Part shown: positions 1-49,143 of the stretch, one piece after another
Numbering within the stretch: the first letter of the stretch is position 1
How the letters are laid out: every line of letters begins with the position of its first letter
NCBI GenBank assembly: GCA_000996605.1
Contig: LCOP01000006.1
Span: forward strand, 1 to 49,143
DNA from: Parcubacteria group bacterium GW2011_GWA1_47_8
GTDB taxonomy: Bacteria; Patescibacteriota; Minisyncoccia; Phycocordibacterales; UBA1550
Length of the DNA stretch: 49,143 bases
Reading direction: 5' to 3'
Position numbers and translations under genes: made by a program
The notes under the pieces: generated by a model
Told to the model about the DNA's origin: nothing
The model's input: the letters and a program-made list of their open reading frames with translations, nothing else
The model's database searches: none

Positions 1-46
1 GAGCTTTCTGTTCGCTCGAGAACTTTCTTCTTGTTTTCATATACGT

Positions 47-1573
47 TCAGTATATCGTAAATTCCTTAGGCAGTTGTCTCATTTGTGGGGGTTGGACCAC
101 TTCCTTTTGCTCTTTGCTCATGATGCGCGCTCCGACGAATGGTGGGTTACCGAGAATGTATGAGAGTTTGTGTTTTGGGACGACATCCTCCCAATTTTTA
201 GTAAGCGCATTGTCATTTACAATCGTCGCTGGTTCACGAAGGGGCAGACGCAAATATGGAGTACCAAGTTTCTTCGCAAGTTCATTATTCATTTGGTGAT
301 CTACAAGGTACATCGCGGTGCGTGCAATGAGGGCAGGCGACTCTTCTATTTCAATTCCATAAAACTGATTAACGTTGAGGAGCGAAAGGTCTCCCGTGCC
401 AATGAGCCTCCTCTGTCCCATTTTATTTTTTATATCAAGGATTTCAAGCTCAAGTCTGCGGAGTTCGCGATAGGTAACCACGAGGAAATTCCCGCAACCG
501 CATGCGGGGTCGAGGAAAGTAAGCTTCGTAAGCTTTTGATGAAATGCATCGAGCTTTTTTGGGTCGTACTTTACTTTGTCAAATTCAACACAAAGCTCAT
601 CAAGGAAAAGCGGTTGAATTACTTTCAAAATATTTTTTTCAGAAGTATAGTGTGCTCCGAGCTGTCGTCGGTTATCTTCGTTCATTACCCCCTGAAACAG
701 GGAACCAAAAATAGATGCTGATATTTCTGACCAACCAAAACTGCAACACTTCACGAGCTTGAGGCGTGCCCCTGCGTCCAAAGACACCGGAGCGATACGT
801 TCCGCAAAAATTCCACCATTGATGTACTCGAACGCATTTAGCTGTTCCTCGAGATTTGTTTGTCGTTTTTCTCTCGGAGTGTTGAGGACTTCGAAAATTT
901 GAAGTAAGTGAATGCCTAAATCGCTTCCGTCAATATTTGTGCGGTCTTCTATGTAACTGCGAAACTGCCCTTGCTGAAATATTCCCGTGTCCTCAGCAAA
1001 AAGACAAAATAATATTCGCGCAAGAAAAACATCGAGGTCGTGCCCGCTGTACCCCGTCTTTGCAATTTCGTTATGAAAATCTGCCATCAGCTTTGCCGCC
1101 TTAATGCTTGCCTCCTCCTCTTTTTCATAATGACGAACCGTATACCCAGAAATAAAGCCAAAAAGTTCTATATTCTTATGTAAATCTTTAAGCAAAAATT
1201 CTTCTTGTTTTTTCTCATCCAAGTCGTATACTCGTATCTTTTCAAAATCGGAGAGAACAACATAGCGGGGGAGTTCCGCATTTTTTAACCCAGGGATATA
1301 ATCTTTCGCCTGCGTGAATGCTTTGTCTAGGTCTTTGCCTCGTGACTTGTGCTCTGCGAGCATTACGCCCTTCCAAAGAACATCAATAAACCCCTGCGCG
1401 CCGTCTTGTTTTTTAACGTTATATTCAAAGGATGCGACTCTTCGACGTGGAACACCAAAAACCTCAAAAAATCCGTCCCAAAAACTTTTTGCTTCTGCAT
1501 CTTCGTTGCATTCTCGCTCCCATTCGTGAGCAAAAACGATGGCGCGATTTCGTATTTCGTTTAGGCTTATCAT
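47..1573 (-). CDS. MmeI-family type IIG/IIL restriction-modification protein (N-terminal PD-ExK-like nuclease, helical spacer, gamma-class N6-adenine methyltransferase). The frame stops about 20 codons after motif IV and no target-recognition domain is present.
   Basis: 508-aa ORF. N-terminus has FIDVLWKGVMLAEHKSRGKDL (D..EHK nuclease-type motif). SAM motif I is FLDPACGCGNFL and catalytic motif IV is NPPF near the C-terminus. TGA lies at 47-49, with only 46 nt of window left. Confidence 0.7.
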   Translation of the reverse strand: MISLNEIRNRAIVFAHEWERECNEDAEAKSFWDGFFEVFGVPRRRVASFEYNVKKQDGAQGFIDVLWKGVMLAEHKSRGKDLDKAFTQAKDYIPGLKNAELPRYVVLSDFEKIRVYDLDEKKQEEFLLKDLHKNIELFGFISGYTVRHYEKEEEASIKAAKLMADFHNEIAKTGYSGHDLDVFLARILFCLFAEDTGIFQQGQFRSYIEDRTNIDGSDLGIHLLQIFEVLNTPREKRQTNLEEQLNAFEYINGGIFAERIAPVSLDAGARLKLVKCCSFGWSEISASIFGSLFQGVMNEDNRRQLGAHYTSEKNILKVIQPLFLDELCVEFDKVKYDPKKLDAFHQKLTKLTFLDPACGCGNFLVVTYRELRRLELEILDIKNKMGQRRLIGTGDLSLLNVNQFYGIEIEESPALIARTAMYLVDHQMNNELAKKLGTPYLRLPLREPATIVNDNALTKNWEDVVPKHKLSYILGNPPFVGARIMSKEQKEVVQPPQMRQLPKEFTIY

Positions 1574-1693
1574 GCTATTTTGTTCATAAAACTATCTTGA
1601 TGTTCTCTAAACTCTAGCATTTTTGGCTTTATTTTGAAATGATGCATTGGGGTGGCTTTTCTTTTTTCGCATTTTCCGTATGCTGGAGGTATT

Positions 1694-2224
1694 ATGTCCG
1701 GACACAATAAATGGGCGCAGATCAAGCGCAAAAAGGCAGTAACGGACGCAAAACGAAGCAAAATCTTCGGGAAATTCTCGCGGCTTATCGTCGTCGAATC
1801 GAAAAAGTCCGGGGGCGATGTGTCCACGCCGGGATTGCGCGCAATCATTGAGCGCGCGAAAAAAGAAAACATGCCGATTGAGAACATCGAGCGCGCGGTG
1901 AAAAAAGGCGCAGGAAGCGATGCAGGAAACATGGCACCGGTACTCTACGAAGCCTACGGCCCCGGCGGATGCGCGATCCTTGTCGAAGGGCTCACGGATA
2001 ATAAAAATCGTACGGTCGCGGAAATAAAGCATATCCTTTCAAAGCACGGCCTCTCGCTCGCAGGGCAAGGCGCCGCCCTTTGGGCATTCACCAAAACCGC
2101 CGACGGCTATGAACCACAAGTAATGATTCCCCTATCGGATGAAGATGGCGAGGCACTCTCGACACTCTTGGACGAGCTTGATGAGAATGATGATGCGCAG
2201 GAGGTGTACACGAATGCGGAATAA
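1694..2224 (+). CDS. yebC: YebC/PmpR-family transcriptional regulator (short form, about 176 aa)
   Basis: MSGHNKWAQIKRKK... N-terminus, YEAYGPGG and LTDNKNRT motifs, C-terminal DDAQEVYTN. GGAGG lies 6 nt upstream of the ATG at 1694. The ORF-track start at 1652 is probably an upstream extension. Confidence 0.85.
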   Translation: MSGHNKWAQIKRKKAVTDAKRSKIFGKFSRLIVVESKKSGGDVSTPGLRAIIERAKKENMPIENIERAVKKGAGSDAGNMAPVLYEAYGPGGCAILVEGLTDNKNRTVAEIKHILSKHGLSLAGQGAALWAFTKTADGYEPQVMIPLSDEDGEALSTLLDELDENDDAQEVYTNAE

Positions 2225-2247
2225 CGCAAAGCGTTATTCCGCATTCG
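2211..2247 (+). terminator. Perfect 17-bp-stem hairpin (loop aaa) overlapping the yebC stop codon; no U-tract
   Basis: cgaatgcggaataacgc-aaa-gcgttattccgcattcg read directly. The stop TAA at 2222-2224 lies inside the left arm. Confidence 0.35.
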
Positions 2248-2340
2248 TGACAACTGACAAGGAACCAAGTGCGGTCCCGTCAACTGTCCGCGTAGCGGTG
2301 TCAATTGTCAAATGTTTGCAGTCAGTGGTACACTGACCCC

Positions 2341-2898
2341 ATGCGCATCATCGCCATCGACCCCGGGTATGAACGGCTAGGGATTGCCGTATTAACCCGC
2401 CAAGATTTTGCTCCACAAAACCTAAGCGGGCAAGGAAAAGCAATTGAAGTCCCCTCCGCACAAGGCTCTGGTGGACCACGGGAAAAACTTCTTTTTTCGG
2501 AGTGTTTTAAAACGAAAGCGGCGCTTCCTTTTGTGGAGCGACTTCTGCTCGTGGGGTGCGAGGTGGCGCGCGTCATTGAGGAGTTTCGTCCCGAAGCGCT
2601 CGCAATTGAAAATCTTTTTATCGACAACAATCAAAAGACCGCCATGCGCGTTGCGGAAGTACGCGGGGCGATTCTCTATCAAGCGCGTCTCTCGGGTCTC
2701 TCAATCGCCGAATACACACCCCTTCAAATCAAGATGGCGACAACAGGGTACGGCAAAGCGACCAAAGATCAAGTGATGTCGATGGTAAAAAAATTTGTTT
2801 TGGGCGCCGGGTCCATAAAACAAGACGACGAAATGGACGCAATCGCTATCGGGCTCACTTATTTTGCCTATTATCGCCCCACATCAACGTCAAAATAA
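2341..2898 (+). CDS. ruvC: Crossover junction endodeoxyribonuclease RuvC (with an internal insertion of about 40 aa)
   Basis: MRIIAIDPGYERLGIAVL N-terminus (catalytic Asp), ALAIENLF, C-terminal DDEMDAIAIGL. Classical yebC-ruvC adjacency. Confidence 0.85.
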   Translation: MRIIAIDPGYERLGIAVLTRQDFAPQNLSGQGKAIEVPSAQGSGGPREKLLFSECFKTKAALPFVERLLLVGCEVARVIEEFRPEALAIENLFIDNNQKTAMRVAEVRGAILYQARLSGLSIAEYTPLQIKMATTGYGKATKDQVMSMVKKFVLGAGSIKQDDEMDAIAIGLTYFAYYRPTSTSK

Positions 2899-2933
2899 TT
2901 ATAGATTACAAGGATTTTTCCATTTTCCCCAAG

Positions 2934-2942
2934 TTATCCACA
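2934..2942 (+). promoter_or_regulatory. Perfect DnaA box TTATCCACA about 100 nt upstream of the small acidic ORF
   Basis: Exact 9-mer read in sequence. Confidence 0.45.
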
Positions 2943-3045
2943 GTTTAAGAGAAAATAAGTTGCAGAAGAAAAAACTTTTTGGTACAACTATGGTGTTGTT
3001 GCGGCACAGAGCGTAGTGCAACACATAATTTTACACATAAATAAT

Positions 3046-3207
3046 ATGGCAGAAGAAGATATAACAAGTGAAGTGAGTGGAGATGTTGACATAACCAACG
3101 CTTTTGATCTCAACGATGATGACGTTGACTTGGGAGACGACTCGGTTGGACTCTTGAGTGAGGAGGATCCTGTCCCAGGATTTGTATCACGTAGTTTCGA
3201 GGACTAG
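3046..3207 (+). CDS. Small, extremely acidic protein (53 aa), unknown function
   Basis: ORF MAEEDITSEVSGDVDITNAFDLNDDDVDLGDDSVGLLSEEDPVPGFVSRSFED, followed 11 nt later by a strong intrinsic terminator. No SD. Confidence 0.4.
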   Translation: MAEEDITSEVSGDVDITNAFDLNDDDVDLGDDSVGLLSEEDPVPGFVSRSFED

Positions 3208-3217
3208 TGCTCTATTT

Positions 3218-3249
3218 AAGAAGCCGCCCAAGTGGGCGGCTTCTTTTAT
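3218..3249 (+). terminator. Rho-independent terminator
   Basis: aagaagccgccc-aagt-gggcggcttctt followed by tt(a)t. A 12-bp GC-rich stem. Confidence 0.8.
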
Positions 3250-3251
3250 AT

Positions 3252-3273
3252 CATTTCTAAATAACTCTTGTAT
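3252..3273 (+). repeat. Copy A of a dispersed TCTAAATAAC-core repeat
   Basis: catttctaaataactcttgtat. It matches copy C (4611-4635) directly and copy B (3379-3400) as an inverted repeat. Confidence 0.5.
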
Positions 3274-3378
3274 AAAAAAAATTTAAAAAAATCAAGCGAG
3301 ACAAAGAGAAAATTCTAAAGAATATAGAGATATTTTGAAGAATTTCCTCAAAGTCGTAGCAGAAATTTTTGGATTATG

Positions 3379-3407
3379 ATACATAGGTTATTTAGAGATG
3401 GTATTAT
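3379..3407 (-). repeat. Copy B (inverted) of the TCTAAATAAC-core repeat, overlapping the tyrS stop codon
   Basis: atacataggttatttagagatggtattat. Positions 3388-3407 are the reverse complement of 4605-4624 with 1 mismatch in 20. Confidence 0.5.
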
Positions 3408-4594
3408 GTCGCGCGAATTTTTACAAATCGGCGTTTTCCTATTTTGTATATTCCGTTCACCGCGACCTCGAAGTGATTCGTAATCTTTTCTTCCACATCC
3501 CCATCCATACGCCTTACCGCACCTTCGTCCACAAGGCGTCGCCAGTCACTCTTTGAAACCACAATTCCCGCGCGCACCAAGAGATCGGAAAATAGCTCGC
3601 CCGCCTTCATGTCGATTTCTTGGATGTCGTCGGGAACTTCTTTTTTTTGAAATGTTGCAATAAATCCTTTGCGTGTGCGAAGAGCCTCCTCTTTTCCATG
3701 ATACATTGAGACAATCTCTGTTGCGAGGTCGAGTTTGAGATTACGCGGATTATCGCCGCGTCCAAGAGCTCCGCGTACTTCGCCAAGGTGCTCTGGAGAC
3801 ACATGTGTTGCATGCACAAAATATTTAATAATAAATTCATCGCGCAAGCTCATCACCTTTCCAAACATGTCGCTCGGCATATCGGTAAGGTTCACCGTAT
3901 TCCCCCAGCTCGAGCTCATTTTGCGCCCATCGAGCCCTTCAATAAGGTCGACCATTAAAATGCTTTGTGGTTCTTTGCCAAAATGTTCTTGGAGTCTGCG
4001 CCCCGCAAGCATGTTGAATTTCTGGTCGGTCCCCCCAATCTCTATGTCTGCATCCACAGCGACACTATCGTAGCCTTGCATCAATGGGTAGAGAAGCTCG
4101 CGCAAAGACACCCGCATACCCCTATCCATGCGGCGTTTAATGTTTTCCCGTGCGATAAAATCTGAGAGCGAAAAAGCTTCGGCGTGCTCGGTGATTTCGC
4201 GATAGGTAAGTTTTTCGAGCCATTCAGTGTTCTTGTGCTTTTCAACCTTGTTCATGTCAAGAATCTTCCCTGCTTGTTCAAAATAGGTGGCGAGGTTTTG
4301 CTCCACCACTTCGCGAGAGAGCATTGGGCGCTCGCTTTCTTTGTCCGAGGTATCGCCAATCACCCCCGTAAAGTCACCAATGATAAAAACAATGGTGTGT
4401 CCGAGGTCTTGGAGGTCACGGAGTTTCCACAGAGCGACCGCACGCCCAAGATGGATATGGGGGCTCGTAGGATCAATGCCGAATTTCACCCGAAGTGGCT
4501 TTCCGGCGAGAAGTTTTGTCCGAAGTGTATCCAAATGAATCACCTCGGCAACCCCCCGCGTCAAGAGTTCATCAATTTTTTGAATATCTATCAT
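3404..4594 (-). CDS. tyrS: Tyrosine--tRNA ligase
   Basis: HIGH-type motif PHIHLGR, KMSKS-type motif KMSSS, C-terminal S4-like RNA-binding domain. 396 aa. Confidence 0.88.
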   Translation of the reverse strand: MIDIQKIDELLTRGVAEVIHLDTLRTKLLAGKPLRVKFGIDPTSPHIHLGRAVALWKLRDLQDLGHTIVFIIGDFTGVIGDTSDKESERPMLSREVVEQNLATYFEQAGKILDMNKVEKHKNTEWLEKLTYREITEHAEAFSLSDFIARENIKRRMDRGMRVSLRELLYPLMQGYDSVAVDADIEIGGTDQKFNMLAGRRLQEHFGKEPQSILMVDLIEGLDGRKMSSSWGNTVNLTDMPSDMFGKVMSLRDEFIIKYFVHATHVSPEHLGEVRGALGRGDNPRNLKLDLATEIVSMYHGKEEALRTRKGFIATFQKKEVPDDIQEIDMKAGELFSDLLVRAGIVVSKSDWRRLVDEGAVRRMDGDVEEKITNHFEVAVNGIYKIGKRRFVKIRAT

Positions 4595-4604
4595 ATTATT
4601 TCTT

Positions 4605-4640
4605 ATAATACCATATCTAAATAACTCTTACATAAAAATT
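4605..4640 (+). repeat. Copy C of the TCTAAATAAC-core repeat in the tyrS/PBP divergent promoter region
   Basis: ataataccatatctaaataactcttacataaaaatt. On the minus strand it contains TGGTATTAT (extended -10) 10 nt before the tyrS ATG. Confidence 0.5.
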
Positions 4641-4656
4641 CGCCGAACAGATTAGT

Positions 4657-7224
4657 ATGTGGTATTATGGTGTTACTTTTATGGTGCGTAAAACCCTTCC
4701 TAAAAAAAAGAAGCGTCGCTTTTTTGAGAAAAAGCGCGTCACTTCAATCTTCCTTTTCTTGGTAAGCGGAGGATTTTTCCTCGCGGGAATCTTTTTATTA
4801 TGGGCGTCTTTCCTTAAAATTCCCGATTTTACCGGATTTAGTCAAAGAAAAATCGTTGAGTCTACAAAGATATACGACCGAACCGGGGAAATTCTGCTTT
4901 ATGATGTTCATCAAAATGTAAAACGTACCATTGTTCCCTTTGAGGAAATCTCTCCGTGGGTTAAAAAAGCGGTCATTGCGATTGAAGATACGGGATTTTA
5001 CCAACATCACGGCGTCAGTTTTCGTGGAATTGCACGCGCAATTCTCTATGGTGGCACGCGCGGAGGGGGATCAACAATCACCCAACAGGTAGTCAAAAAT
5101 ACCCTCCTTACCTCGGAAAAAAGAATAACAAGGAAATTGAAAGAGTTTATTTTATCATTCAAACTTGAACAAGCGTTCACCAAAGACCAAATTCTGGCCG
5201 TCTATCTCAATGAAATCCCCTATGGAGGCAATTTATACGGTATTGCCGAAGCAAGCCGTGCTTTTTTTGGCAAAGAATCCAAAGACATAACCCTTGCCGA
5301 AGCGGCATATATCGCCGCTCTCCCGAACGCCCCGACATATTATTCTCCTTATGGAAATCACAAGAAGGAACTCGATGAGCGTAAAAATTTTATATTGAAA
5401 CGGATGCTTGATCTCAAACTAATCACTACCACTGAATACCAACCAGCAATTGCGGAAAAAGTTGCATTCCTCCCCCGGGAACCGCGCGGAATCAAAGCGC
5501 CACACTTTATCGAGTGGATCAAAGAATACTTGGTGCAAAAATATGGGGAGCTCGCAGTCGAGGAAAACGGGTATACGGTTATCACCACCCTTGATTATGA
5601 TCTTCAGAAAAAAGCGGAGGAAACGGTTGATAAATTTGCTGCCGATATGGAAAATAAATACGGGGCAAAGAATATGGCTCTTGTGGCAATTGACCCCCAA
5701 ACCGGACAAGTTCTCTCTATGATTGGCTCACGAAACTATTTTGATACCGCAAATGAAGGAAATTTCAACGTTGCCCTTGCCTTCCGTCAGCCAGGATCAA
5801 CCTTCAAGCCTTTTGCATACGCAACTGCGTTCAAAAAAGGATATACTCCGGAAACAATACTATTCGATGTATCAACAAGCTTTAGCACTGGTTGTGATTG
5901 GCACGGCGTCCCCCTTACCTCTGCCATTAAAAAAGAGGATTGTTATATGCCGGAAAACTATGAAGGGGACTATCGAGGGCCACTCTCTATGCGGAGCTCC
6001 CTTGCACAATCACGCAACATCCCCTCAGTAAAGACATTATACCTCGCAGGAATTGATGAGACTATTGCTACCGCAAAACAGATGGGTATCACCAGCTTGG
6101 GCGACCGATCCCGATTTGGCCTTTCCCTTGTTTTGGGAGGTGGTGAAGTGTCGCTCCTCGACCTTACAGGAGCATATGGCGTCTTCGCGAACGACGGCGA
6201 AAAAAACAAAACTACTGCAATCCTTCGCATTGAAGACCGAAATGGTACTATTGTGGAAGAATTCAAAAAAGACGCGGAGCAGGTTCTTCCTGTTGAAATT
6301 TCTCGGCAAATCACCAGTATCCTTTCTGATAACAAGGCGCGCACACCAACATTTGGCGCAAACTCAAATCTCTATTTCCCCAACCAAGATGTTGCCGTAA
6401 AGACTGGTACGACTAACGACTACCGCGATGTGTGGACAGTGGGATACACTCCACGAGTCGTCGTCGGTATGTGGGGAGGAAACAATGACAACACCCCTAT
6501 TAAAAAGGGAAATTCCGCCGCGTACACCATCTCAAATGTATGGCATGCGGTGATGAATGACACCCTAAAACGTTTTCCTCCCGAGAAATTCATTGCGCCA
6601 GAAAAAGAAGATTTAACCATACTCCCCGCACCCCTTGCGGGGATATGGAAGGGTGGGGAGAAATATATCATTGATAAAATATCTGGGAAACTCGCAACAC
6701 CAGAAACTCCAAAAGAAATGCGGGAAATTGTTGTTGTTCCCGAGGTCCATACAATCCTTCATTGGGTGGACAAAGACCACCCCCGCGAGACACCCCCCTC
6801 AAGCCCCAGAAATGACTCGCAATATGGTTTATGGGAGGAGCCTATCCGACAGTGGGTTCTTTCACAAGGAATCATTGAGGGTGACCGTAGTGGCATTCCC
6901 ACAGAATACGAGACGGTGCATAACAATGAGTCTGCGCCGATTCTTTCTTTAGCTGGTACTGATTTCTCTCTGCTCCACAAAAACGATGAGCGGATTGAAA
7001 TAATGGTTTCTAGTATGGGGAAGTACCCATTAAACCGTGTTGATCTTTATGTAAACGGAACAATGGTTGATCAAAAAAATCAAGTGCCCTTCTCTTTTTC
7101 CTTTGTTCCTCAAAATATTGATAATATCTCTACAGAAAATACCCTTGTGTTTGTTGGGTATGATATTGTTTCCAATAAATCTTCCTCAAGTACCGTTTTG
7201 AGTATTAAACAAACCGAAAATTAA
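4657..7224 (+). CDS. Class A penicillin-binding protein (bifunctional glycosyltransferase/transpeptidase, PBP1A type)
   Basis: GT51 motifs EDTGFYQHHG, GGSTITQQ, RKLKEF. Transpeptidase motifs STFKP (SxxK), SRN, KTGT. N-terminal TM helix. An alternative start ATG lies at 4681. Confidence 0.9.
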   Translation: MWYYGVTFMVRKTLPKKKKRRFFEKKRVTSIFLFLVSGGFFLAGIFLLWASFLKIPDFTGFSQRKIVESTKIYDRTGEILLYDVHQNVKRTIVPFEEISPWVKKAVIAIEDTGFYQHHGVSFRGIARAILYGGTRGGGSTITQQVVKNTLLTSEKRITRKLKEFILSFKLEQAFTKDQILAVYLNEIPYGGNLYGIAEASRAFFGKESKDITLAEAAYIAALPNAPTYYSPYGNHKKELDERKNFILKRMLDLKLITTTEYQPAIAEKVAFLPREPRGIKAPHFIEWIKEYLVQKYGELAVEENGYTVITTLDYDLQKKAEETVDKFAADMENKYGAKNMALVAIDPQTGQVLSMIGSRNYFDTANEGNFNVALAFRQPGSTFKPFAYATAFKKGYTPETILFDVSTSFSTGCDWHGVPLTSAIKKEDCYMPENYEGDYRGPLSMRSSLAQSRNIPSVKTLYLAGIDETIATAKQMGITSLGDRSRFGLSLVLGGGEVSLLDLTGAYGVFANDGEKNKTTAILRIEDRNGTIVEEFKKDAEQVLPVEISRQITSILSDNKARTPTFGANSNLYFPNQDVAVKTGTTNDYRDVWTVGYTPRVVVGMWGGNNDNTPIKKGNSAAYTISNVWHAVMNDTLKRFPPEKFIAPEKEDLTILPAPLAGIWKGGEKYIIDKISGKLATPETPKEMREIVVVPEVHTILHWVDKDHPRETPPSSPRNDSQYGLWEEPIRQWVLSQGIIEGDRSGIPTEYETVHNNESAPILSLAGTDFSLLHKNDERIEIMVSSMGKYPLNRVDLYVNGTMVDQKNQVPFSFSFVPQNIDNISTENTLVFVGYDIVSNKSSSSTVLSIKQTEN

Positions 7225-7479
7225 TTAATAGATATCTGAAAAAAAATCACACCCGGGAAGATTTCGTATTTTTCTAAGGATCTCTTCTTTTTTGATGAGG
7301 ATTTCTGTTTTAATAATTGGAGGAACTTTAAGAAAAATAGTGTTTTTTTGTAAGACCACCTGCGGAATGATTACAGGAATATTATGTAATCTAAAAACTC
7401 CAACAATAAGCCCTTTTTTTGCTTTTTCTGTGTTGCTTACATTTTTAAACCGCGAAAGAAATTGGCTGATTGATAGCAT
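7225..7479 (-). CDS. Small protein translationally coupled to dnaN; tentatively DUF721/DciA-like
   Basis: 84-aa ORF whose start overlaps the dnaN stop. The position downstream of dnaN and the pattern VLQKNTIFLKVPPIIKTEILIKKEEILRKI resemble DUF721. The family call is tentative. Confidence 0.45.
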   Translation of the reverse strand: MLSISQFLSRFKNVSNTEKAKKGLIVGVFRLHNIPVIIPQVVLQKNTIFLKVPPIIKTEILIKKEEILRKIRNLPGCDFFSDIY

Positions 7480-8579
7480 TATCGTGTAAGAGGCATTGCG
7501 AGGTTGGTAAAAGAGAGGTCTCCAAGTCCTCGAATCACCGCTGATTTATCTGGTCCATTAAATTGAATGACCACACTATCTTTTTCAATAGAGTTCAAAC
7601 AATCAAAGATGTGTTTCCCGTTGAGGGATATTTCAATAGGGTCTCCGGAGATTGTTGTGGTTATGTGTGATTTTGTTTCTCCTATTTCGGTGTTTTTTGT
7701 TGAGATAACACATTCTTTTTTTTGTGGGTTTATGGTAAAAGTGATTTTTTTGAATTTATCAGAAAAAAGGGTGGTGAGTTTTAGTGTGTTTATAAGGTCT
7801 TGTTTCAATATAATAATCTCTGTGGTGTGTGTTTTGGGAATAATTTGTTCGTAATCTGGGTATACACCTTGAATGACCCGCGAGGTGATGTAAAATGATG
7901 CGCCGACACATGAGATTTGTGTTTTTGTCACCACAAAAGAAATATCTTCATTCATTAACTCAATAACTTTTATTATTTCAAGGATATTTTTAATAGGAAC
8001 TATAATTCCGTGTGATAAGTTGATATTCGGTTGTTTAATTCTCCTTTCTGAAAGGTGAAATGAATCAGTTGCCACAAAAACTAAGGTGTCTGATATTTGG
8101 TGTATGTAAATACTCGCTATTTCTGGTTTAATATCTGAAAATGCGGCACTAGTGATCACTGATTTAACACCTTGAATGAATTTTTGGGGTGATATGGTGA
8201 ATTTTTCACCTTCATGAATAATAGGGATGGTTGGAAAATCATCAGGAAGTATTCCTTTTATGGTTAGGTGTTTCGTTTTTGTTGTTATAGTACATACTCC
8301 CTGAGAAACCTCAATGGTCACTTCTTGTTCATCAGGGATATTAGTTAAGATATTCGCCAAAAGCGTCCCTTGGATTGCAATACTTCCTTCGATTATTATT
8401 TCTGCTGGTATTTGAAACTCAACACCGACCTCAAGGTTTGTTGACCGAATGATCAACTTTTTTTTATCAGTCATAAGGAGTACGGATCCTAAAATAGGGA
8501 GTGATAGATTTTTCCCCGTAATACGATCTGCACTTGTTATATATTTATTGAGGAGCACGCGGTTACAAATGAGTTTCAT
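7479..8579 (-). CDS. dnaN: DNA polymerase III beta sliding clamp
   Basis: 366 aa with typical N-terminus (LPILGSVLL, STNLEVG), immediately downstream of dnaA. Confidence 0.93.
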   Translation of the reverse strand: MKLICNRVLLNKYITSADRITGKNLSLPILGSVLLMTDKKKLIIRSTNLEVGVEFQIPAEIIIEGSIAIQGTLLANILTNIPDEQEVTIEVSQGVCTITTKTKHLTIKGILPDDFPTIPIIHEGEKFTISPQKFIQGVKSVITSAAFSDIKPEIASIYIHQISDTLVFVATDSFHLSERRIKQPNINLSHGIIVPIKNILEIIKVIELMNEDISFVVTKTQISCVGASFYITSRVIQGVYPDYEQIIPKTHTTEIIILKQDLINTLKLTTLFSDKFKKITFTINPQKKECVISTKNTEIGETKSHITTTISGDPIEISLNGKHIFDCLNSIEKDSVVIQFNGPDKSAVIRGLGDLSFTNLAMPLTR

Positions 8580-8810
8580 GGTATTGTATTACTTTTAATA
8601 TAAATACTTATTTTTATTATTATGAGTGTGGATTTGTGGATAACTCGTTTTTTCTATTACAACCACAATCTTTTTTATAAATAAGTAAATTTTAATTTAA
8701 GGGATAATTTTTTATTACTTGTTAATAACTTATATAAAAAATAATTTAAGTATTATTTATAGGACGTTATAAACAAAACATAAATGATTTATCCACAACT
8801 TTTAAACAAA
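8580..8810. other. Probable oriC: very AT-rich dnaA-dnaN spacer with DnaA boxes
   Basis: Perfect boxes TGTGGATAA at 8635-8643 and TTATCCACA at 8789-8797, and a near-box TGTGGATTT at 8627-8635. Long A/T runs lie between them. Confidence 0.7.
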
Positions 8811-10169
8811 TTAGAACATCGCCCTAATTTGATCAACCTCTTGAATTAATGATAAATCATTCTTCATGTCTGTTTTTATTTTATCACAAGAGTGCATGAC
8901 GGTGGTGTGGTCGCGCCCACCCAGCTTTTGTCCAATTGTTGGATAAGAAATATTGAAATCCTCCCGCAAAATAAACATTGCAACCTGCCGAGGCTTCAAC
9001 ACTTCCTTCCTCCTTGTTTTTTCATACACATAATCTTCTTGGATGTTGTAAAAATCACAAACAACCTTAACAATCTCTTTTACTGAAAGAAGTTTTTTAG
9101 GCTTCGCGGTGTTTTTAATGAACGGTTTTATTTCTGCCAAGGTTAAATGCTTATTTTTCAGCTGGGATTGGCAAATAATACCATTTAAAAGCCCCTCAAG
9201 CTCCCTAATATTACCTTGTACTGATGAAGCAAGATATTCAATAATCTCCACGGGTGGGCAAAAATCATTCACCTCCGCTTTTGCGCGCAAAATAGCGAGA
9301 CGAGACTCATATTCAGGCTCTTGGACATCAACAATCATCCCCGAGCTAAAGCGTGATTTTAGGCGGTTTTCAAGGGTTGGAATATAGTTTGGGTGTTGGT
9401 CGGAAGAGAAAACAATCTGCTTATTGTTGTTATAGAGCTCGTTAAAAATATGAAATAATTCCTCTTGGGTTTTTTCTTTATTGGAGAGGAATTGAATATC
9501 ATCCATAATAAAAAGATCATATTTGCGGTATTTTTCTTTAAAGACGCTCATCGCTTTTGAACCTTGAGATACTGAATTGACGTAATCAATAGTAAACTTT
9601 TCCGAGGTGATGTAAAATACTTTTTTCCCGGGGTGGTGTTTTTTGATTTGGTTACCAATTGCTTGGATGAGGTGGGTTTTCCCCAACCCCGTCTTTCCGT
9701 AAATAAAAAGAGGATTATATACATTTGTCCCCACTTTTTGCAGGATCGCTTGTGATGCCGCATAAGCAAGCTCATTAAAGGAGCCAATAATGAAATTATC
9801 AAACGTATAGCGCGGGTTCAGCCCATCTTCGCGATTTACATAAAGATCATTGAGGGGGAGCTCGGTTTGTTGGTTAAACACAACCTTTCCATCTTGTGGG
9901 CGAACTGTTTTTGAATCCTCGACCTTGTGAACCAAATATTCAACGCCACGGATATGCTCTGAAAGGTTGCGGAGCGACCTCAGTATTGTTTTGTGGAATT
10001 TGTTTTGGAGCCAATCTTTTACAAATTCATTTGGTACCCCCACAATAACCATCCCATCATCTTGCTTTATGATTATGGTGTTCTTGAACCATGTGCTGAA
10101 ATTCGCGCGCGAGAGCTCACCCTCAATACTACTCAATGTTTTTTCCCAAAGTTGTGTGTTGTCAGACAT
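8811..10169 (-). CDS. dnaA: Chromosomal replication initiator DnaA
   Basis: MSDNTQLWEKTL... N-terminus, Walker A GKTGLGKTHL, C-terminal DNA-binding helix (GGRDHTTVMHSC). The ORF-track start at 10229 is an upstream extension. Confidence 0.95.
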   Translation of the reverse strand: MSDNTQLWEKTLSSIEGELSRANFSTWFKNTIIIKQDDGMVIVGVPNEFVKDWLQNKFHKTILRSLRNLSEHIRGVEYLVHKVEDSKTVRPQDGKVVFNQQTELPLNDLYVNREDGLNPRYTFDNFIIGSFNELAYAASQAILQKVGTNVYNPLFIYGKTGLGKTHLIQAIGNQIKKHHPGKKVFYITSEKFTIDYVNSVSQGSKAMSVFKEKYRKYDLFIMDDIQFLSNKEKTQEELFHIFNELYNNNKQIVFSSDQHPNYIPTLENRLKSRFSSGMIVDVQEPEYESRLAILRAKAEVNDFCPPVEIIEYLASSVQGNIRELEGLLNGIICQSQLKNKHLTLAEIKPFIKNTAKPKKLLSVKEIVKVVCDFYNIQEDYVYEKTRRKEVLKPRQVAMFILREDFNISYPTIGQKLGGRDHTTVMHSCDKIKTDMKNDLSLIQEVDQIRAMF

Positions 10170-10262
10170 GGATATGAAGAATAGTTTAGATATTATTGTT
10201 TTATTATACTCACTGGCACCGCAATGCAAAACAACAAAGGGGGGATGAAACAGTTTTTAACC

Positions 10263-10282
10263 TGTGGACAACTTGTGGATTG
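10263..10282. promoter_or_regulatory. Two DnaA-box-like 9-mers in the dnaA/rpmH divergent promoter region
   Basis: TGTGGACAA (10263-10271) and TGTGGATTG (10274-10282), with 1 and 2 mismatches respectively to TGTGGATAA. Confidence 0.5.
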
Positions 10283-10358
10283 TAATTATAGCCTATATAT
10301 AAACATTAAAACAAGGGGGGGCTAGATTTTTCTAAAAAATAGTGTATATTGATACATT

Positions 10359-10496
10359 ATGTCTCAAACATACCAACCAAAAAAGAAAAAGCGCGCAGCA
10401 ACCCATGGATTCCTTGTTCGCTCAAAATCAAAAAATGGTCGCAATATCTTGGCGAGCCGCCGCCAGAAAGGCCGAAAACGTCTCTCCACTGTTTAA
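10359..10496 (+). CDS. rpmH: 50S ribosomal protein L34 (45 aa, below the ORF-track cutoff)
   Basis: Manual translation gives [51 protein letters not shown] lies 8 nt upstream of the ATG. Confidence 0.9.
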
Positions 10497-10524
10497 ATTA
10501 AAGGATTTTCTGGGATATTTCCCC

Positions 10525-10860
10525 ATGCTTCCTAAAAAAAATCGCATACTGCGCGCAAAATTTCCCAATAAACAAAAGGGAATAAGGTTTTTTTCACCCC
10601 TTTTTTCTTTGTCTGTGTACAAAACAGAAGCCGTCAATATTACAGTGTCAGTCGTTGTCTCAAAGAAAACGGCAAAATCCGCGGTGGAAAGGAACCTCAT
10701 CCGCCGGCGTATATACACTGCAGTAACCCCCTTCATAAAAGGCATTTCGAGCTCAATACAAATGGTCTTTTATCCAAAATATGAAGTGGCTACCACAAAA
10801 ACCCCTGTTATAAAAGCGGAAATTGAAAAAATTTTGCGCCATGCAAAGTTGCTACCATAG
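10525..10860 (+). CDS. rnpA: Ribonuclease P protein component
   Basis: MLPKKNRILRAKF..., basic RNR-like stretch AVERNLIRRRIY, position between rpmH and yidD. The ORF-track start at 10342 runs through rpmH in another frame. Confidence 0.85.
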   Translation: MLPKKNRILRAKFPNKQKGIRFFSPLFSLSVYKTEAVNITVSVVVSKKTAKSAVERNLIRRRIYTAVTPFIKGISSSIQMVFYPKYEVATTKTPVIKAEIEKILRHAKLLP

Positions 10861-10863
10861 CTT

Positions 10864-11094
10864 ATGAGAAAAATCTTTATTTCTTTGATTACACTATATC
10901 AAAAACTTTTTTCGCCGGACATAGGAATACTCACCCTTCGTCGCGGCACCACCTGTGTTTTTTATCCAACATGTTCGGCGTATACCAAGGAAGCAATCAT
11001 TAAATACGGGGTTATAAAAGGCATTTGGCTCGGCCTGAAACGTGTGGGGAGATGCCACCCCTGGCAGAAAAACCATATTGATCCCTTGCTCTAG
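10864..11094 (+). CDS. yidD: Membrane protein insertion efficiency factor YidD
   Basis: LIxLYQKLFSP, CxFYPTCSxY, GRCHPW motifs. 76 aa. Confidence 0.9.
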   Translation: MRKIFISLITLYQKLFSPDIGILTLRRGTTCVFYPTCSAYTKEAIIKYGVIKGIWLGLKRVGRCHPWQKNHIDPLL

Positions 11095-11126
11095 CCAAGA
11101 ACCCTTATTCGCGCTAATATACTAAA

Positions 11127-11864
11127 ATGGAATCAGGATTTTTCTCAACATTTTTCTACCAACCTCTCTATAATGCGCTCATTTCCTTAATTTTGGTGGT
11201 TCCCGGAGGAAATGTGGGGGTTGCGATCATCCTGCTTACTTTTGCAGTACGTGGAGCACTCCTCCCCCTTTCACATAAGTCTGTTGTTTCTCAAGCTAAA
11301 ATGCGCACGATTGCCCCTCATGTCGAGAAAGTTAAGGACAAGTACAAAGACAACAAACAAGAGCAAGCACGGAAGGTCATGGAGCTTTATAAGGAACACG
11401 GAGTAAACCCATTTTCCGGGTGTCTCCTCCTTATTGTTCAACTTCCGATTATTTTTGCGCTTTACTTCGTCTTTTTCAAAGGACTCCCCCATCTCAACAA
11501 AGAAATCCTTTATTCATTTGTTAGTTTTCCCGATGCGATAAACACGGGGTTTCTGGGGGTTGATCTCCTAAAACAAAGTGTTCTCTTCGCACTTCTTGCC
11601 GCAATAACTCAATATTATCAAATAAAGCTTTCCATGCCACCGGTTCCACCCGCACCTTCTTTGAAAGAAGGAAAACCCTCACTTAAGGATGAGTTTGCAC
11701 GGAGCTTCAGTCTCCAAATGCGCTATATGCTCCCCTTTATTGTGTTTGGTGCGTCTTATTATATCTCTGCCGCTGTTGCGCTTTATTGGACGACCAGCAA
11801 CCTTTTCTCCATCGGACATGAACTTTTTGTGAAGCGTAAGGCGGAAAAGATTATTACTACATAA
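11127..11864 (+). CDS. yidC: YidC/Oxa1-family membrane insertase (short form)
   Basis: 245 aa, multi-TM, with motifs MRTIAPHVEKVKDKYKDNKQ and YKEHGVNPFSGCLLLIVQLPI. rpmH-rnpA-yidD-yidC synteny. Confidence 0.9.
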   Translation: MESGFFSTFFYQPLYNALISLILVVPGGNVGVAIILLTFAVRGALLPLSHKSVVSQAKMRTIAPHVEKVKDKYKDNKQEQARKVMELYKEHGVNPFSGCLLLIVQLPIIFALYFVFFKGLPHLNKEILYSFVSFPDAINTGFLGVDLLKQSVLFALLAAITQYYQIKLSMPPVPPAPSLKEGKPSLKDEFARSFSLQMRYMLPFIVFGASYYISAAVALYWTTSNLFSIGHELFVKRKAEKIITT

Positions 11865-11904
11865 TGCTATAAAGAAACAAGGGCTAGGGATAGCATAATC
11901 GTTT

Positions 11905-13227
11905 TTAGAAGATGCTTGGAATCGAGCCTTCGGATGATACGGGAGGAATACCGGTATCATCGGCGGCTTTTACGAGGTTGAATACCCAAGGAGTTGAGGA
12001 TTTTTTGTTTATAAATACGAGATAGGTGTCATCAGAAGAAAGGGCAAGATTCGTTATGTCCATTTCGTGACCATTGAATATCTTTGGCGTGAATACTTTT
12101 TCCACCACCCCTGTTTTTGTATCTATTTTCCAGACACTATCAGAGAAAGAGATAACCCCTTGGTACCACTGGTCTGGATAAAGGCCTTGGGGGATTTGTT
12201 CGGGAACCGCGCAGTATGCAATGGTTACCGTGATGTTGCCCCAGACGCATTTCTCGGGGAGCGTTTTAAGGGGAGTAGAGCGGAATTCTTTTTTTGTTGT
12301 GTCGTAGAGAGAGAGCACCGGTTCCTTTGTTGTTGTGTCGCTATAGAGGACCATGTTTCCGGTGTGGTTGGTCAAGGTGGTTAAGCCGTTGATGTTTCCG
12401 AGAATGCGCGAAAGAGTCTTTGTTTTTGGATCAAGAAAAAAGAAATATCCCGGGACGTCTCCTGAAGGTTTTGTGGTGAGGGTAATGAGTTTTTGGCTTG
12501 GGAATTGAGGAAGCCATTCAGTAAACACGGAGTTAAAGATGATACTCGTACCAAGCCCTTTCGTATTTGCGGTGGTGCCCCGTGCCGCGGAGGCGCTGTT
12601 TTCAAGATAGAAAAGTTTGTCGGCGCCGTCTTCGGCGATCGCCATATGGGGAATGTAATCGGGAAGATAGACTTCTTCGGTGGCAAGCGATGGTGAGCCC
12701 CCTGCGCTTTCGTCACTATTCGCAAAAGAAAGAATTGGTGCGTTCAAGTTTTGTACGCGTGTTTTGATTGCAGAACCATCTTTGTCGTCAAGGAAACGAA
12801 TTATCACACTATTTCCCTTGTTCCCAAAGAATGCCTCCGCTATTCCAGGATGTGTATTATTGGAAATACGGTTTTCCATGAAGGTTCCAAGATTTGTTTC
12901 AAAAATATGTCCCACACCGCGCTCAATATATCGAGCGAACATAGAGCGGTCGGATTTTGTTCCTATTTCTGCAAAGCCGACTCCTGCAACGGGTGTTTTG
13001 TGGAGTTCGTAGAGGCGGGGTAATTTCATCCCACTGCCGGGTGGGGAAGGTGGCTCCACATCCCCTCCTTCGCGGGGTGGCAATGGAGTACCTCCGTCAT
13101 TGGGGAAACCTGGGGTTTCCTCCGGCGCGACAGATGGCTTTTGGGAGAAATAAAAGTATGCGCCGACTCCCCCGAGGATGAGGATAAGGATTGCGATACT
13201 GACGATAATAAGTGTGCGTTTATTCAT
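11905..13227 (-). CDS. Membrane-anchored extracytoplasmic protein, unknown function (last gene of the T4SS-like operon)
   Basis: 440 aa with N-terminal TM helix LIIVSIAILILILGGVGAYFYF, a Pro-rich linker, then a large beta-rich-looking domain. 3-nt gap to the upstream gene. Confidence 0.6.
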   Translation of the reverse strand: MNKRTLIIVSIAILILILGGVGAYFYFSQKPSVAPEETPGFPNDGGTPLPPREGGDVEPPSPPGSGMKLPRLYELHKTPVAGVGFAEIGTKSDRSMFARYIERGVGHIFETNLGTFMENRISNNTHPGIAEAFFGNKGNSVIIRFLDDKDGSAIKTRVQNLNAPILSFANSDESAGGSPSLATEEVYLPDYIPHMAIAEDGADKLFYLENSASAARGTTANTKGLGTSIIFNSVFTEWLPQFPSQKLITLTTKPSGDVPGYFFFLDPKTKTLSRILGNINGLTTLTNHTGNMVLYSDTTTKEPVLSLYDTTKKEFRSTPLKTLPEKCVWGNITVTIAYCAVPEQIPQGLYPDQWYQGVISFSDSVWKIDTKTGVVEKVFTPKIFNGHEMDITNLALSSDDTYLVFINKKSSTPWVFNLVKAADDTGIPPVSSEGSIPSIF

Positions 13228-13230
13228 ACG

Positions 13231-14376
13231 TTAAAATTGTGGTGCGGATGCTTGGTTGGGGGTGAAGTTGATCACTGTGGACTGTTGAACGTTTTGGAAT
13301 GTGCGCCGGACACCCTTGGCGCTAAAAGTAACAGTTGACCTATTCGCCACCTCTTTTTCGTTGCGGAAAGTGATCGTACGACTCGGATTGTTAACCGACT
13401 TCCCATTAAGGAACCATTGATAAGAGTTAATCTGTTGACCAAGGGTTTCATTCGAGAAGAAATAAGGCTCCGCTTTAATAGAAACCTCTTTTGCGCTGAA
13501 GGCCGAGGTGGCGTCAACAGGACGGTTGTACAAAACACCAAGAAGAGGTTGGCTTTCGTAGAAGAGTATTATTGGTTGAGAGAGGGGTACGTTGATTGCA
13601 AAGTCTGATTTCGTAGCGTCGTTCAAGGAAGAAACTTTTACACGAACATTTGCTTCCCCGTATGGCTTGGGTCCTTCAAACAAGAAAGAGTTTTTATTGT
13701 ATCCTGAAGAGCTTTTGGTCGTGATTCCATCTTTTTCCCATTCAAACACAAGACCACCGCCATCCAGTGTATTTTTTGAGGTTGTGGTGTTGGGGACGGC
13801 AATTATACGCACGGTACTCTGTGTTGTCATAAGAGGCTTTCCTTTATAAAACGGCGGAGTGTATGTGTCAGCCTCCCAGAGAACCATAATGTCAACAGGT
13901 CTGAAGGTAAGTTCTTTGGTGATATTTTCTCCCGTATTAGTGGTGACGGAAATTACTAGCCTTGTTGTGGTGTTTGGAACACCGTTTTTGAAAGAAAAAG
14001 TGGTTTTTCCAATGCCGCTATCAACAACCTTACCATTGACCGACCATCTGATGGTTGCCTTGTTCATGTCAGACAAATAACTTTCGATACTCACATGTAT
14101 TGTTTCGTTGGGACCGGGATTTTGAGGGCTGGTTTTTATGTCCAGATAGTCAGTGATGGCTTTTGTACGAATTTTTTCCGTATCAATAAACTTTTTTTCT
14201 TGTTGTACCATCATGTCGGTTGTTACTTGCTTCATATTGGCGATGTAAGCATCTACGTCAAAAGTCGAGGTAGCAGCTGTTTGCGCAGAGGTCACGAATG
14301 GTACGACGAAAAGCGTACTAAGGAGTATTGAGTATGAAAGGAAACGCATACGTTGCATATATAATAGTATACTCAA
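13231..14376 (-). CDS. Secreted protein, unknown function
   Basis: 381 aa. Signal-peptide-like MRFLSYSILLSTLFVVPFVTSAQTA (alternative start at 14349). T/N/S-rich, beta-rich-looking sequence. Confidence 0.6.
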   Translation of the reverse strand: MSILLYMQRMRFLSYSILLSTLFVVPFVTSAQTAATSTFDVDAYIANMKQVTTDMMVQQEKKFIDTEKIRTKAITDYLDIKTSPQNPGPNETIHVSIESYLSDMNKATIRWSVNGKVVDSGIGKTTFSFKNGVPNTTTRLVISVTTNTGENITKELTFRPVDIMVLWEADTYTPPFYKGKPLMTTQSTVRIIAVPNTTTSKNTLDGGGLVFEWEKDGITTKSSSGYNKNSFLFEGPKPYGEANVRVKVSSLNDATKSDFAINVPLSQPIILFYESQPLLGVLYNRPVDATSAFSAKEVSIKAEPYFFSNETLGQQINSYQWFLNGKSVNNPSRTITFRNEKEVANRSTVTFSAKGVRRTFQNVQQSTVINFTPNQASAPQF

Positions 14377-14409
14377 GTAATTCGGAAAAGTAAAAGGATA
14401 TCCCCATCC

Positions 14410-16236
14410 CTACTTTCCTTGCACTTGGGCATCCGCAAATTCCTGCTTTGCCTTTTTGATGGCAAGAAGTTGCGAGGGGTCGGAGGTGATTATCTGGTCC
14501 TCGGTGTATGAGGCAATCGTTTTTATCGCCACGTGTTTCATGCCGGCAAAGAATATTCCCTCCCCGACGCCGGATTCGAGCAAAAGGTACTTTTCTTCAT
14601 CAGTCAGATTAAAGGCTTTTTGCACAGAATCAATCGATGTCGGGGATTGCTTGAGGAGTATCTGAATCGACGAGTTGGTCATAATGGGTAGTCCATATGG
14701 CGACTTCAAGAAGTCGTTGACGTCTTGAGTAATGGTGGCGATTCCGAGCCAGTATTTGCGGCCGCGTTTGGCGAGGGCGTAGAGGAACGATGCGGTGTCC
14801 TCGGATTTCATCATCCACCATGCCTCGTCGACGACCAAGAGGCGCTTGCGTAAGGTGCGGCGAATGGCGTTCCAAATAAAGTGCGTCACTATGTACATGG
14901 CGACGGGTTTTAGGTCGTCTTCCATGTCGCGTACCGAAAAGACGATGAATTTGCGATTAATGTCGACATTGGATGGCTGATTCAAGAATCCCGACCATGA
15001 CCCGCGGGTATATTTGGAGAGTTTTTGAACGATGCTTTCCGATCCGCTCATGCCCGCAAGCACCATTTCAAAGTCCGAGAGGAGCGGCGGCTCTGCGGTG
15101 GAAAAATCAGACTCGGGAGTGATATCCTTGAGCGCGTATGTTTCCGCAATAGCGCGGTCGACAATAGCGTCCTCTTCGGGGGTAAGCCCGCCCAACATCA
15201 AGCGGAAGAGACCCACAAGCGAAATGATATTGGAGCGCAAGACATCCGCGGGAGATTCGCCCTCTCTCGGTATCGGGAGGTCAAAGGGGTTAATATGGTG
15301 GTCGGAACTCAAAGAAATATTGAAATACCGCCCCCCTACTGCTTCTGCCATGGATTCGTATTCTCGCTCGGGGTCGATGACAATGACATCGACATCAAAC
15401 ATGAGGCTTCGCAGGATTTCGAGTTTAGTAGCGTAGGATTTTCCGGATCCTGATTTTGCAAACGTGATGGAGTTGTAGTTTTCAAGCGAAAAACGGTCAA
15501 AGAGCACAAGGGATGAATTGTGACGGTTGATGCCGTAGAGGATTCCATGGTCCGATGTAAGGTCGAATGATACGAAGGGGAAGAAGCTGGAGAGTGGTTC
15601 GGAATTAATCTTTCTTGTGACAGCTATTTTGTCGTCATTGACGGGAAGTACGCTTTTGAACGCGTCTTCTTGTTGGAAGAGCGCGGGGCGTAGGTAAATG
15701 AGGCGTGATTCGAGCATAGATTTGACTTCGGCTTCGGCGTGGAGGAGGTCTTCTTCGGTGTCGGCGTAAAGCGATACATAGAGCCCTACATCGAACATTT
15801 TTTCCTGTGCTTGTTGGAGGCGGTCACGCAATGTCTCAAGGTCTTGATAGGCCGTCTCGAGCATCGGGTCGCGCACGTATCCTTTTTGTTCGCGTACGGA
15901 AATCTGGCTCTGCACCTCGGCGACTTTCCGCTCAAATTTTTTCATAATCCCCGCCGTGTCGACCGGATGGATATAGATGGAAATGTCAAAAACGCGGTCA
16001 AGGTTGATGAGCGGAGAAAGCCAGTTGTCGTTCACGGCGTTTGGATAGGAGGTTACAAAAAAGGTACGCACAATCTTTTCCCCCAAGTTAATATCCTTGG
16101 GATTGATCTTGATTGCCGAAGGCGCGATGATGTCCCCTAGGTCAAGTCCCGTATCACTATAGAGTTCCTGCGGAAGCACCGGAATCGAATTCTTGTCTTG
16201 GGGGGACGCTTCTTTTTTTGTGAAAAAATCAAACAT
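14410..16236 (-). CDS. VirB4/TraC/TrbE-family type IV secretion ATPase (core plus ATPase domain)
   Basis: Walker A FAKSGSGKSYATK, Walker B RLLVVDEAWWMM, DPEREY motif. 608 aa. Confidence 0.85.
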   Translation of the reverse strand: MFDFFTKKEASPQDKNSIPVLPQELYSDTGLDLGDIIAPSAIKINPKDINLGEKIVRTFFVTSYPNAVNDNWLSPLINLDRVFDISIYIHPVDTAGIMKKFERKVAEVQSQISVREQKGYVRDPMLETAYQDLETLRDRLQQAQEKMFDVGLYVSLYADTEEDLLHAEAEVKSMLESRLIYLRPALFQQEDAFKSVLPVNDDKIAVTRKINSEPLSSFFPFVSFDLTSDHGILYGINRHNSSLVLFDRFSLENYNSITFAKSGSGKSYATKLEILRSLMFDVDVIVIDPEREYESMAEAVGGRYFNISLSSDHHINPFDLPIPREGESPADVLRSNIISLVGLFRLMLGGLTPEEDAIVDRAIAETYALKDITPESDFSTAEPPLLSDFEMVLAGMSGSESIVQKLSKYTRGSWSGFLNQPSNVDINRKFIVFSVRDMEDDLKPVAMYIVTHFIWNAIRRTLRKRLLVVDEAWWMMKSEDTASFLYALAKRGRKYWLGIATITQDVNDFLKSPYGLPIMTNSSIQILLKQSPTSIDSVQKAFNLTDEEKYLLLESGVGEGIFFAGMKHVAIKTIASYTEDQIITSDPSQLLAIKKAKQEFADAQVQGK

Positions 16237-16254
16237 GATAATTTAAAAATTATG

Positions 16255-16920
16255 TCACTTCCCTACATTTACCGATTGCTTCTCGACCTCGCCGGGGTTG
16301 AATAATCGGTAGTAGAGCTCGGTAAGCTCCTCGGTCCCCAGCGGCACGATGCGAACACCCGTGCGTGCCAAACCCTGCGTGATGACTCCCGCGCGCTGTT
16401 CAAGCTGTGAGCGCGCTTCTTCAAATGCTTCGGTGGCGCTCTTGGAAAGCTCGGGTTTTGCGCCACTAGTGTCTTTTTTTGCAAAAAGGCCGCCCATCCC
16501 CCCTTTTTTTGTTGATGCGGTCACCGAGGATGGCGGAGAATACGGCACCACGATGAGGAAGAGCTTGCTCATGATATTGGTCGAGTGCGTGACCGTTCCC
16601 ACAAAGTTTATGTATTCTTTGATTTGAATTTTTAAAAGTTCGTTGGTTTCTAAGCGCAGGCGTTCTTCGAGAAGGAGAAGGTAGGGGCGGATGTCGAGAC
16701 GGCGGGATTGAATAAAGATTTGTGTTGAAAATTCGAGAGAGTTCAAGAAGCTTTGAAATTGCATGAGGACGGACGCTTGTTCATCCGCGGATTTGAGCGC
16801 AAAGTTAATCGATGATGCCATGAGGAGCCGGCGCAAAGTGCCGTCTTTCATGATGACCACGCCATCACGGATTTCCTTGATGGGGATAAATTCTTGCGCT
16901 GCTTTTGATTTTACTGTCAT
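16255..16920 (-). CDS. Separate protein resembling the N-terminal domain of Gram-positive-type VirB4 (PrgJ / Tn916 Orf16 family)
   Basis: EFIPIKEIRDGVVIMKDGTLRRLLMASSINFALKSADEQASVLMQFQSFLNSLEF matches the ...INFxL...E...fLN pattern of that domain. It is separated from the ATPase ORF by 18 nt that carry an additional in-frame TAA. Confidence 0.55.
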   Translation of the reverse strand: MTVKSKAAQEFIPIKEIRDGVVIMKDGTLRRLLMASSINFALKSADEQASVLMQFQSFLNSLEFSTQIFIQSRRLDIRPYLLLLEERLRLETNELLKIQIKEYINFVGTVTHSTNIMSKLFLIVVPYSPPSSVTASTKKGGMGGLFAKKDTSGAKPELSKSATEAFEEARSQLEQRAGVITQGLARTGVRIVPLGTEELTELYYRLFNPGEVEKQSVNVGK

Positions 16921-16924
16921 ACGG

Positions 16925-17362
16925 TTATTTTTTTTCAGATGAATTTTCTATCGCGTTTTGTTTTCGCACCTCAAGGTTGAATGACACGGAGGCGAGTTTG
17001 CCACCGGAAAGTGAGGGTACGCTCGGTGCTTGTGCCCCAATAAATTCTTCTTCCGCGCCAAGCGCTGCATCTTTTTTTGTTTTTTTCCATGTATAGAGCT
17101 TGGTGCCAAAGGCGTATCCGAATCCGGCTTCTAGGATTTCAATAAAAGGCTTGCCGAGCTTTTCTTTCGGATAAAATGCGAGTGCCCACGCGAGAACAGC
17201 CCATGCGAGGATAAGTGGTGCGGCGATAAAAAGAATCGGAATGACTTTGTATATGAGAAACGCACCGCCTGCTCCCCCTACCACATACAGTGCTTGTTTG
17301 AATGTAAGCGGCCCAAAAAGTTTGTCCTCAATATCGATGTACTGGGGGATGTGGAATTGCAT
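16925..17362 (-). CDS. PrgI-family / VirB3-like small membrane protein
   Basis: MQFHIPQYIDIEDKLFGPLTFKQALYVVGG followed by two TM helices. 145 aa, directly upstream of the VirB4 genes. Confidence 0.65.
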   Translation of the reverse strand: MQFHIPQYIDIEDKLFGPLTFKQALYVVGGAGGAFLIYKVIPILFIAAPLILAWAVLAWALAFYPKEKLGKPFIEILEAGFGYAFGTKLYTWKKTKKDAALGAEEEFIGAQAPSVPSLSGGKLASVSFNLEVRKQNAIENSSEKK

Positions 17363-17368
17363 ATAGTA

Positions 17369-17403
17369 AGTCTAAAAGTTAAAAGTCTCAAAGTCAAAAG
17401 TCA
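17369..17403 (-). repeat. GACTTT-repeat leader motif ending 6 nt upstream of the prgI-like ATG
   Basis: The minus strand reads TGACTTTTGACTTTGAGACTTTTAACTTTTAGACT-TACTAT-ATG. A near-identical motif with the same 6-nt spacing lies at 45832-45863. Confidence 0.55.
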
Positions 17404-17745
17404 CAAGACTTTCATGAACCCCGCAATCATTTTTGATGTTTCTATCGTCAGTGTGTAAAGTTCTTCGAACTCTTGCTTCGTGATGTACTTTAATTCACAC
17501 CCCAAGTATAGCATCGACCGCACTTCTCCGCACGAACCTTTTGCGATGGAAAGAAAATGTTTGAATTCTTTATCGCCCCTCCTTTCAAAACCCTCGGCGA
17601 TGTTGTTCATTACTGAGACCGATGCTCGTTGTATTTGGTCTTTGAAACCATAGTCCTTGTTGCTGCCCAATATCTTATAAATAGAAAAGGTTAAGGTCCT
17701 GGCTCTTTGCCAAGCGTTGATATCCTCAAATTTTTCTATTCTCAT
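17401..17745 (-). CDS. Four-helix-bundle protein of the 23S rRNA-intervening-sequence / Avd family
   Basis: 114 aa. Motifs INAWQRARTLTFSIY, QIQRASVSVMNNIAEGFERRGDKEFKHFLSIAKGSCGEVRSMLYL are typical of this family. Confidence 0.85.
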   Translation of the reverse strand: MRIEKFEDINAWQRARTLTFSIYKILGSNKDYGFKDQIQRASVSVMNNIAEGFERRGDKEFKHFLSIAKGSCGEVRSMLYLGCELKYITKQEFEELYTLTIETSKMIAGFMKVL

Positions 17746-17818
17746 ATCTTCTTAAGAACCCATCCACTATCTTCCCCCTTCCCTGAAACCCTTATTTCTG
17801 GCTATAAAACTTCGTCTC

Positions 17819-17848
17819 GTACGAACCATAATTCAATATGGTTCGTAC
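17819..17848 (-). terminator. 12-bp perfect-stem hairpin between the Pro-rich gene and the four-helix-bundle gene
   Basis: gtacgaaccata-attcaa-tatggttcgtac, 15 nt downstream of the stop at 17863. Confidence 0.45.
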
Positions 17849-17862
17849 TCCGAGACTAAGTA

Positions 17863-18687
17863 TCATTCCACCGCTTCGCGGTAGGGGTCGTGGCCTGGAG
17901 GGGTGGGGGCTGTCGGAGCGGGAGCAGGGCTTGGAACTGGGGGCGCTACGGGTGTTTCCGGAACTCCGTAGCGCGGGGTGGTGGGGATTTCTTGGGGTGC
18001 GGGAGTGGGGGTGCTCGTTAAAACCTTTTTCATTTGTTGTTCAAAGGGGTGAAGCTCTGCGGGGGCAGGAGGTACTACGGGGGTTTGCGGTGTCGTGGTT
18101 TGGGGCGGTGGCGAGGGCGGCAAAGGAACCGCTATTTGGGGAGTTTCGATAGGGCGTATTACGGGCGGGCGGGGCGGTATCGGCACCGAAGGAATTTTCA
18201 TCCCAAATGGCGGCAGGCCTTCCTCTGCCGACGGCACGGCAGGTAAACCTTCTTCGGGGGATGGTTTAGGTTTAGGGGTTTCGCTTGGGGGAGCGGTTGG
18301 TGGAGTAGCGTTCTCTGTGGCAGACGGAGAAGGTTTCTCCCCATCGTTTTCCTCAAGACTTGACTCTAAAGATTCCGCCTCTCTTTTTTCTTCCATACGG
18401 GTAGGAGTAATGATTTCTGAGAATACTGCAGATGTTATTTTTTTTGCGGTAGCGTCGTCAATTTTCATTTGATCCATTAGTTTTTTTGAAAATTCTTCCT
18501 CGTCAGCTATTTTCAAGAGAGCCATGTTCGTGAGGGCGTTAAGAAATTCTTTTCCCTCGGGAGGTAGTTGTTGCGAGGCAAGAACAGATTGAACAGCTTG
18601 TTCAATTTCAGGAGTAAAAAGGATATCCTGGGTGCTTCGAGGAAGTTTATCAAACGCGAGCGATATTTGTTCTTCGGTGTAGTCCAT
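17863..18687 (-). CDS. Protein with helical N-terminal domain and long Pro-rich C-terminal tail, unknown function
   Basis: 274-aa ORF in operon context (3-nt gap to the upstream gene). The tail is PxP-rich (PVVPPAPAEL..., PVAPPVPSPAPAPTAPTPP). Confidence 0.6.
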   Translation of the reverse strand: MDYTEEQISLAFDKLPRSTQDILFTPEIEQAVQSVLASQQLPPEGKEFLNALTNMALLKIADEEEFSKKLMDQMKIDDATAKKITSAVFSEIITPTRMEEKREAESLESSLEENDGEKPSPSATENATPPTAPPSETPKPKPSPEEGLPAVPSAEEGLPPFGMKIPSVPIPPRPPVIRPIETPQIAVPLPPSPPPQTTTPQTPVVPPAPAELHPFEQQMKKVLTSTPTPAPQEIPTTPRYGVPETPVAPPVPSPAPAPTAPTPPGHDPYREAVE

Positions 18688-18690
18688 AAA

Positions 18691-20547
18691 TTAAGCGGTA
18701 GCTTCTTTAAGATCCTTATTTATTTGCTTTACCTTTGATCGTGCCTCCGTAAATTCATTAAGGTTTCGTGTTGCCCTCTTCTTTGCGACAATGGCCGCTT
18801 TATGAGCTGGGGTTCCTGCTGTTGCTGCTGCCATATTGGACTCCGCATCTGCCTCTAATGTCTCAAGGGTATCTCTCCTTGTTTCTGCCAGTGCGGTTAT
18901 TGTAGGGTCATCAATATCCCTGGTATCCCCAGGGATTCCGAGGTCTACCCTAAATTTAGCAATAATTGCCTTCTTTTCTGCGTCAAGTTTTTCGCGATTT
19001 TTTTCTCCTTTGCCCACTACCTTTGCTGCTTCTTTTGCTCCAACATTACCACCGGTTCCCGTACGGGATAGATAACCTTTTTCGAGCTGCGTTTGGTATG
19101 CTTGTGCCGCAGTAATATCATTTCCACTCGCATCTTTTACGATAAGAGGCTTCCCGTTTTCGTCAACCGTAACCTTTTTCCCAAATGCTATGTCTTTTGC
19201 TTTGGCATCAGAAACAGTTTTTGCATAATTACTTTCTGTTCCTTTCCCTAAACCAAGATTCCCTCCGGCGCGAGTGTTGCGAATGTCCCAATTCCCCCCC
19301 GCAACTTTTTCATTGAGATTATAAGCTACCCTCCCGATACTATTTGACGACGCCATTCTTTTGAATGTCTCAGATTGCGATGCCTTATAAGCTAGTCCCC
19401 CTACAGTTTTTTGTGCAAGCTTAGCTCCCGTAAGCGCCGTAAACCCGCCAACCGCACCGACAATTTTTTCACCCAGCTCACCAAAAGACCCCGACATGCT
19501 TTTCGCGAGACCAATCGCCTTATTCAATGCTAGATATACGAAAATGACGGTAATCGTGGGAATAAAGATTGTGTCAAAGGTGAAGGTGCCGACGGTTGCA
19601 GTATTCGGCCTCAAGAAAGAATTTAAAAGTCCTCCTTCCCCCAGAATCTTTATGATGATATATAGAAAGAAAAGGAAGACTGGTGCTACAAAGGAAAGAC
19701 CAAGGAGGTTCTTGAGCCATTTTTGGAACTGGTTCCCTTGGGGGAACGTTATCGAGATAAAGGCAAACGGGGAAATGATCATAAGAAACCAAAACCCAAT
19801 AATACGTCCAATGAAAACAACCGCAACCTGGAAAAATGCCAATGCCGCAAAGATGTTGACTAGGGTTCCTATAACAAACAGAACGGTTATTTCCATTGCG
19901 GATAATTTTGTATCCGCGGTTATTTTCATAAATGTTTGCGGTTGGAAATATGTTGCAATGGAGTAAGAGAGATTGCGTTCCGGTATGCCGCCTTTCGTAT
20001 GCGGAGTTGTGGACGGGCTTCCCATTGCACTGTACATTCCCACCGCGAGAACATTCCCCGCGTCGATGACGACTTTGGTGAAAAAGAGACTGAAGTTTAT
20101 GAGGAGCGCGATAATGACGACTTTAATTACGGTTTTTTGCCAATTCCCAAGACCAAGGATCGTCTGTATCCCTGTGTAGAGGAGAATGAAGATAAAGACC
20201 ATATTGGTGAAGCTAAGTATGATCCCCCATATTGTGGTGATAAACTTTTGGTTAAGAAAAACTTTGTCGATGCTTAAGGCAAGCACTGCGTCAAAGATAT
20301 ACGCCGCTCCGGTAAGAAGCATGGATGCAACCGAAAAAACAGCATAAGCGAGATACATCGGAATAAGCATGGGAACATTCGCCAGACAGGTAACCCAATC
20401 CTCCTTACAAGAAAGCTGGGCAATGAGAGAACTTGCGGTAGTGGCATCTGTTGTGGCATCCGCTGACGCCGTCATCGTCATACCAAAGAAAAGTATGGTT
20501 CCGGCGAGGATTGCTATTAGGGTACTTTTTTTAAGATTGATTTTCAT
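18691..20547 (-). CDS. Polytopic membrane protein, putative VirB6/TrbL-like channel component with a hydrophilic C-terminal extension
   Basis: 618 aa with a signal/TM N-terminus and at least 6 hydrophobic helices over residues 50-350, then a Lys/Ala-rich soluble tail. Its position in the VirB3/VirB4 operon supports the call, which is inferred, not motif-proven. Confidence 0.5.
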   Translation of the reverse strand: MKINLKKSTLIAILAGTILFFGMTMTASADATTDATTASSLIAQLSCKEDWVTCLANVPMLIPMYLAYAVFSVASMLLTGAAYIFDAVLALSIDKVFLNQKFITTIWGIILSFTNMVFIFILLYTGIQTILGLGNWQKTVIKVVIIALLINFSLFFTKVVIDAGNVLAVGMYSAMGSPSTTPHTKGGIPERNLSYSIATYFQPQTFMKITADTKLSAMEITVLFVIGTLVNIFAALAFFQVAVVFIGRIIGFWFLMIISPFAFISITFPQGNQFQKWLKNLLGLSFVAPVFLFFLYIIIKILGEGGLLNSFLRPNTATVGTFTFDTIFIPTITVIFVYLALNKAIGLAKSMSGSFGELGEKIVGAVGGFTALTGAKLAQKTVGGLAYKASQSETFKRMASSNSIGRVAYNLNEKVAGGNWDIRNTRAGGNLGLGKGTESNYAKTVSDAKAKDIAFGKKVTVDENGKPLIVKDASGNDITAAQAYQTQLEKGYLSRTGTGGNVGAKEAAKVVGKGEKNREKLDAEKKAIIAKFRVDLGIPGDTRDIDDPTITALAETRRDTLETLEADAESNMAAATAGTPAHKAAIVAKKRATRNLNEFTEARSKVKQINKDLKEATA

Positions 20548-20559
20548 AAAAATAAGATA

Positions 20560-22614
20560 CTAATCATAGACCCCTTTTACTGCGTCTTGCACGAGTGTGG
20601 TGATGAGTGTTTGGATGATTTTATCTAAGCTGTCGGCAAGTCCTATTCGATTCATATCGGTACCAAGGGTTTGCGTCAGTTGCTCCTGCACGATCTTTCC
20701 GGGGGTGGTTACCGGACAGTATGTTTTTTGGTAGAAGATAACATTTTCGGCACCAAGGTAGTTTGGATTATTAGGGTCGGTGATGATCGTCGGGGTGTTT
20801 GCCGTCATAATAAGACGAAGATCTGCCGGATAGGCGCATAGCGCCGGATTATCTGTTTTGTGCAGATCTGCGAAGCCACCCGACCAGCTTAGCTGTTGTT
20901 TTTTTGTATCTGCCGCTTTTTGTTGGCGGCTGTTCAATTCCCTGCTTGCCGTAATCGTGACCCCAAAAGGATTTCCGGCATCATCCATCGCTGTTTCAAA
21001 TGCACGCCAACCTCCGTAACTAAAATCTTCATAGAAGCTACTTGCCGGGTACGAGAAAAGCGGGTCGTCCCCAAAAGGACACTTGACTTTATCTTTGAAC
21101 ATATTGCGGGTGCTCTTTGCGGAAAGTTCGAGATCGTTGGTGAGATCCATTTTGAAAGAAGGGGTGAAGTCGCAAACAGCAACTCCGCGTAACTGCCGTA
21201 CAAAATCACCTCCTACGATATCATTGGAACCATCAAGGAGAACGTTTATGTTTGTGGCGAACGATGGGCTCCCGTTAAATCCTCCCTTGATCCAATTGAC
21301 GGTACTTTCGGTCAGGTTGTTTAACATGAGTTGCCCCATGGTATAAATAAGACAATCTCCGAAATCTTTGAATTGTTGTGTAGCCCCGGATATTCCTGTA
21401 GGAAGTGCCTCTACTGGATTTGTCGTGGGTACGGTAAATACTGCACTCGCTGTTGCAAGGGTTGTAGTGAGTGCCCCTACCGCCCAAGGACCAACTACTG
21501 AAGCAACTGCAACTGCCGCGCAAGGAGTTATGGCGCCGGCAATAAATTTACCCGCCCCCCCGCTTCCCCCGAGTGCCGATCCGGGTCCCGCTCCAGCCCC
21601 TGACGTAGCCGCCCCTGACGTAGCCCCCGCTTTTGCCGCAGAAGCGGAAGCCGAAGCCGACTCCGCCTGCAGTTGGTCATTTGCCGCTTTTATCACCAAT
21701 GCTGTTGCGGCTATTTGAGAATCTGCGATAGTAAAAATTGTTCCCGTATCCGTTTTTAATATTCCTGCGCGCGTTTGTGCGGCTAGAGCTCTTTGAAGGG
21801 TGGCGTCTGCTACATCCCTTGCGTTTTCTGCTTGTCCCCATGCAAAAATGTTAGACGAATTTGTTGCAAGCAATGTTGCTTTTGCCATATTGAATGCATC
21901 TTGAGCTTGCAACACCCATGTGTCGGCTTCTGTGGCGGCTCTTTCTGCTGACACGCGAGCTACTTCTGCCGCCGTTTTTACTTCGCTTGCCGCCGATTGT
22001 GCAAGTGATGTAGCGAGCGATACGGCACCTTGTGCGGAGAGCACTGCTATATTTGCCGCATCTATTGTTGCAACGTTGCTGTTTGCTACCGCTATCGCTC
22101 GCCCCAGTTGTGCGAGGGTTAATTTTGCTTGAGCTATCGTAATGAGTGTTGTTTGTACTTGCGCTACGGTTAATTGCAATTGAGCGATTTGTAACTGTGT
22201 TGCTGCAATATCAAGGTACACGGTTACCTTTTTTTCTTGCGTGTCTGTTGGGCGTTGTTGTATCAGAGCCAATTGAGCTTTTGCCGCATTGACCGGATCT
22301 TGTGCATTTTTTAGCTCTACTTGTGCAGTAAGGTTCGCCGCATCGTATTTTGCCGCAAGGGTTGTTTGCGTGGCTGATGCCGCCGACACGTCAAATCCTT
22401 CTCCGCTTGGACTTTTTAATATTAACTCTGCTGTTGTCACTGCCACGGACAGTTCCGCCATTGCGGCGCTAAGGGAGGCTGCTTGCACTGGGTTTAAAAG
22501 AGAAGATCCCACGGTAGCGATGGTAGCAAGGGAAAGGAAAAATTTTTTGAATAGAAAGATTCCTTTTTTATGTTCAGTTGAGCGAGGTAGATTTTTGAGA
22601 AGTTTCGTAGGCAT
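20560..22614 (-). CDS. Large secreted/anchored protein: Ala-rich coiled-coil-like N-terminal half, Gly/Ala/Ser low-complexity linker, Cys-containing globular C-terminal domain; unknown function
   Basis: 684-aa ORF with signal-like FFLSLATIATVGSSLLNPVQA, a long A/Q/T/L-rich region, the stretch SASASAAKAGATSGAATSGAGAGPG, and a hydrophobic segment before the C-terminal domain. Confidence 0.6.
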   Translation of the reverse strand: MPTKLLKNLPRSTEHKKGIFLFKKFFLSLATIATVGSSLLNPVQAASLSAAMAELSVAVTTAELILKSPSGEGFDVSAASATQTTLAAKYDAANLTAQVELKNAQDPVNAAKAQLALIQQRPTDTQEKKVTVYLDIAATQLQIAQLQLTVAQVQTTLITIAQAKLTLAQLGRAIAVANSNVATIDAANIAVLSAQGAVSLATSLAQSAASEVKTAAEVARVSAERAATEADTWVLQAQDAFNMAKATLLATNSSNIFAWGQAENARDVADATLQRALAAQTRAGILKTDTGTIFTIADSQIAATALVIKAANDQLQAESASASASAAKAGATSGAATSGAGAGPGSALGGSGGAGKFIAGAITPCAAVAVASVVGPWAVGALTTTLATASAVFTVPTTNPVEALPTGISGATQQFKDFGDCLIYTMGQLMLNNLTESTVNWIKGGFNGSPSFATNINVLLDGSNDIVGGDFVRQLRGVAVCDFTPSFKMDLTNDLELSAKSTRNMFKDKVKCPFGDDPLFSYPASSFYEDFSYGGWRAFETAMDDAGNPFGVTITASRELNSRQQKAADTKKQQLSWSGGFADLHKTDNPALCAYPADLRLIMTANTPTIITDPNNPNYLGAENVIFYQKTYCPVTTPGKIVQEQLTQTLGTDMNRIGLADSLDKIIQTLITTLVQDAVKGVYD

Positions 22615-22623
22615 AAAAAGGCG

Positions 22624-23220
22624 TTACATTTTTGAGAAAATCGTGTTGACTTGAATAAGGACATTTGCCCCTGCTTGGTATTTGGTAATCCCGGCAATTC
22701 CTCTCGCCGGGTCTACAAATGCTTGTTGCATGTCTTCGACACCGGAAATGACCATTGCATACCCTGTGATCATGAGAAGATGGACATCCGCCATTATTTC
22801 AGGGGTTTTAATGTGAAGGAGACCGTCAATAAGTTTTTTGTAACTTTCAATCATAGGACCGAGGGGGATAAGTTTTTGCGAATCCTTTGCATCGAGGGCT
22901 TGAGTCACAATAAGAAGTTCGTTCCCTGTGTTTTTTTGAGCAAAGGTGTTGAGTGTCGTACTTAGTTCCTTTTGGTACGCGGCAAATGATTCTGTTGTCG
23001 TTGGAACGATCACGATATCCTCCCGCGTGTAATGCTTTACTGGATTTTGGTCAGGGGTACTTTTTGAAATACTTTGTGCGATTGCTTGCGCATCTGCGTC
23101 ACTAAAAAACCGGCTATTGCTCATAGCGAAAAGAACAATTCCTGCGCCTGCAAGTGTTGCAAGAGCAATGGAGATAATTTTTTTAGAAGGCCGGAGCATG
23201 TGACGATTACTTGAAAGCAA
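22624..23220 (-). CDS. N-terminally anchored small protein, unknown function (first gene of the T4SS-like operon)
   Basis: 198-aa ORF. The likely ATG is at 23199 (MLRPSKKIISIALATLAGAGIVLFAM). TGGTATAAT lies on the minus strand at 23250-23258. Confidence 0.55.
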   Translation of the reverse strand: MLSSNRHMLRPSKKIISIALATLAGAGIVLFAMSNSRFFSDADAQAIAQSISKSTPDQNPVKHYTREDIVIVPTTTESFAAYQKELSTTLNTFAQKNTGNELLIVTQALDAKDSQKLIPLGPMIESYKKLIDGLLHIKTPEIMADVHLLMITGYAMVISGVEDMQQAFVDPARGIAGITKYQAGANVLIQVNTIFSKM

Positions 23221-23298
23221 TGGGTGTTGCCACCTATCCTTACCTATTTAATTATACCAGATACAAAGGAGAATGATACAAGGGGATAAGGAAAATTC

Positions 23299-23307
23299 TG
23301 TGGATAA
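23299..23307. promoter_or_regulatory. Perfect DnaA box TGTGGATAA, 19 nt upstream of a -10 element
   Basis: Exact 9-mer read in sequence. Confidence 0.45.
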
Positions 23308-23317
23308 CAAACATGTT

Positions 23318-23331
23318 TTTTGTGCTATACT
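23318..23331 (+). promoter_or_regulatory. Extended -10 promoter TTTTGTGCTATACT (identical 14-mer at 30376-30389)
   Basis: TGC-TATACT lies 8 nt upstream of the ATG at 23340. Confidence 0.5.
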
Positions 23332-23339
23332 TTTTTTAT

Positions 23340-24602
23340 ATGAAATTTCGCATCGCACTCCTGCTTTTTGCGATAATACCAATACAACTTTTTGGTGCAA
23401 CGACAGGGTTCCCGCGGGATCTTTCGATAGGAATGTCAGGAGAGGATGTGCGGTCATTGCAGGTTGTGCTCAATACAGATCCGGAAACACTGGTTGCGAA
23501 GTCGGGTTTTGGGTCACCGGGGAACGAAACTGCCTATTTTGGTCTTGCCACAAAGCGCGCCCTTACAAAATTTCAGGAGAAATATCGGGAGGATGTGCTT
23601 ATTCCGGTCGGACTTCATGCCGGGACAGGATTTTTTGGAAAAAGAACCCAAGCGAAAGTCTCGGCGTTGTTTCAAAAGCTCGGCGAACCCACTGCTCTCC
23701 AAGAAGTAGTTTCCATGGGAGCACAAAGGGCAACCACAAGTCTTTTTGTTGATTTTAATAGTGTTAAAAAACCCGATACTTTCTCGCGCATAGAAAAAAA
23801 ATATTTTAATATAACACCAAGTGGTCTTGCGACTCTTGGAGAATACTATCGTACCTATGCCCAGATTACATCTGAAGTCACGTTTTCCCAAGAAGACCTC
23901 GGCATGATGAAGAAAAAAATTGAAGTTGCGAACGAAAATGGAGAGAAAAAGGAGAGGGTATTACTGCTCGAAGAGCTGATAGATGAGGCAAAGAGAGGAG
24001 ATACTTCCAAAGAACTGAAAGCATCGTTTATGGCGTGGGCGAATCTAGATAAAAGAATGGTTGCTGAGTTAAAAAAAGTACCTACCACCTTCTCGGCGTT
24101 TGATGCAAACCAAGAAATAGCGAGCTGGTTTCAATATCACGGACTCATTGCAGAACGTTTCGGAAGCGCAACCCTAAGTTCTTTGGAAATGGACGATCTG
24201 CTGAAAGAATTTAAAGCATATGCAGCAACACACGTTGGGTTATATGGGAAGAGTATTGCGAAAGCGCAAGAAAAAGAACCCGCGTTCTTCTCGGTCATCA
24301 ATAAAGCAGAAGCGTCCGGTTGCGGCCTGACTCATTTTGGTGGCAGGGTTGCGTTCTATGTGACCTGCAACTTGGGTACCGTTCACACTATTGCCGGGAC
24401 ATGTGGAGGGCAAGTTTTGTTCAACTGGGCGGTGCAGGCCGCAAATCCTTATCTTTCGCATAATATCTATACCCCCGGCGTTGCCGTGCTTGGAAAATCG
24501 GTTGCTGACCCTATCCTCTTTTGCCCTCTCGGCTTCCCCCCATTCATGGTGCCTATTCCTACCACAGATATCGCTATTTACTATGGGACGGCCGTAATGT
24601 AG
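23340..24602 (+). CDS. Secreted protein with N-terminal peptidoglycan-binding (PG_binding_1-like) domain and Cys-rich C-terminal domain of unknown function
   Basis: Signal peptide MKFRIALLLFAIIPIQLFG. SGEDVRSLQVVLN...FGLATKRALTKFQEKY matches the PG-binding repeat. Transcribed divergently from the T4SS-like operon. Confidence 0.65.
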   Translation: MKFRIALLLFAIIPIQLFGATTGFPRDLSIGMSGEDVRSLQVVLNTDPETLVAKSGFGSPGNETAYFGLATKRALTKFQEKYREDVLIPVGLHAGTGFFGKRTQAKVSALFQKLGEPTALQEVVSMGAQRATTSLFVDFNSVKKPDTFSRIEKKYFNITPSGLATLGEYYRTYAQITSEVTFSQEDLGMMKKKIEVANENGEKKERVLLLEELIDEAKRGDTSKELKASFMAWANLDKRMVAELKKVPTTFSAFDANQEIASWFQYHGLIAERFGSATLSSLEMDDLLKEFKAYAATHVGLYGKSIAKAQEKEPAFFSVINKAEASGCGLTHFGGRVAFYVTCNLGTVHTIAGTCGGQVLFNWAVQAANPYLSHNIYTPGVAVLGKSVADPILFCPLGFPPFMVPIPTTDIAIYYGTAVM

Positions 24603-24614
24603 CAAGGAAAGACA

Positions 24615-25415
24615 TTAGTCACCAATAAGACGCATTGCTTTGGACAAGAGGAACCATTTATCAAAAGGCACGTCTTCGGCGCGGGCGTCGGGGGAAATGT
24701 TTGTAGCGTGAAGGATATTTAGCACTTCTTTTCCGAGCAATTCTTTTAGGTTTCCGGAAAGTTTCTTGCGTTTATGGGCAAAGCCCGCTTTGATGAGGCT
24801 GAAAAATTTTTGCTCGGTTTTTTTGTCTTCAAAATTTCTGCCGGAAATTTCTTTGATGGCGAGAACCGCCGAATCTACTTTTGGTTTCGGAGTGAAGTAG
24901 CGCGCGGGGACTTTTTTTATGAGATGAGGCGTTCCGTACGCTTTTACCGAGAGGGACAGGATGCTTTCTTTGTGGTCACGTGCAATGATGCGATCGGCGA
25001 TTTCTTTTTGCACCATGAGAATGATGCGCTCGGGGCGATGTTTCGCTTCGAGAAATGTCCTTAAGATTTGTCCGGTGATGTAGTAGGGAATGTTCGCAAT
25101 GAGTTTGTATGAAGGCGGTAAAGGAAGGTCAAGCGTTTCAAATATCTCCAAAATATCGCCTTCGATAAGCGTGAAACACCCCGCGCGTATCTCGGCGGCA
25201 AATTTTTCTGCAAGGAATGGAATGAGTCGCATGTCCTTTTCAACCGCAATGACGTGTGCTCCTGAGGCGAGAAGCTCTGCGGTGAGGAACCCCTTCCCCG
25301 GCCCGATCTCGAGCACGGTGTCCTTGACGGCAAGCTCCCCCGCGCGGACGATGTCGCGCGCTATTGATTTTGAATTTAGAAAATTTTGTCCGAGAGTTTT
25401 TTTCGCGCGGAGCAT
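24615..25415 (-). CDS. rsmA: 16S rRNA (adenine1518/1519-N6)-dimethyltransferase RsmA/KsgA
   Basis: KKTLGQNFL, EIGPGKGFLT, NIPYYIT motifs. 266 aa. Confidence 0.9.
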   Translation of the reverse strand: MLRAKKTLGQNFLNSKSIARDIVRAGELAVKDTVLEIGPGKGFLTAELLASGAHVIAVEKDMRLIPFLAEKFAAEIRAGCFTLIEGDILEIFETLDLPLPPSYKLIANIPYYITGQILRTFLEAKHRPERIILMVQKEIADRIIARDHKESILSLSVKAYGTPHLIKKVPARYFTPKPKVDSAVLAIKEISGRNFEDKKTEQKFFSLIKAGFAHKRKKLSGNLKELLGKEVLNILHATNISPDARAEDVPFDKWFLLSKAMRLIGD

Positions 25416-25442
25416 GGTGTTAAAAATTTTTATAACTACATA

Positions 25443-27422
25443 TTACCACTCAATACGAATGACCGGTTCGTGATCGCTGTCGGCAGTCTCGTGTTCGAGG
25501 TGCGCATCGTCGATGTCGGAGAGGAATTCCGATGGCGCATTCACTTGCCGTTGGCCGTAGATTGTGCGGACGGATGCGTACGAAAGAAAAAGTTTTTTCT
25601 TGGCGCGCGTGACGGCGACGTAGAACAATCGCCGCTCTTCTTCTTGGTCTTCTTTTGATACGCGCGCTTCGCTCATTCGGCGATGCGGAAAGAGGTCTTG
25701 CTCAAGGCCCGTGACAAAAACATAAGGAAATTCAAGGCCTTTTGCGGCATGGACGGTCATGAGCTTCACTGCGCTTTCGTTTTTTATCAGCGAATCTTGG
25801 TCGCTCGCAAGCGCGGCATCGGCGAGAAGTTTCTCTATCGCTTCTTCGGGCGCGAGAATGTCGTATTTGGTGGCGAGGGTGACGAGCTCGTGGATATTTT
25901 CAAGGCGGTCATTGTCTTCGTCGGTTCCTGTTTTGAGCGACGCTTCGATGCCGGTTTTTTCGGAAACAAATTTGATGAGCTTGGAAGTTTTCTCACTGAG
26001 CGCAGTCTCGCGGATACTTTCGAGAAGTTTTTTGAAATCTTGTACGCGTTTTTGTGCGCCGGGCGCGAGGCTCGCCACATCATTTGCAAACATCTTTGCA
26101 AGCGTCGCTTTGCCGATGCCGCGCGGCGGCACGTCGATGACGCGCTTGATATCCGACAGGCTTTCGGGATTCAGCCCCGCACGGATAAAGGACAAAATGT
26201 CCTTGACCTCTTTGCGTTCAAAGAATCGTACGCCGAGGACTTGGTACGGTATCCCCATCATGAGGAAGGCTTCTTCGAGCGCGCGCGATTGGAAGTTCGC
26301 GCGATAGAGTACCGCGATGGATTGCGGGCTCTCCCCTCCCGCGATGATTCCCTTGACCTTTTCTCCGACCGCGCGCGCTTCGGCACCCTCGTCGTAGGAT
26401 TCTATAATGCTTATTTTTTCACCCTTGGCGTTTTTGGTAAATAAATTTTTGTCTTTGCGGACGGTGTTTTTCGTGATGATGTCATTTGCCGCGGCGAGGA
26501 TCGTTTGCGTGGAGCGATAGTTTTCCTCGAGGAGGATTGTGCGCGCGTTCGGATAGTCTTCTTCGAAGTTGAGAATATTCTTTATATTCGCACCGCGCCA
26601 GCTGTAAATGTTTTGATCACCGTCGCCGACTGCGCAGATGTTGCGGTTATCACCAGCGAGGAGTCGCGCGAGTTCGTACTGCACGCCGTTCGTGTCTTGG
26701 TATTCATCGATGTGAATGTATTTCCAGCGCTTGAGATACGCGTTCCGGATATCCTCATTATCCCGAAGTAAGATAACGGTTTTGAGGATAAGGTCGTCAA
26801 AATCAAGCCCTCCTTCTCGCTTGAGGAGTTTCTCGTAGCGTTCCCACACCGATGAAACGATCAGGGGGAAATACGCATTGCCGGCATCTGCGCGGTATGT
26901 TTCGAGGGTGACAAGATTCCCTTTTTGTCCCGAGATGACATGCGCAATGCGGTCCGGCGAGAATTGTTTTGAGTCCAACCCCTCTGCCTTTACCGCTTCT
27001 TTGATGAGCGAGAGCGCGTCAGATTTGTCGAGGATGGTGAAATGTTTGGTAAGCCCGAACACCTGCGCATGCGCACGAAGGACGTGTACGCCGAGCGAAT
27101 GAAATGTTCCGATGAACGGGCGCGCATCTCCTGCCTCTGCCGGAAACCCGCGCGTGGCAGGCAGGCCGTGACGAAGCCCCGCCCCGAATCCGTGTTGCTC
27201 AAGGAGCACATCAACGCGTTCCTGCATCTCACGAGCGGCTTTGTTGGTAAAGGTGATAGCGAGAATTTCGCTCGGCGTGACGCCTTCTTTGATGAGATGG
27301 AGGATGCGGTGCGTGAGGGTGCTCGTTTTTCCCGTGCCGGCGCCCGCGATGATGAGGAGCGGGCCGTCTTTGTGGAGCGCCGCTTCGCGTTGCATGGCAT
27401 TTAAATGTTTCAAGTGTTCCAT
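25443..27422 (-). CDS. pcrA: ATP-dependent DNA helicase PcrA/UvrD (SF1)
   Basis: Motif I AGAGTGKTSTLTHRI, DEYQDTN, and the VHAAKGLEF and YVAVTRAKKKL motifs. The likely ATG is at 27422 (MEHLKHLN); the ORF track extends to 27440. Confidence 0.9.
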   Translation of the reverse strand: MEHLKHLNAMQREAALHKDGPLLIIAGAGTGKTSTLTHRILHLIKEGVTPSEILAITFTNKAAREMQERVDVLLEQHGFGAGLRHGLPATRGFPAEAGDARPFIGTFHSLGVHVLRAHAQVFGLTKHFTILDKSDALSLIKEAVKAEGLDSKQFSPDRIAHVISGQKGNLVTLETYRADAGNAYFPLIVSSVWERYEKLLKREGGLDFDDLILKTVILLRDNEDIRNAYLKRWKYIHIDEYQDTNGVQYELARLLAGDNRNICAVGDGDQNIYSWRGANIKNILNFEEDYPNARTILLEENYRSTQTILAAANDIITKNTVRKDKNLFTKNAKGEKISIIESYDEGAEARAVGEKVKGIIAGGESPQSIAVLYRANFQSRALEEAFLMMGIPYQVLGVRFFERKEVKDILSFIRAGLNPESLSDIKRVIDVPPRGIGKATLAKMFANDVASLAPGAQKRVQDFKKLLESIRETALSEKTSKLIKFVSEKTGIEASLKTGTDEDNDRLENIHELVTLATKYDILAPEEAIEKLLADAALASDQDSLIKNESAVKLMTVHAAKGLEFPYVFVTGLEQDLFPHRRMSEARVSKEDQEEERRLFYVAVTRAKKKLFLSYASVRTIYGQRQVNAPSEFLSDIDDAHLEHETADSDHEPVIRIEW

Positions 27423-27455
27423 GGGGACACTGTAGCACAAAACAAGCTCACCGCT

Positions 27456-27524
27456 TAATATCTTTGTTTCAAATTCCCCAGTTTGGTACTATAGTACCAA
27501 ACTGGGGAATTTGAAAAGATATTA
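27456..27524. repeat. Long palindrome: perfect 23-bp arms with no spacer (27469-27514), extended by 10 more bp after a 2-nt bulge
   Basis: tcaaattccccagtttggtacta|tagtaccaaactggggaatttga, flanked by taatatcttt(gt)t ... aaaagatatta. Confidence 0.8.
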
Positions 27525-27555
27525 CTGTACAGAACCATCATGGGGAGCCACTCAC

Positions 27556-27603
27556 ACACTATCTACCTATACGGTACGATAGTATCGTATAGGTAGATAG
27601 TGT
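27556..27603. repeat. Second long palindrome: perfect 18-bp arms with a 12-nt spacer
   Basis: acactatctacctatacg-gtacgatagtat-cgtataggtagatagtgt. Confidence 0.8.
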
Positions 27604-27612
27604 TAAAAATTT

Positions 27613-27930
27613 CTATTCGCTTTTGATATCTTTATTTTGCGCGGCGCGGAAGGATTCGACAACACGCGCGGTCTCTTCCTGCATGATGTCGTAGAGGTGC
27701 GGTACATTGAGTTCGAGGAATTCCTGAATGCGCTCATTGTCGCCTTCTTTGCTGAGTACCTCGAATTCTTCGCGCGCGTCCTGAGGGAGTTTCTCAAGAA
27801 TACCAAGGGTCACTGATTGCAAAATGATCCCACCTATTTTTGTGACGATTTCATTCTGCGCTTCTTCGGGGAGATCGGCGAGACCGAGTTCTTTGATTAA
27901 AATATTGCGAATTTCTTGTTCGTTGTTCAT
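27613..27930 (-). CDS. Small acidic helical protein, unknown function
   Basis: 105-aa ORF 25 nt downstream of the 763-aa gene. Confidence 0.55.
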   Translation of the reverse strand: MNNEQEIRNILIKELGLADLPEEAQNEIVTKIGGIILQSVTLGILEKLPQDAREEFEVLSKEGDNERIQEFLELNVPHLYDIMQEETARVVESFRAAQNKDIKSE

Positions 27931-27954
27931 GGTAAATGAATTATGGGTGATAAG

Positions 27955-30246
27955 CTAAACGGTGTATTGCCCCAAGGGATTTTTTGAGATTAGTGTGGCG
28001 GCGGCACGGCGTATATAATCCTGCACATTTTCGTTGGATGCAAGGGGTACGCCGGTTCTGTTCATGGTTTCTTCAAGATATCCTTGCATGGCGCGAAGAT
28101 CTTCAGGTGACTCCATGCCAAATTTTCTCATATTGCTATCGGTATCAAGCACTCCGCTGAACGGATTTGTCGATGGGTTAGGGGTCATAATCTCCCCCAC
28201 GGTTTTTCCTGAAAAGCCGACATCAGGATCCTTCCAACTGATCGCATCCATGCCGTTTTGTGCGCCGATGCCAAAAATCCCTTCCGTGCCAAATAGTTTG
28301 TTCATGTCGCTCTTCATTATCTCGTCTGCTTGTCCAAAAATCTCTGGGTTGGCGAGAGATGGGTCTATGGGGGGCGTTGCCAGCTCGACCACGGGTTCAG
28401 GCGCAAGTGGTACTTCTGGGAAAGGATTGACGGTGCCAGTTGGATTATCGGCACCGCCGTACGTTTCTGCCGTAGCAAAATTTTCCATGCTTGCCGGCAG
28501 GTGCGCGGCTTTTTCAAGCTGTGAATCCATGTATTCTTTGTCAAAGCTGATCGTTTCGCCGATTGCGAGCGTGTTCGGGTCAACGTTTGGCCGCATTTCC
28601 GCCACGTTGTCTTTTATGACGTCGATAAGATGCGTTTTTTGTTCGGGAGATAAGGAAGTGAATTTGTCGCCGTACGTTTCTTGAAGTTGGCGCTCGGACA
28701 AACTCCACAAAGAATCCCCTTGTTGCGCGGTTTCTAAGTATGACGTGGATGTTGTGGGTGCGGGTGGTGTGCCGTCCGCGCCGTCAAAGAACCCTGTTAC
28801 AGTGTCTTTTGCACCCTCGATGAGATCGGGGGCGTGTGAAGCTATCCCGGAAAGTGCGCCGGTGAAAAGAGCCGCGCCCAAAAGTGCCTTGAGGGTATCC
28901 CTGTCAAATTGTTGCATCGTTCTTTCTCGCCCTTCTTTTTCCGCTTTTTTCGCATACCTCGCTTCAAGTGCGACAAAAAAGGCTGACCCTCCTAAAAATC
29001 GGGAGATCAGGGCGCCTGTTGAGGCGGCGCCCGCAACAAGCGCGGAACCCGCTAAGACTCCTAATCCGCCGGCAAGGAGAAGACCAATAGAGAAACTGAT
29101 TTTTTCCCCGCGCGATCGTTTTCCCCACCATTCCCCCGTGGCGCGGATAGCACCAATAAACCCCGATTTTTCTGCGCGCACATTAACCTGCTTTTGGAGC
29201 ATCTTGATGATTTCCTCGTTTTCCTCAATCTTTTCTGCTATGTTGTCGGTAGTATTCTCTGCTTGCTCCAATTCCCTCTCCAGCTTCATCACATTTTCTT
29301 GCGCCTGTTTCAGTGTCTCCTCGGGTTTTCCAGAACCAAAATTGTTTGCGACCTCGTGTGCTTCTTTTTCTGTTTGTTCAACAATTTTTGTGACCTCTGC
29401 TTGATCTGCGGGCGACAGTTCATTTTCCACCGCAATTTTGTCCTCTAGTCCATTGATGGTTCGCTCTATCCCTTCCAGCGTTTTTTCTTCCTCTTTGGTC
29501 AGCTCCCCCATCCCTTCTGCTGAGCTCGTGGCGTCTTCGTTTTTTACGGCGATTATTTTTGGTAGCTCGGGAGTTTTATCGGGATGAGGAGCCTCAGTAG
29601 GTGGCTCTGTCATCGGATCATTTTTTTTTGCCTTCTCTGCGTCAATGCGTCGGATTGCCGCTTCATACGCGGAAACAAGAGGGTTTCCCTTGGTAGTCTT
29701 TTGGGTTTCGGGGGTGAGTCCGTACCGTTCGAGTCCCGTTTCATACGATGAGCGAATTGCCTTACCCTCTTCTTCGACTTCTTGCGGAGCGGGAACATCG
29801 GCTTCACCGAGCGAGGATGCTACGGGAGGGTTTTCAGTTTCGGTGTCGTCGCCTGTCGCCAAAATACGTGCGCGTTCTTGCGCCAGAGAGAGCTCTTCTT
29901 TTTCAAGCTCGCTTATTTCTTGTCTCACGCCTTGCGTCTCTTGTATTGCTCCGATCCTGATTGCTTCTTCGAGTTCCGTACGGCGGGACACTATTTCCTC
30001 CTCCGCCTTTTCGACTTTGATGAGTTTTGTTTTTGGTTGCGGCGACGGTTCAGGCGCCTTTTTAAAAAATTCCGGAATTGTGGTTTCGACTTGCGACAGA
30101 GGCACGCTTCCCTCTTTGAGTATACTATGCAGAGCGCTACGCTTCCCCTCTGTCAATGGTTTTTCCTGTGGGCGCGGTGGAACGACATCAGTATTTTGCG
30201 GCATTGCTTGTGCGGGTCTCCGCAATCCTTCAAAGTTTCCATTCAT
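27955..30246 (-). CDS. Large membrane protein: acidic coiled-coil-like N-terminal half, 2-4 TM helices, C-terminal region containing a LysM-like segment; unknown function
   Basis: 763-aa ORF. The E/K-rich region is followed by hydrophobic stretches ISFSIGLLLAGGLGVLAGSALVAGAASTGALI and ALLGAALFTGALSGIA. The segment QQGDSLWSLSERQL...LAIGETISF is LysM-like. Confidence 0.6.
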   Translation of the reverse strand: MNGNFEGLRRPAQAMPQNTDVVPPRPQEKPLTEGKRSALHSILKEGSVPLSQVETTIPEFFKKAPEPSPQPKTKLIKVEKAEEEIVSRRTELEEAIRIGAIQETQGVRQEISELEKEELSLAQERARILATGDDTETENPPVASSLGEADVPAPQEVEEEGKAIRSSYETGLERYGLTPETQKTTKGNPLVSAYEAAIRRIDAEKAKKNDPMTEPPTEAPHPDKTPELPKIIAVKNEDATSSAEGMGELTKEEEKTLEGIERTINGLEDKIAVENELSPADQAEVTKIVEQTEKEAHEVANNFGSGKPEETLKQAQENVMKLERELEQAENTTDNIAEKIEENEEIIKMLQKQVNVRAEKSGFIGAIRATGEWWGKRSRGEKISFSIGLLLAGGLGVLAGSALVAGAASTGALISRFLGGSAFFVALEARYAKKAEKEGRERTMQQFDRDTLKALLGAALFTGALSGIASHAPDLIEGAKDTVTGFFDGADGTPPAPTTSTSYLETAQQGDSLWSLSERQLQETYGDKFTSLSPEQKTHLIDVIKDNVAEMRPNVDPNTLAIGETISFDKEYMDSQLEKAAHLPASMENFATAETYGGADNPTGTVNPFPEVPLAPEPVVELATPPIDPSLANPEIFGQADEIMKSDMNKLFGTEGIFGIGAQNGMDAISWKDPDVGFSGKTVGEIMTPNPSTNPFSGVLDTDSNMRKFGMESPEDLRAMQGYLEETMNRTGVPLASNENVQDYIRRAAATLISKNPLGQYTV

Positions 30247-30334
30247 TAACTTTTATTATCGCACACTCACACACGTTTATGCAACGAATATGTGTAATTT
30301 TTTGATTTTTTTCGGTAAAATTATCGGCATTTTG

Positions 30335-30343
30335 TTATCCACA
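30335..30343. promoter_or_regulatory. Perfect DnaA box TTATCCACA upstream of the LysM/M23 peptidase promoter
   Basis: Exact 9-mer read in sequence, 40 nt upstream of the TATACT at 30384-30389. Confidence 0.45.
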
Positions 30344-30375
30344 CCCACCCACTAAAAGGGTTCACGAAACAGTGG

Positions 30376-30389
30376 TTTTGTGCTATACT
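30376..30389 (+). promoter_or_regulatory. Extended -10 promoter TTTTGTGCTATACT (identical to 23318-23331)
   Basis: Exact 14-mer repeat, 16 nt upstream of the TTG start at 30406. Confidence 0.5.
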
Positions 30390-30405
30390 CAAAAAACTGT
30401 AGGGA

Positions 30406-31590
30406 TTGGCCCTCAGCACCCCAGAAACACGGTATTTTCGGTCACGGAAGCACACGGCAGTACGGCAGAATAAATTTCGACATATTTATACCAACTTTCA
30501 GAACCCCGAGCGTGAGCGTTTCTTGAGGAGCCGGGCGAAATACTCAAATTTTTCAAGGATTCTCGTCCTGGGGGGGCTTGTTTTGTCTGTGACTATTGGT
30601 GTTGTTTTCCCGCCTTCCAGAGCAGATGCGCGGGCTTTTTCGTTTTTTGGAGTAAACATCTCTTTGGACGACTTGTTCAAGAAAACAGAACCTCAAAATT
30701 CTCAAACAATCTTGTTTCTCGAGGCGGCAACGAACATTGATCCCATCTCGGGAAGGGGTGGCGGCGACATCACGATTGTGGACGACAGCGCCTTTCTTCC
30801 TGACGTGGGGCCTTCCGGCACGATTGCTGACATCGAGTCGAACGAGAATCAAGGGAAAATAAGTCTCTACGTTGTTCGTTCTAACGATACGCTTTCTAAA
30901 ATCGCCGAAATGTTCGGCGTGAGCGTAAACACGATTGTGTGGGGAAATGATCTTGACCGTAAAGCCACTCTTAGTGTTGGGCAGACACTCGTCATCCTTC
31001 CCGTAAACGGTATTCAATACACAGTAAAGAAGGGCGATACTATTCAGGGGATTGCCAAGAAATACAAGGGTGATGTTGATGAAATTATCACGTTTAACAA
31101 CCTTGTCTCCAGAGGGAAGCTTGCGGTCGGCGACACAATTATTATTCCGGGTGGCGAAGAGATTGCCCCAGAGTCACCCAAGAGCGTGCCGAAGTCTTCT
31201 CAAGTGCGCGTGATTGCCAAGTATCCGTCGTATGCTGGTTACTATACCCATCCTTTGCCGGGTATGGTAGCCAAAACACAAGGAATTCACGGATATAACG
31301 GCGTTGACCTTGGCGCGCCAAAAGGATCGACCGTACTCGCGGCGGCGGAAGGTGTGATAATTGTGAGCCGTTACCGTGACGGAAATCCGTGGTTTGGGGG
31401 ATACGGCAACAACATTATCATCGAGCATCCAAATGGCACACAGACCCTCTATGCGCACCTAAGTGCCGTATATGTGCATGCCGGTGTGCGTGTGGAAAAG
31501 GGTCAACCGATCGCCGAAGTTGGCTCTACGGGCAGATCGACCGGTTCGCACCTCCACTTTGAAGTACGTGGAGCGAAGAATCCGTTTTAG
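30406..31590 (+). CDS. LysM-domain-containing M23-family (LytM-type) peptidoglycan endopeptidase
   Basis: TM anchor. Two LysM repeats (YVVRSNDTLSKIAEMFGVSVNTIVWGN and YTVKKGDTIQGIAKKYKGDVDEIITFN). M23 motifs HGYNGVDLGAP and GSTGRSTGSHLHFEVR. TTG start per the ORF track. Confidence 0.88.
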   Translation: MALSTPETRYFRSRKHTAVRQNKFRHIYTNFQNPERERFLRSRAKYSNFSRILVLGGLVLSVTIGVVFPPSRADARAFSFFGVNISLDDLFKKTEPQNSQTILFLEAATNIDPISGRGGGDITIVDDSAFLPDVGPSGTIADIESNENQGKISLYVVRSNDTLSKIAEMFGVSVNTIVWGNDLDRKATLSVGQTLVILPVNGIQYTVKKGDTIQGIAKKYKGDVDEIITFNNLVSRGKLAVGDTIIIPGGEEIAPESPKSVPKSSQVRVIAKYPSYAGYYTHPLPGMVAKTQGIHGYNGVDLGAPKGSTVLAAAEGVIIVSRYRDGNPWFGGYGNNIIIEHPNGTQTLYAHLSAVYVHAGVRVEKGQPIAEVGSTGRSTGSHLHFEVRGAKNPF

Positions 31591-31601
31591 GGGGGGGTGG
31601 G

Positions 31602-31708
31602 GCAGAATGTAGAATTTTGAATATGGAATGTAGAAAAATACGGGCGAGACCAAAGGTCTCGCCCGTATTTTCATTCTATAATTCCATATTCTACATTCTC
31701 TATTCTAG
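31602..31708. repeat. Imperfect palindrome of about 105 nt built from GAATGTAGAA/ATGGAAT words around the terminator
   Basis: The left arm is gcagaatgtagaattttgaatatggaatgtagaa. The reverse complement of the right arm is gctagaatagagaatgtagaatatggaattatagaatg. Confidence 0.6.
31635..31671. terminator. Bidirectional intrinsic terminator between convergent genes (17-bp perfect stem)
   Basis: aaaatacgggcgagacc-aaa-ggtctcgcccgtatttt. An A-run precedes it and a T-run follows. Confidence 0.85.
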
Positions 31709-31714
31709 CTGACT

Positions 31715-33250
31715 CTACCTCAATTCCGTCGGTCGGTATGCAAGGGCTTCGAGGAGGTGTGGTTCTGCGACATGTGTGCTCCCCTCGAGGTCTGCAATGG
31801 TGCGCGCGACTTTGAGGACGCGGTGATATGAACGCGGGGAAAGCTTCAAGCGCTCCGCGGAAGTATTAAAAAGTGCGCGGAGTTTTGGGGGCAGAGAAAC
31901 CAATGTTTCAAGATCGTTCGCCCGCATTTCACTGTTGGTGGTGATCGCACGGGGGTGCTCGACAAAGCGCGCATGTTGCCTGTCCCGCGCAAGGGCGATA
32001 CGGGCGTTGACGGCTTGGGTTGTTTCGCCGGCACGCATATTCGAAAGTTTATCAGGACTTATGTGTGCAACCTTTACCCAAAGGTCTATACGGTCGATGA
32101 TCGGACCGGAGAGTTTGCGTTGATAGGACGCAAGGGTGCCGGGCATACAGGTACAACGTTCCTCGCTTCCGTATTTACCACACGGGCACGGGTTCATTGC
32201 GGCGAGCAAGATGAATCGCGCGGGGAATGATTCATACCCTTTGCTTCGTGAAATACGAATGTGCCCTTCTTCGAGTGGTTCACGAAGGGACTCGATTACC
32301 CTCCGGTCAAATTCAGGAAATTCGTCGAGGAAAAGCACACCGCGATGTGCGAGAGTGATTTCGCCCGGCTTTGGAATGCTTCCGCCACCGATGACAGATG
32401 GGTATGACGCGGTATGATGGGGCGCGCGCAAGGGCGGGCAGGCGATAATTTCTTCACGCAAGGTTCCCGCAACCGAATGAATGCCGGTGACCTCGAGCAT
32501 CTCGTTTTTGGAGAGTTCGGGGAGGAGGTGTGGGAAAGCTTGCGCGAGCATTGTTTTCCCCGTGCCGGGCGGTCCCCACATGGCGAGGTTGTGTTTGCCA
32601 GCGGCGGCTATTTCGAGTGCGCGCTTCGCAAATTCTTGACCTTTGATATGCGCAAGGTCGACCTTGGAGTCAAGCGATTCATTTGTTTTTTGTGTATTGT
32701 CTCGCACATGTGCGGGAATAGTGCGAGGTTTTTCTTGATCGAGGTGTTTGATAACGTCGTTTAACGTTTGCACGCCGTAGACCGTGAGTCCGGTAATGAG
32801 CGCCGCTTCATTGGCGTTTTCTTGTGGCACAAAGAGCTCCGAAAAGCCGGACGCCAATGCCGCCTCGGCAAAGAGTAGTGTGCCGCGGATAGGACGAAGT
32901 TTTCCGTCGAGGGATAATTCACCCAAGAAAAGTTTCCCTGCAGGGTCAAAGTCCACTTCTTCTGAAGCGCCCAGATATGCAAGCGCGATGGCGAGATCGT
33001 AATGAGAGCCTTCCTTTTTTATTTCCGCAGGAGCGAGCGAGATGACCACTTTTTGATTTTTCTGTTTTGGCGAAGTAAAACCAGAGTTCTTTATCGCGGC
33101 GCTGACGCGGTCGCGCGCTTCCTCGACTGCTTTGTTGGGGAGACCTACCAACGAAAAAGAGTGGAGCCCATGAGAGAGATCCACTTCAACATCGATGATA
33201 TGTGCGGTCAGACCCAGTGTTTGTGCAGAGTATATTTTTGAGAATTGCAT
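31715..33250 (-). CDS. comM: YifB/ComM-family Mg-chelatase-like AAA+ ATPase
   Basis: N-terminal Lon-protease-like domain (VDLSHGLHSFSLVGLPNKAVEEARDRV), Walker A GPPGTGKTM, Walker B VLFLDEFPEF, a Cys cluster. 511 aa. Confidence 0.9.
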   Translation of the reverse strand: MQFSKIYSAQTLGLTAHIIDVEVDLSHGLHSFSLVGLPNKAVEEARDRVSAAIKNSGFTSPKQKNQKVVISLAPAEIKKEGSHYDLAIALAYLGASEEVDFDPAGKLFLGELSLDGKLRPIRGTLLFAEAALASGFSELFVPQENANEAALITGLTVYGVQTLNDVIKHLDQEKPRTIPAHVRDNTQKTNESLDSKVDLAHIKGQEFAKRALEIAAAGKHNLAMWGPPGTGKTMLAQAFPHLLPELSKNEMLEVTGIHSVAGTLREEIIACPPLRAPHHTASYPSVIGGGSIPKPGEITLAHRGVLFLDEFPEFDRRVIESLREPLEEGHIRISRSKGYESFPARFILLAAMNPCPCGKYGSEERCTCMPGTLASYQRKLSGPIIDRIDLWVKVAHISPDKLSNMRAGETTQAVNARIALARDRQHARFVEHPRAITTNSEMRANDLETLVSLPPKLRALFNTSAERLKLSPRSYHRVLKVARTIADLEGSTHVAEPHLLEALAYRPTELR

Positions 33251-33407
33251 AGCAGAGAAGTATTTTACGTATTCAAAAAAGATCTCGTTTAAACCTTAAA
33301 GAAAACGGTTTCGGTACGAAGGTATTGAAAGAAATTACTAAATCATAGCCAGTCTTTTATGGGGGATCCAGAGTTTTTACAGCTTCCTTATATTCTGAAG
33401 ATAGTTC

Positions 33408-33959
33408 TCATACAACTTGATTATAGTCGGCATTTATGATGTCTTGATGACCTCCCGCACAGGTATCTTTGCGAGCGTTGGTGGAGGGGGCCTCTAACTT
33501 ATGAATTGACACAACGGGCTCCCATTGGTCTGTGCTTGTGCACGCAGTACCACCGCATTTTAAGGGATCGGTACTAACGCAATGCGCGGGGTCGTATGCG
33601 TAATAGTAGGTTACTCCGTCATGCTTTGGGTCTTTGGGAACGGCGGATAAATAGGGTGCTAATGCCGCATCGATGGGATTTCCAATACCGATTTGTGCGC
33701 CTACTGAGTCAGACACAGGAGATGAGGCCACTTGGTTCGGCCCCAGATCTGTTCCGGGAACTTGCCCGTGGTCGTTTTCATATAATGCAATAGCTGTTAC
33801 GATTGCTTGGATCTCCGCGATCCTTTTGGTGTCGCGCGCTTTTGCCCGAGCCGAATTAAGCGATGAAAGAACTATTGATGAAAGGAGACTTATTATCGAT
33901 ATCACCACGAGTAATTCAATCAGCGTAAACCCCGCACAACGATTGTTCAGATGTTTCAT
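33408..33959 (-). CDS. Type IV pilin / pseudopilin with prepilin-type N-terminal cleavage-methylation motif
   Basis: AGFTLIELLVVISIISLLSSIVL class III signal. Cys-containing C-terminal domain. 183 aa. Confidence 0.85.
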   Translation of the reverse strand: MKHLNNRCAGFTLIELLVVISIISLLSSIVLSSLNSARAKARDTKRIAEIQAIVTAIALYENDHGQVPGTDLGPNQVASSPVSDSVGAQIGIGNPIDAALAPYLSAVPKDPKHDGVTYYYAYDPAHCVSTDPLKCGGTACTSTDQWEPVVSIHKLEAPSTNARKDTCAGGHQDIINADYNQVV

Positions 33960-34025
33960 TGCCTCTAAATTGTAACATAGATGTATTGATTTGTACCATT
34001 TGGGTTAGTGAAAAATGCGCCGTGC

Positions 34026-34385
34026 TTACTCTTCGCGGTGTGCGATACAGGTGCGGGCGCTAGGGTTGGCCCGCAGACGCGCTTCTTCGATGGGGGCTTT
34101 GCATATCGTGCAAGTTCCATAGGTGCCGGCTTCGATACGCGTAAGAGCGGCAGTGACGTTCATGAGCTCGGCTTCCAACTCGACTTCGATTGCCGCTTGG
34201 TTTTCGAATTTCTCGATACTGTCGGCAACTTCATCGGGGTCTGCTACCACGATATTCAAATCAGGAGCGGACGGTTCCCAGTCCCCCTTGATGTCGGGAT
34301 TTTTGTGCGCGATACCCGAGAGCTCCCCCTCGAGACGTGTTTTTTCGGCAAGTAATAAGTTTTTGAATTCTATGAAATTTTCCAT
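34026..34385 (-). CDS. TraR/DksA-family zinc-finger protein
   Basis: Coiled-coil N-terminus plus C-terminal CTICKAPIEEARLRANPSARTCIAH (CxxC...CxxH). 119 aa. Confidence 0.75.
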   Translation of the reverse strand: MENFIEFKNLLLAEKTRLEGELSGIAHKNPDIKGDWEPSAPDLNIVVADPDEVADSIEKFENQAAIEVELEAELMNVTAALTRIEAGTYGTCTICKAPIEEARLRANPSARTCIAHREE

Positions 34386-34441
34386 AATAAAGACAGTGTA
34401 TCACGGCATACGCCAAACGCAACAGGGGAAATTGACTATTT

Positions 34442-35557
34442 TTAGTGTAGATTCCCGTCGGTATTTTTGTGGAACAAGGGAAGTAATGTTTCAAGGGCGT
34501 TCTTGCTCGAAGTGATGATAATGGTTTTTGCGTCTGCAAATGCGTACACAATAGTTCCTCCCCCATTCTCAAAAATACGAGTGTCGTGTTTCCAAACAAC
34601 GGTGTCACGAAATTTTCCTACAGCTGATTTTCCAGTGCTTATGTGAGGGATGGTGGTGCCAAAAAACGTATTAAAAAAATTCGGCAGACCGGACTCCCAT
34701 TCAAGCATACCTGCGAATGCGCTGTCGCGGCTTGAGACTTTTAGTATCACGAAAGGGGTGGCAGTGTTTCCACTCTCGCCCACGAGGCCGGTCATAAAGG
34801 AGGTTTCAAGAGACCTGCTGAGAATATTGGGAATAGAAATCCCCAAAGTAGAGAATAGCTGTCGTGCGGAAATTGGCGCGGGGGCTTCGCTTCCTTCGGA
34901 TGAAGACCCTGTCCCGACGAAATAGATGTTGCGAATCTCCTTTTCGGTGAGACCGGCAATGCGTTCGGTGGCAATCGTTGAAAAAATTCCTTGGAGATTA
35001 TTTATATCGAGCGCGAGACGTTTTTCTGATTGCGCAGGAGCAAGTGACGGCGCGAGCGGTTGGGCGGGTTTGGTCGGGATATCGGATGGCAGAGGGGTTT
35101 CCTTTTGATCAGTCGGTTTTCCAAAATTGGGAAAAGAAAAGGTCAGTGTGGATATCTTTGGCCACAAGAGCACGCCACCTCCACCGAGTACCCCCAGAAT
35201 GATAACGACTCCCAGAACAATGAAGATGCGCCCGCGCTTGTGTGTTGGGTGTGCTGTTTGCGTACCCGCTTTTTTTTCCGCAAGCATCTCTTGTGCCTTG
35301 GCTTGTTCTCGAGCGGCTTTTTGTTTTTCGGCGGCGAGGGCAATGGACACCAGCGACTCATTTTGTTGATTGATAGCGATTGCGGAGTCGCTCTTCATGG
35401 TGCGGATGCGGAGAAGCGTCGAAGAGGGCGCGACTTTCGGGACGAGATGAGCTTCTCCCAGAGGTTTGGGCACTGGTATTTTTTGCGGTGGTTGGGGGGG
35501 GCGAGGAATAATTGGTTCCATTGGATTTAGTATACACTGTATGAGATAGTTTCGCAC
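34442..35557 (-). CDS. Single-pass membrane protein, unknown function (probable start at 35521)
   Basis: MEPIIPRPPQPPQK..., motif LRIRTMKSD, TM helix IFIVLGVVIILGVLGGGGVLLW, large C-terminal domain. A C8 homopolymer lies in codons 7-10. Confidence 0.6.
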   Translation of the reverse strand: MRNYLIQCILNPMEPIIPRPPQPPQKIPVPKPLGEAHLVPKVAPSSTLLRIRTMKSDSAIAINQQNESLVSIALAAEKQKAAREQAKAQEMLAEKKAGTQTAHPTHKRGRIFIVLGVVIILGVLGGGGVLLWPKISTLTFSFPNFGKPTDQKETPLPSDIPTKPAQPLAPSLAPAQSEKRLALDINNLQGIFSTIATERIAGLTEKEIRNIYFVGTGSSSEGSEAPAPISARQLFSTLGISIPNILSRSLETSFMTGLVGESGNTATPFVILKVSSRDSAFAGMLEWESGLPNFFNTFFGTTIPHISTGKSAVGKFRDTVVWKHDTRIFENGGGTIVYAFADAKTIIITSSKNALETLLPLFHKNTDGNLH

Positions 35558-35627
35558 GACAATGGTGTGGATACGTCTAGCCCGGGAAAACTATACAGAG
35601 GATTGAAGGTGGATGCAGGAATGTTTC

Positions 35628-35681
35628 TATCAGCTATGTACGTATAATATACTATGGTATATTATACGTACATAGCTGATA
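35628..35681. repeat. Perfect palindrome with 25-bp arms and a 4-nt spacer
   Basis: tatcagctatgtacgtataatatac-tatg-gtatattatacgtacatagctgata. Confidence 0.85.
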
Positions 35682-35687
35682 AATCAT

Positions 35688-35718
35688 AAAAATCCCCAGG
35701 AACTACGTGGGGATTTTT
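35688..35718. terminator. Bidirectional intrinsic terminator downstream of the NYN gene
   Basis: aaaaatcccca-ggaactacg-tggggattttt. Confidence 0.8.
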
Positions 35719-35734
35719 ATATACAACCAATGGA

Positions 35735-36328
35735 TTATTTCGCAGGAGGTCCTTCGCGCTTTGTGCGATGAGGAGGATTTACTTGTTTGCGAGGACGACG
35801 TGCGCCTGCGCTGTTTCCTCCGCGAGAGCCGAGAAGGTATTTGTGCAGATCGTCGCACATGTCGATAAAGTCGTCAGCGGCCTCGCGCAAACGGCCTGAT
35901 GCCGAACGTCCAAAGGTGATGACTTCGACTTGTGTACCCATGAATTTCAAGTATTCAACGAGTGGGACGAAGTCCCCGTCGCCGGAAGCGATGACCACCG
36001 AGTCAACCTTTGACGCAAGACGGATGGCGTCTACCGCGAGCCCGACGTCCCAGTCGGCTTTCTTGGCGCCACCGAAGAAGATCTGAAGATCTTTTGTCTT
36101 TGTTTCAATACCGAGGTTGTTGAGTGCCTCAAAGAAGCTTTTCTCGTCTTCTTTTTCTGTGGTGATGACGTATGCGATTGCGCGCACGAGGTGGCGGTCT
36201 GCAACGGCTTCTTTGAGCACTGCACCAAAGTTAACTTTTGCTCCGTAGAGATTTTTTGCACTATGATAAAGGTTTTGTGTGTCGATGAACATTGCAACAC
36301 GCTGTTCCCTCTGTTTTATAATTGCCAT
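35735..36328 (-). CDS. NYN-domain (LabA/DUF88-like) protein with basic C-terminal tail
   Basis: VAMFIDTQNLYHSAK, DWDVGLAVDAI, VIASGDGDFVPLVEYLK, VEVITF motifs. 197 aa. Confidence 0.8.
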   Translation of the reverse strand: MAIIKQREQRVAMFIDTQNLYHSAKNLYGAKVNFGAVLKEAVADRHLVRAIAYVITTEKEDEKSFFEALNNLGIETKTKDLQIFFGGAKKADWDVGLAVDAIRLASKVDSVVIASGDGDFVPLVEYLKFMGTQVEVITFGRSASGRLREAADDFIDMCDDLHKYLLGSRGGNSAGARRPRKQVNPPHRTKREGPPAK

Positions 36329-36397
36329 ATTTTTTGTTATTTTTCTTTTAGTATATCAAATGTTTCTTTATTCGCGAAAAAGCGGCGTAAGATGTTA

Positions 36398-36420
36398 AAT
36401 GCCCCGCAAGGCGGGGCATT
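36398..36420 (-). terminator. Intrinsic terminator downstream of rpsO
   Basis: aatgccccgc-aag-gcggggcatt. Confidence 0.7.
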
Positions 36421-36431
36421 GGGGAGTTAAA

Positions 36432-36695
36432 TTATTTCAAACCAAGAGTTTTTACGAGAGAATCGTAACGGTCTCTGTTTTTACGCTTGAGGTAGCTTAA
36501 ATGGGTGCGGCGATCCGCAACCATTTGGAGCAATCCACGGCGCGAATGGTTGTCTTTATGGTTTTTCTTTAAATGTGACGCAAGCTCGTCGATGCGCTTT
36601 GAGAGGATCGCTACTTGGGCCTCAGGAGAACCCGTGTCTGTGTCGTGTACGCGGACTTTCCTAATAATATTCTGCTTTTGTTTCGTTGTTATCAT
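36432..36695 (-). CDS. rpsO: 30S ribosomal protein S15
   Basis: HDTDTGSPEAQVAILSKRIDELASHLKKNHKDNHSRRGLLQMVADRR. Start at the ATG at 36695 (MITTKQKQ). Confidence 0.92.
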   Translation of the reverse strand: MITTKQKQNIIRKVRVHDTDTGSPEAQVAILSKRIDELASHLKKNHKDNHSRRGLLQMVADRRTHLSYLKRKNRDRYDSLVKTLGLK

Positions 36696-36797
36696 TACCA
36701 GAAATAATAGCATAGAACGTTACATAATGCAAGCCCTATTCTCGTTTCTACTAGGAAGACCTTTGAGAAGGACTTCCCCCTAAAAAAAGAAAGTGGA

Positions 36798-37070
36798 TTA
36801 CAAGAGCCTGTCTTTGTCGCTCCCCCCCTGCATAATCTCGATACCGCCGCGGTCGAAAAGCTCTTGTTTAAATACCTCAATTGATTCTTCCGCCATGGTT
36901 TCGTTCGGTTCGATTAGATTGATTGCTTCTCCCGAACCTTTTTCCAAGACAACGCCATGATCGCTCATTGTTTTCATAGAATCCACGTCGTTTTCTTGGT
37001 GGATATCGGCTCCTCCATCATCGTCTGAATTTTTAGAATGCGTGATGAGGATAAATTTGTCTGAACTCAT
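36798..37070 (-). CDS. Small acidic protein, unknown function
   Basis: 90-aa ORF, D/E-rich, no SD. Weakly supported. Confidence 0.35.
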   Translation of the reverse strand: MSSDKFILITHSKNSDDDGGADIHQENDVDSMKTMSDHGVVLEKGSGEAINLIEPNETMAEESIEVFKQELFDRGGIEIMQGGSDKDRLL

Positions 37071-37160
37071 AGATTAAGTGTAGCGCATATGAGAAATTTT
37101 TGGAAGTACTATGAAGACTAGACCGATACGGGATGTTGTTTTTGTGATATTGTATATCAT

Positions 37161-38093
37161 ATGTCGCACAATCTTGACCTGCAGACGCTCAAGAGGCAAT
37201 TTTTCGAACATTTGGAAATCGAAAAAGGGCGAAGCCTGAAGACGATAGAAAATTACGAACGGTATCTTGCGCGATTTTTGGCGTTTGCAAAGGTTTCCGA
37301 CCCGCACGCGATCACCGACGACATGGTGCGCGAGTTTCGTTTGTGGCTCAATCGCCAACCCTCCGGCGTGAAAAGCGGCGGCCACGCGGAAACACTCAAG
37401 AAAAAAACACAGAACTATTATTTGATCGCGCTCCGAAGTTTTCTCAAATATTTGCGCAAGCGTGGCATCGAATCACTCTCCCCCGAGCGCATCGACCTCG
37501 CGAAAGTTGCCGAACGCGACCTTGACCTCATCTCGGCGAGTGACTTGGAGCGACTGCTTGCGGCACCAAATGGGAGCGATCTCAAAAGTTTGCGCGACAA
37601 GGCAATCCTCGAACTCTTTTTTTCCACCGGACTCCGCCTTTCCGAACTCTGCTCCCTTCCGCGCGATCTTGATATCGAAAAAGACGAATTTTCCGTGCGG
37701 GGCAAGGGTGAAAAAGTACGCGTGGTATTTCTCTCTGAACATGCGCGTGCCGCAATACAAGCATATTTTGCCAGGCGTACTGATATGGATGATGCGCTTT
37801 TTGTGCGGGTGGAAACAAAAATGTCCGAGGGTCATGGCGTCTCCCTTCGCCTCACTCCTCGCTCCATTGAGCGTATCGTGAAATACTATGCGACCAAAGC
37901 CGGCATTTCAAAAAAGGTTACTCCGCATGTCATTCGACATTTGTTCGCGACCGATTTGTTGCAAAATGGTGCGGACATCCGATCCGTGCAAATGATGCTT
38001 GGGCATTCAAACATTGCGACGACGCAGATTTACACCCACATTACCGATAAGCAGTTGCGTGATGTTCATAAGAAGTTTCACGGCAAAAAATAG
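37161..38093 (+). CDS. Tyrosine site-specific recombinase, XerC/XerD-like
   Basis: N-terminal SAM-like core-binding domain. Catalytic region GLRLSEL, HVIRHLFATDLLQNGADIRSVQMMLGHSNIATTQIYTH (R..HxxR..Y). Confidence 0.88.
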   Translation: MSHNLDLQTLKRQFFEHLEIEKGRSLKTIENYERYLARFLAFAKVSDPHAITDDMVREFRLWLNRQPSGVKSGGHAETLKKKTQNYYLIALRSFLKYLRKRGIESLSPERIDLAKVAERDLDLISASDLERLLAAPNGSDLKSLRDKAILELFFSTGLRLSELCSLPRDLDIEKDEFSVRGKGEKVRVVFLSEHARAAIQAYFARRTDMDDALFVRVETKMSEGHGVSLRLTPRSIERIVKYYATKAGISKKVTPHVIRHLFATDLLQNGADIRSVQMMLGHSNIATTQIYTHITDKQLRDVHKKFHGKK

Positions 38094-38129
38094 AGTAGTC
38101 CCGTATTAATTCTTTGCCACTTTTTTCCC

Positions 38130-38324
38130 TTATTTTAGATCCATCATCTTTCCTTTCATTTTTTCAAAATATGCGATAAGCTCGGCGTCGCTCCACGTTA
38201 CTCTGTCCATCAGTCTGTTCGTTGATGGAAGACGATGCATGATTTTGCCTACCGTTTGTACCATTTTTCTCAACCTTTCCAATAGTTCTTTGCGAGATGC
38301 TGGCGTGTCTTCGGGTGTGTCCAT
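38130..38324 (-). CDS. Small protein, unknown function
   Basis: 64-aa ORF with strong SD AAGGAGG 5 nt upstream of the ATG. Confidence 0.5.
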   Translation of the reverse strand: MDTPEDTPASRKELLERLRKMVQTVGKIMHRLPSTNRLMDRVTWSDAELIAYFEKMKGKMMDLK

Positions 38325-38410
38325 AAAAACCTCCTTTTGCGGTGAAATATCGTACGAACTTTTTTCATGGTACCTTATTTTCGTGATTTCGTCGAATGTT
38401 GTTTGTCGGC

Positions 38411-38416
38411 TATAAT
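38411..38416 (+). promoter_or_regulatory. -10 box TATAAT 6 nt upstream of the xth ATG (leaderless-type architecture)
   Basis: ggcTATAATgactttATG read directly. Confidence 0.5.
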
Positions 38417-38422
38417 GACTTT

Positions 38423-39193
38423 ATGAAACTACTTTCATGGAACGTGAACGGTTTGCGGGCGATTCACAAAAAAGGAAACTTTGCGGATCTGCTCAAGACC
38501 AACACGGATATTTTTTGTTTGCAGGAAACAAAAGTAGAAGTGGATCAATTACCGGAGGAGGTGCGGAATCCCGCAGGGTATTTCTCATATTTCAGTCATT
38601 CAAAGATGCGCAAGGGTTATAGTGGGGTTGCCGTTTATTCGAAAATAAAGCCGGAAAAGGTTGAAGAAGGTATGGGTCTGGAAGAATTTGATAAAGAAGG
38701 GCGCCTCCTTGTCCTTTACTATCCCGACTTTGTCCTTTTGAATTGTTACTTCCCCAACGGTGGCGGCGGACCCGAGCGCTTGCAATACAAACTCGATTTT
38801 TATGATCACTTTTTGAAATTCGTCGAGAAACTTCGCAAGAAAAATCACAAGATTATTATCTGCGGCGATGTGAATACCGCGCATGAAGAAGTCGATCTCG
38901 CACGGCCAAAAGAAAACAAGAAAAACACGGGGTTCCTTCCTGAAGAACGCGCATGGATTGACGAACTTATTTATCACGGTTATGTGGATATTTTTCGTCA
39001 CTTGCATCCACATACGCTGGATGTTTATACGTATTGGGATATAAAGACCAGCGCCCGCGACCGCAACGTCGGCTGGCGTATTGATTACTTCTTCGTGAGC
39101 CCCGACCTCCTCCCCCGTGTGAAGCATGCCACCATGCTTACCGACTTTTATGGCTCGGATCATTGTCCGATTGCGTTGGAATTAAAAGATTGA
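38423..39193 (+). CDS. xth: Exodeoxyribonuclease III (AP endonuclease, EEP family)
   Basis: MKLLSWNVNGLRA, FCLQETK, GDVNTAHEEVD, YWD, GSDHCPI motifs. Confidence 0.92.
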   Translation: MKLLSWNVNGLRAIHKKGNFADLLKTNTDIFCLQETKVEVDQLPEEVRNPAGYFSYFSHSKMRKGYSGVAVYSKIKPEKVEEGMGLEEFDKEGRLLVLYYPDFVLLNCYFPNGGGGPERLQYKLDFYDHFLKFVEKLRKKNHKIIICGDVNTAHEEVDLARPKENKKNTGFLPEERAWIDELIYHGYVDIFRHLHPHTLDVYTYWDIKTSARDRNVGWRIDYFFVSPDLLPRVKHATMLTDFYGSDHCPIALELKD

Positions 39194-39228
39194 CAAGATA
39201 TGATAATTTAGTATGATAATATCATATC
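39190..39228 (+). promoter_or_regulatory. Candidate promoter/operator upstream of the toxin-antitoxin operon
   Basis: TTGACA (39190-39195), a 16-nt spacer, then TATGAT. Direct repeat tatgataat x2 (39199-39207, 39212-39220) and inverted repeat gatatgat/atcatatc. More hairpins lie at 39231-39250 and 39264-39291. Confidence 0.4.
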
Positions 39229-39323
39229 AGTAATATAGAGTACTATATTAGCTCCTCGGCTCGGAGCTGTAAAAGATTACTTCTACAGCTCTCTCGCTTT
39301 ACGTCGCTAATAATATAAATCAT

Positions 39324-39542
39324 ATGTCCACACTATCTGTCCCATTGTCACCAGAACTAGAGAAATTCATTAATAGTCAAGTAAAAAGTGGCAACGCAGC
39401 CAACAAAGCTGATGTTGTTCGTCGTGCCCTCACCCGTTTTTCTGAAGATGAGGCAGTGCGCGCTGTGCTTGAGGCATCCCAAGAAGTGAAAGATGGCAAA
39501 GTATTGCGCGGGGATTTGCGCGAACTTGCGAAAAGAATCTAA
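39324..39542 (+). CDS. Type II antitoxin, ParD/ribbon-helix-helix type
   Basis: 72 aa. LSVPLSPELEKFINSQVKSGNAANKADVVRRALTRF resembles ParD-family antitoxins. It ends 2 nt before the toxin gene. Confidence 0.7.
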   Translation: MSTLSVPLSPELEKFINSQVKSGNAANKADVVRRALTRFSEDEAVRAVLEASQEVKDGKVLRGDLRELAKRI

Positions 39543-39544
39543 TT

Positions 39545-39811
39545 ATGAAAGTTGCTTACACGCCTAGATTTTTGAGATTCTATAAGAAGTTACCAGCGGG
39601 TTTACAGGATGAGGTAATTGAAAAGATAGACCTGTTTAAGGACGTCAACAATCACCAGCGACTGGAAGTACACAAATTAAAAGGGAGACTGAAAAAATTC
39701 TATGGCTTCTCGGTTGATTATAAAAATCGTATCGTTTTTGAGTACATGTCCAAAAATGAGATAGTACTCTTGGCGGTCGGTGATCATGAAATTTATAAAA
39801 TGTTTTTGTAA
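39545..39811 (+). CDS. Type II toxin, RelE/ParE superfamily
   Basis: 88 aa. HKLKGRLKKFYGFSVDYKNRIVFEY...IVLLAVGDHEIY is a typical RelE/ParE-fold signature. Confidence 0.75.
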   Translation: MKVAYTPRFLRFYKKLPAGLQDEVIEKIDLFKDVNNHQRLEVHKLKGRLKKFYGFSVDYKNRIVFEYMSKNEIVLLAVGDHEIYKMFL

Positions 39812-39813
39812 AC

Positions 39814-40062
39814 ATGAACAAAAAGACAAAAGAAAAAGAAGCAGAAACAAGTGGCTGGGCTTTTGCCATTGTGAATAGAAAACTTTCTGAGATATTTTTT
39901 AAGGTAAGGAATGGCAAGATGTCAGTATATGCGCATTGTTATGTAGAGGAAAGCGAATATAAGGCGAAATGGGAGAAAAAAGCAATACAAAACGACACCG
40001 AGAAGTACAGGTTCATTTGGCGAAACAAGGAATACAAGCGGGTTCAACCAAAAACTATTTGA
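39814..40062 (+). CDS. Small protein of unknown function, third gene 2 nt after the toxin
   Basis: 82-aa ORF. Its 3' end overlaps the convergent TrmB-like gene by 8 nt. Confidence 0.45.
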   Translation: MNKKTKEKEAETSGWAFAIVNRKLSEIFFKVRNGKMSVYAHCYVEESEYKAKWEKKAIQNDTEKYRFIWRNKEYKRVQPKTI

Positions 40063-40831
40063 TCACCTTACTCTTGTCATACTCATCCCCTAGTCTTGAC
40101 CAGAGCATCTCGAAGATTTGTTTCATTGCTTTTGCTACGGTTGGAGATTCGATGATGACGCCGACGGAGGTATCAAAGAAAATGATCTTTACGAAATTTT
40201 GGTAAAATTCAAATGAGGCATTTGAGCTATAAAGTTCTTTCGGAATGAATTTCGGGGTGAATGTTGCATCCTTGATGTATTTTTCGAATCCTTTCAAAGT
40301 TTCCGCCTCGGTGAGTAAGCCACGTACCTTGATGTTGTGCGCAATTCGATATTCGTTGAATTCAAGCGATGCCGCATAGGTTTCTTGCGTCGCAAAGTCC
40401 GGGTCTGCATAAAATCCCACTATCTCCGTGTCGCGCAGTTCTTTTATGCGGTACATTAGCGCTTGTTTGAGTCCTTCCTTGCCTTCAAAATACAGGACGG
40501 TCGGCTTGTCCGCCACACCCCCCTTGAGCGCTTGGAGTTCAGGGAGGTTCTTTTTTGCTTCAAGCAATTTTTGCTCGCGCTCCTCGTAGATCACTTCAGG
40601 TGGGCGGGCAATGTAGGTGTGTTTGTCGCCAGGGGCTTTGACGGCATAACCTTTTTCAACAAGCTCGTTCGCTATAACATACGCAGTCGGGCGCTTGAGA
40701 CCGCTTCGTTTCGCCATTTTGTAGGGGGTTGATGGGCCAAGCTGGAGAAGCACGAAATATATTTTTGCTTCCTTTTCGCTAAGACCCAATGTCTCAAGAG
40801 TTTTAAGTAAATGGTCTTTATTGTCTGCCAT
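40055..40831 (-). CDS. TrmB-family transcriptional regulator
   Basis: N-terminal wHTH LETLGLSEKEAKIYFVLLQLGPSTPYKMAKRSGLKRPTAYVIANELVEKGY. On the minus strand TTGACT-N16-TATGCT sits just upstream of the ATG at 40831, a leaderless-type arrangement. Confidence 0.8.
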   Translation of the reverse strand: MADNKDHLLKTLETLGLSEKEAKIYFVLLQLGPSTPYKMAKRSGLKRPTAYVIANELVEKGYAVKAPGDKHTYIARPPEVIYEEREQKLLEAKKNLPELQALKGGVADKPTVLYFEGKEGLKQALMYRIKELRDTEIVGFYADPDFATQETYAASLEFNEYRIAHNIKVRGLLTEAETLKGFEKYIKDATFTPKFIPKELYSSNASFEFYQNFVKIIFFDTSVGVIIESPTVAKAMKQIFEMLWSRLGDEYDKSKVIK

Positions 40832-40884
40832 ACATATAGCATACACCCATTTTAATAATAGTCAATAATTTTGACAAATGTTTG

Positions 40885-40933
40885 GTAAAATAGCCGAAAT
40901 ACCTTGAAATACAAGGCACTTCGGCTATTTTAC
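40885..40933. other. Nested hairpin (14-bp outer stem, 5-bp inner stem) in the TrmB/island divergent region
   Basis: gtaaaatagccgaa-[at a ccttg aaata caagg cac]-ttcggctattttac. Confidence 0.6.
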
Positions 40934-40966
40934 GGCATGCTACCAGTCACAAACTAGACACATTGC

Positions 40967-40995
40967 TTGACATTTTGTAAAGAGTTTGCTACGAT
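40967..40995 (+). promoter_or_regulatory. Canonical sigma70-type promoter for the small-gene island
   Basis: TTGACA, a 17-nt spacer, then TACGAT. It lies 78 nt upstream of the ATG at 41074. The palindrome gcggatatccgc lies in the leader. Confidence 0.6.
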
Positions 40996-41073
40996 ATCAC
41001 CAGAGAAGTTAAGTACATTGATACCGCGGATATCCGCAACCGCGCCCCCGGTATGTGGGTAAAGGAGATTGAC

Positions 41074-41385
41074 ATGAGCAAATTCTGTGTGGTTGGTGTG
41101 GAGATGTTGGGAGGCTGTGCCATTTACGCTGACGGTATGCGCTTCGAAAGCCGCCCCGTCCAAATGGCCCCCCGTGTTTGCGACTCACTCGGCAAAGCGA
41201 CTTCCCTGGTTAACTTTCTACATCATAACCGGCATTCTTACAGGGAATACGGAATTGATGATATAAAGGACCTCGTTGTTTACGAGGTTGGGGATGATTG
41301 TCTTGACGATCTAGATGATATCGATACTGATCTCATTATGGCGAAAGCCCTAATGAGATACGATTATCATTTTGGTGAATCGTGA
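41074..41385 (+). CDS. Small protein with acidic C-terminal half, unknown function
   Basis: 103 aa. SD AAGGAGATTGAC-ATG. Confidence 0.55.
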   Translation: MSKFCVVGVEMLGGCAIYADGMRFESRPVQMAPRVCDSLGKATSLVNFLHHNRHSYREYGIDDIKDLVVYEVGDDCLDDLDDIDTDLIMAKALMRYDYHFGES

Positions 41386-41584
41386 GCCTACTCCCACGCA
41401 ATCCCCTGCGTGAAATAAATACGGGTGTTATCCAACGGCATAAGCGGGGATTCTGGCGAATACATAAGTCAGAGCGAGACCGCAGTTGGGAGCTCCACTC
41501 AGGATATGTGCTCGAAATCCTCGCTAAAGCCAAAGCGTAATAATGGCTGGACAAGTTTAGTAGCGGAATTTTCGCTCCTTGTCG

Positions 41585-41625
41585 TGGCGAGTTGAGTGTT
41601 TCACTCCTCCTCGCCATCTTTATCA
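41585..41625 (+). terminator. Hairpin plus CTCGCCATCTTTATCA tail (copy 1 of the twin terminators)
   Basis: tggcgag-(18-nt loop containing cactcctcc)-ctcgcca tctttatca. Confidence 0.45.
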
Positions 41626-41942
41626 GGAACATAACGTGTTTGTGTTTCTGTAGAGATTCGGTTCTTTGAAAGAAAATTGCGCGAAGTGCCATCCGTCAGG
41701 ATGAGCTCACCGTGGGGGCGGGCGCAAGATATGTGGAACCCCCAAGTGCAAAACCGTGATGGTTGCTCCGGGTTACTGTTTTCACTAGTGGATAAGGAAT
41801 TCCATAAATGAAGGCAACGAGTCGCTGGTAGGCACACTAGCGGCAGACCACACATGATAGTCATATAAACTATTTTGTGCGTTGCGGGTACCGCAATGTA
41901 ATTCTGTAAACAGTGACCACACACTGCAAACAGAAAAAAGCC

Positions 41943-41976
41943 ATGGCGAGCAAAACATCGCTCGCCATCTTTATCA
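41943..41976 (+). terminator. Hairpin plus CTCGCCATCTTTATCA tail (copy 2 of the twin terminators)
   Basis: atggcgagc-aaaacatc-gctcgccat ctttatca. The 16-mer ctcgccatctttatca is identical to 41610-41625. Confidence 0.5.
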
Positions 41977-42042
41977 AGATTTTAAACATGGGGTTTGAAA
42001 TTTTGTAGAGATGAAGTTCTTTATAAACAAAAGGAGATTCCG

Positions 42043-42294
42043 ATGAGTGATCGTACTGCAAATTTGAAAGGCAAGATAGTTGGTTTTGCGAGCGATGGAA
42101 GTTGGGTGGTCGTTAGGACGGATGTCGGCAACGCGTATCTGGACATTGATGATGCGCTGGACTACCGCTTGCGTGTAGGTGACGATATCGAAGTCGAGGA
42201 GGCGAGCTGGTATCTGTCGAACGGGCAGATTGTGACCATTCTCGGTTACAAATATTCACTTAACGGCGTATGGCGTACCATTTCTGAAACTTAA
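42043..42294 (+). CDS. Small soluble protein, unknown function
   Basis: 83 aa from MSDRTANLKGK. SD AAGGAGATTCCG-ATG. The ORF-track start at 41995 is an extension. Confidence 0.6.
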   Translation: MSDRTANLKGKIVGFASDGSWVVVRTDVGNAYLDIDDALDYRLRVGDDIEVEEASWYLSNGQIVTILGYKYSLNGVWRTISET

Positions 42295-42314
42295 AACATC
42301 ACAAGGAGATTGAC

Positions 42315-42590
42315 ATGAATGTAAAGACAAAGTTTTCTTTGGCGCTTATCCCCGCTGTCTTGTTTGTCATTGTTGCGGAAGCAACAATACCGGCGCTCAT
42401 CGCGCGTCTTGCGATGTGGGCAGGGGCATACAAGGTTTTTGCCGTCCTCCTCGGAATCGCTACATTTGTAGCGATTCTCCTCACATCAATCTTTGCGATT
42501 CTCGCGGTTGATGCGGAGATGATGGTGACGACCAAGACAGGCGATGACAAGGTAGTTCCATTACGATCTTTCAAAGGAGGCATGAAATGA
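42315..42590 (+). CDS. Small hydrophobic membrane protein (2-3 TM helices), unknown function
   Basis: 91 aa. SD AAGGAGATTGAC-ATG, identical to the ribosome-binding context at 41074. Confidence 0.6.
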   Translation: MNVKTKFSLALIPAVLFVIVAEATIPALIARLAMWAGAYKVFAVLLGIATFVAILLTSIFAILAVDAEMMVTTKTGDDKVVPLRSFKGGMK

Positions 42591-42763
42591 AAAACAAACG
42601 ATTCGCACCGCGCCTTCCGCAGGAAGCACAAGAAAGATTACGCCAAGGATCGGCGCACAAAAACAAAAAGCGGTATGACCGCAAAAAGAACACAAAGTTC
42701 ACCAAGGAAGCTCACAAAAGCTTCCTTTTTTTGTTTCCTCTATTACATAGGCCTACTACATAG
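42587..42763 (+). CDS. Small highly basic protein (58 aa, below the ORF-track cutoff)
   Basis: Manual translation gives MKNKRFAPRLPQEAQERLRQGSAHKNKKRYDRKKNTKFTKEAHKSF.... AAGGAGG lies 6 nt upstream. The start overlaps the upstream stop (ATGA-type coupling). The 3' end runs through the terminator. Confidence 0.4.
   Translation: MKNKRFAPRLPQEAQERLRQGSAHKNKKRYDRKKNTKFTKEAHKSFLFLFPLLHRPTT
42704..42733 (+). terminator. Rho-independent terminator of the small-gene operon
   Basis: aaggaagct-cacaaa-agcttcctt followed by a T-run. Confidence 0.75.
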
Positions 42764-42777
42764 GCCTCGCCTATGTA
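42744..42777. repeat. Three copies of TACATAGGC(CT): two direct, one inverted
   Basis: tacataggcct at 42744-42754 and 42757-42767; gcctatgta at 42769-42777. Confidence 0.6.
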
Positions 42778-42830
42778 AACTTATTTAACTTCATGCCTTT
42801 TGTGTATGACGGCGAAATGTTTCCGTTGAG

Positions 42831-42874
42831 TATCGTATCATTGTGATACGATAAACACCCCCTTTTGATACGAT
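42831..42874. promoter_or_regulatory. Operator-like perfect inverted repeat plus an extra half-site upstream of the pRiA4-ORF3-like gene
   Basis: tatcgtatca-ttg-tgatacgata (42831-42853) and tgatacgat again at 42866-42874. Confidence 0.5.
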
Positions 42875-42949
42875 TCTCGGGGTTTCCTCCTATCCATGCA
42901 TTGACCATATTGGCGGAGGCATGGTGGGCTGACGAGGAATCCGAATTTT

Positions 42950-42958
42950 TGGTATAAT
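42950..42958 (+). promoter_or_regulatory. Extended -10 TGGTATAAT 6 nt upstream of the ATG at 42965 (leaderless-type)
   Basis: tttTGGTATAATcatctcATG. Confidence 0.5.
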
Positions 42959-42964
42959 CATCTC

Positions 42965-43594
42965 ATGAAAGACACCACAAAAAAGAAAATTTTTCAGTTT
43001 AAAATTACTCTTAATTACAGCACGCCAAAAATATGGCGACGAATTCAGGTCCCCGCAGAGTATACATTTTTTGATTTACACGTTGCTATTCAGGATGCCA
43101 TGGGATGGACTGATTCGCACTTGCACGGATTTCGTATCACGCAGAAAGACGGCCTGCGCCCGATAGTTATCCAGTACCCAAATCCAGAAGAGAGCTTCGC
43201 GGATTATGGGGAACGCGACGAACGAAAAGAATTCATTGCTGATTATTTTGACAAAATAACTAAGCAGTGCGTATACGAGTATGATTTTGGGGATGGGTGG
43301 GTGCACACTGTTCTTTTTGAAAAAGAATTATCTCATGGAACAGGTATAAATTACCCACGATGCGCTGCGGGAAAGAACGCATGTCCTCCCGAAGACTGTG
43401 GCGGTGTCGGAGGATATGAAGATATGCAGAGTATTTTAAAAAATCCTAAACATCCAGAACGCAAGGAACTTCTCAGTTGGCTTTATCTTGAAAACGCAGA
43501 TGAATTTGACCCGAAGGAGTTTGATCTGGGCGAAGTTGTTTTTAATGATCCACGCGAAGTATTAAAAGAATACGAATTAAGGTTTGGCAGGTAA
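42965..43594 (+). CDS. Plasmid pRiA4b ORF-3-family protein
   Basis: IWRRIQVP, LHVAIQDAMGWTDSHLHGF, YEYDFGDGWVHTV, CPPEDCGGVGGYE are hallmark motifs of that family. Confidence 0.8.
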   Translation: MKDTTKKKIFQFKITLNYSTPKIWRRIQVPAEYTFFDLHVAIQDAMGWTDSHLHGFRITQKDGLRPIVIQYPNPEESFADYGERDERKEFIADYFDKITKQCVYEYDFGDGWVHTVLFEKELSHGTGINYPRCAAGKNACPPEDCGGVGGYEDMQSILKNPKHPERKELLSWLYLENADEFDPKEFDLGEVVFNDPREVLKEYELRFGR

Positions 43595-43613
43595 AAATAA
43601 TCCCAAGATAAAT

Positions 43614-44045
43614 ATGAAACAAAATACACATGATTTTCGAGACCAAGCAAATGACGCGCTGCTTTCACCGGAGGAAATTGGAACACTTAAAAAAGAATCA
43701 ACACAACGCTCCGGTTGCTGGGAAATTGATTGGGGGCCAGAGCCTTTTTCTCAGGCAATGGGCGGTGGCGAAAGCCGGCTCACACTCACGATGGTGGTTC
43801 ATCAAGAGTCGTATTTTATAATTGATACACTGGTAAGCCCTTCGGATGAAACAGAGAAAGGTGTGTCTGCTTTTGCGTCTGCGATTAAAAAACAGTTTCG
43901 TCTGCCGGAAACTATTGTGGTCCGTGATAAAGTTCTTCGCGACGAACTTGAACTGCTTGCCACAGCGTTGGGTTGTGATATCGTAGTGTCTCGCCTAAAA
44001 GCGATTCCGCAAATACGTAGAGATATGAAGCGATTTGTTGGTTGA
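43614..44045 (+). CDS. Protein of unknown function downstream of the pRiA4-ORF3-like gene
   Basis: 143 aa from MKQNTHDF. The ORF-track start at 43584 would overlap the upstream gene. Confidence 0.5.
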   Translation: MKQNTHDFRDQANDALLSPEEIGTLKKESTQRSGCWEIDWGPEPFSQAMGGGESRLTLTMVVHQESYFIIDTLVSPSDETEKGVSAFASAIKKQFRLPETIVVRDKVLRDELELLATALGCDIVVSRLKAIPQIRRDMKRFVG

Positions 44046-44058
44046 TATGTTAAGTATT

Positions 44059-44481
44059 TTAGAGGTTGTCCCTCAGTGTCCTTAAAATCTCAGTAAAAGT
44101 TTCTTCAGAAACTCTATCGGACACGGAATCCTGCAAATGATAATGGTCGCCGAAGTTTGGGTCTTTGAATACTAGGTCACCTACGGTCACCTCTTTTTCA
44201 TAGCGAGGGCGAACGTGAAAATGGACTTGTGGTGCGTATGGTTTTTCTCGATAGGCGTGGTTCATCAAGCATGTCCAGTTAAACAGTGTTGTAGCGAAGG
44301 TTTTTTTGAGAAGGGACTCATATTTTTTAATAACTGCATGTAAATCAGAAAACTCATAACTTGTAAGCTCAGACAAGGATCCCCTTTTTGTTTTGCACTC
44401 AATATAAGCTCTTCCTAAATAGAGTTGATCCCCGGAAAGATTAACTTCCCAGTACTTTGATTCAAAAATTTGTCTGTCCAT
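44059..44481 (-). CDS. HIT-like (histidine triad superfamily) protein, atypical triad
   Basis: 140 aa. QVHFHVRPRY resembles the HxHxHxx motif, with the third His replaced. Confidence 0.5.
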   Translation of the reverse strand: MDRQIFESKYWEVNLSGDQLYLGRAYIECKTKRGSLSELTSYEFSDLHAVIKKYESLLKKTFATTLFNWTCLMNHAYREKPYAPQVHFHVRPRYEKEVTVGDLVFKDPNFGDHYHLQDSVSDRVSEETFTEILRTLRDNL

Positions 44482-44485
44482 AAAA

Positions 44486-45373
44486 TTATTTCACCCCGTG
44501 GCGTTTGCGGATGACGGCGAGCTCGGCTTCTTCGGCCTCATCTTTCTTTTCCTTGCCTGCCTCACCGAGTTTCTTTAATTCATCAATCGGCAGTTTTGCG
44601 AGCTCGAGTGTGCGTTTCACGAGAAACTCCTCGGTGTTGTTCTCTGGCGTGTCTAAAACTTCTTCGAGAAGCGCGTGGAGGATGAAGCCGAGCTTTGGCC
44701 CCGGTGTTTCATGGGTAACCTCCATAATTTTTGCGCCATCGATCTTGAGCATCCCCACCGACACGGGCGCGCGCATCGCTTCTTCGATCATGGATTCGTA
44801 CTTGCGGAGGCGGTACGGGGTTTCCTTGGGGCGACCCATGCCGATGCGGTCGCAGGCGCGGACTTTCATGAGATCCCAGACGTTCTCGGGGCCGACGTTT
44901 CGCACGATACGGCGCACCGCCGAAAGCGTTATTTTGTCAATGTCCGAGAAGAAAAGATGATATCTCACAAGCAAAGAAACAACCTCGACGATCTTTTTCG
45001 GGTACTTGAGACGCTCAAGAGCTTTCTTTGTTACCCTGCCGCCCACCACATCGTGGCCATAAAATGTCCAATCTTTTTTCTCGTCCGACCAGCGACGCGT
45101 TTCGGGCTTGGAAACGTCATGAAACAGCGCGGCAAGTCGCACGTGGAGCGGCCACTGGCGGTCTGCAGAGTGTTGAAGCGCACGCAAATTGTGCTCCCAA
45201 ACGACATAAATATGGTCACCATTTTGCTCGACACCGATTCCCCTCTTGAGGTCAGGAGCGATATAGTCGAGGAGGCCAAGCTTTTCACACATAACAACGC
45301 CGATCATAGGGTTCGTAGACATGACCATTTTTGAGAACTCGTCGCGGATACGCTCCATGGCGATTTCTCTCAA
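44486..45373 (-). CDS. cca: C-terminal fragment of CCA-adding tRNA nucleotidyltransferase (body/tail plus HD domain)
   Basis: REIAMERIRDEFSKM..., HD motif AALFHDVSKP, YGHD. The frame is open upstream to RTTGEAIQKTAPNL, but there is no ATG (TTG per the ORF track). Confidence 0.75.
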   Translation of the reverse strand: MREIAMERIRDEFSKMVMSTNPMIGVVMCEKLGLLDYIAPDLKRGIGVEQNGDHIYVVWEHNLRALQHSADRQWPLHVRLAALFHDVSKPETRRWSDEKKDWTFYGHDVVGGRVTKKALERLKYPKKIVEVVSLLVRYHLFFSDIDKITLSAVRRIVRNVGPENVWDLMKVRACDRIGMGRPKETPYRLRKYESMIEEAMRAPVSVGMLKIDGAKIMEVTHETPGPKLGFILHALLEEVLDTPENNTEEFLVKRTLELAKLPIDELKKLGEAGKEKKDEAEEAELAVIRKRHGVK

Positions 45374-45825
45374 ATTGGGGGCTGTTTTTTGGATTGCCTC
45401 CCCTGTTGTCCTTTAGAATCATCATATGCGATGGCGTTGACGGTAAAGTCGCGGCGCATGAGGTCGTCCGGAAGTTTCGCGTGAAACGACACCGAATCAG
45501 GACGGCGCTTGTCACTGTAGGCTCCTTCTGTGCGATATGGAGTCACTTCGACTACTTTGAGTGTTTCGTCTTCTGTTTGCGAAACAACACCGACGGTACC
45601 ATAATCATTCTCGTAGAACGTTTCGGGAAATAACGCTTGAATTTGTTCAGGTTTTGCATCGGTGGTGATATCCCAATCTTTTGGTTTGATTTCCATAATC
45701 ATGTCGCGGACGCACCCGCCAACAAGATATGCCTCAAATCCCGCTTCGCGGATTACTGACGTTACACGGGAAACCTCGGTAGGAATCTTATAGGAAAGAT
45801 CGATTTTCTTTGGCGTGTGGGGCAT
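45370..45825 (-). CDS. cca: N-terminal fragment of CCA-adding tRNA nucleotidyltransferase (Pol-beta-type head domain only)
   Basis: MPHTPKK..., AYLVGGCVRDMIM, DWDITT, RRDFTVNAIAYDD. It then runs out of frame into a stop and lacks the EDxLRxLRAxRF neck segment. Confidence 0.75.
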   Translation of the reverse strand: MPHTPKKIDLSYKIPTEVSRVTSVIREAGFEAYLVGGCVRDMIMEIKPKDWDITTDAKPEQIQALFPETFYENDYGTVGVVSQTEDETLKVVEVTPYRTEGAYSDKRRPDSVSFHAKLPDDLMRRDFTVNAIAYDDSKGQQGRQSKKQPPI

Positions 45826-45831
45826 AAAGGT

Positions 45832-45863
45832 AGTCGAAAGTAAAAAGTCGGAAAGTCGAAAGC
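45832..45863 (-). repeat. GACTTT-repeat leader motif ending 6 nt upstream of the cca ATG
   Basis: The minus strand reads GCTTTCGACTTTCCGACTTTTTACTTTCGACT-ACCTTT-ATG. Compare 17369-17403. Confidence 0.55.
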
Positions 45864-45986
45864 AGATTTGTGTACCGCTGGCTTTATAGATTTTTGACAT
45901 TAAGACCTTCTGACTTGTTTAGTCTAGTTTATTTTTGGCTTTTTTACCAATGTGCGCTATGCTTTCGATAGTTTCATGAGAAATAT

Positions 45987-46058
45987 GCCCTCGTGGTGAA
46001 ATGGATATCACGACGGTCTTCGAAACCGTTGTTCCAGGTTCGAATCCTGGCGGGGGCA
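45987..46058 (+). tRNA. tRNA-Arg (anticodon TCG), no encoded CCA
   Basis: Manual cloverleaf: GCCCTCG TG GTGA AATGGATA TCAC G ACGGT CTTCGAA ACCGT TGTT CCAGG TTCGAAT CCTGG CGGGGGC A. It is followed by caat. Confidence 0.85.
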
Positions 46059-46071
46059 CAATAGTTAAAAT

Positions 46072-46103
46072 AAAAAACACCGAGATTACCTCCAGTGTTT
46101 TTT
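46072..46103. terminator. Bidirectional hairpin between the convergent tRNA genes
   Basis: aaaaaacac-cgagattacctcca-gtgtttttt. Confidence 0.6.
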
Positions 46104-46112
46104 GTTTTGATG

Positions 46113-46183
46113 TGCGGATAGGGAGAATCGAACTCCCACTCTCTCGTTGGCAACGAGGAATTCTACCACTAAATTATATCCGC
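46113..46183 (-). tRNA. tRNA-Gly (anticodon GCC), no encoded CCA
   Basis: Reverse complement: GCGGATA TA ATTT AGTGGTA GAAT T CCTCG TTGCCAA CGAGA GAGT GGGAG TTCGATT CTCCC TATCCGC A. Confidence 0.85.
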
Positions 46184-46855
46184 ATTTCCCCCATATAATT
46201 CCCTACTAGCAAGCATATCAGGGAATAACGAAACCCACAATAACATTTTTTCTTTAAAATATCTACTCGTGACAAGGACAGTACAAACACCGTGCCCGAG
46301 TCGTTTGGTTTTGTGTCTACCTTCTATAATAATACTTTTGTTGAAGGTGATATTTTGCAAACCTATCTCTTTTACCCAATATTCTTTACACTCTGTTTCC
46401 TGAATATCTGGGTATAAAAGGAGCCATGCTCTAATCTTTCTTTCATCAACCCCGCAAACCTCTTTGAGGAAGATCATGAATACCTTAATCATTGCTGGAT
46501 CGGTATTGGTTAGTGATACTCGATGAGGAGATGCCTTGTCCCCCTCGCCCCAATAGAGCATCACGCCCGCAACAAATGTTGGATGATATTGTAATATTTG
46601 AAAATCTTCTAGAGCCTCTCGTCGTGCCTGTTCATAGAGTCTTTTAAGGTGTTCTCCGCGGACTTTGTTGAGCGCCTCAATCCTGATCGTATGCCTTTTG
46701 CGCGCAACAATATTGAGGTCATTTTTGATTTTTTGTGACCATTCGGAGCCACTAAACCATGCAGATAGGGTGCTTCTCGGAACACGTAATTCCTTTTCGA
46801 TTTCACCATAGCTTTTGCCGAGCCTGCGAAGTTGTGTTGCCTGTTCTTTGTCCAT
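46169..46855 (-). CDS. HTH-containing protein with a LAGLIDADG-like core (putative homing-endonuclease-like protein); tentative
   Basis: N-terminal HTH SYGEIEKELRVPRSTLSAWF, then FVAGVMLYWGEGDK...VSLTNTD...IKVFMIFLKEV, reminiscent of a single LAGLIDADG motif fold. SD AGGAG lies 7 nt upstream of the ATG at 46855. The 3' end overlaps tRNA-Gly by 15 nt. Confidence 0.45.
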   Translation of the reverse strand: MDKEQATQLRRLGKSYGEIEKELRVPRSTLSAWFSGSEWSQKIKNDLNIVARKRHTIRIEALNKVRGEHLKRLYEQARREALEDFQILQYHPTFVAGVMLYWGEGDKASPHRVSLTNTDPAMIKVFMIFLKEVCGVDERKIRAWLLLYPDIQETECKEYWVKEIGLQNITFNKSIIIEGRHKTKRLGHGVCTVLVTSRYFKEKMLLWVSLFPDMLASRELYGGNADII

Positions 46856-47007
46856 ACGCATACTCCTAAAGTATAACACGGGAGTTCTATTTTTACTAAG
46901 ATTCTATGGGGAGTGCCAACTGTCGTTTTAATGTAAGACATTTCCAGCATAATACAACAGTATGTCAACGCCTGCGGACGTAAAATAAAGGCAAAATTAC
47001 CAAAAAC

Positions 47008-47091
47008 TGTGGATAACTCGGTGGATAGTGTTGATAAAGGACACTTTTTATACAATAAATCGGCACTTTTACGGGTATATTTTGTGGATGT
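47008..47091. promoter_or_regulatory. Cluster of four DnaA-box-like 9-mers next to a 160-bp AT-rich tract
   Basis: TGTGGATAA (47008-47016, perfect), GGTGGATAG (47020-47028), TGTTGATAA (47029-47037), TGTGGATGT (47083-47091). Confidence 0.5.
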
Positions 47092-47252
47092 TTCACATGA
47101 AATGCTTGAAATATATAGGTATTTTAGGAAATATAACCTTTTTGGTCTATTTTAGGCACAAAATGTTACTTAGTAACATAAAATATTATGTTATTCATGA
47201 AACAAAACCTAATAATTCGCCAGAATAATGATAAATTGCTAATATTGCAGAT

Positions 47253-47666
47253 ATGGAATTTACAGAGAAATCTAAGACCAGACAGACAAAAAGAGTCGGT
47301 ATTGGACAGCTCGGGGAGTCGATAGCGGCAAAATACCTTGAAAATAAGGGTTTTGCGATCATTTGTCGTAATTATCGGAAAAAATATGGGGAAATCGATA
47401 TTATTGCTCAAAATGGGGAAATCCTCCATTTTGTTGAGGTAAAAAGTGTTTCATGTGAAAATATCAACGTTTCCATTAATCAGCATAGACCAGAGGACAA
47501 TATTCACTCCAAAAAGCTAAGACGCCTTAGAAACACAATCCAAGTGTATCTTGCTGAAAAGTTTCGCGGAGATGAGCCGGAATGGGTTTTTGATGCCGTT
47601 ACCGTTCACATTGACGAGAAGAGTCGTCAAGCAAAGGTGAAATTTCTTGAAAACTTGATCCTTTGA
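47253..47666 (+). CDS. yraN: YraN-family (UPF0102) predicted endonuclease
   Basis: GQLGESIAAKYLENKGFAIICRNYRKKYGEIDIIAQNGEILHFVEVKS matches the family signature. Confidence 0.85.
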   Translation: MEFTEKSKTRQTKRVGIGQLGESIAAKYLENKGFAIICRNYRKKYGEIDIIAQNGEILHFVEVKSVSCENINVSINQHRPEDNIHSKKLRRLRNTIQVYLAEKFRGDEPEWVFDAVTVHIDEKSRQAKVKFLENLIL

Positions 47667-47730
47667 AAATTTCATAATATACGAGTGATATGATAGTATT
47701 CTTTCATAGTTTTGAAGCGAATGACTGCGT

Positions 47731-47760
47731 CGGGGTGTAGTATACCGGTAGTACGTCTGC
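47731..47760 (+). pseudogene. Truncated tRNA-Pro 5' half (acceptor 5' strand, D-arm, 5' anticodon-stem strand only)
   Basis: 29 of 30 positions identical to 47780-47809. It is followed by GTGGGGT, which would be a GGG-anticodon loop, but there is no complementary stem strand, T-arm or acceptor 3' strand. Confidence 0.7.
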
Positions 47761-47779
47761 GTGGGGTTAAGTCTTGTGT

Positions 47780-47850
47780 CGGGGTGTAGTATATCGGTAG
47801 TACGTCTGCTTTGGGAGCAGATAGGCCGAGTTCGATTCTCGGCACCCCGA
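47780..47850 (+). tRNA. tRNA-Pro (anticodon TGG), no encoded CCA
   Basis: CGGGGTG TA GTAT ATCGGTA GTAC G TCTGC TTTGGGA GCAGA TAGG CCGAG TTCGATT CTCGG CACCCCG A. Confidence 0.88.
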
Positions 47851-47874
47851 TCAAAAAGCTCACAAGAGCAGTTT

Positions 47875-48918
47875 ATGGACAACATCAAAAAATTGCAAAA
47901 AGGGGTAGGGCTTCATCGAAAATCTTTTGGCTTTGTTTCTGTTGCGGCAGCTCTTTTGGGGAATTTTATCGTAACGATTCTTAAGGCGGTCGGTTTTATG
48001 GTCTCCGGATCGAGTGCACTTTTTTCAGAAACGGTGCATAGTTTTGCTGATATGGCGAATCAGGCTCTCCTCATGGTGGGGATCGTGAAGAGTCGCCGTG
48101 CGCCTGATGAAGATTCTTCATATGGGTATGGCATGGAACGTTTCTTTTGGGCACTTGTTTCCGCCTGCGGGGTCTTCTTTGTTGGCGCAGGGGTTACTTT
48201 GTATCACGGGATTTCAGTGCTCCTTCATTCGGAAGAAATCACGTTCCACCCGATAATTTTCATAATCCTTATCGTTTCTTTTGTTGTGGAACTTCTTACG
48301 TTTTTGCTGGCATTTCGTGAACTGTGGAACGATAGGGAAGAGGAGGCGACTTTTTTTGAAGTATTGCAGGATGGCGACCCCACCGTGCTTGCTGTCGTGT
48401 ACGAAGACGGTGTTGCGGTGTTCGGGGTATTTGTCGCGGCAGTTGGTATTGGAATGTCGTATGTTACCGGTAATCCCGTGTGGGACGCCGTGAGTTCGCT
48501 CGTTATCGGCGGGCTCTTGGCGTGGGTTGCGGTCATTTTGATATTGAAGAATAAGCGTTTTTTGGTAGAACGGGCAATCCCTGAAGAGGTAAAGGAGCGC
48601 ATCATTGAGATGCTTGAAGAAGACCCGATGATAGAGCGCGTGCACGACTTCAAATCTTCGGTCGTGGGGCTAGGGAAGTATCGTGCAAAATGCGAGGTAG
48701 AGGTAAACGGCACGGCACTTTTCCGCGAGCTTTCAAATGGTGATATGCTGAAAGATGACTACGAAGTAGCCAAAGAAGACTATCAGGAGTTTGTGCGTTT
48801 CTGTGTGGAGTTTACCGACCGCGTGCCACGGGTGATTGGTACACGCATTGATGAGCTCGAAGCGCGCATACAAAAGGAGATTCCGGAAGTGAAACATATT
48901 GATATAGAAATTAATTGA
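47875..48918 (+). CDS. Cation diffusion facilitator (CDF) family metal transporter
   Basis: TM-rich N-terminal part with SETVHSFADMANQ (the HxxxD-type site on TM2) and SYGYGMERFF. A cytoplasmic C-terminal domain follows. The ORF-track start at 47761 overlaps tRNA-Pro; the ATG at 47875 is preferred. Confidence 0.85.
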   Translation: MDNIKKLQKGVGLHRKSFGFVSVAAALLGNFIVTILKAVGFMVSGSSALFSETVHSFADMANQALLMVGIVKSRRAPDEDSSYGYGMERFFWALVSACGVFFVGAGVTLYHGISVLLHSEEITFHPIIFIILIVSFVVELLTFLLAFRELWNDREEEATFFEVLQDGDPTVLAVVYEDGVAVFGVFVAAVGIGMSYVTGNPVWDAVSSLVIGGLLAWVAVILILKNKRFLVERAIPEEVKERIIEMLEEDPMIERVHDFKSSVVGLGKYRAKCEVEVNGTALFRELSNGDMLKDDYEVAKEDYQEFVRFCVEFTDRVPRVIGTRIDELEARIQKEIPEVKHIDIEIN

Positions 48919-48967
48919 GACGAAATATAATTTGTGCGTGTAGTACACTGGACCCCAGTACCAAAAA

Positions 48968-49042
48968 GCCCTCATCGTTCAACGGATAGGACACAAGCTT
49001 CCGAAGCTTGTAATGTAGGTTCGATTCCTACTGAGGGCACCA
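48968..49042 (+). tRNA. tRNA-Arg (anticodon CCG) with genomically encoded CCA
   Basis: GCCCTCA TC GTTC AACGGATA GGAC A CAAGC TTCCGAA GCTTG TAAT GTAGG TTCGATT CCTAC TGAGGGC A CCA. Confidence 0.88.
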
Positions 49043-49073
49043 GAAGTAACTTGTTCGGAATTAAGAATATGGA

Positions 49074-49098
49074 GCGATTTTGCGGAAGCCAAAATCGC
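49074..49098 (+). terminator. Hairpin downstream of tRNA-Arg(CCG)
   Basis: gcgattttg-cggaagc-caaaatcgc followed by gctttgatttt. Confidence 0.45.
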
Positions 49099-49143
49099 GC
49101 TTTGATTTTCGCCAAAACCCTTTCCGCCTGCGGCGGAAGCCGT

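Follow-up and report, generated by a model that had tools for sequence, protein, structure and literature searches.

A conserved replication-origin-proximal locus of Paceibacteria is a new member of the published non-conjugative type IV secretion systems of Patescibacteria

Type IV secretion systems (T4SS) of Patescibacteria have been described in Southlakia epibionticum, where the system, a homologue of the one studied here, is essential for epibiotic growth and has been assigned a proposed role at the host interface (PMC10633639; PMC12857230). In the survey of Quiñonero-Coronel et al. (2025), relaxases were found in 103 of 3,035 genomes (109 homologues), only 15 of them near virB4, and T4CP homologues were usually located far from virB4 (PMC12102498). 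Here we analysed a T4SS-like gene cluster in a 49,143-nucleotide stretch of DNA (the window), for which an earlier note had implied novelty; however, the system, its lack of a relaxase and its position next to dnaA, rnpA and ksgA have already been published (PMC12102498; PMC10633639; PMC12857230). The locus is a real, conserved new member of the published non-conjugative T4SS of ultra-small Patescibacteria, and not a new apparatus. The region is very probably a vertically inherited, replication-origin-proximal Patescibacteria T4SS, here of Paceibacteria (Yonathbacteria/Nomurabacteria-like), for which a host-dependent role is inferred.

The cluster is a minus-strand array of ten co-directional ORFs running from 23220 down to 11905 with gaps of 3-117 nt, and the gene positions given for it previously were all correct. 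All ten ORFs are intact and tightly spaced. The features discussed below are:

22624-23220, minus strand: 198-aa protein, first gene of the array
20560-22614, minus strand: 684-aa protein
18691-20547, minus strand: 618-aa polytopic protein, candidate VirB6/TrbL-like
17863-18687, minus strand: 274-aa protein with a Pro-rich middle
17401-17745, minus strand: 114-aa 23S_rRNA_IVP protein
16925-17362, minus strand: 145-aa PrgI/VirB3-like membrane protein
16255-16920, minus strand: 221-aa TrsD-like protein
14410-16236, minus strand: 608-aa VirB4 ATPase
13231-14376, minus strand: 381-aa secreted protein with Ig-like repeats
11905-13227, minus strand: 440-aa protein, predicted anchored beta-propeller
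23313-24602, plus strand: 429-aa PG_binding_1-like protein, divergent from the array
23299-23307, minus strand: DnaA box TTATCCACA, a perfect match 79 nt upstream of the array's first start codon
30406-31590: LysM-M23 peptidase
37161-38093: tyrosine recombinase

Around the cluster the window encodes dnaN, dnaA, rnpA, yidD, yidC, ksgA and uvrD, with DnaA boxes and a GC-skew turn near dnaA, and there is no step in base composition across the region. Boxes like TTATCCACA occur in the same orientation at -59 to -79 in four related loci (L002, L007, L010 and L011), and a DnaA box is present in 8/14 near-clade loci (expected 0.15 per 310 nt); the box upstream of the array may have a regulatory role.

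Conservation was assessed in 84 related loci (L001-L084), 80 of which are species representatives. The gene order ksgA, 198-684-VirB6-274-VirB3-TrsD-VirB4-381-440, yidC-yidD-rnpA-dnaA-dnaN recurs in the majority of loci that extend far enough to reveal it, and the locus is therefore vertically inherited and not mobile; the patchy distribution that the earlier note had named as a sign of a mobile element was looked for, and the opposite was found, with strong synteny and an origin-proximal position in approximately 80 species. VirB4 identity was 72-90% across 80 Paceibacteria species-level genomes and 85-90% to the nearest relatives. Median identities in near and far loci, respectively, were 85% and 75% for VirB4, 81% and 62% for DnaA, 76% and 54% for the TrsD-like protein, 44% and 29% for the 684-aa protein, 34% and 24% for the 198-aa protein, and 32% and 25% for the 274-aa protein, so that VirB4 is better conserved than DnaA in both sets. 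Conserved motifs are also kept in every other family. The five proteins that had previously been left unnamed (198, 684, 274, 381 and 440 aa) belong to conserved, syntenic and faster-evolving families of the operon across these loci.

The 608-aa protein scored 381 bits against the NCBIfam conju_CD1110 VirB4 model (8.7e-114; cutoff 325) and also matched Pfam P-loop_TraG (1.4e-25), contains both a Walker A (GSGKS) and a Walker B (VVDEAW) motif, and is classified from these matches as a VirB4 ATPase of the MPF-FATA/CD1110 type; its identity to any PLSDB plasmid protein is at most 37%. What the earlier note described as a two-gene VirB4 is a conserved pair of this ATPase and a separate TrsD-like ORF, present in 81/84 loci, and not a frameshifted VirB4. 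The 221-aa product of the TrsD-like ORF matched NCBIfam TrsD/TraD (1.2e-6) and VirB4 N-terminal models (1.5e-5), all under curated cutoffs, its orthologues carry a precomputed Pfam TraC-like match, and it corresponds to the VirB4 N-terminal domain. The PrgI/VirB3-like assignment of the 145-aa protein was borne out by a Pfam PrgI match above the gathering score (4.7e-8, 33.9 bits; cutoff 27); the protein has a single strong hydrophobic segment (residues 40-58), and its family is present in 76/84 loci.

The 618-aa protein, previously called VirB6/TrbL-like, has approximately eight hydrophobic segments within residues 9-347 and a hydrophilic Lys/Ala-rich tail, and its family occurs in 65/84 loci, usually flanked by the 684 and 274 genes. 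Neither the protein (Pfam, NCBIfam) nor its family consensus (Pfam) gave a match, and the earlier call retains its topology and weak TrbL links: a TrbL match at 5.9e-5 in 1/21 relatives, a weak precomputed TrbL match in the L001 orthologue, and, in a family HMM search of 321 ORFs, a match to pSK41-type TraL (E 6e-5; two collinear segments; hhalign probability 70%). TraL itself is Pfam TrbL_4 (5e-20); the family showed no similarity to pCF10 PrgH. The protein is a weak candidate for a VirB6/TrbL-like channel subunit.

The accessory proteins are assigned to the putative machine by synteny. The 198-aa protein has one hydrophobic segment (residues 15-33) as its N-terminal membrane anchor, and the domain behind it appears helical from its sequence. 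Its family is found in 47/84 loci, where the gene invariably follows ksgA or the PG-binding gene directly. The linker is longer in relatives and contains DxDxDG/TSP3-like repeats, which the window protein does not have, and profile searches of Pfam, NCBIfam, PHROGs and PDB returned nothing significant. The 684-aa protein begins with a signal-peptide-like N-terminus and continues with an Ala-rich helical region (~47-340), the stalk, and ends in a Cys-containing domain of ~265-290 aa (residues ~395-684, nt 20560-21430). Between the stalk and this conserved domain lies a hydrophobic run of Gly and Ala (357-395) that could be a membrane segment, and the topology is ambiguous. Conservation of this family is limited to the C-terminal domain (52/84 loci), in which Cys 481, 512, 593 and 633 are near-invariant, and a profile of which matched 3,675 representative clusters at E<=1e-10, or 4,652 when the threshold was relaxed to E<=1e-3. 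The extension is N-terminal in this clade, absent in forms of 288-372 aa, and elsewhere C-terminal in proteins of up to 1340 aa. Pfam and PDB searches gave no match and the AF2 model was unusable (pLDDT 48); the signal peptide, the conserved Cys and the Bact_surface_Ig-like or F5/8 type C (discoidin) modules of relatives argue for surface exposure. In the 274-aa protein, a conserved N-terminal domain of ~100 aa and a short conserved motif at the C-terminus flank a Pro-rich middle, without a family match in Pfam or NCBIfam; no TM or hydrophobic segment was predicted, and it is therefore probably cytoplasmic. Its family, frequently duplicated in tandem, lies between PrgI and the VirB6-like gene in 73/84 loci.

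Downstream of VirB4, the 381-aa protein has a signal-like N-terminus and three Ig-like repeats of ~105 aa, each with a W-x-x-(N/D)-G motif (W111, W213 and W321 are invariant); the family consensus weakly matched Ig_3 (3.2e-5) and PKD_3 (9e-5), a PDB search gave no match, and the gene immediately follows VirB4 in 79/84 loci. The 440-aa protein, encoded by the last gene ahead of yidC in 69/84 loci, has an N-terminal TM helix and a Pro-rich disordered linker (residues 31-59). Its AF2 model (47-sequence alignment; pLDDT 84.4, pTM 0.77) predicts a membrane-anchored extracytoplasmic beta-propeller, in which the Cys pair C327 and C339 is invariant and for which Foldseek returned only generic propellers from the PDB (3pe7, DCAF1 WD40 and TolB; E ~1e-10, TM 0.4-0.5, ~10% identity).

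Two further genes lie within or beside the array. The tenth gene, unnamed in the earlier note, encodes a 23S rRNA-intervening-sequence/four-helix-bundle protein (Pfam 23S_rRNA_IVP 1.1e-35; TIGR02436 3e-33) that is a sporadic insert outside the machine, occurring in 12/84 loci at three different intergenic sites and always co-directional with the operon. The divergent gene had been described as peptidoglycan-binding; its own PG_binding_1 score of 21 bits falls just short of the cutoff of 23, that of the family consensus, 30.5 bits, exceeds it, and the start is at 23313. The 429-aa product is secreted; its N-domain is PG_binding_1-like and its C-domain Cys-rich. It is a clade-specific neighbour of the candidate machine genes, found only in the 12 nearest loci of 84.

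Within the 49 kb window, Pfam scans covering the plausible large ORFs detected no relaxase, T4CP, VirB11 or VirB8-10, and a six-frame HMM scan was likewise negative for a VirB2-like pilin (best E 0.16), in line with the earlier observations. The absence of relaxase and T4CP would also fit a DNA-uptake machine like ComB (Helicobacter) or Ced (Sulfolobales), importing host or environmental DNA for nucleotides or genes, perhaps with the type IV pilin and ComM. Both of these genes are present as previously noted, 8-10 kb from the cluster, and nucleotide acquisition through a T4SS has been raised as a possibility (PMC11665869). However, synteny with the cluster in related loci is lacking for both comM (0 loci) and the pilin (1 locus), the operon has no DNA-binding or ComEC-like component, and the VirB4 match to CedB (2.2e-9) is weak and partial, covering the P-loop only at 36.5 bits against a cutoff of 700. 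As an S. epibionticum comEC mutant is viable and the T4SS is essential, the two are uncoupled there (PMC12857230), and DNA uptake is an unlikely function.

The minimal make-up of the apparatus is in part a trait of this lineage: a VirB2-like pilin-hydrolase (a pilin fused to a cell-wall hydrolase) is encoded in 73/84 related loci, exactly between the 381 and 440 genes in 64/84, and is absent from this window and from two independent assemblies of close relatives. Because most relatives keep this gene, the machine may work differently or be partly disabled without it. A non-functional T4SS remnant that has lost both the pilin-hydrolase and a recognisable VirB6 is nevertheless a very improbable reading, since the ORFs are undamaged, VirB4 and the motifs of the other families are maintained as described above, and the 381/440 junction is a clean 3-nt gap. 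Less probable still is a mating-pair-formation module of an ICE or plasmid with relaxase, coupling protein and oriT outside the window: the core genes have homologues in Gram-positive conjugation systems (TrsD, VirB4, PrgI, TraL), T4CP homologues exist elsewhere in Patescibacteria genomes (PMC12102498) and the window holds a tyrosine recombinase, but the recombinase is 14 kb off beyond housekeeping genes, VirB4 outdoes DnaA in conservation, there is no compositional step, surveyed relaxases are rare, and the same ksgA to yidC-rnpA-dnaA position is held in most of ~80 species. The earlier views that the apparatus derives from a T4SS with a VirB3/VirB4 (and VirB6-like) core, that the window holds no DNA-processing genes and that this is not an ordinary conjugation module are all supported. 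As T4CPs usually lie far from virB4, not finding one in 49 kb reveals little of the genome as a whole, which may carry a T4CP or relaxase beyond the visible 49 kb.

We infer that the vertically inherited T4SS is a host-interface translocation machine. A VirB4 hexamer would dock via TrsD and PrgI to the VirB6-like channel and power transport across a single membrane, and the 198, 684, 381 and 440 proteins, which appear to evolve much faster than the motor, would form the wall-spanning and host-contact part, with the 684-aa protein combining its conserved Cys domain with a variable module that acts as stalk or adhesin. Opening of the cell wall, attributable in relatives to the pilin-hydrolase fusion, would here need another enzyme, e.g. 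the LysM-M23 peptidase. Such a machine would serve a host-dependent lifestyle rather than conjugation, and its cargo would most likely be proteins or other macromolecules passing between the small cell and its host.

Among known systems, the closest VirB4 outside Patescibacteria in PLSDB is that of Streptomyces sp. BHT-5-2 (36.8% identity, E 1e-102), where a PF18895 pilin (T4SS_pilin), PrgI and a TrsD-like region adjoin VirB4; however, this actinobacterial locus has 69% GC and a fused PrgI and TrsD, and none of the five accessory families was detected in it. In Enterococcus pCF10 (Prg/Pcf), PrgI adjoins a CD1110-type VirB4 (PrgJ; ~28% identity to the window VirB4), but VirB4 is a single polypeptide in place of the TrsD and VirB4 pair, and the system has LPXTG adhesins, a PrgK hydrolase, a T4CP and a relaxase. 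Within MPF-FATA, only the subclass of pGO1/pSK41/pIP501-type (Trs/Tra) systems encodes TrsD separately ahead of VirB4, as here (PMC12102498), and among the reference proteins only their TraL (TrbL_4) is detectably similar to the 618-aa family. Their VirB4 is only ~24% identical, they carry a relaxase, T4CP, CHAP hydrolase, topoisomerase and SSB, and a family HMM search found no homologues of the 198, 684, 274, 381 and 440 families in them. The S. epibionticum ML1 T4SS (SEML1_0006-0019; Wang et al. 2023) is, like this locus, origin-proximal and Gram-positive-like in composition (PMC10633639), and its cluster similarly is without relaxase or T4CP (PMC10633639; PMC12857230). It belongs to another class, Saccharimonadia, and has been shown to be essential; six VirB2-like pilins form an essential array in it, and virB4 is followed by peptidase and lysozyme genes (PMC12102498; PMC12857230). 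The Patescibacteria T4SS of the 2025 survey has a PF18895 'VirB2' gene after VirB4 that this lineage does not have (PMC12102498), but shares the MPF-FATA VirB4, the separate TrsD, PrgI/VirB3 and a VirB6-like gene, and likewise has no relaxase and lies next to dnaA, rnpA and ksgA (PMC12102498). The order in Table S3 of the survey (VirB6 - x - VirB3 - TrsD - VirB4 - x - VirB2) matches this locus, and the five accessory families delineated here correspond to its unassigned positions, the 274-aa protein to position 532 (PMC12102498).

The ORF scan of the window returned ten co-directional minus-strand ORFs separated by gaps of 3-117 nt, at coordinates identical to those proposed in the earlier note, and the divergent gene described beside them was recovered as a plus-strand ORF (23313-24602) encoding a 429-aa peptidoglycan-binding protein. 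The cluster and its surroundings are as follows, with the flanking genes assigned by Pfam scan:

7479-8579, dnaN
8811-10229, dnaA
10342-11864, rnpA, yidD and yidC
11905-23220 (minus strand), type IV secretion system (T4SS) cluster
24615-25415, ksgA
25443-27440, uvrD

Perfect DnaA boxes and a turn of the GC skew fall between dnaN and dnaA, and the cluster therefore adjoins the replication origin. Four tRNAs in total were found by Rfam, every one outside the cluster; a promoter and terminator scan gave counts equal to those of shuffled sequence, and no operon boundaries could be drawn from it.

In order to follow the locus across species, an alignment of two VirB4 sequences was used as the query, and 490 relatives were retrieved from contigs of one genome per species. 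The best 80 of these 490 share 72-90% identity and carry record titles of Candidatus Yonathbacteria, Nomurabacteria or Paceibacterota, many of the 80 titles being generic or probably mislabelled (Patescibacteria group, Minisyncoccia, uncultured Candidatus Saccharibacteria). Gene families were mapped in 84 loci by iterative HMM searches of all ORFs. With proteins named by their length in amino acids, the order ksgA / 198-684-VirB6-like-274-PrgI-TrsD-VirB4-381-440 / yidC-yidD-rnpA-dnaA-dnaN is present in the majority of loci whose length allows it to be seen (exceptions include L006, L019 and L052), and four loci retrieved via the 684-aa protein have the identical gene order. A patchy distribution, which the earlier note would have taken as the mark of a mobile element, was looked for and the opposite was seen: gene order is kept in most loci, the cluster is located at the origin, and its flanks are the same in the majority of about 80 species. 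A more distant locus from Candidatus Wolfebacteria (NVTD01000002.1) has 198-like, 684-like, VirB6-like and 274-like genes grouped after uvrD, the 684-like product bearing a discoidin domain and uvrD an intein. No VirB4 follows these genes within 10 kb, which shows that the two halves of the operon can be separated.

Transcription of the operon runs towards the presumed origin and so meets head-on the replication fork that leaves oriC (dnaA, 8811-10229). This orientation is kept in almost all related loci, with L006 and L033 rearranged; it is unusual for a probably essential, highly conserved operon and bears on the published gene-dosage idea. The operon's first gene is preceded, at a distance of 79 nt, by a perfect DnaA box (23299-23307, minus strand), and boxes with at most one mismatch occur in the same orientation at -59 to -79 in L002, L007, L010 and L011. 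Within the clade nearest to the window, 8 of 14 loci have such a box where chance predicts 0.15 per 310 nt; in the far clade it is mostly missing (3 of 28 loci, near chance, at other positions or orientation). The box may couple expression of the operon to DnaA.

Both motor and anchor are identifiable in the cluster. The VirB4 ATPase recognised earlier is of the Gram-positive CD1110 type: the 608-aa product matches NCBIfam conju_CD1110 (8.7e-114, 381 bits, above the curated cutoff of 325) and Pfam P-loop_TraG (1.4e-25), and contains both Walker A (GSGKS) and Walker B (VVDEAW) motifs. The PrgI/VirB3 call likewise stands, as the 145-aa product, whose gene adjoins virB4, matches Pfam PrgI at 4.7e-8, over the gathering score. 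The 221-aa product matches NCBIfam TrsD/TraD (1.2e-6, under the curated cutoff) and also VirB4 models over their first ~100 residues, and its orthologues are annotated as Pfam TraC-like. In 81 of the 84 loci TrsD and VirB4 have an ORF each, so the split is ancestral. Identity of the window VirB4 is 72-90% to the 80 Paceibacteria species, whereas none of 3,440 PLSDB matches exceeds 37%, and by this identity-based comparison it appears to group with Patescibacteria VirB4s, not with those of plasmids or ICEs.

Median identity of window proteins to their orthologues in two sets of related loci, near and far by relatedness to the window
VirB4: near 85%, far 75%
DnaA: near 81%, far 62%
TrsD: near 76%, far 54%
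PrgI: near 63%, far 44%
440-aa protein: near 53%, far 39%
381-aa protein: near 47%, far 32%
618-aa protein: near 40%, far 34%
684-aa protein: near 44%, far 29%
198-aa protein: near 34%, far 24%
274-aa protein: near 32%, far 25%

The motor is under stronger constraint than the replication initiator DnaA. The fast evolution of the envelope proteins would be expected of parts facing a cell wall or a host surface. Streptomyces sp. BHT-5-2 (NZ_CP081497.1, 2172432-2202141) encodes the nearest VirB4 in PLSDB (36.8% identity, E 1e-102), in an unannotated stretch of 69% GC that also has a PF18895 pilin (8e-20) and, in a single ORF, PrgI (1e-17) fused to a TrsD-like region. Hosts of Saccharibacteria include Actinobacteria, and this relationship may be worth a phylogeny.

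The 618-aa protein had been called VirB6/TrbL-like. The protein is polytopic, with about eight hydrophobic segments (VirB6/TrbL proteins having at least five transmembrane segments), and its gene has a fixed place in the operon with VirB3/VirB4; however, with the VirB6/TrbL profiles PF04610, PF19597 and T_virB6 sought, the protein has no significant match in Pfam, NCBIfam or PHROGs and its family consensus none in Pfam. A Pfam TrbL match was obtained for 1 of 21 relatives (5.9e-5), and a weak precomputed TrbL match is on record for one orthologue. The family HMM matched pSK41-type TraL, itself a clear TrbL_4 member, in two collinear segments (E 6e-5, in a small database of 321 ORFs), and a probability of 70% came from hhalign of the family against TraL/TrbL_4. 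PrgH of pCF10, tried as a VirB6 reference, shows no similarity to the 618-aa protein, which is a weak candidate for VirB6/TrbL. Because of the TraL similarity, and because TrsD is restricted to the pGO1/pSK41 subclass among reference systems (PMC12102498), the sequences point to this subclass as the closest plasmid relative.

Five accessory families (198, 684, 274, 381 and 440) are members of the operon. They had been left without a nameable family, and searches of Pfam, NCBIfam and PHROGs agreed, giving no significant match for any of them and, in PHROGs, no phage relation. Profile searches against PDB sequences with the 198, 618, 440, 381 and 684 families gave nothing below E 0.02, Pfam searches with the family consensus gave nothing for 684 and 440, and none of the five was detected in reference T4SS loci of pCF10 type, pSK41 type or Streptomyces. 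The 198-aa protein has a single N-terminal hydrophobic anchor and a C-terminal domain that looks helical; its relatives have a longer linker with DxDxDG/TSP3-like repeats, which is deleted in the window protein. The VirB8 fold is mixed alpha/beta and NTF2-like, and a VirB8-like fold was rejected for the 198-aa protein since its sequence and alignment look helical, unlike VirB8. The 274-aa protein has no hydrophobic segment; its N-domain and a C-terminal motif are conserved, its middle is Pro-rich, and its gene is often duplicated in tandem. The 381-aa protein has a signal peptide and three ~105-aa repeats with invariant W111, W213 and W321, and its family consensus gave sub-threshold matches to Ig_3/PKD_3. 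AlphaFold2 modelling of the 440-aa protein with 47 sequences (pLDDT 84.4, pTM 0.77) predicts an N-terminal helix joined through a disordered linker to a beta-propeller, for which Foldseek returned generic propellers only (oligogalacturonate lyase, WD40, TolB) at ~10% identity.

In the 684 family the Cys-containing domain of ~265 aa is alone conserved, with motifs including TVNWIKGGFNGSPSF, CDF, CPF, GGW.AFE, GNPFG and YC.TTTPGK. Its extension differs between members, being N-terminal and Ala-rich in the clade of the window, absent from ~300-aa forms and long and C-terminal in others. The domain profile retrieved 4,652 clusters among 1.84 billion representatives (3,675 at E<=1e-10), and the named members are all 'hypothetical protein' from Patescibacteria, Wolfebacteria included. 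Modules of bacterial surface Ig-like or of discoidin (F5/8 type C) type occur in certain members and, together with a signal peptide and four conserved cysteines, argue for surface exposure of the family. No PDB sequence relative was found by profile search, and AlphaFold2 modelling of the conserved domain with 18 sequences reached a pLDDT of 48. The hydrophobic stretch of the 684-aa protein was considered as a VirB2-like pilin and rejected, as the pilin HMM has no match there.

Between the 381 and 440 genes, 64 loci contain a further gene whose Pfam T4SS_pilin membrane hairpin (consensus 3e-9; TrbC 8e-5) is joined to an interchangeable peptidoglycan hydrolase domain (M23, VanY, NlpC/P60 or, in L092, SLT). 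Examples of the fusion are:

L001, 17599-18486
L019, 12915-14036
L031, 12900-14033
L026, 12853-14601
L092, 21293-22474

This gene is the 'VirB2' of the published table (PMC12102498). It is in effect a VirB2/VirB1 fusion, which the same survey scores simply as VirB2. A VirB2-like pilin (PF18895) is present in 73 of the 84 loci, frequent in the clade and not universal. The absence of such a pilin from the 49 kb, as read earlier, was upheld by an HMM scan of every frame of the window (best E 0.16), and the 381/440 junction, where the gene sits in relatives, is a gap of 3 nt. Two independent assemblies of close relatives (440-aa proteins 99% and 83% identical) likewise have no pilin gene at the junction, and its absence is therefore real for a small clade. 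The gene could lie elsewhere in the source genome; substitution of the missing hydrolase by a LysM-M23 peptidase (30406-31590) is speculation.

The tenth gene, left unnamed in the earlier note, encodes a 114-aa 23S_rRNA_IVP four-helix-bundle protein (1.1e-35). As it is found in only 12 of the 84 loci (17401-17745 in the window), at three different intergenic sites and always co-directional, it is an insert. A perfect 12-bp hairpin, GTACGAACCATA-N6-TATGGTTCGTAC (~17819-17848), lies between the stop codon of the 274-aa gene and the IVP gene. The peptidoglycan-binding gene is restricted to the 12 nearest loci. Elsewhere in the window, the following were observed:

44486-45373 and 45370-45900 (minus strand), CCA-adding/poly(A) polymerase-type enzyme, apparently split into two ORFs that share 4 nt, one for the PolyA_pol head domain (176 aa) and the other for an RNA-binding and HD portion (295 aa)
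47-1573 (minus strand), MmeI-like type IIL restriction-modification enzyme with a possible C-terminal truncation, as the ORF stops inside the methyltransferase domain (3-159 of 259 profile positions)
42965-44045 (plus strand), neighbouring genes for PRiA4_ORF3 (7e-59) and DUF6930 (1e-13)

DNA-processing genes are lacking: Pfam scans of the large ORFs of the 49-kb window found no relaxase, coupling protein (T4CP), VirB11 or VirB8-10, as had been noted from the sequence. The leading reading is transfer of a protein or other macromolecule at the host interface. T4SS biology and the cited papers suggest that a VirB6-like channel would be energised by VirB4 together with TrsD and PrgI, that the accessory proteins, anchored or secreted, would build a host-facing, wall-spanning part, and that the machine would serve host dependence, not conjugation. 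Import of DNA is a weaker rival; CedB reached 36.5 bits where the cutoff is 700, CedD reached 14 bits, no VirB7-10 homologues were found in Pfam or NCBIfam, neither CedB/CedA nor a ComB2-4 plus ComB6-10 set was recognised, comM and the type IV pilin are not syntenic with the cluster in related loci, and in Southlakia epibionticum comEC is uncoupled from T4SS essentiality (PMC12857230). A conjugative module is unlikely, given a 49-kb window with no relaxase or T4CP and a location shared by most of about 80 species, and a decaying remnant of a T4SS is also unlikely. A tentative and rather doubtful proposal is that the 198-aa, 684-domain, 381-aa and 440-aa proteins form a Paceibacteria-specific outer module that takes the place of VirB8, VirB1 and the adhesins of Gram-positive systems, with the 684 domain in host recognition, its exchangeable module (a coiled-coil stalk here, Ig-like or discoidin elsewhere) setting host range, and the machine workable without any VirB2-like pilin.

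The T4SS of Patescibacteria is among the few machines known to be essential to the epibiotic life of ultra-small bacteria. S. epibionticum cannot grow epibiotically without its homologous locus (SEML1_0006-0019), a cluster in which neither relaxase nor coupling protein is encoded (PMC10633639; PMC12857230), and a 2024 perspective review called the role, substrate and mechanism of the system 'completely unknown' (PMC11665869). The uncultivated lineage makes the question of the transported substrate not directly testable here, and a specialist would be unsurprised by the window, a clean Paceibacteria example and no new kind of system. Added are five conserved unnamed operon members left blank in published surveys, a conservation gradient separating motor from surface parts, the way in which the 684 family swaps domains, and a natural variant without the pilin-hydrolase gene; these gains are incremental and a useful start for genetic and structural work.

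The earlier reading of a non-conjugative, T4SS-derived machine was right, but the machine is not new, having already been published (PMC12102498). In that 2025 survey of 3,035 Patescibacteria genomes, 2,425 VirB4 sequences formed one clade nested in MPF-FATA; the commonest companion of virB4 was TrsD, then VirB3/PrgI and a divergent VirB6, relaxases were nearly absent, T4CP homologues were usually distant from virB4, and the Paceibacteria locus adjoined dnaA, dnaN, rnpA, ksgA and rpmH (PMC12102498). For one genome, its Table S3 lists genes 531 (VirB6), 533 (VirB3), 534 (TrsD), 535 (VirB4) and 537 (VirB2, PF18895), with 532 and 536 lacking an assignment, and the order of the VirB6, VirB3, TrsD and VirB4 genes is that of the window. 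The window shares with this clade a VirB4 of MPF-FATA/CD1110 type, a separate TrsD, PrgI, the lack of a relaxase near virB4 and the dnaA/rnpA/ksgA position, and differs from it in missing the PF18895 pilin that is frequent near virB4 there.
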